Source: a phage. Taken from it: a stretch of DNA of 34,554 nucleotides. The position numbers and the translations under genes were made by a program. This document shows positions 1 to 34,554 of this stretch, piece by piece. Under the pieces are notes generated by a model. The model ran no database searches. It had not been told where the DNA came from and saw only the letters and a program-made list of their open reading frames with translations. Positions within the stretch are counted from its first letter, which is position 1. Every line of letters starts with the position of its first letter. The stretch is from NCBI GenBank assembly GCA_037431425.1, contig GCA_037431425.1_4129.4; one strand, 5' to 3'.

Positions 1-6358: not shown

Positions 6359-6760
6359 ATGACCTTCTCAATCACTTCCTTCGCTGACGTTTTAGTACTG
6401 GCTCGGACTTTTGGCAAAGCTGGCCTTGAGCACGCTGTAAGTAATGGTTATATGCACCCGGAATATTGCCGCATTATCGGTAGCTGCAAACGTTGGACCG
6501 TGTCCCGTAATATTGAGATTGAAAACTTCAATGATGGTAACAACGAATATACAGTTGATGCAGTATTCGAATCCGTTGATCTCGGCGGTATCTATAACAC
6601 TAACTTGAATGATGTGCGTATCGTTCGCACGGGGTTCGGTGCTTATGATGTATCTATCCGTGAAGCGATGGACAAGGGATACATTAGCAAGGATCAGTTA
6701 GCTTACATTATGCAGCAGACTAAAGAGCGTAATGAAGCACGCACTATCTTAGGTCTGTAA
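6359..6760 (+). CDS. hypothetical protein (133 aa)
   Basis: ATG 6359 after RBS AAGGAG; track start 6326 lies inside the hairpin. Confidence 0.7.
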   Translation: MTFSITSFADVLVLARTFGKAGLEHAVSNGYMHPEYCRIIGSCKRWTVSRNIEIENFNDGNNEYTVDAVFESVDLGGIYNTNLNDVRIVRTGFGAYDVSIREAMDKGYISKDQLAYIMQQTKERNEARTILGL

Positions 6761-6785
6761 GCATTACACATCACTAAACATCATA

Positions 6786-6806
6786 GGCCGCTCTCTAGCG
6801 GCCTTA
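6786..6806 (+). terminator. GC hairpin, possible weak terminator or RNA stabiliser
   Basis: GGCCGCT-ctct-AGCGGCC perfect 7-bp stem; only a short T run follows. Confidence 0.4.
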
Positions 6807-6828
6807 ACTATATCAGGAGTACATACAC

Positions 6829-7038
6829 ATGATCTATACAGTATACAGCGTTCTAGGCACTATTGCAGGTGTACACGATAACGTCGATGATACTATGAGT
6901 ACAGTACTGCAACAGGTTCCACTAAAGCCTAAGACAGTTAAGAAGATGACCGCACGACTAACCAGGGCGACGGCTGGCGTGGAAGTATGGCAGGACTACG
7001 GGGATACACAGGTAATCGTAAGCGTAACGAAGGATTAA
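6829..7038 (+). CDS. hypothetical protein (69 aa)
   Basis: ORF with RBS CAGGAGT. Confidence 0.6.
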   Translation: MIYTVYSVLGTIAGVHDNVDDTMSTVLQQVPLKPKTVKKMTARLTRATAGVEVWQDYGDTQVIVSVTKD

Positions 7039-7065
7039 TACGTAAAATGATTTAGTACTGATTCA

Positions 7066-7132
7066 GAAAAAAGTCAAGGCGTTTTTAAAATAATGCGTTA
7101 AAAAAATGCATAGGTAATCCCTTGACTTTTTT
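7066..7132. terminator. symmetric terminator-like inverted repeat with a 40-nt loop
   Basis: A6-AGTCAAGG ... CCTTGACT-T6: 8-bp stem (7072-7079 / 7120-7127) flanked by A and T tracts, potentially bidirectional. Confidence 0.4.
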
Positions 7133-7229
7133 GAAATAAAAGGGATTGGACTATGGCAAAATGCGTAGGGGGGCTAAAGTGCGGGTAACTTAGCGACTTC
7201 GATAAAGGGGTATTACGAATAAAATGTTA

Positions 7230-7257
7230 TTGACTTTTTATATAAATCGTATAAAAT
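7230..7257 (+). promoter_or_regulatory. sigma70-like promoter driving the family A array
   Basis: -35 TTGACT 7230-7235, 16-nt spacer, -10 TAAAAT 7252-7257; the only obvious promoter before 13923. Confidence 0.5.
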
Positions 7258-7287
7258 ATGATTGATAATAATTTTAAGGGAGTCCCT

Positions 7288-7485
7288 GTGCGTATTTTAA
7301 CTCAAGCAGAACACCACGAAAGACTTATCAATAACATGGCTATGATAATGTATAAGTCCCATGAACGTGGTATTGCCTATAAGCGTGAATTAGTACTGGA
7401 ACTATTCATTGGGACTAACTATCAGGAAAGGTATGTCAACGATTGGATTTGGTATTTAATTGAAGATATAACGAGTAAACTATGA
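7288..7485 (+). CDS. family A small protein
   Basis: Motif FIGTNYQERYV; GTG 7288 after RBS TAAGGGA preferred because track ATG 7258 lies upstream of the predicted transcription start. Confidence 0.6.
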   Translation: MRILTQAEHHERLINNMAMIMYKSHERGIAYKRELVLELFIGTNYQERYVNDWIWYLIEDITSKL

Positions 7486-7676
7486 TAATTTTAACTAAAG
7501 AAGAATATCAATCACTGTTACGTAAAAACTACGTAAAGATTTACAATACAGACACACACGTAGAACGAATGGAGTTATACCTTTTGATTACATTGGGAAC
7601 TAACTATCAGGAAAGATGGGTGATTCAATATATGGATACATTGAAAAATAAAATATTGTCCACGAGGAAACAATGA
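7482..7676 (+). CDS. family A small protein
   Basis: Motif TLGTNYQERWV; ATGA overlap with upstream stop. Confidence 0.7.
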   Translation: MIILTKEEYQSLLRKNYVKIYNTDTHVERMELYLLITLGTNYQERWVIQYMDTLKNKILSTRKQ

Positions 7677-7882
7677 AAACTATAACACGAACCAAATCAT
7701 TAGGTCTTATCTTGAAATACATGGACTTAATGGTGGATATCAGCAAAGACCTTCCTAAAACTGCAATTGATGTTGCAAGAGCAGAGTACCGTCTATTAGC
7801 AGTACTGAATACTAACTATCAGGATGAATATGTTGACGATTGGATTCTATCATTAAAAAAAGATATAAAGAGTAAACTATGA
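7673..7882 (+). CDS. family A small protein
   Basis: Motif LNTNYQDEYV; ATGA overlap. Confidence 0.7.
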   Translation: MKTITRTKSLGLILKYMDLMVDISKDLPKTAIDVARAEYRLLAVLNTNYQDEYVDDWILSLKKDIKSKL

Positions 7883-8091
7883 TTTTTTTAACGCCAGAAG
7901 AATATAAGAAACGTTTTAGTTCGGTCCAGATAGAAATCTTACTTATATACAATTCAAATGCAAACCTTGACTTATCAAGAGTATTAGAAAAAGATTTACT
8001 TATGGGTGCATTTTTGGATACAGACTTTCAGGAGTATTATGTAGGGGAATATTTAATTGCACTCAAGAATTACATAAAGAGCAAACTATGA
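7879..8091 (+). CDS. family A small protein
   Basis: Motif FLDTDFQEYYV; ATGA overlap. Confidence 0.7.
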   Translation: MIFLTPEEYKKRFSSVQIEILLIYNSNANLDLSRVLEKDLLMGAFLDTDFQEYYVGEYLIALKNYIKSKL

Positions 8092-8300
8092 ATATCATTA
8101 ACTCAAATCAATATACAGAACGTGTTGCGGCAAGGCAACTTGAAATCCTCACAATATATGAAGAGACTGATGATTTAAACTTAGCATTAGCATTGGAAAA
8201 TGATATACTATTGGGTGCATTCCTTGGTACTAACTATCAGGAGCATTACTTGAATGAGTATATAATTGTCCTTCAAAAATACATAAAGAGCAAACTATGA
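8088..8300 (+). CDS. family A small protein
   Basis: Motif FLGTNYQEHYL; close paralog of 7879..8091; ATGA overlap. Confidence 0.7.
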   Translation: MNIINSNQYTERVAARQLEILTIYEETDDLNLALALENDILLGAFLGTNYQEHYLNEYIIVLQKYIKSKL

Positions 8301-8554
8301 AACACATAACTGATGATGAACATGAAACTATAATTCGTAAACTAACCCCCATCACAAGGATAGTCTACGGTGATCCCAGCCTCACATGGAACCAAATGCG
8401 AGCTAAAGTTAATGAGATATGGTTGCTGTACTTTATGGGGACTCAATATCAAGATAAGTTTTGCACAGAATATATCGAACAATTAATGAATGTTATACAG
8501 GATAAACTAAATGAACGAATTGTGGAAAAATATGAAAACTTTATCAAGCATTGA
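8297..8554 (+). CDS. family A small protein (C-terminally extended)
   Basis: Motif FMGTQYQDKF; usual stop after the DKL ending is absent, so the ORF reads 13 codons into the next gene. Confidence 0.65.
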   Translation: MKHITDDEHETIIRKLTPITRIVYGDPSLTWNQMRAKVNEIWLLYFMGTQYQDKFCTEYIEQLMNVIQDKLNERIVEKYENFIKH

Positions 8555-8783
8555 GTATCAGACTGCCCTCTTCTCTCTTCTAAACACCCTCCGCACGAAC
8601 AATAAACTTTATAATTCCCGTGAAGCTGATATTGTCAACGCTGATGTATATCTTAATAAATTTATAGGAACTAACTATCAAGAACTGTTTGTTTTACGAT
8701 ATATCTCTGCATTAAGAAACGAAATATCAGATAAAACCCGACAAGCCAGAAGAGAATGGAAGAAACAATGCGACACAGACTAA
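8511..8783 (+). CDS. family A small protein
   Basis: Motif FIGTNYQELFV; start lies within the 3' end of the previous ORF. Confidence 0.6.
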   Translation: MNELWKNMKTLSSIEYQTALFSLLNTLRTNNKLYNSREADIVNADVYLNKFIGTNYQELFVLRYISALRNEISDKTRQARREWKKQCDTD

Positions 8784-9019
8784 ATCACAAAATGTATTGT
8801 AAACTATTACAGGAACTGGCACAGAAACACTATAATACAATATCTTCCATATTACCCTATGATATCATGCGTTTAATTCATAGTGAGGCAGAGATGTTAG
8901 TACTGATGACCGGTACTGATAAAACAGCAATCACCAGATCGATAGAGCAATATATTGATGCACACTGTCAATGTATTAGAACTGAGATATGGAGGCGAGT
9001 AAATGAAAGTACTGAATGA
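8756..9019 (+). CDS. family A small protein (degenerate motif)
   Basis: Motif position reads LMTGTDK; start uncertain (ATG 8756 or 8768). Confidence 0.55.
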   Translation: MEETMRHRLNHKMYCKLLQELAQKHYNTISSILPYDIMRLIHSEAEMLVLMTGTDKTAITRSIEQYIDAHCQCIRTEIWRRVNESTE

Positions 9020-9218
9020 GTATCAGTATCATTGGAGGTTACAAGCTATAAGAGGGAAAGTTGTTAGTATTTCTTTAGACAAGTCTATTGCACAAGAGGA
9101 CAAATGTGTTATAATAGCTGAAATGAAGTTGGGTGTATTTGTAGGAACAAACTATCAAAACATCTACACTGACGTATTATTAAGTGCCTTACGCAACAAG
9201 GTGTTATCCAGAGAATGA
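9003..9218 (+). CDS. family A small protein
   Basis: Motif FVGTNYQNIY. Confidence 0.65.
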   Translation: MKVLNEYQYHWRLQAIRGKVVSISLDKSIAQEDKCVIIAEMKLGVFVGTNYQNIYTDVLLSALRNKVLSRE

Positions 9219-9433
9219 GAAAATTAATAGGTTACGAATATGTTAAGCTTCTAAAAACCTGTAGTAGTAGCAGGGTAAAGATTCAATCTGATAAGAGTAT
9301 TCCTGTTGATCTAAAGCACGCAATGATGGCTGAACTTTATGTAGGTGCACTATTGGGGACAAACTATCAACAAATGTATGTAGACCTATGGGTTGACGCT
9401 CTACTGAAAGAGGTCCAAAGTAAATGCAAATGA
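9215..9433 (+). CDS. family A small protein
   Basis: Motif LLGTNYQQMYV; ATGA overlap. Confidence 0.7.
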   Translation: MRKLIGYEYVKLLKTCSSSRVKIQSDKSIPVDLKHAMMAELYVGALLGTNYQQMYVDLWVDALLKEVQSKCK

Positions 9434-9642
9434 TTCATTTAAGTAAAGATGAATATTATGTTCGTCTTGCAAAAACTTATCCAGCACGTAACGCCGTTTA
9501 TAATAGTAACATTATTGAACGCTCAAAGAAGTTGATTGTAGTAAATGAGATTAAGATGCTTTCAGTCTTAGGAACAAACTATCAAGAGAATGCTGTACTG
9601 ATGTTAATTGATGCCCTCCAGAGAGAGATACAAAGTAAATGA
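9430..9642 (+). CDS. family A small protein
   Basis: Motif VLGTNYQENAV; ATGA-overlap start chosen (track ATG 9424 also possible). Confidence 0.65.
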   Translation: MIHLSKDEYYVRLAKTYPARNAVYNSNIIERSKKLIVVNEIKMLSVLGTNYQENAVLMLIDALQREIQSK

Positions 9643-9878
9643 TTAATTTATCTTTCCATGAATATCAAAAACGTTTAAATGCATCAAGGGATATAAGGAT
9701 TCAAATCTTCAATAACAAAAAATTGAAACCTGACACCAGAAGAATCAAAATAATAGAAGCAGAGTTATGTAACTTCCTGGGGACGAACCATCAGGAAGGT
9801 AAGATAAAAAACTATCTTAGAGAACTCATGATTTGTATCGAAAATAAATGTGATGCTTTGGAGAATAAAAATGATTAA
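9639..9878 (+). CDS. family A small protein
   Basis: Motif FLGTNHQEGKI; ATGA overlap. Confidence 0.7.
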   Translation: MINLSFHEYQKRLNASRDIRIQIFNNKKLKPDTRRIKIIEAELCNFLGTNHQEGKIKNYLRELMICIENKCDALENKND

Positions 9879-10116
9879 ATTATCTCAAGCAAAATATAAA
9901 GAACGCCTGGTGAAAATTGCACCTAGACTTAATGAAATCCATCACGGAGAAGTCATTAAACACGGAAATAAGATGATTATGAAACTTGAGTTAAAGGTGG
10001 GTGCATTCATAGGAACAAACTATCAGGAGTATTATGTAGATGAATACATAATCGCACTTAAGAGATACATTGGAAGAAAACTATATCTACAAACTAAAGA
10101 ATTGTATTGCAAATAA
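9871..10116 (+). CDS. family A small protein
   Basis: Motif FIGTNYQEYYV; ATG 9871 (MIKLSQAKY) preferred over track start 9850. Confidence 0.65.
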   Translation: MIKLSQAKYKERLVKIAPRLNEIHHGEVIKHGNKMIMKLELKVGAFIGTNYQEYYVDEYIIALKRYIGRKLYLQTKELYCK

Positions 10117-10133
10117 ATGCAAGGATAATGAAT

Positions 10134-10397
10134 ATGAAAATGATCAATTTAAGTAAAGATGAATATACCGAGCGTATGACAAAAATTATGCACAAACGTA
10201 ATACAATCTATCACAACCAAAAAATTCAACACAGTAAGAAAATGATTATGATGCGTGAGTTAAAGATGGGTGTATTCTTGGGAACAAACTATCAAGAGCC
10301 AGAAGTAAATCGATTAATTGCTGAGTTACTAATGGAAATCAAAGGTAAGCTGTACTTTTATCAAATGACCCGACCACTGAGGTGTACTGAACGATGA
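10134..10397 (+). CDS. family A small protein
   Basis: Motif FLGTNYQEPEV; ATG 10134 after RBS AAGGA; track start 10107 is TTG. Confidence 0.65.
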   Translation: MKMINLSKDEYTERMTKIMHKRNTIYHNQKIQHSKKMIMMRELKMGVFLGTNYQEPEVNRLIAELLMEIKGKLYFYQMTRPLRCTER

Positions 10398-10645
10398 GTA
10401 CTATGAATAAAATTAATAACATCAGATTATCAGAAAGATTTGATAGAATTGGTGAAGCCAGTAGAAGATACAATAGGGAATATGGTCATTTAAGCTTTTC
10501 TTTGGAAAAGAGATATGAACTTGAAGCAGAGTTTAAAATGCAGAGTCTCTTAGGTACACAGTACCAAGATCATTATGTAGAAAATTGGATTTCACTTCTA
10601 ATCCAATCAATTTATGTAAGGAGTATTAAATGCAAAATGGAATGA
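10394..10645 (+). CDS. family A small protein
   Basis: Motif LLGTQYQDHYV; ATGA overlap. Confidence 0.7.
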   Translation: MSTMNKINNIRLSERFDRIGEASRRYNREYGHLSFSLEKRYELEAEFKMQSLLGTQYQDHYVENWISLLIQSIYVRSIKCKME

Positions 10646-10860
10646 TATACTTAACCAACGAAGAATTTCAAGAAAAAATGATTAAATCAGGTAAGATTAC
10701 TCTTGAACATATACCAAATCAATCAGTATATGAAGTAGCAGCGAATGTATTGTTTCAGAAGCTACCGTACTTTCTGGGAACAGATAAACAAGAATTTTTG
10801 GTACAAAATATGATTGAGCATCTTCTAATGAGTATTAGGGAAAAAGTAAATGCAACATGA
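10642..10860 (+). CDS. family A small protein
   Basis: Motif FLGTDKQEFLV; ATGA-overlap start (track 10630 possible). Confidence 0.65.
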   Translation: MIYLTNEEFQEKMIKSGKITLEHIPNQSVYEVAANVLFQKLPYFLGTDKQEFLVQNMIEHLLMSIREKVNAT

Positions 10861-11110
10861 AATTATATACTTAACACATGATGAGTTAAAAGAAAGACTA
10901 GATAAATCCAAAAGACTTACAAATCAACTTCCTCACAACCCAAACCAAACCCCAGCGGAAAGGAGTGCAGAAGTTTTATTCCAGTCTTTGCCATACCTTC
11001 TTGGAACTGATAGGCAGGAGTATCACGTTGAACGTATAATTAAATATCTTAAAATTACTATTCAGGAAAAGATATATGAACATCAATATAAAAATCTTGA
11101 CGGTCAATGA
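10850..11110 (+). CDS. family A small protein
   Basis: Motif LLGTDRQEYHV; close paralog of 10642..10860. Confidence 0.65.
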   Translation: MQHEIIYLTHDELKERLDKSKRLTNQLPHNPNQTPAERSAEVLFQSLPYLLGTDRQEYHVERIIKYLKITIQEKIYEHQYKNLDGQ

Positions 11111-11327
11111 ATATCATAATATTATAATGAAGACTAATAGTGCAATTTCTAAAAAATCAAATCCAAAATACATACTGGAGCACACATTTGAAGAACGTCA
11201 ATTAGCTTTAGTTGAAGCAAAACTTCTTGCACTCCTAGGAACAAACTATCAAGAAGAGTACGTTAGAAAACTAATATACCTTTTAACTAAACACATCAGG
11301 AAAAGAAATTCAGTACTTGACCGATGA
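11076..11327 (+). CDS. family A small protein
   Basis: Motif LLGTNYQEEYV; 35-nt overlap with previous ORF. Confidence 0.6.
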   Translation: MNINIKILTVNEYHNIIMKTNSAISKKSNPKYILEHTFEERQLALVEAKLLALLGTNYQEEYVRKLIYLLTKHIRKRNSVLDR

Positions 11328-11517
11328 CGAATACGGTGTTATCATCCTTGATGTTATCAATAAAGAATACCACAGGAAACAACGTTACGCTTGTTATGAA
11401 GATAAGCAACTTTCTATAGCTGAACAACAATTAGTTCATTTATTAGGAACAAACTATCAAGAACAATGCACTGAACGTTACCTGTATCTTCTGTCGAGGA
11501 AAGCACAAAGATTATGA
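11317..11517 (+). CDS. family A small protein (non-ATG start)
   Basis: Motif LLGTNYQEQCT; the only in-frame start is TTG 11317. Confidence 0.5.
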   Translation: MTDDEYGVIILDVINKEYHRKQRYACYEDKQLSIAEQQLVHLLGTNYQEQCTERYLYLLSRKAQRL

Positions 11518-11729
11518 AAATTTTAAGCCACAGTGAACAAACAGAATTGTTAATCTTTAATACAAGTAAATTCTTAAACATAACATTGTCTGATATAGAT
11601 GAGGATGAAAAAGAGTTACTTAGAGCAGATTTAAGAGTTCTTTTATATATTGGAACTAACTTCCAAGAGCAATTCGTCGAGGACTACATCGATGAACTAA
11701 AGTCTGCTATCCAACGGAAATACAAATGA
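11514..11729 (+). CDS. family A small protein
   Basis: Motif YIGTNFQEQFV; ATGA overlap. Confidence 0.7.
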   Translation: MKILSHSEQTELLIFNTSKFLNITLSDIDEDEKELLRADLRVLLYIGTNFQEQFVEDYIDELKSAIQRKYK

Positions 11730-11971
11730 AAATTCTTTCAAGTTCTGAATACCACGAACTATTAAGTAGTTTAATTCTAAAGTTGTTTATAACAAAAAGT
11801 ACAAAATTACCGGATGAAGAAGTACGTATTCTAGTAAGTGAAGTATATGTTAAAGCTACACTAGGAACTAATTATCAAGAATGTAATATTAATGATTATA
11901 TCAATGATCTAAAAAGGTATATACAAAACAAATGCGAATCATTACCGAAACAGAATACCGAACAATCATAA
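11726..11971 (+). CDS. family A small protein
   Basis: Motif TLGTNYQECNI; ATGA overlap. Confidence 0.7.
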   Translation: MKILSSSEYHELLSSLILKLFITKSTKLPDEEVRILVSEVYVKATLGTNYQECNINDYINDLKRYIQNKCESLPKQNTEQS

Positions 11972-12159
11972 ATGGACTGTTTTTGAAGTTATTTGCCATT
12001 AACACATCAAAACTACCAGATACGGATAAAATTATTAAGTTAAATGAAATCTACGTTCAAGCAACTCTAGGAACTAACTATCAAGAAGCCAATGTTTATA
12101 ATTACATTAATACACTTAAACGAGAGATTGAACTAAAATGCCAATACACAAACCCCTAG
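11932..12159 (+). CDS. family A small protein
   Basis: Motif TLGTNYQEANV; close paralog of 11726..11971. Confidence 0.65.
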   Translation: MRIITETEYRTIINGLFLKLFAINTSKLPDTDKIIKLNEIYVQATLGTNYQEANVYNYINTLKREIELKCQYTNP

Positions 12160-12359
12160 GAACAGCAGAATACATTGAACTAATGGCAGCAAACTTCTCA
12201 TCCTTTAAGAAACTGATGCAAGAATCAAATAATGATTTAGAATATCATATCAAAAGTTCAGATTTAAGATTGCTACTCACTCTAGGAACAGACAGTCAGT
12301 ACAAATTCGTACAGGAACATATTAGAGCACTTTTAAATGGCATCAGGGCTAAACTATGA
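12138..12359 (+). CDS. family A small protein
   Basis: Motif TLGTDSQYKFV. Confidence 0.65.
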   Translation: MPIHKPLGTAEYIELMAANFSSFKKLMQESNNDLEYHIKSSDLRLLLTLGTDSQYKFVQEHIRALLNGIRAKL

Positions 12360-12571
12360 AGGAAATATCAAACCAAGAGTACTTGGCACTATTCAGAAAA
12401 AATAGTCAAGAATTTTTGAATATTGATACAAGGACTGATATAAGTGAACTTGAAAAAAATCTTTTGCGTTCAGAGATGATAGTACTGACACTCTTAGGAA
12501 CACAACATCAAGAGAGAACTGTTGATTCATATATTGAGATTCTTAAGAAGCTTATACAGGAAAAACTATGA
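12356..12571 (+). CDS. family A small protein
   Basis: Motif LLGTQHQERTV; ATGA overlap. Confidence 0.7.
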   Translation: MKEISNQEYLALFRKNSQEFLNIDTRTDISELEKNLLRSEMIVLTLLGTQHQERTVDSYIEILKKLIQEKL

Positions 12572-12789
12572 GAATCATAACACAACAAGATATGTTTAAG
12601 TTAGCAAGAGATTATACACCTGAATTTAATGCTATAGTATTAAAAAGTTACGATGACCCTTATACACAAGATGTACACTACAATGAATTATGGGTGTATA
12701 TACTTTTAGGTACAAATTATCAAGAGCAAGCAATACAGAGGTATTTGTTAGCTTTACGTGATGCTACTGCTAATGGAGTGATTGTTTAA
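12568..12789 (+). CDS. family A small protein
   Basis: Motif LLGTNYQEQAI; ATGA overlap. Confidence 0.7.
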   Translation: MRIITQQDMFKLARDYTPEFNAIVLKSYDDPYTQDVHYNELWVYILLGTNYQEQAIQRYLLALRDATANGVIV

Positions 12790-12790
12790 T

Positions 12791-13033
12791 ATGAAAGTAC
12801 TATCTGAATTACAAATGGGACAGAGATTTAATAAGTACTATCATTTACTGAAACCTATACAGAGGATTAAATGTTCTTATGATGAGAAACAGGTTTTAAT
12901 TTATGAGCACAAGTTCTTTGTATCATTAGGTACGAATCATCAAGAGTACTATTTGAAGTTGTACTTGATTACATTAATAGATTTAATTCACTATAAAACC
13001 AAACAAGCTAATAAAGAGAAATATGAAAACTAA
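12791..13033 (+). CDS. family A small protein
   Basis: Motif SLGTNHQEYYL; ATG 12791 directly after upstream TAA (track start 12782 is TTG). Confidence 0.65.
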   Translation: MKVLSELQMGQRFNKYYHLLKPIQRIKCSYDEKQVLIYEHKFFVSLGTNHQEYYLKLYLITLIDLIHYKTKQANKEKYEN

Positions 13034-13367
13034 TATACAACTCAAGGTGTATAAATCCTATGAACATATATATATCAAAAGTAGTCTATGTAGAGATGTA
13101 ATGGACTACAAGGGTAAGCCATTCACAATTACGTATGATTCTTATATTAATGATTTATATATATCATTTGTTAATTACGAAAATAAAATATACAAGCACG
13201 TTGATATTAAAGATTTAAGTACTTTATCACCAGAGGAATACTTTCAAGAATCATTAGTATGGGATTTAGAATTTCCTATGCCATTAGTACATAAAATGAT
13301 AGTACTAATGAAAGAAGCTAAACAGAAGCCTAATGGTGATTATGAAGAACACATTATTGAGTACTAA
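13023..13367 (+). CDS. family B protein
   Basis: Motif LSPEEYFQESLVWD; first family B member, embedded in the family A array. Confidence 0.65.
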   Translation: MKTNIQLKVYKSYEHIYIKSSLCRDVMDYKGKPFTITYDSYINDLYISFVNYENKIYKHVDIKDLSTLSPEEYFQESLVWDLEFPMPLVHKMIVLMKEAKQKPNGDYEEHIIEY

Positions 13368-13370
13368 ACA

Positions 13371-13595
13371 ATGAAAATATTATCATACGAAGATTACCGC
13401 AAGCTTCGCGGTATTTTGCGACCAGAAATTCAAAGAATTAATTCTCTTCCTATATCTAATGCAGAATGTTCAGTACTGAAAGATGAGTTAATATTAAAAC
13501 ACACAGTAGGAACTAACTATCAAGCTGATAGTGTTCGATATCTAATTTGGGGATTAATATGCATAGTAAAGGAAAAACAAGCTCAAGTACTGTGA
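13371..13595 (+). CDS. family A small protein
   Basis: Motif TVGTNYQADSV. Confidence 0.65.
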   Translation: MKILSYEDYRKLRGILRPEIQRINSLPISNAECSVLKDELILKHTVGTNYQADSVRYLIWGLICIVKEKQAQVL

Positions 13596-13921
13596 CAATC
13601 GAAGTGAATTCTATTAATGCTGGTAATGCAGTAGATAAGTTCTTTATTGCTCAAGGATACAGGAAAGATATTCATCAATATTGTTCAGTATATGGGGAGT
13701 ACAATAGTACTGAAGATATAATTTATTGGTCAACACATCAAGATTATCTAACTAAAATTGGTATTCCAGATGTTAGTACTTTATCTGAAGAAGAATACTT
13801 TCAGTACAGCTTAGTACATGATTTACCTATACCTTTAGGGTTAATTAAGGGTATGCAGGAAGAGGTTCATAAGCTTAAATCCATGAGTAAAGGTACTTTC
13901 ATTAGAACAGTGCAATACTAG
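13547..13921 (+). CDS. family B protein
   Basis: Motif LSEEEYFQYSLVHD; start uncertain (13547 or 13559). Confidence 0.6.
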   Translation: MGINMHSKGKTSSSTVTIEVNSINAGNAVDKFFIAQGYRKDIHQYCSVYGEYNSTEDIIYWSTHQDYLTKIGIPDVSTLSEEEYFQYSLVHDLPIPLGLIKGMQEEVHKLKSMSKGTFIRTVQY

Positions 13922-13922
13922 C

Positions 13923-13951
13923 TTGACAGTACTTTTCATTACTGATATAGT
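13923..13951 (+). promoter_or_regulatory. sigma70-like promoter
   Basis: -35 TTGACA 13923-13928, 17-nt spacer, -10 TATAGT 13946-13951. Confidence 0.55.
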
Positions 13952-13980
13952 ACACTAACGTTAATCATAGGGTAAAAATT

Positions 13981-14226
13981 ATGTTAAAATTTTTAAATTT
14001 CCTTATCGTCTTGTGTATTATTTTTGGGATTGCACCATTTGTATTGTATTTCATGGATTCAGATGAGATGCAGAAGATGAATTGCACAAAGACTGGACAG
14101 AGTAGAGAAGAGACGATTCTTATGCCTGTTACGGTTATTGTTAACAACATGCCCATTACAAACATGGTCCCTACCCTAACGACAAGGTGGCAGTACTCTT
14201 GTACAGACGGGGAGAGGTGGAGATGA
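13981..14226 (+). CDS. small putative membrane protein (81 aa)
   Basis: Hydrophobic N-terminal stretch LNFLIVLCIIFGIAPFVLYF consistent with one transmembrane helix; has its own promoter. Confidence 0.55.
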   Translation: MLKFLNFLIVLCIIFGIAPFVLYFMDSDEMQKMNCTKTGQSREETILMPVTVIVNNMPITNMVPTLTTRWQYSCTDGERWR

Positions 14227-14549
14227 TGCGTAATTTCAATTGTATTGTACGTAAGAATTCATGTTACATTGTAGTAGCTGATTTTAATACAGGTTCTGGG
14301 TTGAAGATATTTGAGTACAGAAAATGTAATAATTCTTTTCATTGGAAATTAGGTGCAAGAAAAACAAAAACAATTTCAGTACCGAATTTATGTTCTATCT
14401 CTGAAGAAGAAGAGTTTCAGTACATGTTAGTACATGATGATTCTTTAGGATTTACATTCAAAGATATGAAGGAAGTACAAAAGCAGATGATTGCACATTG
14501 TCATCTTCCAAAGAATTTTGTTCAACACGTATGTGAATTCCACATATAA
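14223..14549 (+). CDS. family B protein
   Basis: Motif ISEEEEFQYMLVHD; ATG 14223 overlapping upstream TGA preferred over track start 14187. Confidence 0.65.
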   Translation: MMRNFNCIVRKNSCYIVVADFNTGSGLKIFEYRKCNNSFHWKLGARKTKTISVPNLCSISEEEEFQYMLVHDDSLGFTFKDMKEVQKQMIAHCHLPKNFVQHVCEFHI

Positions 14550-14558
14550 GAGAAGAAT

Positions 14559-14870
14559 ATGAAATTTAATATAGCAAAAACATCGAGTATATGTATTTTT
14601 GGTTATGCAGAAGAGTTAGGTGATATTGACATTCTTTTGTACAAAAAGGATGGTGTTATGCATTTCAAGTACCAGGATGAAGAGGCAGACAATTATCTTT
14701 TGCCTAATTTAGTACAAATACAGGAAGATGAATTATTCCAATACAGTTTAGTATACGACATTGATATTTGCACGATGCCAGTACTAATGAATATACAAAA
14801 AGTGATGCTCGATATGTATGATAAGCTAATACAAGGTATGTCAGGGAGGATCATTGAAATCGATATATAA
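14559..14870 (+). CDS. family B protein
   Basis: Motif IQEDELFQYSLVYD; RBS AGAGAAG. Confidence 0.7.
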   Translation: MKFNIAKTSSICIFGYAEELGDIDILLYKKDGVMHFKYQDEEADNYLLPNLVQIQEDELFQYSLVYDIDICTMPVLMNIQKVMLDMYDKLIQGMSGRIIEIDI

Positions 14871-14898
14871 GAATTTACCCAAAGGAGATGCAATATAA

Positions 14899-15150
14899 AT
14901 GTACAAAAAAATAAACCGTTATTTGTATGCATCAAAGTACAGGGATTTTTGTTTACAAGGGGGTGAGGACGATTTCGGTCTGAGGCTATCGGAATTTAAT
15001 ATGTTATTTTATCTTGGTACATCCGTACAAGAAGAAATGGTACAGAAATTTCTCAATAACCTTGTACAAAAAATTAATATTCAAATTATGATGCATAAAT
15101 TACAGAATGAGATAAATGAATATGAATCTAGAAATAGTTCAGGATCTTAA
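14899..15150 (+). CDS. family A-like small protein (outlier inside family B region)
   Basis: Motif YLGTSVQEEMV; RBS AAGGAG. Confidence 0.65.
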   Translation: MYKKINRYLYASKYRDFCLQGGEDDFGLRLSEFNMLFYLGTSVQEEMVQKFLNNLVQKINIQIMMHKLQNEINEYESRNSSGS

Positions 15151-15511
15151 AAAAGTAATATTTCTTTTGAATATAAGAAGCTCTTTATATAAGGAGTTCA
15201 AAGATAAGGATGGTTCTTTTAAACCATTATGTATAGAATTCAATGATTTAATTACAGATGCATTGTTTGAATTTTCCGAGAAATATCAAGATACAGTGTT
15301 TGGTGTTAGGAATGCTATTCATCCAATTACAGGCACAAGGAAGATAACGTTATCTCATTTTACATTTGACAATAAAGATTTATTCAGTTATAATCCCAGT
15401 ACATCTTTATATTTTATTCCTAAAGGAGACAAGAATAGTCCTATTCATTACGGATGGATTATATCTTATGTAGTGCAAGGAAAGGAGTATCCTATCAAAT
15501 GGCACGATTAG
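15116..15511 (+). CDS. hypothetical protein (131 aa), no family motif recognised
   Basis: ORF in array context. Confidence 0.5.
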   Translation: MNMNLEIVQDLKKVIFLLNIRSSLYKEFKDKDGSFKPLCIEFNDLITDALFEFSEKYQDTVFGVRNAIHPITGTRKITLSHFTFDNKDLFSYNPSTSLYFIPKGDKNSPIHYGWIISYVVQGKEYPIKWHD

Positions 15512-15651
15512 GACAGGAAGATTATAGTTTAAATATATTATTAAGAAATATTAATGCGGATTATTGTGTATGGGTTAAGAATCGAGACATGATGTATTAT
15601 GATTTTTATTTAGATTATGCTATCAAACGCTTTTTAAGAGAAGAATATTAA
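15499..15651 (+). CDS. hypothetical small protein (50 aa)
   Basis: In-frame ATG 15499 of track ORF 15454..15651, after RBS AAGGAG; weak. Confidence 0.35.
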   Translation: MARLGQEDYSLNILLRNINADYCVWVKNRDMMYYDFYLDYAIKRFLREEY

Positions 15652-15827
15652 TGAAATTGGTTAATACAAAAGCAATAAATGATTTAAATGATTCTTTATT
15701 AGTAAGTATTAAGTTGTATTATAATATTCATTTAAAGGGTGGCATTAACGATTTTAGTTATTATTTAAGTGCAATATCACAAGAGCATTTAAATTATCAA
15801 GATCATTTATTACATCCAAATCCTTAA
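15651..15827 (+). CDS. hypothetical small protein (58 aa)
   Basis: ATG overlapping upstream TAA (TAATG); open 59 codons in AT-rich sequence; not in ORF track. Confidence 0.4.
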   Translation: MKLVNTKAINDLNDSLLVSIKLYYNIHLKGGINDFSYYLSAISQEHLNYQDHLLHPNP

Positions 15828-15835
15828 GGCAAATT

Positions 15836-16396
15836 ATGAATGAGATAGAGTTGTTATCGCACAAGATTAGTACAATAGCTACAGTACTGAACAACAAAAA
15901 TAAAGTACAGAGTTCCCTTTTAAGAATTAATAAAGTTGGTAGTAGTTTATATTTGGAAGTAAAAGCTGGTTTTGCAGGACAGTACAATGATAAAATCAGA
16001 GAAGAGGTTAAAGGCTACGAAGATGCTTTCATGGAGGTTTGTGCAATAGTTGGCTCAAACCCGATTTCAGTATCCCCTTTAATGCAGAATGAAAATTCAG
16101 AATTTGATTCCAGTTTTGAAGGTTATTTGTGGTACAATGCAGGTGATAATTATTTTATATATCAGAATTCCAAAACGGATTATAGTGAAGAAGGTATAAA
16201 ATTCATCGATCCTTACAATGAAGCAGAAGTATTTCAGAAATCCCTAATATACAATACAAACCAAATGAAGTATCTAATGTTGTTTAGTACAATGCATTTG
16301 AATCCATTGAAAGATAATTTAAAATTTTTCATTCGTTTAGAATTAGTTGATATTGCTTATAATCTTTTAATCCAAGGAAGTAGTTATGAAGTATAA
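15836..16396 (+). CDS. family B protein
   Basis: Motif NEAEVFQKSLIYN. Confidence 0.65.
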   Translation: MNEIELLSHKISTIATVLNNKNKVQSSLLRINKVGSSLYLEVKAGFAGQYNDKIREEVKGYEDAFMEVCAIVGSNPISVSPLMQNENSEFDSSFEGYLWYNAGDNYFIYQNSKTDYSEEGIKFIDPYNEAEVFQKSLIYNTNQMKYLMLFSTMHLNPLKDNLKFFIRLELVDIAYNLLIQGSSYEV

Positions 16397-16700
16397 AATG
16401 ATGTATACACCATCATTAGTATATGTAGAATTAGAATCAAATGATAATGGGTGGAATTTCATTAAACATATCGATACCAATACATGGTACATGGCTCACT
16501 TGGATAATAATGTGGTATCAGACCATTTTATGGATTTCAATACCTTAGAGGAAGATGAATTTTTTCAAGTACAATTGGTGCTTGACACAAATGGTTTTGA
16601 TATGGTATTATTAAGAAATATACAGAAAGCTGTTAATGAATTAATAGCTGAACATAATTTGGGTGAAATAAGGATTAGTTATGACCTCGAAGTACTGTGA
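16386..16700 (+). CDS. family B protein
   Basis: Motif LEEDEFFQVQLVLD. Confidence 0.65.
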   Translation: MKYKMMYTPSLVYVELESNDNGWNFIKHIDTNTWYMAHLDNNVVSDHFMDFNTLEEDEFFQVQLVLDTNGFDMVLLRNIQKAVNELIAEHNLGEIRISYDLEVL

Positions 16701-17031
16701 GTTTGAAATTAATAAGTTAAGAGAATGGTTTTATAATATTGAAATTGAGGCCATTCCTTATCATACATATGAACAAAGTGATTTACAATGTATTGATATT
16801 AGGGAGTTGTACAAATATTATCAAAGTGCGTTAGAGATGCATAAATTATTTTTGAGTACGGATTTCTTTATGCAGTATAATTTTGAGGAATATAATAATT
16901 ATAACTTAGTACAGAAATACGTAGTAGCAAAGTATATGTACATTCAAGGTATTAAAGGTTGTATTGAATTCAATACTGTTCTTGCTTTAGTTGAGGTAAT
17001 TTTATGTACAGCATGTGCATGTCTAATTTAG
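16681..17031 (+). CDS. hypothetical protein (116 aa), no clear family motif
   Basis: ORF with RBS AGGA; Cys-rich hydrophobic C-terminus. Confidence 0.5.
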   Translation: MTSKYCEFEINKLREWFYNIEIEAIPYHTYEQSDLQCIDIRELYKYYQSALEMHKLFLSTDFFMQYNFEEYNNYNLVQKYVVAKYMYIQGIKGCIEFNTVLALVEVILCTACACLI

Positions 17032-17522
17032 AGTTTAGTTTAGATGCAGCCTTTAAATTTACACATAAGATAGAAACAATATATAGTTTTTTTAGTGAAG
17101 TTTATGAAGTTTGTGCTAAACGATATATCGATACAATAGACATTAGCAATAAGTTCGATGTATGGCACAAAACAATCCAAAGCAAAAAGCAGTGTGCAGC
17201 AGTTTTTAGTGTTTTATCATTTAATCCCAGCAATTGTTACCCAGAGAAGCATGAACGTTATCCCAATGACGACATGTGGTTTGTGTACAAAGAAGATGCT
17301 GATATGTCGTCATTTGAAGTTCCTGATAATTTTGATATCAGTGATTTAACAGAAGAGTGGTGGTTCCAGCAGAATTTAGTACATGATGATATTGATTTAT
17401 TTTTCTATATCGTGTTCAAAATACTTTATCACAACAATATAGTTAAAGATAGTGTATCGTTTTCATGTCTATATATTGATGAGTTGTTCGAAGATATCAA
17501 AAATCACAAGCCTGTATCGTAA
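17004..17522 (+). CDS. family B protein
   Basis: Motif LTEEWWFQQNLVHD; RBS GAGGT. Confidence 0.7.
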   Translation: MYSMCMSNLEFSLDAAFKFTHKIETIYSFFSEVYEVCAKRYIDTIDISNKFDVWHKTIQSKKQCAAVFSVLSFNPSNCYPEKHERYPNDDMWFVYKEDADMSSFEVPDNFDISDLTEEWWFQQNLVHDDIDLFFYIVFKILYHNNIVKDSVSFSCLYIDELFEDIKNHKPVS

Positions 17523-17539
17523 GATATGGGCTTTTTTGT

Positions 17540-17568
17540 TTGACTCAAGTACAAATGAATGGTACAAT
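17540..17568 (+). promoter_or_regulatory. sigma70-like promoter
   Basis: -35 TTGACT 17540-17545, 17-nt spacer, -10 TACAAT 17563-17568; preceded by a weak hairpin plus T-run. Confidence 0.55.
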
Positions 17569-17593
17569 GTGAAATCATTTTAAGGAGAACCCT

Positions 17594-18142
17594 ATGGAAA
17601 ATTTTCAAATACCACTAGATTACGATACAGCGAAAGAGATGGTACACAAGGTTCATTACATTTTTAATGAATTAATTATTGCAAATTCATCTTGTATGCA
17701 AATTGAGTTAAAGGGTATTAATAGTGAAGAAGTTTTTTTGGCTTCTCCAAGTTCAATTATTCCGTTGTATGGTATGGACCGTTTATGGTTCATGAGAGAT
17801 GCACCAATTGACAGGTACAAAATACAAAAAAAATCAGAGAATGATTTTCTTTATGATTATTTTCATATTTCATTACAAGCACACGATATAAGTACAATGA
17901 GTGCAGAGGAATATTTTCAGCACAGTACAGTGTATAGTCCAGAAGAAATCTTTGTTGTTATGCTTGTTGCAAAATTGAGTACTGTTGATTTTGGGACGTA
18001 CCCAAATAAATCATTCAAGATTATTATTCCTGCATTTGTTGATCTTTATGATTTCATTGTGCACAAGAAAGAAAGTACAGTGTACGATATGCAGCGTTCA
18101 AATATCAGTTTAATTGCAGTAAGTGCAGGGGAATTAAAATGA
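17594..18142 (+). CDS. family B protein
   Basis: Motif MSAEEYFQHSTVYS; RBS AAGGAG. Confidence 0.7.
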   Translation: MENFQIPLDYDTAKEMVHKVHYIFNELIIANSSCMQIELKGINSEEVFLASPSSIIPLYGMDRLWFMRDAPIDRYKIQKKSENDFLYDYFHISLQAHDISTMSAEEYFQHSTVYSPEEIFVVMLVAKLSTVDFGTYPNKSFKIIIPAFVDLYDFIVHKKESTVYDMQRSNISLIAVSAGELK

Positions 18143-18747
18143 ACATAGACCAATTAATGAAGTACAGTAAAAGTACAGTTCCAGTACTAAGTAAAGTTTT
18201 AGATGCCTTCACTGCTAAGTACCCTGAAGGTTCAGAGTTAAATATTCCTTTTACTACACCAGGGATTGATGATACTTACATGGTACACATTGGTAGTTCA
18301 GGTATTGTTTTGAAGCAAAAGTACAGTGATAGTGAATATTATGGTTTGAAACTGGATAAAATTTCAGGAGAGAAGACACCTTTTGAGTTTTGGATTCCGA
18401 ATTGTATTGAATCATGGAATACACATATTAATAAGAGAGACGAAGGTGATATTTCTCTTGTAAATTATAAGGAAAAAAGAATTGACGTATTTTATTATTA
18501 CAGTACAGATACGTTTCCAGAAGAGATTTATTTAAATTCAGAGATGTATGAAGATATTGAATCATTTTTCTTTCAGTTATCATTGGTACATGATATCATG
18601 CCATTGCAAGCGTTCAGGGATGAAATAAATTTAGCGAAAGAGATTTCGGATATGTTACCTGAATTTAGTGTTCTTTATGGTAGTAGAGCTTTACCTGAAA
18701 ATGTGTATATAGAATTTATTTCTTGTGTTCAAGGATTGAATATATAA
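18139..18747 (+). CDS. family B protein
   Basis: Motif ESFFFQLSLVHD; ATGA overlap. Confidence 0.7.
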   Translation: MNIDQLMKYSKSTVPVLSKVLDAFTAKYPEGSELNIPFTTPGIDDTYMVHIGSSGIVLKQKYSDSEYYGLKLDKISGEKTPFEFWIPNCIESWNTHINKRDEGDISLVNYKEKRIDVFYYYSTDTFPEEIYLNSEMYEDIESFFFQLSLVHDIMPLQAFRDEINLAKEISDMLPEFSVLYGSRALPENVYIEFISCVQGLNI

Positions 18748-18748
18748 T

Positions 18749-18943
18749 ATGAACGAAGATGATATCAAAAAAAGGCATACGAAGTTTGAACTGCTCCCTG
18801 ACGAAATCCACATTGATATAGTTAATTTTAACATCAAAGCGTCCTTGCATCCTATATCACAAGATGATTTTGACAACAGAGTGCTTAACATAGTGGTGAT
18901 TTTGTGCTATAATCATTTCAGTGAATATTTTAACAAAAGATGA
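18749..18943 (+). CDS. hypothetical protein (64 aa), no family motif
   Basis: ORF in array context. Confidence 0.5.
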   Translation: MNEDDIKKRHTKFELLPDEIHIDIVNFNIKASLHPISQDDFDNRVLNIVVILCYNHFSEYFNKR

Positions 18944-18950
18944 GGTACAT

Positions 18951-19472
18951 ATGTATCAGCACAAGTACAATACATCATATGAGTATGGGTACAACATTTT
19001 GAAGATTATCAAAGCGTTAGAGGGTGGATTGCTTAGTCATAAGTACACAAGAGTAGGTGACAATTGGTTCAGAAATGATGATGATGAGTTCAGAAGTCAT
19101 AAAATCGTTTACAGTAATAATTACAGTGCTAATTATCTTCAGGATGTGGTTATGTGCTTTGAATACGTGTTACAGTTCAGGGGTTCCATCAGACCAGAGT
19201 TAAGAGAACACATGTACATTCGATACCTACCAATGCGTAAGGATGAGAAATCAATATTCAATTCAGTACACCACAGAGTACGAGATAGAACATTCAGGAA
19301 TATTTTGGAAGATGAAGCTGCCTATTTCCAGCAATCATTGATTGATGCTCCTGATGTGTTACAGATGCAGAATTTGTATAATGTATTAGATGCGAACATC
19401 GATACGGATATCTTTTTTTCTTTAAGTGATTATGAAACATTCTTGGAAGATTTAAAGGAAATAGGATTATGA
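18951..19472 (+). CDS. family B protein
   Basis: Motif EDEAAYFQQSLID; ATG 18951 after RBS GAGGT (track start 18921 is GTG). Confidence 0.6.
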   Translation: MYQHKYNTSYEYGYNILKIIKALEGGLLSHKYTRVGDNWFRNDDDEFRSHKIVYSNNYSANYLQDVVMCFEYVLQFRGSIRPELREHMYIRYLPMRKDEKSIFNSVHHRVRDRTFRNILEDEAAYFQQSLIDAPDVLQMQNLYNVLDANIDTDIFFSLSDYETFLEDLKEIGL

Positions 19473-19813
19473 GTGGATTTACAGTTTATATAGTAAACGT
19501 CAGTACAGATGGTAGTTTAATTGAATTTGATGTAGTTGATGACGATGATAATGCATATGGTATTAAGGTGCAGGACAAAGTTGTGCAGTTCAGTACAAGA
19601 ACAAATTACGAAAATCCAGTTCCTGTTCCTAATTTCATAGAAGACGAAGCTGTACGATTCCAATACGAAACTGCCTTTGACAATATAGCGATGCATATTA
19701 TTATGCAACACAGTTTAGTTCAATTAGTTCCTTTATTTAGACAAAATGTATATGTACATGAATTGTCGATTAATAACGTTCAAAGTTCCGTTTTGTTCGG
19801 CACAAATATGTAA
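19469..19813 (+). CDS. family B protein
   Basis: Motif EDEAVRFQYETAFD; ATGA overlap, RBS AGGA. Confidence 0.6.
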   Translation: MSGFTVYIVNVSTDGSLIEFDVVDDDDNAYGIKVQDKVVQFSTRTNYENPVPVPNFIEDEAVRFQYETAFDNIAMHIIMQHSLVQLVPLFRQNVYVHELSINNVQSSVLFGTNM

Positions 19814-19822
19814 GGAAGGATA

Positions 19823-20365
19823 ATGAGTTTATTAGATACCATAGAAAAAGACAGAAGTGCCATTAAGAGATTAAAAAATCTGGTTCTGTGTATTGTGAAC
19901 AACGTTGAAAAGTTTGAAGTCCAAGGAAGAATTGGTGATATTTCACATACAGGAATAAAATCCCTGAAGTCAGATTTATTAATTCATAAGGAAGATAAAT
20001 TATTATTTGTATTGAGTTCAGATTTATTGGTTGCAAGTAATGGTTTCAATTCGGTATCAACACAAGATGGTAGTACTGGATTATATCTATCACAGGGTGT
20101 ACAGACGAATGAACACAAGTGTTTTAGTTCAAGAGTACAGAATCCCTTTAAGTTTAATACAGAGCAAGCTACAGAGCTTTTAGAGGCTTCAGAAGAGATG
20201 TTATTTCAGTACAAAATGATCTATACAGATTTTGAAATACGATGCCTATACGCTGTTAAGCATTATGTACAAGAGTTCAAAGATTTAAATTATCTTTTAG
20301 TTCGAACGAATACAAAGAACATTGACATATTAGAAGATTACATTTCAACAGTTGTTAGTGTGTAA
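19823..20365 (+). CDS. family B protein
   Basis: Motif SEEMLFQYKMIYTD; RBS AAGGAAGGA. Confidence 0.7.
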   Translation: MSLLDTIEKDRSAIKRLKNLVLCIVNNVEKFEVQGRIGDISHTGIKSLKSDLLIHKEDKLLFVLSSDLLVASNGFNSVSTQDGSTGLYLSQGVQTNEHKCFSSRVQNPFKFNTEQATELLEASEEMLFQYKMIYTDFEIRCLYAVKHYVQEFKDLNYLLVRTNTKNIDILEDYISTVVSV

Positions 20366-20369
20366 TGGG

Positions 20370-20540
20370 ATGTTGATTATGAAGGAATTGTTTGATGAAC
20401 AGTTCAATGTATTAATGGATAATATTCTTTTTTATAGCCTTAGAAGTAAACGAGGAAATCGTTCTTACAATATAGATTATATATTAACGGTGTTGAGTTC
20501 ACAGTACACATATGCTGTACAGAGGACATATTATGAATAG
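20370..20540 (+). CDS. hypothetical small protein
   Basis: First in-frame ATG of track ORF 20352..20540 (track start is TTG); no family motif. Confidence 0.4.
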   Translation: MLIMKELFDEQFNVLMDNILFYSLRSKRGNRSYNIDYILTVLSSQYTYAVQRTYYE

Positions 20541-20718
20541 TTATAGTGATGTTGCTAAGGAGAAGTTAAATTGTAGTTTAGATTTTGGCTTAAATGATTT
20601 TCTTACGTGCACAATGTTCAGGAATGATGATTATGATCAATCCGTAATTTCGTTGTATAGATATTTTGAAATAATTTACACAAGATACCTTAGAAGGTTA
20701 GAGGGATTGGAATTATGA
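20533..20718 (+). CDS. hypothetical small protein
   Basis: ATG 20533 after RBS GAGGA preferred over track start 20512; no family motif. Confidence 0.45.
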   Translation: MNSYSDVAKEKLNCSLDFGLNDFLTCTMFRNDDYDQSVISLYRYFEIIYTRYLRRLEGLEL

Positions 20719-20933
20719 TTTATGAACAAAAAGTACCAAGTGGTTATAGTGTTGATGGTTTTGAATTCATGATGGATTTGGTTTTAAAGAATACATTAGT
20801 AGTACACCGTGCATTACCGGACCATGTAGATAGTGCGGTTCAACGAATAATGAATGTATACGAGATGACGAGTCGAAAGCTTTGTGCAATGAAAATGATT
20901 GAAGAAATCAAGCGTTCTAGGATGAATAATTAG
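20715..20933 (+). CDS. hypothetical small protein (72 aa)
   Basis: RBS GAGGGA; ATGA overlap. Confidence 0.5.
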   Translation: MIYEQKVPSGYSVDGFEFMMDLVLKNTLVVHRALPDHVDSAVQRIMNVYEMTSRKLCAMKMIEEIKRSRMNN

Positions 20934-21073
20934 AGACGTTTCGTATGATGTATTCAAACGTACAATAAAACAATACTATATAACTTTTTATAATTGATAT
21001 TTTTTAAAAAATACACAATCACAACGTGCTCCTTTTATTGGAATTTACCTTATTAATTATAGTTGAGGGGAAG

Positions 21074-21451
21074 ATGGAAATGAAATATAAAGATTTTCAT
21101 ATAGGGACATGGATGTACACTGGTGAGTTTATTACGTGCTGTAATTTATACAAGCGTGATTTAAACTACTCAAGGGAGAAGGTTATAAAGTTCGCAGATT
21201 CACAATTTTATTTTATGGAGTTAAGTACTGGAATTCGTGTTAAATCAACCGTTATGCTGGATTATACAGTACTGGATGAGGCACAATTATTTCAGGAGTC
21301 ATTAGTATTTGATAAGAAGTACAACTGTACATTAGAAGAGATAGTTGAAATCCAGCGTAGGATCAAATTTATTCACAAGGATTGTATCGATAAATGGTGT
21401 AAAACTGGTGAAACTAATTTTAGTAATTATTTCAATCTAGGGGAAGAGTGA
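21074..21451 (+). CDS. family B protein (B1 subcluster)
   Basis: Motif LDEAQLFQESLVFDKKY...LEEIVEIQ; ATG after RBS GAGGGGAAG preferred over track start 21026. Confidence 0.65.
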   Translation: MEMKYKDFHIGTWMYTGEFITCCNLYKRDLNYSREKVIKFADSQFYFMELSTGIRVKSTVMLDYTVLDEAQLFQESLVFDKKYNCTLEEIVEIQRRIKFIHKDCIDKWCKTGETNFSNYFNLGEE

Positions 21452-21807
21452 TGGAATTTGATTTTGTAATATCAGTACATTCTTTCAAGAATAGTTTTCA
21501 GTACTTTTGTAATTTAAACAAAGGTGATTTAATGCACAGTGCAAATGAGTATATTCATTACACTGCTGGTAAATTTACATTTATTGATTACGATTCATTA
21601 CAGTATCCACATCAGGATATGCCGGACTTTACATTAATGGATGAGGCCGAACTATTCCAAGCTGCATTAGTATTCGATAAGAAGTACTTGTGTACACTAG
21701 AAGAAGTAATTGCCATACAAAATGAAATAAAAGAGTATGCTGCTTTGAATAAATCCAATGTAAGTATTAATCAAGAATACAAATTCAATATAGGAATTAC
21801 AGAATGA
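21448..21807 (+). CDS. family B protein (B1 subcluster)
   Basis: Motif LMDEAELFQAALVFDKKY...LEEVIAIQ. Confidence 0.7.
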   Translation: MMEFDFVISVHSFKNSFQYFCNLNKGDLMHSANEYIHYTAGKFTFIDYDSLQYPHQDMPDFTLMDEAELFQAALVFDKKYLCTLEEVIAIQNEIKEYAALNKSNVSINQEYKFNIGITE

Positions 21808-22169
21808 CATTTGATTATTCGATATACGTTTGCAAGTCCAGAACGGGGTGGGATTTGTGCTGTAATCTTGTCAAGGGTGACTCGGAACATGAGTTGAGTT
21901 TATATATTCAGTACTCGGATTTGTGTTTTAATTTTATTGATGTATTGTATGATGACTTCGACTATAACTCTGAAAGTATTACAGATTATACAGTACTGGA
22001 TGATGCTGAACTATTTCAAGCTTCTTTGGTGTTTGACAAGAATAAGTACTCATGTACAATAGAAGATATGATTTTTATACAAAATGAAATGAAGAGATAT
22101 GTCAAAGAAAACACCTTTGATACATCTACACCAACAACAAGTAATTATTATTTCAATACAGGTGAGTAA
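21804..22169 (+). CDS. family B protein (B1 subcluster)
   Basis: Motif LDDAELFQASLVFDKNKY; ATGA overlap. Confidence 0.7.
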   Translation: MTFDYSIYVCKSRTGWDLCCNLVKGDSEHELSLYIQYSDLCFNFIDVLYDDFDYNSESITDYTVLDDAELFQASLVFDKNKYSCTIEDMIFIQNEMKRYVKENTFDTSTPTTSNYYFNTGE

Positions 22170-22170
22170 T

Positions 22171-22512
22171 ATGGAATATGATTTTTCTATTTATATGCCT
22201 ATAATTAGTTCACAAGATGTGTATTGTAATCTTAATAAAGGTGATTACGAACACAAAATGGATCAGTACATTAAATTTAATGGTGCGTACTTTAGCTTCA
22301 TTGATTATCAGGCCAAAGGATCAGTTGTAGAAAATATGAAAGACTATACAACAGTACATGGTGAGGCTGAAATATTTCAAGAGTCATTAATATTCGACAA
22401 GAAGTACTTGTGTACTCTAGAGGAAGTAATTGAACTCCAACAGAAGATGAAAGAATATAGAGGAATCTACACAGAGACTGGTTCCAAAGATAGGTATCGT
22501 TTTAAGCTATGA
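22171..22512 (+). CDS. family B protein (B1 subcluster)
   Basis: Motif HGEAEIFQESLIFDKKY; ATG 22171 after RBS AGGTGAG preferred over track start 22099. Confidence 0.65.
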   Translation: MEYDFSIYMPIISSQDVYCNLNKGDYEHKMDQYIKFNGAYFSFIDYQAKGSVVENMKDYTTVHGEAEIFQESLIFDKKYLCTLEEVIELQQKMKEYRGIYTETGSKDRYRFKL

Positions 22513-22694
22513 ATAAAAAAGAACAAATGGAATCATTCATGAATACAATACTTCGACGATTCGTAATTGATATTAGACATAACAACATTACCAGGAATGA
22601 CATGTGCTTCGGTACATATAATATTAGTGAATTGTATATAGCTAATATTCACATGGTGTACCGAGATTATATCCAGACACTACACGGGAGTTGA
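22509..22694 (+). CDS. hypothetical small protein (61 aa), no family motif
   Basis: ATGA overlap. Confidence 0.45.
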   Translation: MNKKEQMESFMNTILRRFVIDIRHNNITRNDMCFGTYNISELYIANIHMVYRDYIQTLHGS

Positions 22695-22695
22695 T

Positions 22696-23166
22696 ATGAG
22701 TTTTGAAAGAGCATTAGAAATTGCTAAGTTAATTGATGTATGTAAAAAAGAAATAGTGCTCAACAGACTCAATGGGTATCTATTCAAGGAAGGTAAATCT
22801 TATTGCCGAATGATATACGATGACAGTAGTGAATATATTCACATGTATGAAGAAAATCTTGATGAATCTGAAACAACACTCACTGGGTGTGATGTTAATC
22901 TGGAAGATAATTACATGTACTTCTGTCGTGATGCTGATATTTTAATACAAGAAACATCATATCAAACTGGGAATCCAGAGGTATATCTTCCATATTCAGT
23001 ACTGGATAATGACTGGGGAAGTGAAGAGTTCTACTTCCAGCAGAATACTATCTACGATGAAGATGTACTTGACAAGCTTGTCATTCTGTGGTACTTTAAG
23101 AACACTGATACTCCTAACTTCTATATAGATTTGGATCTACTAAGAGTTATTAATGAGGATATATGA
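22696..23166 (+). CDS. family B protein (B2 subcluster)
   Basis: Motif WGSEEFYFQQNTIYDE plus C-terminal WYFK; RBS GGGAG. Confidence 0.7.
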   Translation: MSFERALEIAKLIDVCKKEIVLNRLNGYLFKEGKSYCRMIYDDSSEYIHMYEENLDESETTLTGCDVNLEDNYMYFCRDADILIQETSYQTGNPEVYLPYSVLDNDWGSEEFYFQQNTIYDEDVLDKLVILWYFKNTDTPNFYIDLDLLRVINEDI

Positions 23167-23603
23167 GTTTAGTAAGTGCACTTGAACTGGCACACAAAAT
23201 ACACAACTTCCATGATAAAATAAAAAGTGGGTTTTATGGTGATAACGTAAGTGAATTTGGTAATGAGTATTATCTATCAAGTTCAAATACATACGCTGAT
23301 GATATTTTACTTATGGGTCATGATAAAGACAATACTATACAGTACTCTTCATGTAGTCAATATGCTAGTTTTATGGTATATATTCCAGGAACTAAGATTA
23401 CTTTTGACACATCAAATACACCTGTTGACTTCGGGGTACTTGATGGTCCATGGGGTACTGAAGAGTATTACTTCCAACAGAGTCTTATTTTTAGCCAAGA
23501 GATGCTTGATACCTTGGTTGTGTTGTGGTACTTTAAAGAATTGAATTTTGAACCATTCTTTCTTGACTGGGGAGCATGTGAGTATTTAAGTTCAGGAGAA
23601 TAA
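23163..23603 (+). CDS. family B protein (B2 subcluster)
   Basis: Motif WGTEEYYFQQSLIFSQ plus WYFK; RBS GAGGA. Confidence 0.7.
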   Translation: MSLVSALELAHKIHNFHDKIKSGFYGDNVSEFGNEYYLSSSNTYADDILLMGHDKDNTIQYSSCSQYASFMVYIPGTKITFDTSNTPVDFGVLDGPWGTEEYYFQQSLIFSQEMLDTLVVLWYFKELNFEPFFLDWGACEYLSSGE

Positions 23604-23605
23604 TA

Positions 23606-24073
23606 ATGTCATTGCGAAGTGCATTGAAAGAAGCAAAGAAGATCCATAATTACATGATTATGGTACAAGAAGGTTCCGTGCCTGGTGTATATAAAACATC
23701 TGATACTGAATTTTTCGTAAAAGATCGAGATGATTATGATGAGTCAGAGATATGTGCAGAAACGTTAGTACTGCACATTGATACGGATGATACTGATGAC
23801 TGTGAATATCAGATGCACAATCAATACCTTAGTTATTATAGGGATGAAGATATTATAATTTACACTCCTGATTACGATGATGATAACATAATCATTCCGT
23901 ATTCAGTTCTGGAAGGTCCATGGGATAGTGAAGAATATTATTTCCAGCAAAGTACTGTGTATAATGAAGATGTTTTAGATGTTATTGTAATTATGTGGTA
24001 CTTTAAAAGTATTGATTCTGACAGTTTCTATTTCGATTATGAATACGTAGAGAATACTGTAGGGGGAAGATAA
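23606..24073 (+). CDS. family B protein (B2 subcluster)
   Basis: Motif WDSEEYYFQQSTVYNE plus WYFK; RBS CAGGAG. Confidence 0.7.
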   Translation: MSLRSALKEAKKIHNYMIMVQEGSVPGVYKTSDTEFFVKDRDDYDESEICAETLVLHIDTDDTDDCEYQMHNQYLSYYRDEDIIIYTPDYDDDNIIIPYSVLEGPWDSEEYYFQQSTVYNEDVLDVIVIMWYFKSIDSDSFYFDYEYVENTVGGR

Positions 24074-24516
24074 TGTCATTACAAAGTGCTCTTGAAAAAG
24101 CAAAAGAACTTCATGCATATATTGAAGATATTAAGGCTGGGAAGTTCGAAGAAATATACAAAGCCGAGAATGGTAACTACTACAAGGATAGTGATTTTGC
24201 TACAACTACAGTTATTCTTGGGTTGAATTCCAAAAGTCCAGCAGACTTTTCTCAATACAATCCAGATGCAGAATTTATTAGTTATGCTTATGGTGGCGAA
24301 ATCCGTTTTTATAATCGCAGCAGACCTTTAAAATTGAACTTTGAAGTACTGAAAGGTCCGTGGGATAGTGAAGAGTACTACTTCCAGAATAGAACTTTGT
24401 ATGATGATGAAGTTCTAGATACTTTAGTTATTATGTGGTACTTTAAAAGTATTGATAGTACAAGATTTTATTTGGATTATGAATATGTACGTGAAGTTTA
24501 TAAGGGTAAACGATGA
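24073..24516 (+). CDS. family B protein (B2 subcluster)
   Basis: Motif WDSEEYYFQNRTLYDD plus WYFK; RBS GGGGGAAG. Confidence 0.7.
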   Translation: MSLQSALEKAKELHAYIEDIKAGKFEEIYKAENGNYYKDSDFATTTVILGLNSKSPADFSQYNPDAEFISYAYGGEIRFYNRSRPLKLNFEVLKGPWDSEEYYFQNRTLYDDEVLDTLVIMWYFKSIDSTRFYLDYEYVREVYKGKR

Positions 24517-24827
24517 AATTCTTATACAGTATTCAGTACATTCCGGGAACAATTAGTTTAATGTATTTCTTCGATCATGATAATTTCCAGCATCTTGCAG
24601 TTAGGAGATGTAATGAATCTTTAATGATCGAATATCTTCACGATTGTGATTATCTTCCTGACTTACTTGAATGTGATTACAGAGATGAGCATGAATCATT
24701 TCTGTTTCAGGAATCACTTGTATGGGACAAGAGAATAAATTTTTATGTTTTACTTGAGATACAAAAACAAGTAAAGTACTACTGGGATTACTTAATCACC
24801 CAAGACTATATAGAGATTGAAATATAA
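24513..24827 (+). CDS. family B protein
   Basis: Motif EHESFLFQESLVWD; ATGA overlap. Confidence 0.65.
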   Translation: MKFLYSIQYIPGTISLMYFFDHDNFQHLAVRRCNESLMIEYLHDCDYLPDLLECDYRDEHESFLFQESLVWDKRINFYVLLEIQKQVKYYWDYLITQDYIEIEI

Positions 24828-25270
24828 TGTACGAAAGTGATCTTAAGCACGCTGAAGAATTAGTTAATATAGTAAAGTTCTTTCAAAATAATGTAAAGTA
24901 CTTAGACTATAAAGGGGCTTATATTAGTACTATAAGTGTTGGTACAGATATTCTAGGATTAGGCAATGAATATAAGTACGAGTCCCATGATTATGACTTG
25001 GAATTCAAGTACTTCGTATGGGATTCTGGAACTTTCTATTCTATAGATGAAGATGGTAAATATTTTGAATTCACAGAAGAAGAAGTTCTATTCTTAAATT
25101 CAGAAGATGCTTACTTTCAATATAGTACTATATACCCAAACGCGGCGTTAAGAGCTTTAGTAGTTTTTAATGCATTTCTGAAAGAGAACTTTAACAATTC
25201 TATATTCATTGATTTAGATTATGTATATGAACTAAATCAGGTGATATATATGGAGTCCAGAAAAGAATGA
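24827..25270 (+). CDS. family B protein
   Basis: Motif EDAYFQYSTIYP; TAATG overlap. Confidence 0.65.
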   Translation: MYESDLKHAEELVNIVKFFQNNVKYLDYKGAYISTISVGTDILGLGNEYKYESHDYDLEFKYFVWDSGTFYSIDEDGKYFEFTEEEVLFLNSEDAYFQYSTIYPNAALRALVVFNAFLKENFNNSIFIDLDYVYELNQVIYMESRKE

Positions 25271-25722
25271 GTTATGAAAGTGCACTAAAAAAGGCTAATG
25301 ATATTCTACGCGTTGTTCAGTTCTTAAAGGACTATCCTGTTTATGTAGATGATGAACGCAGAGAAGTTTCTAATGGCACGAAGATTACAATTGATTCTTT
25401 ATTTGACACTAGCAGCAACAACTGTAGTACTATTGAATTAGCATACGATTATATTTCATTGAACAGAAAATATGATGAAGTTACGATAGAGCGTCATGAG
25501 GATGAAGAATCTTTTAAAATTTCTGATATTTTATCCCTGAGTACTGAAGAAGGGTACTTCCAGGGAAGTACTCTTTATAATGAAGAAACACTTGACAATC
25601 TATGTACATTTAGTGTACTATATCAGAAGTCAGTACTGGATATATTTTATCTAGACACTGAAAAACTTGATAGGTTAGTTGATTTCGTTACTATAGAAGA
25701 GGCATCCTTTGAGAAAAATTAA
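25267..25722 (+). CDS. family B protein
   Basis: Motif TEEGYFQGSTLYNE; ATGA overlap. Confidence 0.65.
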   Translation: MSYESALKKANDILRVVQFLKDYPVYVDDERREVSNGTKITIDSLFDTSSNNCSTIELAYDYISLNRKYDEVTIERHEDEESFKISDILSLSTEEGYFQGSTLYNEETLDNLCTFSVLYQKSVLDIFYLDTEKLDRLVDFVTIEEASFEKN

Positions 25723-26245
25723 CATTAATGATTATGATGCATTACAAGATTTATCAAAAAAGATTCGCACTATCGTACCAGTACTGAAGAAATGCAGTAC
25801 TGGATTAATCGATCCTAGTACAGTTATTAGTGAGAAGTACAATTTTCATAAACTGTTACAAGGGAATGGTGCATTCCAGAAGTGTGAGATACGTGAGACA
25901 CACGTAATTGATACATCATTGTTTTCTATTGGTGCACCTGTGTCGAATAATACTATTTTCCTAGACAACGCTGGAAATATTCAACAATTAACATTTAAGA
26001 AAAGGAAAAAGAACAATAACATTGGTGTGTATGCGATGAAGTGGGGTCAACCTGATTTGAAGCGTGAAATTCACATCCCTAAGTACAATTACAATGCATT
26101 TGACGAACAGTGTTTTCAACTATCGTGTACTGACCCTGACTATGCTATCATTCAGTTCTATATGGAATTGCAGATTGCATTTAACAGTAATTTGTATATT
26201 AACTTATTGGCGATGAACATCGATGAAGTATTCAAAAACATTTAA
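25709..26245 (+). CDS. family B-like protein (non-ATG start)
   Basis: Motif FDEQCFQLSCTDPD; only in-frame start is TTG 25709, 8 nt after RBS GAAGAGG. Confidence 0.5.
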   Translation: MRKININDYDALQDLSKKIRTIVPVLKKCSTGLIDPSTVISEKYNFHKLLQGNGAFQKCEIRETHVIDTSLFSIGAPVSNNTIFLDNAGNIQQLTFKKRKKNNNIGVYAMKWGQPDLKREIHIPKYNYNAFDEQCFQLSCTDPDYAIIQFYMELQIAFNSNLYINLLAMNIDEVFKNI

Positions 26246-26441
26246 TCGAATTGAATACATGAGAACTGTGAGTGCAGTGTGGGACATATGGTTCACTACT
26301 AAACCAAAAATGGATTACCATGACTTTAAGCTATTGTTCTTCGTTGGCTCTAACAAACAGGATGTTGCAATGAAGGGTTATATTCAGCACTTACAGGAAC
26401 TAATCCAGAAGAGAATATATGAAAATAATAGACCAAGATGA
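26223..26441 (+). CDS. family A-like small protein (outlier)
   Basis: Motif FVGSNKQDVAM in the family A C-terminal position. Confidence 0.55.
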   Translation: MKYSKTFNRIEYMRTVSAVWDIWFTTKPKMDYHDFKLLFFVGSNKQDVAMKGYIQHLQELIQKRIYENNRPR

Positions 26442-26610
26442 TATTGCTAAACTATTCAATATATATTCTTCTAAAATGATGCAAATCGACTCATATAGTA
26501 CTGAATTCAAAGAATTAAAAGTACTGATGTATTTGGGTACACAACATCAGGAACAAGTTGTTAAAGAATATATTGATTCATTACAGAAGGATATACGTTA
26601 TGTACAATGA
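26419..26610 (+). CDS. family A small protein (outlier)
   Basis: Motif YLGTQHQEQVV. Confidence 0.6.
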   Translation: MKIIDQDDIAKLFNIYSSKMMQIDSYSTEFKELKVLMYLGTQHQEQVVKEYIDSLQKDIRYVQ

Positions 26611-27154
26611 GCTTGACTTAGCATTTGAACGTGTAAAAATCTTCATTGAAACTTATCTTATGCACAAAACTATATTGAAAACAAAAGGAATATGGTTCAC
26701 TGATAAATTTCTTACTATGGCTAAGAGAGATGGAATGGAACATCTTTACTGTACAGATAGTGCCAGAATTTCAGTACTGAATTATGATGAAAGTGTATCA
26801 TCTGGTACTAGTTTAATTTCGACATATAATGATAATATTACTAGTATTATGTATACTAAAAATTGTTCAAATGTTTCTGTATATAAAAACTGTGATAGTT
26901 CATTATCGTACAATATCGATCAGTACTTTTATCCTAATACAGAAGAAAACATCTTTCAAAATAGTCTTATATTGGATGATACATCTAATAAATGTATATA
27001 TCTTTATAATAAATTAAAAGAGTACATTGATAACAGTTCAATTAGAACTAATACATTCAGTGTTTCTGTTTTAAATTATAATAAGGAAGATGTGTTTTAT
27101 TATACAGAAATTGAAAGAATACATACAATGTATAAGGAACTACTATGTTATTAA
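26600..27154 (+). CDS. family B protein
   Basis: Motif TEENIFQNSLILDD; ATG 26600 preferred over track start 26558. Confidence 0.6.
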   Translation: MYNELDLAFERVKIFIETYLMHKTILKTKGIWFTDKFLTMAKRDGMEHLYCTDSARISVLNYDESVSSGTSLISTYNDNITSIMYTKNCSNVSVYKNCDSSLSYNIDQYFYPNTEENIFQNSLILDDTSNKCIYLYNKLKEYIDNSSIRTNTFSVSVLNYNKEDVFYYTEIERIHTMYKELLCY

Positions 27155-27747
27155 ATGCAAATAAATGTTGTAGTGCTGATGTTCATGTATATTTTAAGAA
27201 ATTAGTCAATGATATCATCTATATGCAAGAAATCATTTATCACAAAAGAATGGACTTAGAAAAAGCATTAGCTCAGTTCTCTTTTAATCTAGATGGTGAT
27301 ATATCTTTAGATGGTGATGGGTTACGTATAACATTAGACAGCAATTCCAATAGAGTTTTCTTTTGGATAGATAATAAATTATGTTCCTCAATTTGTCGCA
27401 CTTTTTATAACCCTATTTCGGACTTGTATCAATTGGTTTATTCGAAAGGTGCGGTTGAAGCATCATATGGTGATAGTTTTGCACTAGGGAAGTCCATTCC
27501 ATATATGCAAACATTTGATATTGAATTAGTCAGTACTGATGAAGATGTAATGTTCACAAATGATCTAACGATGCAGCGTGAATCTGCAATGAGATATATA
27601 ACAAATTCAATGCATACCTTCTTTAAAATAGCAGAATTTGATAATGTATATATATCAAATGTAAATATTTTCACTGACTTGTGTCAGTTTTTGAGAAATA
27701 TTTTTGATTTTGATGAAAGATATTCTAAGTTTTATACTGAGGTTTAA
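27145..27747 (+). CDS. hypothetical protein (200 aa), family motif degenerate or absent
   Basis: ORF with RBS AAGGAAC. Confidence 0.55.
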   Translation: MLLNANKCCSADVHVYFKKLVNDIIYMQEIIYHKRMDLEKALAQFSFNLDGDISLDGDGLRITLDSNSNRVFFWIDNKLCSSICRTFYNPISDLYQLVYSKGAVEASYGDSFALGKSIPYMQTFDIELVSTDEDVMFTNDLTMQRESAMRYITNSMHTFFKIAEFDNVYISNVNIFTDLCQFLRNIFDFDERYSKFYTEV

Positions 27748-27752
27748 ATCAA

Positions 27753-28112
27753 ATGAATACCATTAGTATTACGTACTACACAACTAAAAAATACGTTTGT
27801 TGTTTACTTTCTTTGAAGACTAATGATGATATGTTCAATAATGTGGCATATACATTAGAATTGTCAGAAGATGGTTTTCAATGTCATGAAGCATACTCAA
27901 ATACACGTGAAGATACAATTGATACTACGCTCATGCAAGAGGATGAATTATTTCAAGAAAGTTTAGTATGGGATAAAAAGTACTATTGTGATTTTGATTT
28001 TCTATGTTTAATCCAGAAAGAAATGAAAAGGATCTTCGACAATTATCCAGTGAAGAGATTAAGTTCTGGACCAGAGCAGTACAGGAGGATGATATTCCGA
28101 TATGAAGACTAG
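27753..28112 (+). CDS. family B protein
   Basis: Motif QEDELFQESLVWDKKY; RBS GAGGT. Confidence 0.7.
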   Translation: MNTISITYYTTKKYVCCLLSLKTNDDMFNNVAYTLELSEDGFQCHEAYSNTREDTIDTTLMQEDELFQESLVWDKKYYCDFDFLCLIQKEMKRIFDNYPVKRLSSGPEQYRRMIFRYED

Positions 28113-28437
28113 ATTAGTAAAAGTAATGTATGCTACACATATTAAACTACTTCTTGTGAAATTTGATTATAATAAAAAACACAATGAGTTTTATACTTTA
28201 ATTCGTAATGAAGAATCATTTTCATTGAGATGTAATAATATACCAATGAAAATAAACGATTACACCACATTAGATGAGGGAGAACTATTCCAAGAATCAT
28301 TAGTTATTGATAGTAATATAAAAATAGATATAGAAATTATTAAGCAGTACCAGACGTTATTAAACAAAATTATGAATTGTTATCCCTGTAGAATAGAAGG
28401 TAATATGCAATTTAAATCGAAAATGTACGAGTTGTGA
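28102..28437 (+). CDS. family B protein
   Basis: Motif LDEGELFQESLVID; ATGA overlap. Confidence 0.65.
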   Translation: MKTRLVKVMYATHIKLLLVKFDYNKKHNEFYTLIRNEESFSLRCNNIPMKINDYTTLDEGELFQESLVIDSNIKIDIEIIKQYQTLLNKIMNCYPCRIEGNMQFKSKMYEL

Positions 28438-28444
28438 GGTTTTT

Positions 28445-28981
28445 ATGTTAGATAAAATAATCAATACTGGAACACCATACAACCATCTTAAGTTGGATAC
28501 ATTTGAGTCAGCATTAAGTACTGCCCAAGATATAATTGATATTATTAAGTACATTAAAGAAAATAAGATAAAATGTTTAAAAAAGATAAATCATTCAATG
28601 TACAAAGATGACGACATTCATGTATCAGTTCTAAAGCCAAAAGATAAAGTAAATGGGAGAGATTTTTATAATAATAGTGGACAGTATGAATGCGAATATG
28701 ACCCAGAATTTCGTGGCGGGTTCATGTGCTACAGTAAAAATGACACATCACATATTGAGATACGTACAATAAACGGTGGTATAACTAGATTGGAGTTCAT
28801 TGATATAGTTTTAAATCAGGAAAATTACTTCCAACAAACATTAATTTATCCTTCTTATTATGTAGGAGTACTATTCATGTACAAGTACTTCTATGTGCAC
28901 TTAAATGAAGATTTCTATATAGACTTAGAAGATTACCAATTAGTATGGGAAGAAATGATAGAACTTCGCAATAACACTTGA
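28445..28981 (+). CDS. family B protein
   Basis: Motif NQENYFQQTLIYP; RBS GAGGT. Confidence 0.65.
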   Translation: MLDKIINTGTPYNHLKLDTFESALSTAQDIIDIIKYIKENKIKCLKKINHSMYKDDDIHVSVLKPKDKVNGRDFYNNSGQYECEYDPEFRGGFMCYSKNDTSHIEIRTINGGITRLEFIDIVLNQENYFQQTLIYPSYYVGVLFMYKYFYVHLNEDFYIDLEDYQLVWEEMIELRNNT

Positions 28982-29007
28982 CCCCCACCAAATCTTTGTG
29001 ATATAAT
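28978..29007 (+). promoter_or_regulatory. candidate sigma70-like promoter
   Basis: -35 TTGACC 28978-28983, 18-nt spacer, TG-n-TATAAT 29002-29007. Confidence 0.45.
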
Positions 29008-29040
29008 CTCTTTAAATTAATTGTAAAGGGTTATATCGCA

Positions 29041-29514
29041 ATGTCACCAGACCTCAATTTCGATAATGCACAAAAAATCGCACAATATATCATTAAACTT
29101 CATAAGTTTCTCATAACAGTTAAAGAGGATATAATTCTACCCAAAGGTAAACTTTATGTGGGCAAAAATTATTTGTCATATCGTGGAAATTTATTGTATA
29201 CTACAGATGAAAATTTCTGTGGTATTCGTGTAATTGACGATGTACCAACAGGAAACTTTATCTCATATTGTTTCCGTACATCTAGTCGTTTTAAGTACTA
29301 TCATCCTAGATATGATGATGAACATGACACATTTGATGTTAGGACAGAAGAAGATTTTTTCCAGAACAGTACTTTACACGATGAGAGAATTGTGTTGAGT
29401 TCTACAATTTTTACAGTTCTTAAAGATGAACTCAACGACGCAAATGATAGATTCTATATGGATTTAAACTTCGTAGATGAAATTATGGAGTACATGGAGA
29501 CGAATGGTTTATGA
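29041..29514 (+). CDS. family B protein
   Basis: Motif TEEDFFQNSTLHDE. Confidence 0.65.
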   Translation: MSPDLNFDNAQKIAQYIIKLHKFLITVKEDIILPKGKLYVGKNYLSYRGNLLYTTDENFCGIRVIDDVPTGNFISYCFRTSSRFKYYHPRYDDEHDTFDVRTEEDFFQNSTLHDERIVLSSTIFTVLKDELNDANDRFYMDLNFVDEIMEYMETNGL

Positions 29515-29981
29515 TTACAACAACATATGATTACGATGGTGTTTTGGAATTTGCATCTAACATTCATCGCATTGCTAAGGAGTTCAGAAGTCCCGAACCG
29601 TTTGGTGGAATGTTCCATTATGACATGTTCAGTTCACCCAAAGGAAAACTTGCCTATAAAAATAATAAGGGTAATCAAGTATATGCTGAAATCTTTGACG
29701 ATAATGACTTTCACTACAAAGCCGAATACATTTCATATTGTCCTGGGTCTGATTTGAAGATTTATATTGATAGGGATAAAGAAAATGTATTTGTTCCATA
29801 TACTGATTTAGTCTTCATGTCAGAGGAAATGTACTTTCAGGAATCATTGATTCATGATATAAAAGTTCTTAATGCTATATTATTATATGGTACACTACTT
29901 AATTATTACAAATACAATCAAAGATTCTTTTTAGATTTAGAAGTATACTATATATGCGTGGATTATTTGAATGCAAAATAA
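29511..29981 (+). CDS. family B protein
   Basis: Motif SEEMYFQESLIHD; ATGA overlap. Confidence 0.65.
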   Translation: MITTTYDYDGVLEFASNIHRIAKEFRSPEPFGGMFHYDMFSSPKGKLAYKNNKGNQVYAEIFDDNDFHYKAEYISYCPGSDLKIYIDRDKENVFVPYTDLVFMSEEMYFQESLIHDIKVLNAILLYGTLLNYYKYNQRFFLDLEVYYICVDYLNAK

Positions 29982-30333
29982 GAAAACAATTCAGTACATC
30001 ACTGATGGCAATGAATACTTTGCTTCAAGATATGAATTCAGTGAGGGTCATTTCGTAACTTATATACCTGAATATAATCAGTTTTATCTCCAGATTTACC
30101 AAAAAGATTCCAATATAAATGAATTATATACCGAAATAAAAATCCCAGATTATAGTACTTTATCAGAAGAGGAATTGTTTCAGGAGAGCACGATCAGTAC
30201 TGAAGATGTATACGAACTAATTGAATATCAGAAGGTACTTAAATATTTCCATAAATCACATGATATAGAAATGGATATGGTTAAACCGTGGCGTTATAAT
30301 ACATATGAGGTAAATTATGTTAGAAATGATTAA
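29971..30333 (+). CDS. family B protein
   Basis: Motif LSEEELFQESTIS. Confidence 0.65.
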   Translation: MQNKKTIQYITDGNEYFASRYEFSEGHFVTYIPEYNQFYLQIYQKDSNINELYTEIKIPDYSTLSEEELFQESTISTEDVYELIEYQKVLKYFHKSHDIEMDMVKPWRYNTYEVNYVRND

Positions 30334-30730
30334 AATCATACAACGCTGTCTTGTTGACAAATATGGTATATATGGATATAGTTTAAGTGCTCCTATTGAC
30401 AAAAACAAAACAACCTATGTAAGCTATAATGCAGTGCGTGGGTTTGATATATTCATTAGTACTAATCATCAAATTAAACAAGCCAAAGATGTGTCTATGA
30501 TGACACCTGACGAGCTATTTCAATACAGTTTAGTTCTTCCTACATGCATCGATATACATCGTCTAGGAGCTATACAGAAGGTTTTACGTGAACATAAAGT
30601 ACTACCTAATAAAATTACACACATCCCAGAAACAATCTTCAAAACCATAGAAGTAGAAACCCCTGATTATATGTTAAGTGATGATGAGTTCTACGAGAAG
30701 CACTTCCCTGGTAAAGTTTGGAGAGACTAA
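30317..30730 (+). CDS. family B protein
   Basis: Motif TPDELFQYSLVLP; RBS GAGGT. Confidence 0.65.
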   Translation: MLEMIKIIQRCLVDKYGIYGYSLSAPIDKNKTTYVSYNAVRGFDIFISTNHQIKQAKDVSMMTPDELFQYSLVLPTCIDIHRLGAIQKVLREHKVLPNKITHIPETIFKTIEVETPDYMLSDDEFYEKHFPGKVWRD

Positions 30731-31212
30731 TGAACCGAAAGTACAGAGAAACTATGAAGTTCACTAAGGAGTGTTTAGAGGTAGTTGATTTCATTTTCGA
30801 TAACAAAGACTCTCTGGGTCATCACTTCGTAATTACAAAGAAAGAAGATAAGAGATACAAGTGTCAAAGACTAGGATACAGTATTGAGTTCTCCTTAATG
30901 AGTGATGGAATGATTAACTCCTTATATGAATGTGGGAAGACTGATTACATTTCATTTAGATCATGGAGTGATAATATAATGTTCTTGAGTCCTAATGGAA
31001 GTAAATATCCATTTCTTAATGATTTATCAGAAGAAAGTTACTTTCAAAATAGTTTAATTTACACAGAAAAAGAACTCAAGATGCTATTCATTATGTCGTA
31101 CTTTAAAAAGTACTGCAAATTCAAATTATTATCTTTTGAGATTTCATCAATGAAAGTATTCATTAAAAATGTAAAAGAATTAAAGAGGTTTTTTGATGTA
31201 CATAGAAAATGA
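30718..31212 (+). CDS. family B protein
   Basis: Motif SEESYFQNSLIYTE plus SYFK; RBS GGAGAG. Confidence 0.65.
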   Translation: MERLMNRKYRETMKFTKECLEVVDFIFDNKDSLGHHFVITKKEDKRYKCQRLGYSIEFSLMSDGMINSLYECGKTDYISFRSWSDNIMFLSPNGSKYPFLNDLSEESYFQNSLIYTEKELKMLFIMSYFKKYCKFKLLSFEISSMKVFIKNVKELKRFFDVHRK

Positions 31213-31738
31213 TAATGTAAAATGCATTTCTGACATTTGTATAAAATTAATGAAAATTTTCATTAACCCAAAATACAAGACTCGTTCATTACGTCATGAC
31301 ATTGATGAACATTGTGTAATTACTATTCTAGGTAATATGCTTGATGTAAAGTACGATGGTAAATTGTTATTCGGTATACGAGAAGAGAAGATAGATGATG
31401 TCTTCTTTTCTTCTAAAGATAAGTTTGAACCTTCTGATTATAAAGTAATTATTCGTGATGATAGTATCTACCTTAGTAGTGACTATTCAAATTACTTAAA
31501 TCAAATATACACTGAAAATGTTGACTACCACCATGAACTACTAGATTTACCAAAATCAGACATAGATATGGAGAGAATCAAATTTTCATTATCAAATAAT
31601 GAGTACTTAGGTATACAAACATATTATGCACTTCAAGGAAAGATTCCACCTGCTATGTATATAAGGATTGAAATTGGTAATGTATTCAATGAAAAAGTTA
31701 TATCAATTGCTGATAAAATATTAAGGGTTGAATTATGA
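31196..31738 (+). CDS. hypothetical protein (180 aa), family motif degenerate or absent
   Basis: ATG 31196 after RBS AGAGG (track start 31193 is TTG). Confidence 0.55.
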   Translation: MYIENDNVKCISDICIKLMKIFINPKYKTRSLRHDIDEHCVITILGNMLDVKYDGKLLFGIREEKIDDVFFSSKDKFEPSDYKVIIRDDSIYLSSDYSNYLNQIYTENVDYHHELLDLPKSDIDMERIKFSLSNNEYLGIQTYYALQGKIPPAMYIRIEIGNVFNEKVISIADKILRVEL

Positions 31739-32307
31739 ATATTATGAATTTTACAAATTACCAATTTCATAGGCTTGAATTTCGTCATTGTGTTGCATTT
31801 GCAAAAACATTGATGTGTATCATTGACACTCTTTCAAACAAATCATTTCTAAAGGATAATGATTTATTTCTGAAAAAAAATCGTGTAACATCATCCGATA
31901 TCGGTGTCGAACTATATGTTGAGATCAGTGTTGATACGGAAGATAGTTCAAGAGTGGGGTGTATTGGTACTATTGGTACACACTGTTTTACATGGAATCC
32001 AAATACAAGTCAAGTTCGTATTGATAGAAACAATTCACGTTGGGTTAATATTAGTACTGAACCCGATTTAGAATCAGTAATGTTTCAGTTGAGTTTAATA
32101 CACGAACCTAATGAACTTCTTTATATTATTGTATTCAGTTATCTTTCACAAAATTACGATAAACCAACAGGGTTTTTCATAGAATCGGATATAGATGAAA
32201 TTATGGAAGAGATTCCTAGTTTAAAGGATATTTTAGTACAGAAAGATTTCTATGAAGACTTCAGAGATTTATATGACATGCACTTAGGGTTATTTAAGAA
32301 TGGATAA
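31735..32307 (+). CDS. family B protein
   Basis: Motif DLESVMFQLSLIHE; ATGA overlap. Confidence 0.65.
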   Translation: MNIMNFTNYQFHRLEFRHCVAFAKTLMCIIDTLSNKSFLKDNDLFLKKNRVTSSDIGVELYVEISVDTEDSSRVGCIGTIGTHCFTWNPNTSQVRIDRNNSRWVNISTEPDLESVMFQLSLIHEPNELLYIIVFSYLSQNYDKPTGFFIESDIDEIMEEIPSLKDILVQKDFYEDFRDLYDMHLGLFKNG

Positions 32308-32818
32308 AGATGGTATTCTAATTAGACTAATTAAGAGTTTGATAAAGTTCACAAATAATGATGTCGATACATACAAAGTTGGGGATATTGAATTCAAATC
32401 ATTTGGTATGTACGGTGAAGCCAAAACATATTATGCATCAATAAAATTACAAGAATCACACGAAATGTTAATATCGTTATCATACGAAGATGTTGACCCA
32501 AGATGGAGTTCCAGTATCTCGTTATCGAGAATGGTAATTCGTAATAATCACCGATACATTTCGTCAAGGAATACTCCTAACTTGTTTGATATTGTTTTGA
32601 ATGAAAATACCAACCCTATATCTAAACATGATATCGTACCTTTAACTGATGAAGTTCGTTTTCAGTTGAGCACCATTTGTGACGAAGATGTAATATCATG
32701 TATGAAAATTTACGAGAAGGTTGGGAGTGATATTCCCATGAACTATTACCTAACCATCGATGGAACGTACATCCGAGATGATGTTCTTGTGTACATTGAC
32801 AGTGTTTTTCCAAAATAA
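32300..32818 (+). CDS. family B protein
   Basis: Motif LTDEVRFQLSTICDE. Confidence 0.65.
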   Translation: MDKDGILIRLIKSLIKFTNNDVDTYKVGDIEFKSFGMYGEAKTYYASIKLQESHEMLISLSYEDVDPRWSSSISLSRMVIRNNHRYISSRNTPNLFDIVLNENTNPISKHDIVPLTDEVRFQLSTICDEDVISCMKIYEKVGSDIPMNYYLTIDGTYIRDDVLVYIDSVFPK

Positions 32819-32845
32819 AGACCCGTATGGGTCTTTTTGTGTTTT
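32819..32845 (+). terminator. intrinsic terminator
   Basis: AGACCC-gtat-GGGTCT followed by TTTTTGTGTTTT. Confidence 0.65.
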
Positions 32846-32849
32846 AGGC

Positions 32850-32878
32850 TTTACATAAGCATTCAGGTGTGTTATACT
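32850..32878 (+). promoter_or_regulatory. candidate sigma70-like promoter
   Basis: -35 TTTACA 32850-32855, 17-nt spacer, -10 TATACT 32873-32878. Confidence 0.4.
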
Positions 32879-32905
32879 TGATTTTAAATAAAATTGGAGG
32901 AATAT

Positions 32906-33469
32906 ATGAGTACTGAATTAATTAAAGAAGTCACATTACTTCTGAAACATTGTTTTAAGTACATTCCTGATACTGGTTCACGCCAGTACATTAAAGTTAA
33001 TGAGAAATATAACATTAATGTCTTAAAGAATGAAACCGTTAACAGTTATGCAAACATTGAGTTAGATGTTGAGGACAAATACACAGCATTACACATCATT
33101 TCGTCAGGCGATAGAAAACAAGATTATCGTTCTACATTTTATGATGAGAGTGTTACTGTTGGTTATAACTTTCATAAAAATAAAATTGCGTACAAGAATA
33201 CATACACACATGAAGTAATTGAAGAGTACAATTATAAAATTAAAAAAGACGAGTACGATGTACTTTTATTCAATGCGAACCTCATACATAATGCTTGCAC
33301 AGTTCGCAATCTTATGTTAGCATATGAAATTCCAAAGGTGATAGAAAGAAATGAATTGATAATCTTCAAAACTATTTTAAAATTCAGTACAGAAGAATTA
33401 GAAGAACTAGTACTGGCTCTTAAGATGTTCATCAATGAATATGTGCCTGTTAAATTAGAGGACTTATAA
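32906..33469 (+). CDS. family B-like protein (degenerate motif)
   Basis: ATG 32906 after RBS GGAGG (track start 32894 is TTG); DEYDVLLFNANLIHN at the motif position. Confidence 0.6.
   Translation: MSTELIKEVTLLLKHCFKYIPDTGSRQYIKVNEKYNINVLKNETVNSYANIELDVEDKYTALHIISSGDRKQDYRSTFYDESVTVGYNFHKNKIAYKNTYTHEVIEEYNYKIKKDEYDVLLFNANLIHNACTVRNLMLAYEIPKVIERNELIIFKTILKFSTEELEELVLALKMFINEYVPVKLEDL

Positions 33470-34554: not shown

What the first reader, a model, noticed from the sequence alone, without database searches (positions are those of the whole stretch)
7040..7257. Unusual 220-bp non-coding boundary between the cassette region and the paralog array
This is the longest non-coding stretch in the window. 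It contains a symmetric A6-stem...stem-T6 structure (8-bp stem AGTCAAGG/CCTTGACT enclosing a 40-nt loop, potentially a bidirectional terminator), a fragment resembling the start of the terminator repeat (AAAGGGATTGGAC at 7140-7152), a G-rich segment (GTAGGGGGGCTAAAGTGCGGG) and then the promoter for the family A array. It marks both the architecture change and the composition change, and could be a regulatory switch, a small RNA locus or a recombination junction.
Basis: seen in the sequence. Interest (0 to 1): 0.4.

Follow-up and report, generated by a model that had tools for sequence, protein, structure and literature searches.

The report
Right end of jumbo-phage terminal repeat
The 220-bp gap is where the ~21-kb direct terminal repeat of an Asteriusvirus jumbo coliphage ends (the physical right end of the packaged DNA maps to 7190|7191), and it carries a ~90-bp cut-site block conserved, without a single indel, across jumbo phages of E. 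coli, Klebsiella, Salmonella, Erwinia and Xanthomonas.

Summary
The region is not a small-RNA locus or a generic switch. It is the right boundary of the long direct terminal repeat (DTR) of an Asteriusvirus (121Q/PBECO4-like) jumbo phage.

- **Terminus position.** Seven deposited Asteriusvirus genomes end at the nucleotide homologous to window 7190. So do Klebsiella phage fENko-Kae01 and Erwinia phage Kaldavass.
- **Blind check.** My alignment placed the Xanthomonas phage XbC2 boundary at record position 17,581. Its paper reports a PhageTerm DTR of exactly 17,581 bp.
- **Conserved block.** From -80 to +8 around the cut the DNA aligns without gaps in 19 lineages whose neighbouring protein is only 25-58% identical. 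The conserved parts are AGGTAA, TTGACTTTT, TGGACTATG, exactly 35 nt of spacer, then CT|TAGCG.
- **Hairpin.** The 5' arm is lineage-specific, so the hairpin is not the conserved feature.
- **G-rich segment.** It is the terminal 35-nt spacer.
- **Promoter.** The promoter at 7230-7257 is real and conserved.

Best reading: this is a site-specific terminase recognition and cleavage site, followed by the first promoter of the unique region. DTRs in this genus are already published. The conserved site architecture appears not to be described.

The parts
6829..7038 (+). Last gene of the direct terminal repeat (69 aa, unknown function). It serves as the synteny anchor for finding the boundary in other phages.
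   Evidence: tblastn and profile searches find it at 25-58% aa identity in Kae01, the Salmonella Munch/7t3/SE_PL group, Erwinia pEa_SNUABM_50 and Kaldavass, Xanthomonas XbC2 and metagenome contigs. In the boundary-type loci examined it lies 129-225 nt (mostly 137-165) upstream of the cut column; a RaK2 homologue lacks the site and looks like a paralogue.
7067..7079 (.). 5' arm of the 13-bp perfect inverted repeat (AAAAAAGTCAAGG). It is an inverted copy of the TTGACTTTT box and is specific to some lineages.
   Evidence: I9. It is present in Asteriusvirus and, with a shorter spacer, in Kae01 and its Salmonella relatives. It is absent in Turkey5 and JNE01. XbC2, pEa50, P0038, P0048 and P0020 have a direct second box in its place.
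7112..7132 (+). Conserved block A, AGGTAATCCCTTGACTTTTTT (-79 to -59). It contains the 3' arm of the inverted repeat (7120-7132).
   Evidence: The ungapped cross-genus alignment gives a mean of 1.01 bits per column over -80..-56. TTGACTTTT occurs only at 7122 and 7230 in the whole window, and its reverse complement only at 7069.
7147..7155 (+). Conserved block B, TGGACTATG (-44 to -36). It is the most conserved element and always lies 35 nt from the cut.
   Evidence: It scores 1.92 bits per column. The spacing is 35 nt in 19 of 19 sequences. GGACTATG is unique in the window.
7156..7190 (+). 35-nt terminal spacer.
   Evidence: The sequence varies between genera but the length is invariant. Relative to other Asteriusvirus genomes the window has compensating indels (G6 instead of G5, C instead of CC) that keep it at 35 nt.
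7190..7191 (.). Predicted right physical terminus of the genome and right edge of the DTR. The cut falls between 7190 and 7191 (...AACT|TAGCGAC), with an uncertainty of about 1 nt.
   Evidence: Records of vB_Ec-M-J, fEgEco12, CRJP21, E9.1 and BF17 (ends) and of G17 and WPEC3 (starts, reverse complement) stop at the homologous base. Kae01 and Kaldavass stop in the same alignment column. The predicted XbC2 boundary, 17,581, equals the published DTR length.
7191..7215 (+). Conserved flank outside the DTR: TAGCGAC (block C) followed by the semi-conserved CGATAAAGGGGTATTAC.
   Evidence: Positions +1..+8 score 1.35 bits per column. TAGCGAC is unique in the window. An inverted copy (TAGTGAC) flanks the left DTR boundary in relatives.
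7230..7257 (+). Sigma-70-type promoter of the first unique-region operon, the small-ORF paralog array (TTGACT-16-TAAAAT).
   Evidence: 10/12 match. It is conserved in all Asteriusvirus genomes examined that keep this stretch, including Turkey5 and JNE01 (SD-15 has it deleted). Several other lineages carry a TTGACA...TATACT/TATAAT promoter at the same place.
7276..7290 (+). Ribosome-binding site AAGGGAG (7276-7282) and the likely true start codon GTG 7288-7290 of the first array gene.
   Evidence: Relatives have ATG at this position, and it is annotated as the start in phAPEC6 and 121Q. The ATG at 7258 directly abuts the -10 hexamer (7252-7257), so a transcript from this promoter would start downstream of it.

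Best explanation
The gap is the junction between the left copy of a ~21-kb direct terminal repeat (DTR) and the unique part of an Asteriusvirus jumbo-phage genome.

**Shown by homology.** In packaged DNA the right end of the chromosome lies at the base homologous to window 7190. Everything up to 7190 is present twice per virion. Everything from 7191 onward is present once.

**Inferred.** Positions 7112-7197 are the recognition and cleavage site used by the packaging nuclease (terminase) on replicative concatemers.
- Sequence-specific contacts fall on AGGTAA / TTGACTTTT (-79..-59) and TGGACTATG (-44..-36).
- A spacer follows whose length (35 bp, about 3.3 helical turns), not its sequence, is constrained.
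- Cleavage occurs at CT|TAGCGAC.
- In relatives an inverted copy of CT|TAGYGAC marks the left DTR boundary. The same nuclease could therefore cut both edges in mirror orientation, with the repeat being duplicated by DNA synthesis.

**Promoter.** Immediately beyond the cut, the promoter at 7230-7257 starts transcription of the first unique operon. The DTR cassettes and the paralog array are therefore separate transcription units.

**Hairpin.** The 13-bp inverted repeat is formed by two oppositely oriented TTGACTTTT boxes. At most it is an accessory, lineage-specific feature: extra binding sites for the same factor, or a weak terminator for the last DTR gene.
For: 1. **Identity of the phage.** The window is 87-97% identical to about 40 Asteriusvirus genomes. 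vB_Ec-M-J annotates 'Direct Terminal Repeats' 1..21525, and this maps to window position ~7190.
2. **Same terminus in Asteriusvirus.** Seven records stop at the identical base...GGGTAACCT|, and five start at the identical left end, AGTAGGCAG.
3. **Experimental basis of the termini.**
   - fEgEco12: PhageTerm plus restriction digests (PMC13070987).
   - BF17: PhageTerm (PMC10059673).
   - G17: DTR of about 20 kb inferred from read coverage (PMC6563267).
   - Kae01: PhageTerm (PMC11218385).
4. **Other genera.** Kae01 and Kaldavass belong to other genera and share no general nucleotide similarity with the window. Their records end in the same alignment column.
5. **Blind prediction.** For XbC2 the last CDS ends at 17,416 and the cut lies 165 nt further, giving 17,581. 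The published PhageTerm DTR is 17,581 bp.
6. **Conservation.**
   - The alignment is ungapped from -80 to +8 in 19 sequences, with conservation peaks at TGGACTATG and at CT|TAGC.
   - A profile built only from non-Asteriusvirus lineages hits window 7107-7199 at E = 1.2e-12, with no other hit below E = 0.5.
7. **Spacing.** It is 35 nt in 19 of 19 sequences. The window keeps it through compensating indels.
8. **Mirror motif.** The left flank read outward is ...ACT|TAGTGAC; the right is ...CCT|TAGCGAC. They match at 8 of 9 positions in exact register, about 1e-4 by my own binomial estimate, not a tool result.
9. **Paired +1 variant.** Exactly the same three of about 33 genomes carry one extra T at the right cut and one extra A at the left cut.
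Against: - No reads from this phage are available, so the terminus in this window is inferred only by homology. The window's own junction (AACT|TAGCGAC) differs by one C from the mapped relatives.
- Two deposited records disagree. ELP-22 stops 128 nt earlier, although it starts at the same left terminus (offset worked out by hand from the, 80 and 81 coordinates). UE-S1 reports an 8.3-kb DTR from a Nextera library, and PMC13070987 considers it mis-assigned.
- Some same-genus records may have been oriented by homology rather than mapped independently.
- No experiment links any protein to the conserved block. A transcriptional or injection-related role could also explain conservation at this position.
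- The left-end mirror motif is seen only in Asteriusvirus. The left end of Kae01 (TATCTTCT...) does not show it.
- Turkey5 and JNE01 lack block A, so block A is not strictly required.
Confidence: 0.8

Rival explanations
1. The main function is transcriptional. The A6-stem-loop-stem-T6 is a (bidirectional) intrinsic terminator that insulates the DTR cassettes from the paralog array. The conserved block is simply the regulatory region of the first unique operon.
For: - The 13-bp perfect inverted repeat is flanked by A and T runs and is statistically unusual.
- The RNA fold has z = -3.5.
- A conserved promoter follows.
- Other lineages also carry some inverted repeat between the last gene and block A, such as ACTCATTTTT/AAAAATGAGT in Kae01 and TTATCTG/CAGATAA in XbC2 (read by eye; not tested statistically).
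Against: - The loop is 40 nt, whereas the window's clear terminators are tight tetraloop hairpins, and the scan did not call this one.
- The 5' arm is missing in Turkey5 and JNE01 and is replaced by a direct repeat elsewhere.
- Within Asteriusvirus the changes are uncompensated: TTTTTT>TTTTAT in the vB_Ec-M-J, fEgEco12 and WPEC3 lineage, and G>A in the WPEC3 5' arm.
- Conservation peaks exactly at the mapped cut, and the 35-nt spacing is fixed, which a terminator does not explain.
Confidence: 0.2
2. The conserved block is an injection-stop or first-step-transfer signal, like the iss region near the right edge of the T5 left terminal repeat. It would pause DNA entry after the DTR-encoded early genes have entered the cell.
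For: - The position is analogous, at the right edge of a long DTR full of small genes behind strong sigma-70 promoters.
- It is non-coding and carries repeated boxes in both orientations.
- The comparison with T5 rests on my own knowledge of T5 biology, not on a tool result.
Against: - No evidence exists for two-step injection in Rak2-like phages.
- Conservation straddles the cut and is maximal at the cut itself, which fits a nuclease site better.
- The block is about 90 bp, whereas the T5 iss region is over 1 kb and highly repetitive (from memory).
Confidence: 0.1
3. The region encodes a small regulatory RNA or a cis-acting RNA element.
For: - The fold is more stable than shuffles (z = -3.5).
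- The region is non-coding and conserved.
Against: - There is no Rfam family at gathering score, and only a 25-bit noise hit (gathering score 80) in the permissive scan.
- No promoter upstream of the block was called beyond a weak 9/12 match at 7062-7091.
- Conservation runs in ungapped sequence blocks, with no compensatory pairs.
- In the right-hand DTR copy the element is cut in two at the chromosome end.
Confidence: 0.03
4. It is a passive mosaic junction where two modules were joined by recombination, with no site-specific function. The termini coincide with it only because the DTR happens to end there.
For: - There are indels and an inserted gene just beyond the boundary in PBECO4, BF17 and SD-15, and an 80-nt tandem duplication in Turkey5.
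- There is a GC step.
Against: - A passive junction would not keep a 90-bp block ungapped across genera whose flanking protein is only 25-40% identical.
- It would not keep the spacing through compensating indels.
- It would not show a mirror motif at the other boundary.
Confidence: 0.05

Closest known systems
Long direct terminal repeats of Asteriusvirus and Rak2-like jumbo phages (G17, BF17, vB_Ec-M-J, fEgEco12, fENko-Kae01, XbC2, CBB)
   Same: This is the same element. The boundary in the window is homologous, base for base, to the published or deposited right ends, and the DTR is about 20-21.5 kb.
   Different: The papers I could search report only DTR lengths, PhageTerm classes and restriction patterns. 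None describes the conserved terminal block, the 35-nt spacing, the mirror cut motif or the paired +1 variants.
T7/T3 concatemer-junction processing sites and T5/SPO1-type long DTR ends (own knowledge)
   Same: The ends are fixed and non-permuted, generated by site-specific cutting at both edges of a single repeat copy in concatemers, with the repeat duplicated by synthesis. PhageTerm classes these jumbo phages as 'DTR long, T5 type'.
   Different: There is no sequence similarity. The repeat is 21 kb rather than 160 bp (T7) or 10 kb (T5). According to the CBB paper the group is T4-related, and it discusses T4's headful packaging and a T4 endonuclease VII homologue; the excerpt I read does not describe the terminase itself. 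T4 itself packages by headful, so site-specific cutting here would be a departure.
Lambda cos (cosN nicking site plus adjacent cosB binding site) (own knowledge)
   Same: The architecture matches: a short, partly symmetric cleavage core, with specific binding elements at a fixed distance on one side.
   Different: Lambda produces 12-nt cohesive ends and no terminal repeat. Here the records show a 21-kb direct repeat. No binding protein has been identified.
Promoter-embedded stem-loop cassettes (PeSL) of T4-type phages (own knowledge, not tested)
   Same: The upstream 'terminator repeats' (484-513, 3424-3451, 5707-5734) are hairpins that carry a -35 box in the stem and are followed by a -10. 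The boundary shares their first 10 nt, AAAGGGATTG.
   Different: At 7139-7151 there is no second arm and no -10. The GATTGGACTATG part is ancestral to the terminal site in other genera, which have no such cassette similarity.

Membership tests
Right boundary of the Asteriusvirus / Rak2-like direct terminal repeat | The position is homologous to a mapped virion DNA end in related genomes. | tested here: met
   Seven Asteriusvirus records, Kae01 and Kaldavass end in the same alignment column. The XbC2 prediction of 17,581 equals the published DTR length.
Right boundary of the Asteriusvirus / Rak2-like direct terminal repeat | DNA to the left is present twice per genome and DNA to the right once. 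| tested here: inconclusive
   This holds in relatives. Records that carry both repeat copies give two places for the left part only, and the second copy stops at the boundary. It cannot be checked for this phage, because the window does not contain the other genome end.
Right boundary of the Asteriusvirus / Rak2-like direct terminal repeat | A read-start pile-up or a twofold coverage step at the boundary in this phage's own virion reads. | not testable with these tools
   No reads are available.
Right boundary of the Asteriusvirus / Rak2-like direct terminal repeat | Conserved synteny: the 69-aa gene is the last DTR gene, followed by about 130-225 nt of non-coding DNA up to the end. | tested here: met
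Site-specific terminase cleavage site (pac/cos-like) | A conserved sequence centred on the cleavage position, more conserved than its flanks. | tested here: met
   Information content peaks at -44..-36 (1.92 bits per column) and +1..+8 (1.35), against 0.25-0.55 in the flanks. nhmmer gives E = 1.2e-12 with a profile that excludes the window's own genus.
Site-specific terminase cleavage site (pac/cos-like) | Binding and cutting by the phage terminase. | not testable with these tools
   This needs biochemistry or genetics.
Rho-independent (intrinsic) terminator | A G+C-rich stem immediately followed by a U-tract. | tested here: met
   The stem AGUCAAGG/CCUUGACU has 8 bp (4 G-C pairs) and is followed by U5.
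Rho-independent (intrinsic) terminator | A short loop (about 3-8 nt). | tested here: not met
   The loop is 40 nt, and the terminator scan did not call it.
Rho-independent (intrinsic) terminator | Pairing maintained in relatives, with compensatory changes. | tested here: not met
   Changes in the vB_Ec-M-J, fEgEco12 and WPEC3 lineage are uncompensated. The 5' arm is absent in Turkey5 and JNE01 and in most other genera.
Known structured RNA / sRNA family (Rfam 15) | A covariance-model match at gathering score. | tested here: not met
   There are 0 matches at gathering score in the whole window. The best permissive hit is 25.3 bits against a gathering score of 80. No tRNA or tmRNA was found.
Sigma-70 promoter (7230-7257) | -35 and -10 hexamers with 16-18 nt spacing, conserved in position upstream of the first unique gene. 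| tested here: met
   TTGACT-16-TAAAAT scores 10/12. It is conserved in Asteriusvirus (except SD-15, where it is deleted), and several other lineages have an analogous promoter.
T5-type injection-stop signal | Two-step DNA entry that pauses at the signal. | not testable with these tools
   Only the positional analogy (right edge of a long DTR) can be seen.

The most novel reading that the evidence does not exclude
The block 7112-7197 is the first defined 'ter' site for long-DTR jumbo phages. It would consist of a bipartite recognition element, a spacer of strictly 35 bp, and a CT|TAGYGAC core used in mirror orientation at both repeat edges. The recurrent paired +1 variants (one extra T at the right cut and one extra A at the left cut, in the same three unrelated genomes) would be molecular scars showing two things: virion 3' ends carry one extra T, and the ends are copied into both junctions when terminal repeats anneal to form concatemers.
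Probability: 0.3. Interest if true: 0.65.

Novelty: new member of a known kind. Interest (0 to 1): 0.45.

Why it matters
**Annotation.** Most Asteriusvirus and Rak2-like genomes are deposited with arbitrary start points and without their repeat. A 90-bp signature (TGGACTATG-N35-TAGCG) would let anyone place the true right end from sequence alone. It predicted the XbC2 DTR length to the base.

**Mechanism.** How 10-65-kb terminal repeats are measured out and duplicated is unresolved for T5-type and jumbo phages. A compact conserved site with a fixed spacing, and a mirror copy at the other boundary, gives a concrete substrate for terminase biochemistry and mutagenesis.

**This window.** The boundary explains both the change of gene architecture and the GC step.

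Tried and rejected
- **IMG/VR searches.** An exact 30-mer scan found nothing. A protein-guided scan confirmed no relative.
- **RNA searches.** Rfam (gathering and permissive) and tRNA/tmRNA searches found nothing usable.
- **RaK2 / K64-1 homologue.** The 33%-identical copy of the 69-aa protein sits inside a gene array with no terminal block, so it is a paralogue and not the boundary.
- **Block B at the left end.** I looked for an inverted TGGACTATG near the left terminus. By eye there is only a weak, gapped resemblance (GTAGTTTCCAAGCTCC against ATAGTCCAATCCC) at a different offset, and nhmmer finds nothing there below E = 0.75. Rejected.
- **AGTACT box at 7054-7059.** I considered it part of the site because similar boxes sit near both termini. 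AGTACT occurs 119 times in the window, so its presence here is expected from local density.
- **Sigma-70 promoter from TTGACT at 7122.** There is no acceptable -10 at 16-18 nt in any lineage (reading).
- **T4 MotA-box-like TTTGCTTA in the spacer.** It is present in other genera but absent from the window and from all Asteriusvirus, so it is not relevant here.
- **Nanopore homopolymer error as the cause of the paired +1 variants.** ELP-22 and BF17 were sequenced on Illumina, so this cause is unlikely for those two. The platform for vB_Ec-M-J is unknown. An artefact from read pile-ups at the termini remains possible.

Full report
**What is in the sequence.**

- AAAAAAGTCAAGG (7067-7079) and CCTTGACTTTTTT (7120-7132) form a 13-bp perfect inverted repeat with a 40-nt spacer.
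- Dinucleotide shuffles give 0.15 such repeats per window and about 0.001 per 220 nt.
- The G-rich stretch is at 7165-7185.
- A TTGACT-16-TAAAAT promoter is at 7230-7257.
- No ORF of 20 aa or more lies inside 7056-7257 on either strand.
- By mechanical ORF calling the gap ties with 3413-3631 at 219 nt. Relatives start the next gene at the position of GTG 7288, behind AAGGGAG, so the true gap is 249 nt.
- GC falls from 0.377 (1-7190) to 0.314 (7191 to the end).

**Where the window comes from.**

The region is 87-97% identical to about 40 Asteriusvirus jumbo coliphages, including 121Q, PBECO4, phAPEC6, ph0011 and UE-S1. Records of about 348 kb match once. Most records of about 366-384 kb match twice, which pointed to a terminal repeat. 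In vB_Ec-M-J, 'Direct Terminal Repeats' are annotated at 1..21525. Window 6900-7395 aligns to 21235-21730 of that record, which puts the repeat's right edge inside the finding.

**Exact boundary.**

I fetched the record ends and aligned them.
- vB_Ec-M-J, fEgEco12, CRJP21, E9.1 and BF17 all end at ...GCGTAGGGGGCTAAAGGGCGGGTAACCT.
- G17 and WPEC3 begin with the reverse complement of the same sequence.
- This corresponds to window 7190|7191 (...GGGTAACT|TAGCGAC).
- The five forward records also share one left end, AGTAGGCAGAGGAAGTCTGCC.

The termini have experimental backing.
- fEgEco12: PhageTerm plus restriction digests (PMC13070987).
- BF17: PhageTerm (PMC10059673).
- G17: a DTR of about 20 kb inferred from read coverage (PMC6563267).

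Two records dissent.
- ELP-22 starts at the same left end but stops 128 nt short on the right (offset worked out by hand from the, 80 and 81 coordinates).
- UE-S1 reports an 8.3-kb repeat from a Nextera library. The fEgEco12 authors consider it mis-assigned.

**Deep conservation.**

The 69-aa gene at 6829-7038 is the last gene of the repeat. tblastn and a profile search found it at 25-58% identity in several groups:
- Klebsiella phage fENko-Kae01;
- the Salmonella Munch/7t3/SE_PL group;
- Erwinia phages pEa_SNUABM_50 and Kaldavass;
- Xanthomonas phage XbC2;
- metagenome contigs.

I retrieved the DNA downstream of it in 13 further lineages. Anchored on GACTATG, all 19 sequences align without any gap from about -80 to +8. 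The conserved parts are:
- AGGTAA (-79..-74);
- TTGACTTTTCT (-69..-59);
- TGGACTATG (-44..-36);
- AAAGG (-17..-13);
- CT|TAGC(G) (-2..+5).

Information content is 1.92 bits per column at TGGACTATG and 1.35 at +1..+8, against 0.25-0.55 in the flanks. A profile built only from non-Asteriusvirus sequences finds window 7107-7199 at E = 1.2e-12. Nothing else in the window or in the left-end loci scores below E = 0.5.

**The terminus column is the same in four lineages.**

The Kae01 record (PhageTerm DTR of 19,736 bp; PMC11218385) and the Kaldavass record end exactly at the cut column. For XbC2 the alignment put the cut 165 nt after the last repeat CDS, which is record position 17,581. Only afterwards did I read that its PhageTerm DTR is 17,581 bp, with the record starting at the repeat (PMC11273794). 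That was a blind, base-exact confirmation.

**Spacing.**

TGGACTATG is followed by exactly 35 nt before the cut in 19 of 19 sequences, although the 35 nt differ almost completely between genera. Relative to its closest relatives the window has G6 instead of G5 and C instead of CC. These two indels cancel and preserve the 35 nt. This argues for selection on distance, as expected for a protein that binds one element and cuts at a fixed offset.

**The hairpin.**

Its 3' arm is block A, which is conserved across genera. Its 5' arm is not.
- Turkey5 and JNE01 lack it.
- XbC2, pEa50, P0038, P0048 and P0020 have a second direct copy (CTTGACTTTTAAAATG) about 30 nt upstream instead.
- Kae01 and its Salmonella relatives have AAGTCAA...TTGACTT with a spacer of about 22 nt.
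- Within Asteriusvirus the observed changes break pairs without compensation.

TTGACTTTT occurs in the window only at 7122 and 7230, and its reverse complement only at 7069. I therefore read these as protein-binding boxes of variable number and orientation, not as a conserved RNA or DNA hairpin. A weak terminator role for the last DTR gene in Asteriusvirus cannot be excluded. The loop is 40 nt, however, and the phage's obvious terminators are tight tetraloop hairpins.

**Left boundary and mirror symmetry.**

In relatives the unique DNA preceding the right repeat copy ends ...GATATGTCACTA|AGTAGG. fEgEco12 has ...CCCACTA|AGTAGG instead. Read outward from the repeat, the left edge is ...ACT|TAGTGAC and the right edge is ...CCT|TAGCGAC. 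These match at 8 of 9 positions in exact register (about 1e-4 by my own binomial estimate). The right flank in other genera fits TAGYGRC as well. The left end of Kae01 does not obviously fit, so I treat the symmetry as supported only within Asteriusvirus.

**An unexpected covariation.**

Length bookkeeping and two exact 31-mer searches gave the same result. BF17, vB_Ec-M-J and ELP-22, and only these among about 33 genomes, have AACCT|TTAGCG at the right junction and CACTAA|AGTAGG at the left junction. That is one extra base exactly at each cut.
- According to Table 2 of PMC13070987 the three belong to different species clusters.
- For ELP-22 and vB_Ec-M-J, close relatives (SP27; fEgEco12) lack both extra bases.
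- ELP-22 and BF17 were sequenced on Illumina.
- The chance that the same 3 of 33 genomes are hit at both junctions is about 1/5456.

The change equals one extra T on each 3' end of the repeat. A speculative reading is that virion ends carry a 1-nt 3' T, and that this base is occasionally sealed into both junctions when the two repeat copies anneal during concatemer formation. An artefact of read pile-ups at the termini is the alternative. The raw reads would decide between them.

**Mechanism proposed.**

- Shown: this is the DTR/unique junction, and the right chromosome end is at 7190|7191 by homology.
- Inferred: 7112-7197 is the site at which the packaging nuclease recognises concatemers and cuts.
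- Inferred: a mirror core lies at the left boundary.
- Inferred: the repeat is duplicated by synthesis, as generally assumed for DTR phages.
- Inferred: the promoter at 7230-7257 then launches the first unique operon.

**Novelty.**

The repeat itself is published for this genus and its relatives. In the papers I could search I found no description of the terminal block, its spacing, the mirror core or the paired +1 variants. I rate this a new member of a known kind, namely site-specific DTR end sites. It has practical value for placing genome ends, and moderate mechanistic interest.

Noticed in passing
whole window (for example 7054-7059); also L008-L013 1-200, L024 1-200, L026 500-600: The palindrome AGTACT is about tenfold over-represented. 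There are 119 copies against about 11 expected from base composition (43 against 2.3 in the DTR part, 76 against 9.0 in the unique part). It occurs in all three reading frames and in non-coding DNA, with a weak CAGTACTG preference. It is also dense near the left termini of Asteriusvirus and Kae01. It looks like a DNA-level signal of unknown function. A search for papers containing AGTACT, 'jumbo' and 'phage' found none.
   Followed up: partly
relatives: MW822008.1 20573-20603 and 362898-362928; OQ718158.1 21508-21538 and 357043-357073; OR699282.2 21390-21420 and 352204-352234: Exactly the same three of about 33 Asteriusvirus genomes carry one extra T at the right DTR cut and one extra A at the left DTR cut. 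They belong to different species clusters, and two of them were sequenced on Illumina. This is either a scar of end processing and concatemer formation or an artefact at the termini.
   Followed up: partly
window 484-513, 3424-3451, 5707-5734: These are repeated hairpin terminators (AAAGGGATTGACTCCGGTCAGTCCCTTT) whose stem contains a -35 box (TTGACT) and which are followed by a -10 (TATTAT). They therefore act as combined terminator-promoter cassettes between DTR genes, reminiscent of the PeSL cassettes of T4-type phages (that comparison is from memory).
   Followed up: no
L008/L010-L013 1-26 and 1-1700; L024 1-25: The left genome terminus of Asteriusvirus begins with a hairpin-capable inverted repeat (AGTAGGCAGA GGAAG TCTGCCGTACT) and is followed by about 1.7 kb with essentially no annotated gene. 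Kae01 also starts with an 8-bp inverted repeat (TATCTTCT...AGAAGATA).
   Followed up: no
just right of window 7205-7215, seen in L018 (PBECO4), MW822008.1 (BF17, inferred, not fetched), L019 (SD-15) and L020 (Turkey5): The first 15-20 nt beyond the DTR edge are an indel hot spot. PBECO4, and by inference BF17, carry an extra ~366-nt gene with its own promoter. SD-15 has a deletion that removes the promoter. Turkey5 has an ~80-nt tandem duplication just after the last DTR gene.
   Followed up: partly
window 7168-7173 and 7189: Compared with its closest relatives the window has G6 instead of G5 and a single C instead of CC. The two indels cancel, so the TGGACTATG-to-cut distance stays at 35 nt.
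   Followed up: yes
window 6326-6760 and 6829-7038: The last two DTR genes (144 aa and 69 aa) form a syntenic pair. In most lineages examined the conserved 66-79-aa gene is preceded by a 130-145-aa gene (about 100 aa in four metagenome contigs). Homology of the upstream gene was not checked. Both have unknown function and no Pfam domain on record.
   Followed up: partly
window 7258 against 7288: Mechanical ORF calling starts the first array gene at ATG 7258, which directly abuts the promoter's -10 hexamer. The homologous start is GTG 7288 (ATG in relatives), behind the ribosome-binding site AAGGGAG.
   Followed up: yes
OR699282.2 (ELP-22) record end; ON568341.1 (UE-S1): Two deposited genomes have right ends or DTR lengths inconsistent with the consensus terminus. 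ELP-22 stops 128 nt early. UE-S1 reports 8.3 kb from a transposase library. Both are probably annotation problems and not biology.
   Followed up: partly

What the first reader, a model, noticed from the sequence alone, without database searches (positions are those of the whole stretch)
8297..11517. Signs of gene decay and fusion inside the arrays: lost stops, non-ATG starts, extended overlaps
At 8297..8554 the usual ...DKL-stop ending is replaced by read-through of 13 codons into the next gene (AAACTAAATGAACG where relatives have AAACTATGA). The family members at 11317 and 25709 have no in-frame ATG and would need TTG starts. Several neighbours overlap by 28-49 nt instead of 4. Some members have degenerate motifs (8756, 26223, 32906). 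This is the expected signature of a rapidly turning-over multigene family with some pseudogenising copies.
Basis: seen in the sequence. Interest (0 to 1): 0.4.

Follow-up and report, generated by a model that had tools for sequence, protein, structure and literature searches.

The report
Shifting gene ends in phage arrays
The odd stops, non-ATG starts and long overlaps in this giant coliphage's tandem arrays of small genes are real. They sit on genes that are kept intact under purifying selection in related phages, so they are ordinary drift of gene ends, not gene decay.

Summary
The window comes from an Asteriusvirus jumbo coliphage (PBECO4/121Q/phAPEC6 group). Its closest relative is ph0011. 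It holds 30 copies of a ~70-aa three-helix protein (family A, phrog_4148), 27 of them in one array at 7258-13595, and about 36-39 copies of a second family, B.

The reading as pseudogenisation does not.
- **8297..8554:** the 14-aa "read-through" tail is present in all 8 relatives examined.
- **25709:** a 4-nt deletion of a TGATGA junction forces a TTG start. At least 4 other phages share it, and the gene has stayed under purifying selection inside that clade.
- **8756, 26223, 32906:** these "degenerate" members are intact in every relative where their locus was examined (8756 in all eight), with dN/dS of 0.06-0.35.
- **Overlaps:** several of the 28-49 nt overlaps come from calling the longest ORF. 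With starts anchored on the family profile, 13 of 25 junctions are ATGA. Six to seven overlaps of 16-40 nt remain, and most of them recur in relatives.
- **11308:** the only lineage-specific lesion is ATG→ATT, which leaves ATT or TTG (11317) as the start.
- **No fusions or fragments:** the window has neither. A few true fragments exist only in relatives.

The tandem array in 121Q is already published. Interest is low.

The parts
7230..7257 (+). Sigma-70-like promoter (TTGACT-16-TAAAAT) directly upstream of the first family-A gene. Probable start of the array's transcription unit.
   Evidence: The sequence is conserved in ph0011, phAPEC6, UE-S1 and slurp01. Consensus match only; function is inferred.
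7258..13595 (+). Main family-A array: 27 co-directional genes of 64-96 aa (phrog_4148, LGTNYQE motif), interrupted by one family-B gene at 13023-13367.
   Evidence: All copies are full length against the family HMM. The array is collinear with 8 relatives.
7288..7485 (+). Probable true CDS of the first array gene. It starts at GTG 7288, preceded by TAAGGGAG. The same codon is ATG in phAPEC6, ELP-22 and slurp01.
   Evidence: HMM position 1 falls on 7288. The upstream ATG at 7258 abuts the -10 box.
8297..8554 (+). Family-A gene with a conserved 14-aa C-terminal tail encoded by 8510-8551. The stop is TGA 8552-8554.
   Evidence: The tail is present in 8 of 8 relatives, in two forms: NERIVEKYENFIKH/L or DDY(L/W)LTKHEDFIR(S/G). 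It runs ~20 aa longer in phAPEC6 and BF17. Core pN/pS is 0.42, p=3e-4. AlphaFold2 gives pLDDT 96.5, with the tail continuing helix 3.
8511..8783 (+). The next family-A gene. It has two conserved candidate ATGs. 8511 has an AGGA 8 nt upstream and gives a 44-nt overlap. 8532 begins MKTLSS, the family's N-terminus, and gives a 23-nt overlap.
   Evidence: Which ATG is used is unresolved.
8768..9019 (+). Strongly divergent array member (GTDKTAITRS in place of GTNYQE). It is conserved and under purifying selection.
   Evidence: Orthologs in 8 of 8 relatives start at MRH/QRL. dN/dS is 0.26, pN/pS 0.28, p=2e-6. Leave-one-out HMM scores 8 bits. hhalign matches it in register, P=0.002.
11076..11327 (+). 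Family-A gene whose stop was displaced 5 codons downstream by a 7-nt indel, relative to the ATGA junction in 7 relatives. It overlaps 10850..11110 by 35 nt.
   Evidence: dN/dS is 0.07.
11308..11517 (+). Family-A ORF with no ATG. The ancestral start codon is ATT here (11308-11310) and ATG in ph0011 and 7 other relatives. AGGA at 11298-11301 lies 6 nt upstream. An alternative TTG is at 11317-11319.
   Evidence: The same ATT is in Logan contig SRR28398425_415, which is 100% identical to window 9576-11674. Orthogroup pN/pS is 0.43, p=1.5e-4.
11726..11971 (+). Family-A gene with a window-specific lengthened tail. Two codons that are stops in relatives are sense codons here. It overlaps 11932 by 40 nt.
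   Evidence: tail of 11 aa here, 8 in ph0011 and ELP-22, 5 in the other four relatives that carry the gene.
25696..25711 (+). GAAGAGG (Shine-Dalgarno-like, 25696-25702), a 6-nt spacer, then the TTG start codon (25709-25711) of the family-B gene.
25709..26245 (+). Family-B gene (phrog_18780) that must start at TTG. A 4-nt deletion of the TGATGA stop/start junction seen in 121Q and phAPEC6 removed both the upstream stop and the ATG.
   Evidence: shared by the window, ph0011, Ecwhy_1, vB_Ec-M-J and CMSTMSU. pN/pS is 0.14 against 121Q and 0.36 against vB_Ec-M-J, which is also TTG-started (p=2e-6).
26223..26441 (+). Outlying family-A member with a GSNKQD motif, 97-100% conserved in relatives.
32906..33469 (+). 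Family-B-like gene with a degenerate motif (LLFNANL). It is conserved (phrog_36809).
   Evidence: pN/pS is 0.35, p=1e-10.

Best explanation
These are functional genes whose ends drift. They are not decaying copies.

The window carries two old tandem arrays of small paralogous genes from an Asteriusvirus jumbo phage. The genes are packed head to tail on one strand. They are probably transcribed as long units from host-type promoters, with stop and start codons sharing a few bases (ATGA, TGATGA).

At such junctions a 1-7 nt indel, or a point mutation in a stop or start codon, moves the end of one gene or the start of the next by a few codons. In an AT-rich sequence the next off-frame stop is about 13 codons away. 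That produces C-terminal tails of 5-15 aa and overlaps of 10-45 nt.

The protein tolerates this. The conserved core is a three-helix unit that ends in a long C-terminal helix, and the tail simply lengthens that helix. Downstream genes remain translatable because a Shine-Dalgarno-like element or termination-reinitiation coupling can serve GTG or TTG starts. An ATT start would be served much less well.

**Shown here:** conservation of the flagged features, purifying selection, variable tails within orthogroups, and the exact mutations at the junctions.

**Inferred:** the transcription unit, translational coupling, actual start-codon use, and that the proteins act early in infection.
For: 1. **Source.** The window is an Asteriusvirus: 36 phage records match, best ph0011 at 95% over 7200-13600 and 100% at 25200-26700.
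2. **Intact copies.** All 30 family-A copies in the window are full length against the family HMM.
3. **Orthologs.** Every array gene has a full-length ORF counterpart in most or all of 8 relatives. Median dN/dS is 0.07-0.46 for 23 of the 27 array genes that could be scored.
4. **Flagged genes.** pN/pS is 0.06-0.43, with p from 4.5e-3 to 1e-10, counted outside the overlaps.
5. **8297 tail.** It is conserved in 8 of 8 relatives in two same-length forms that keep K, E, F and I in the tail frame. It is predicted with high confidence as a helix extension.
6. **Tail variation.** Tail length varies within 13 of 30 orthogroups across nine genomes, while the cores are conserved.
7. **Junction mutations identified.** A 4-nt deletion at 25709, a 7-nt indel at 11320, ATG→ATT at 11308, an ATG/GTG polymorphism at 7288, and stop→sense changes at 11726 and 9639.
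8. **TTG start at 25709.** GAGG lies 6 nt upstream. Selection persists between two TTG-clade members.
9. **Packing.** 13 of 25 junctions are ATGA. Termination-reinitiation at such overlaps is established (PMC6728339, PMC10666635).
Against: - No expression data exist for any of these genes, so start-site use and coupling are inferred.
- The ATT at 11308 is a genuine loss of a canonical start. ATT is a very poor initiator in E. coli (my knowledge: the infC case and genome-wide start-codon measurements), so this one copy may be on its way out.
- Long overlaps of 35-40 nt lie outside the range where termination-reinitiation has been shown to work well (PMC10666635). Those genes would need their own ribosome binding, and several lack a clear Shine-Dalgarno sequence.
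- 12568..12789 has dN/dS of about 1.2, so not every copy is under simple purifying selection.
- The dN/dS estimates rest on 60-190 codons and on relatives that are mosaic.
Confidence: 0.8

Rival explanations
1. Pseudogenisation in progress: the flagged copies are losing function, and the lost stops, missing ATGs and degenerate motifs are early lesions.
For: - ATG→ATT at 11308 is specific to this phage lineage, and the ORF has no other ATG.
- A gene caller left that ORF uncalled in the Logan contig.
- True fragments and a frameshifted copy exist in relatives.
- Gene content varies at about 8 positions.
- 12568..12789 shows dN≈dS.
Against: - The 8297 tail, the 25709 TTG start and the divergent 8768, 26223 and 32906 genes are shared by phages that differ by 10-40% in protein sequence. 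All show significant purifying selection.
- There is no frameshift, internal stop or truncated copy anywhere in the window.
- Apart from the start codon, the 11308 ORF differs from ph0011 by one synonymous change. That is too recent to judge.
Confidence: 0.1
2. Sequencing or assembly errors at the junctions create apparent lost stops and starts.
For: Some deposited relatives clearly carry homopolymer errors. CMSTMSU, an UNVERIFIED record, lacks single A's in A-runs. ATT versus ATG is a single base.
Against: - The 8297 and 25709 junctions are identical, or vary in a conservative way, in independently sequenced phages from several countries.
- The ATT is reproduced in a separate Logan assembly of run SRR28398425. 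That run may be the same isolate.
- None of the lesions sits in a long homopolymer.
Confidence: 0.03
3. The irregular ends are adaptive. Tails tune what each small protein binds, and weak starts and long overlaps set the relative dosage of the paralogs.
For: - The 8297 tail keeps its length and several residues across two very different nucleotide versions.
- The 10140 and 12791 orthogroups also have invariant 14- and 10-aa tails.
- The tail is modelled as an ordered helix.
Against: - Tail length varies freely within 13 orthogroups, including by simple stop↔sense changes between close relatives. That looks neutral.
- Tail lengths match the expected distance to the next off-frame stop in 32% GC DNA (my estimate of ~13 codons, from the composition).
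- No functional data exist.
Confidence: 0.12

Closest known systems
[quoted passage not shown] 2017, mBio, PMC5646251; repeated for phAPEC6 in PMC7247149)
   Same: Same virus genus and the same arrays. Window genes 25267-26610 are orthologs of 121Q gp377-381, and 32906-34053 of gp395-396. The published interpretation, tandem duplication, fits.
   Different: The papers give one sentence and do not look at gene boundaries, selection or copy-number variation. This window is from a different isolate, closest to ph0011.
PHROG family phrog_4148 (unknown function)
   Same: 8088, 8297, 11317, 11514 and 26223 all match it, with E from 1e-21 to 8e-4.
   Different: 8756/8768 does not match. The family carries no functional annotation. 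There is no Pfam family and no structural relative in PDB or BFVD outside Asteriusvirus.
ATGA/TGATG overlapping gene pairs with translational coupling by termination-reinitiation (Huber et al. 2019, PMC6728339; PMC10666635)
   Same: Co-directional genes; 13 of 25 array junctions are 4-nt ATGA overlaps. 121Q and phAPEC6 have TGATGA at the 25709 junction.
   Different: Coupling has not been measured here. A third of the junctions have overlaps of 8-40 nt, beyond the range shown to couple efficiently.
Non-AUG initiation in E. coli (GUG and UUG are common; AUU occurs at infC)
   Same: TTG at 25709 with a well-spaced GAGG, GTG at 7288 with TAAGGGAG, and ATT at 11308 with AGGA 6 nt upstream.
   Different: The infC AUU is a regulatory device (cited in PMC2268962's reference list; otherwise my knowledge). 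Nothing suggests regulation here. The ATT is a single recent substitution.

Membership tests
phrog_4148 / family A (LGTNYQE three-helix proteins) | Significant match to the family profile over most of its length | tested here: met
   8297 scores E=1.4e-21 and 11317 scores E=5.5e-9 against phrog_4148. Leave-one-out HMM gives 63.7 and 39.1 bits. For 8756/8768 the test is not met by sequence: no PHROG hit and 8.1 bits. Only a weak hhalign match in register (P=0.002) and its position in the array suggest membership.
phrog_4148 / family A | Near-invariant G-T-x-x-Q motif between helix 2 and helix 3, and L in helix 3 | tested here: met
   G48, T49, Q52 and L63 are ≥90% conserved. 8297 has GTQYQ and 11317 has GTNYQ. 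8768 has GTDK plus a 6-residue insert, and 26223 has GSNKQ; both are partial.
Pseudogene / decaying copy | Frameshift, internal stop or truncation relative to intact homologs | tested here: not met
   All 30 window copies cover HMM positions 1-2 to 68-75, and there are no fragments in any frame. Fragments are found only in BF17, PBECO4, SD-15_S21 and slurp01.
Pseudogene / decaying copy | Relaxed selection (dN/dS near 1) in the orthogroup | tested here: not met
   Flagged genes have pN/pS of 0.06-0.43, p ≤ 4.5e-3. The exception is an unflagged gene, 12568..12789, at about 1.2.
Pseudogene / decaying copy | Loss of a usable start codon | tested here: inconclusive
   11308 is ATT where all 8 relatives have ATG, and a TTG lies 3 codons downstream. 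25709 has TTG with a good Shine-Dalgarno sequence and continued selection. Actual initiation cannot be measured with these tools.
Gene fusion | One ORF containing two family domains, or domains of two neighbouring genes | tested here: not met
   hmmsearch finds one domain per ORF throughout the window. The 8297 read-through enters the next gene in a different frame.
Translationally coupled overlapping pairs (termination-reinitiation) | Co-directional genes with a 4-nt or 1-nt stop/start overlap | tested here: met
   13 of 25 junctions are ATGA.
Translationally coupled overlapping pairs (termination-reinitiation) | Downstream translation depends on upstream translation | not testable with these tools
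   This needs reporter or ribosome-profiling experiments.
121Q-type tandem array (Hua et al. 2017) | Orthology and synteny with the arrays of 121Q, PBECO4 and phAPEC6 | tested here: met
   The array is collinear with 8 relatives. 121Q gp377-381 and gp394-397 align at 59-97% aa identity.

The most novel reading that the evidence does not exclude
The two arrays could be a diversified arsenal of early, host-directed small proteins, for example inhibitors or decoys against host defence or housekeeping factors. On that reading the freely varying C-terminal helix extensions and the occasional fast-evolving copy (12568..12789, dN/dS ~1.2) are the surface on which target specificity evolves. Boundary drift would then be a cheap way of generating new variants rather than noise.
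Probability: 0.1. Interest if true: 0.5.

Novelty: already known. Interest (0 to 1): 0.15.

Why it matters
The main value is for annotation. In these jumbo phages the longest-ORF rule and ATG-only rules both mislead. Deposited records disagree on starts, skip genes and call fragments. PBECO4 annotates only 19 of roughly 30 genes in this stretch, and the 11317 ORF is uncalled in the Logan contig.

The result also gives a clean small example of how compact ATGA junctions convert tiny indels into tails and overlaps without harming the genes. It does not reveal a new mechanism, and it does not say what the arrays do.

Tried and rejected
- **IMG/VR, 8297 protein:** no relatives found.
- **ATT/ATG junction as a DNA pattern:** no hits in IMG/VR or JGI metagenomes.
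- **Complete E. coli genomes:** no match to 11200-11600.
- **Exact look-up of the TTG-started 66-aa product:** not on record.
- **Pfam:** no family for any of 10 proteins.
- **Fold search with the confident family-A model:** nothing below E=2 in PDB. In BFVD only Asteriusvirus paralogs match, so no function could be transferred.
- **AlphaFold2 of the family-B gene 25709, using window paralogs:** poor model (pLDDT 56), so no fold search was run on it.
- **Profile search of 1.84 billion representatives:** only 91 clusters. These include weak 121-aa relatives in Klebsiella RaK2/K64-1 phages. The family is lineage-restricted.
- **tRNA, Rfam and tandem-repeat scans of the window:** empty or irrelevant.
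- **Rejected: programmed frameshifting or fusion at 8504-8517.** The read-through is in a different frame from the next gene, and there is no two-domain product.
- **Rejected: recent duplication.** Paralogs are at most 51% identical.
- **Literature on Asteriusvirus phages:** searches contain nothing on these genes beyond the one-line tandem-duplication remark.


Full report
**What the window is**

All substantial ORFs lie on the + strand of 32% GC DNA. The region 7200-13600 matches 36 phage records, all Escherichia or Salmonella jumbo phages of the genus Asteriusvirus (PBECO4, 121Q, phAPEC6 and others). The best match is ph0011, at 95% here and at 99.9-100% for 25200-26700 and 32750-34100.

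Two paralog families fill most of the window.
- **Family A** has about 70 aa and an LGTNYQE motif. It has 30 copies: 27 in one array at 7258-13595, plus 14899, 26223 and 26419.
- **Family B** has 100-200 aa and an acidic-x-(Y/F)FQxSL(V/I)xD motif. It has about 36-39 copies between 13023 and 34053.

Family A is phrog_4148, function unknown, with no Pfam match. A profile search of 1.84 billion representative proteins finds only 91 clusters. Nearly all come from Asteriusvirus-type contigs, with weak relatives in Klebsiella RaK2/K64-1 phages.

Hua et al. [quoted passage not shown] The phAPEC6 paper repeats this (PMC7247149).

**Checking the observation**

AAACTAAATGAACG is at 8504-8517, and AAACTATGA is at six family-A junctions. 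The 8297 ORF continues 14 codons past DKL.

The "usual" ending is not usual, however. Only 6 of 27 array genes end that way, and 16 of the 30 members have tails of 3-20 aa beyond the conserved core.

The 11287-11517 ORF has no Met codon, and the first ATG of 25709..26245 is about codon 110. Both claims are correct.

The 28-49 nt overlaps are partly an artefact of using the first possible start. I anchored N-termini on the family HMM and on ATGs conserved in relatives. With those starts, 13 of 25 junctions are 4-nt ATGA overlaps. The real longer ones are:

| Start of downstream gene | Overlap (nt) |
|---|---|
| 8532 (or 8511) | 23 (or 44) |
| 8768 | 16 |
| 9003 | 17 |
| 11076 | 35 |
| 11308 (or 11317) | 20 (or 11) |
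| 11932 | 40 |
| 12138 | 22 |

The "degenerate" members are indeed divergent. In a leave-one-out HMM, 8756 scores 8 bits and 26223 scores 26 bits, against 36-78 bits for the array members. No ORF in the window contains two domains, so there is no fusion.

**Are the flagged copies decaying?**

I fetched the homologous stretch from eight relatives: ph0011, phAPEC6, PBECO4, ELP-22, UE-S1, SD-15_S21, BF17 and slurp01. I also fetched smaller pieces from Ecwhy_1, CMSTMSU, 121Q and vB_Ec-M-J.

*1. 8297..8554.* All eight orthologs read through in the same way. There are two versions of the tail, NERIVEKYENFIKH/L and DDY(L/W)LTKHEDFIR(S/G). Both are 14 aa long and share K, E, F and I and conservative positions in the tail's frame. 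The alternative frame is unrelated in that segment (NELWKN versus IICSQN). In phAPEC6 and BF17 the stop is also gone, and the ORF runs about 20 aa further. The non-overlapping core has pN/pS 0.42 (p=3e-4) against PBECO4. AlphaFold2, using 63 family sequences, gives pLDDT 96.5. The model has helices at residues 6-24, 31-46 and 52-84, and the tail is simply the end of helix 3. The tail is therefore an old, tolerated and possibly useful feature, not a fresh lost stop.

*2. 11317.* In ph0011 the junction reads ATGCAGTAC TTGACC. In the window it reads ATTCAGTAC TTGACC. The other seven relatives have ATG AAA CAC TTG. A single G→T has therefore destroyed the ancestral ATG at 11308 in this lineage. 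AGGA sits 6 nt upstream of that codon, and TTG lies three codons downstream. The only other difference from ph0011 in the ORF is synonymous. The orthogroup is under purifying selection (pN/pS 0.43, p=1.5e-4). A Logan contig from run SRR28398425 is 100% identical to window 9576-11674 and also carries ATT. Its gene caller skipped the ORF. This is the one genuine, recent lesion. Whether the gene is still made, from ATT or from TTG, cannot be decided here.

*3. 25709.* 121Q and phAPEC6 have ...TTTGAG TGATGA AAGTT..., a stop and start sharing TGATGA. The window, ph0011, Ecwhy_1, vB_Ec-M-J and CMSTMSU lack four bases there. That change:
   - removed both the stop and the ATG;
   - lengthened the upstream gene by two codons;
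   - left TTG at 25709 as the first start, with GAGG 6 nt upstream.

   The gene is a full 178-aa ORF in every verified relative examined; only the UNVERIFIED CMSTMSU record, which carries homopolymer indels, breaks it. pN/pS is 0.14 against 121Q. It is 0.36 (p=2e-6) against vB_Ec-M-J, which also lacks the ATG, so selection has continued after the ATG was lost.

*4. 8756/8768, 26223 and 32906.* All are intact in the relatives examined, with dN/dS of 0.06-0.35.

**The general pattern**

Gene order is collinear across all nine genomes. Content differs at a few places, most strikingly just upstream of 8297:

| Phages | Extra genes upstream of 8297 |
|---|---|
| This window | 0 |
| phAPEC6, BF17, ELP-22 | 1 |
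| ph0011, UE-S1 | 2 |
| PBECO4, SD-15_S21, slurp01 | 3, one of them an N-truncated fragment |

A frameshifted copy occurs in BF17. Decay therefore does happen in the family, but not at the flagged sites and not in this window.

Duplications are old. The best paralog identity is 28-51%, against 60-100% for orthologs.

Gene ends are fluid. Tail length differs within 13 of 30 orthogroups. Some of these differences are plain stop↔sense substitutions: the window's 11726 and 9639 genes read through codons that are stops in relatives. Starts shift too. 7288 is GTG here and ATG in phAPEC6, and the 12138 ATG is CAG in six relatives.

Median dN/dS is at most 0.46 for 23 of the 27 array genes that could be scored. 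The exceptions are 12568 (1.16), 7258 (0.69), 7673 (0.61) and 13371 (0.58).

**How it most likely works**

The genes are packed with shared stop/start bases behind a conserved sigma-70-like promoter at 7230-7257. At ATGA or TGATGA junctions, indels of a few bases or single substitutions displace a stop or a start. In this AT-rich DNA the next off-frame stop is expected after roughly 13 codons. That is my estimate from the composition, and it matches the observed tails. The core fold is untouched, because the tail only lengthens the last helix.

Downstream genes can still be initiated through Shine-Dalgarno-like elements, or through termination-reinitiation, which is documented for 4-nt overlaps (PMC6728339, PMC10666635). 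Re-initiation has been shown to work from mutant non-AUG codons when a matching mutant initiator tRNA is supplied (PMC2268962).

The junction mutations, the conservation and the selection are shown here. Transcription, coupling and start use are inferred. None of the phAPEC6 array proteins I searched for (gp42x-gp47x) appears in the text of the published virion proteome paper. That fits non-structural, probably early proteins, but their function remains unknown.

**Verdict**

This is ordinary boundary plasticity in a known, old, selected tandem gene family. One copy (11308) has just lost its ATG, and real fragments exist only in relatives. Novelty is nil beyond annotation detail, and interest is low.

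Noticed in passing
window 13023-34053: Family B has about 36-39 tandem genes of 100-200 aa that share an invariant F in a motif [DE][DE]x[YF]FQx[ST]L[IV]xD. By eye this resembles the potyviral NIa/TEV site ExxYxQ(S/G). In a low-confidence model the motif lies in a helix. Function is unknown.
   Followed up: partly
window 12568-12789: This family-A gene is intact in all nine genomes but has dN≈dS (pN/pS 1.15-1.19). The changes cluster in helix 1, the GTN(Y/K/H)Q motif and the C-terminus. Selection is either diversifying or relaxed.
   Followed up: partly
window 8292-8300 (junction of 8088..8300 and 8297..8554): Copy-number hot spot. Relatives carry 1-3 additional family-A genes here, including an N-truncated fragment in PBECO4, SD-15_S21 and slurp01. 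The flanking junctions share AAGAG(T/C)AAACTATGA, which suggests unequal recombination.
   Followed up: partly
window 7258-7300: The first array gene probably starts at GTG 7288 (TAAGGGAG upstream; ATG in phAPEC6, ELP-22 and slurp01), not at ATG 7258. That ATG abuts the -10 box of the conserved promoter-like site at 7230-7257.
   Followed up: partly
L016 (Logan SRR28398425_415), equal to window 9576-11674: A public read-set assembly contains a contig 100% identical to 2.1 kb of the window. It is probably the same phage isolate.
   Followed up: yes
P0191/P0240 (Escherichia phage UB and ~357-kb 'E. coli' contigs); P0187/P0228 (Klebsiella phages RaK2, K64-1): Elsewhere in Asteriusvirus genomes, a family-A module forms the N-terminus of a 269-aa protein, which is a natural fusion. 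Weak 121-aa relatives exist in RaK2-like Klebsiella phages.
   Followed up: no
window 11726-11971 and 9639-9878: Window-specific lengthening of tails. Codons that are stops in relatives (…LPK*NT*; …CKGN*) are sense codons here, giving tails of 11 and 8 aa and overlaps of 40 and 8 nt.
   Followed up: yes
L003 (PBECO4), L005 (UE-S1), L011 (CMSTMSU): The deposited annotations of this region are inconsistent. PBECO4 of about 30 genes. UE-S1 calls several truncated ORFs. CMSTMSU (UNVERIFIED) has homopolymer indels that break genes.
   Followed up: partly
window 13923-13951: The best sigma-70-like promoter match in the region (TTGACA-17-TATAGT with an upstream TG, 11 of 12 positions). It lies between the family-B gene 13547..13921 and the ORF at 13981, and could start a second transcription unit.
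   Followed up: no
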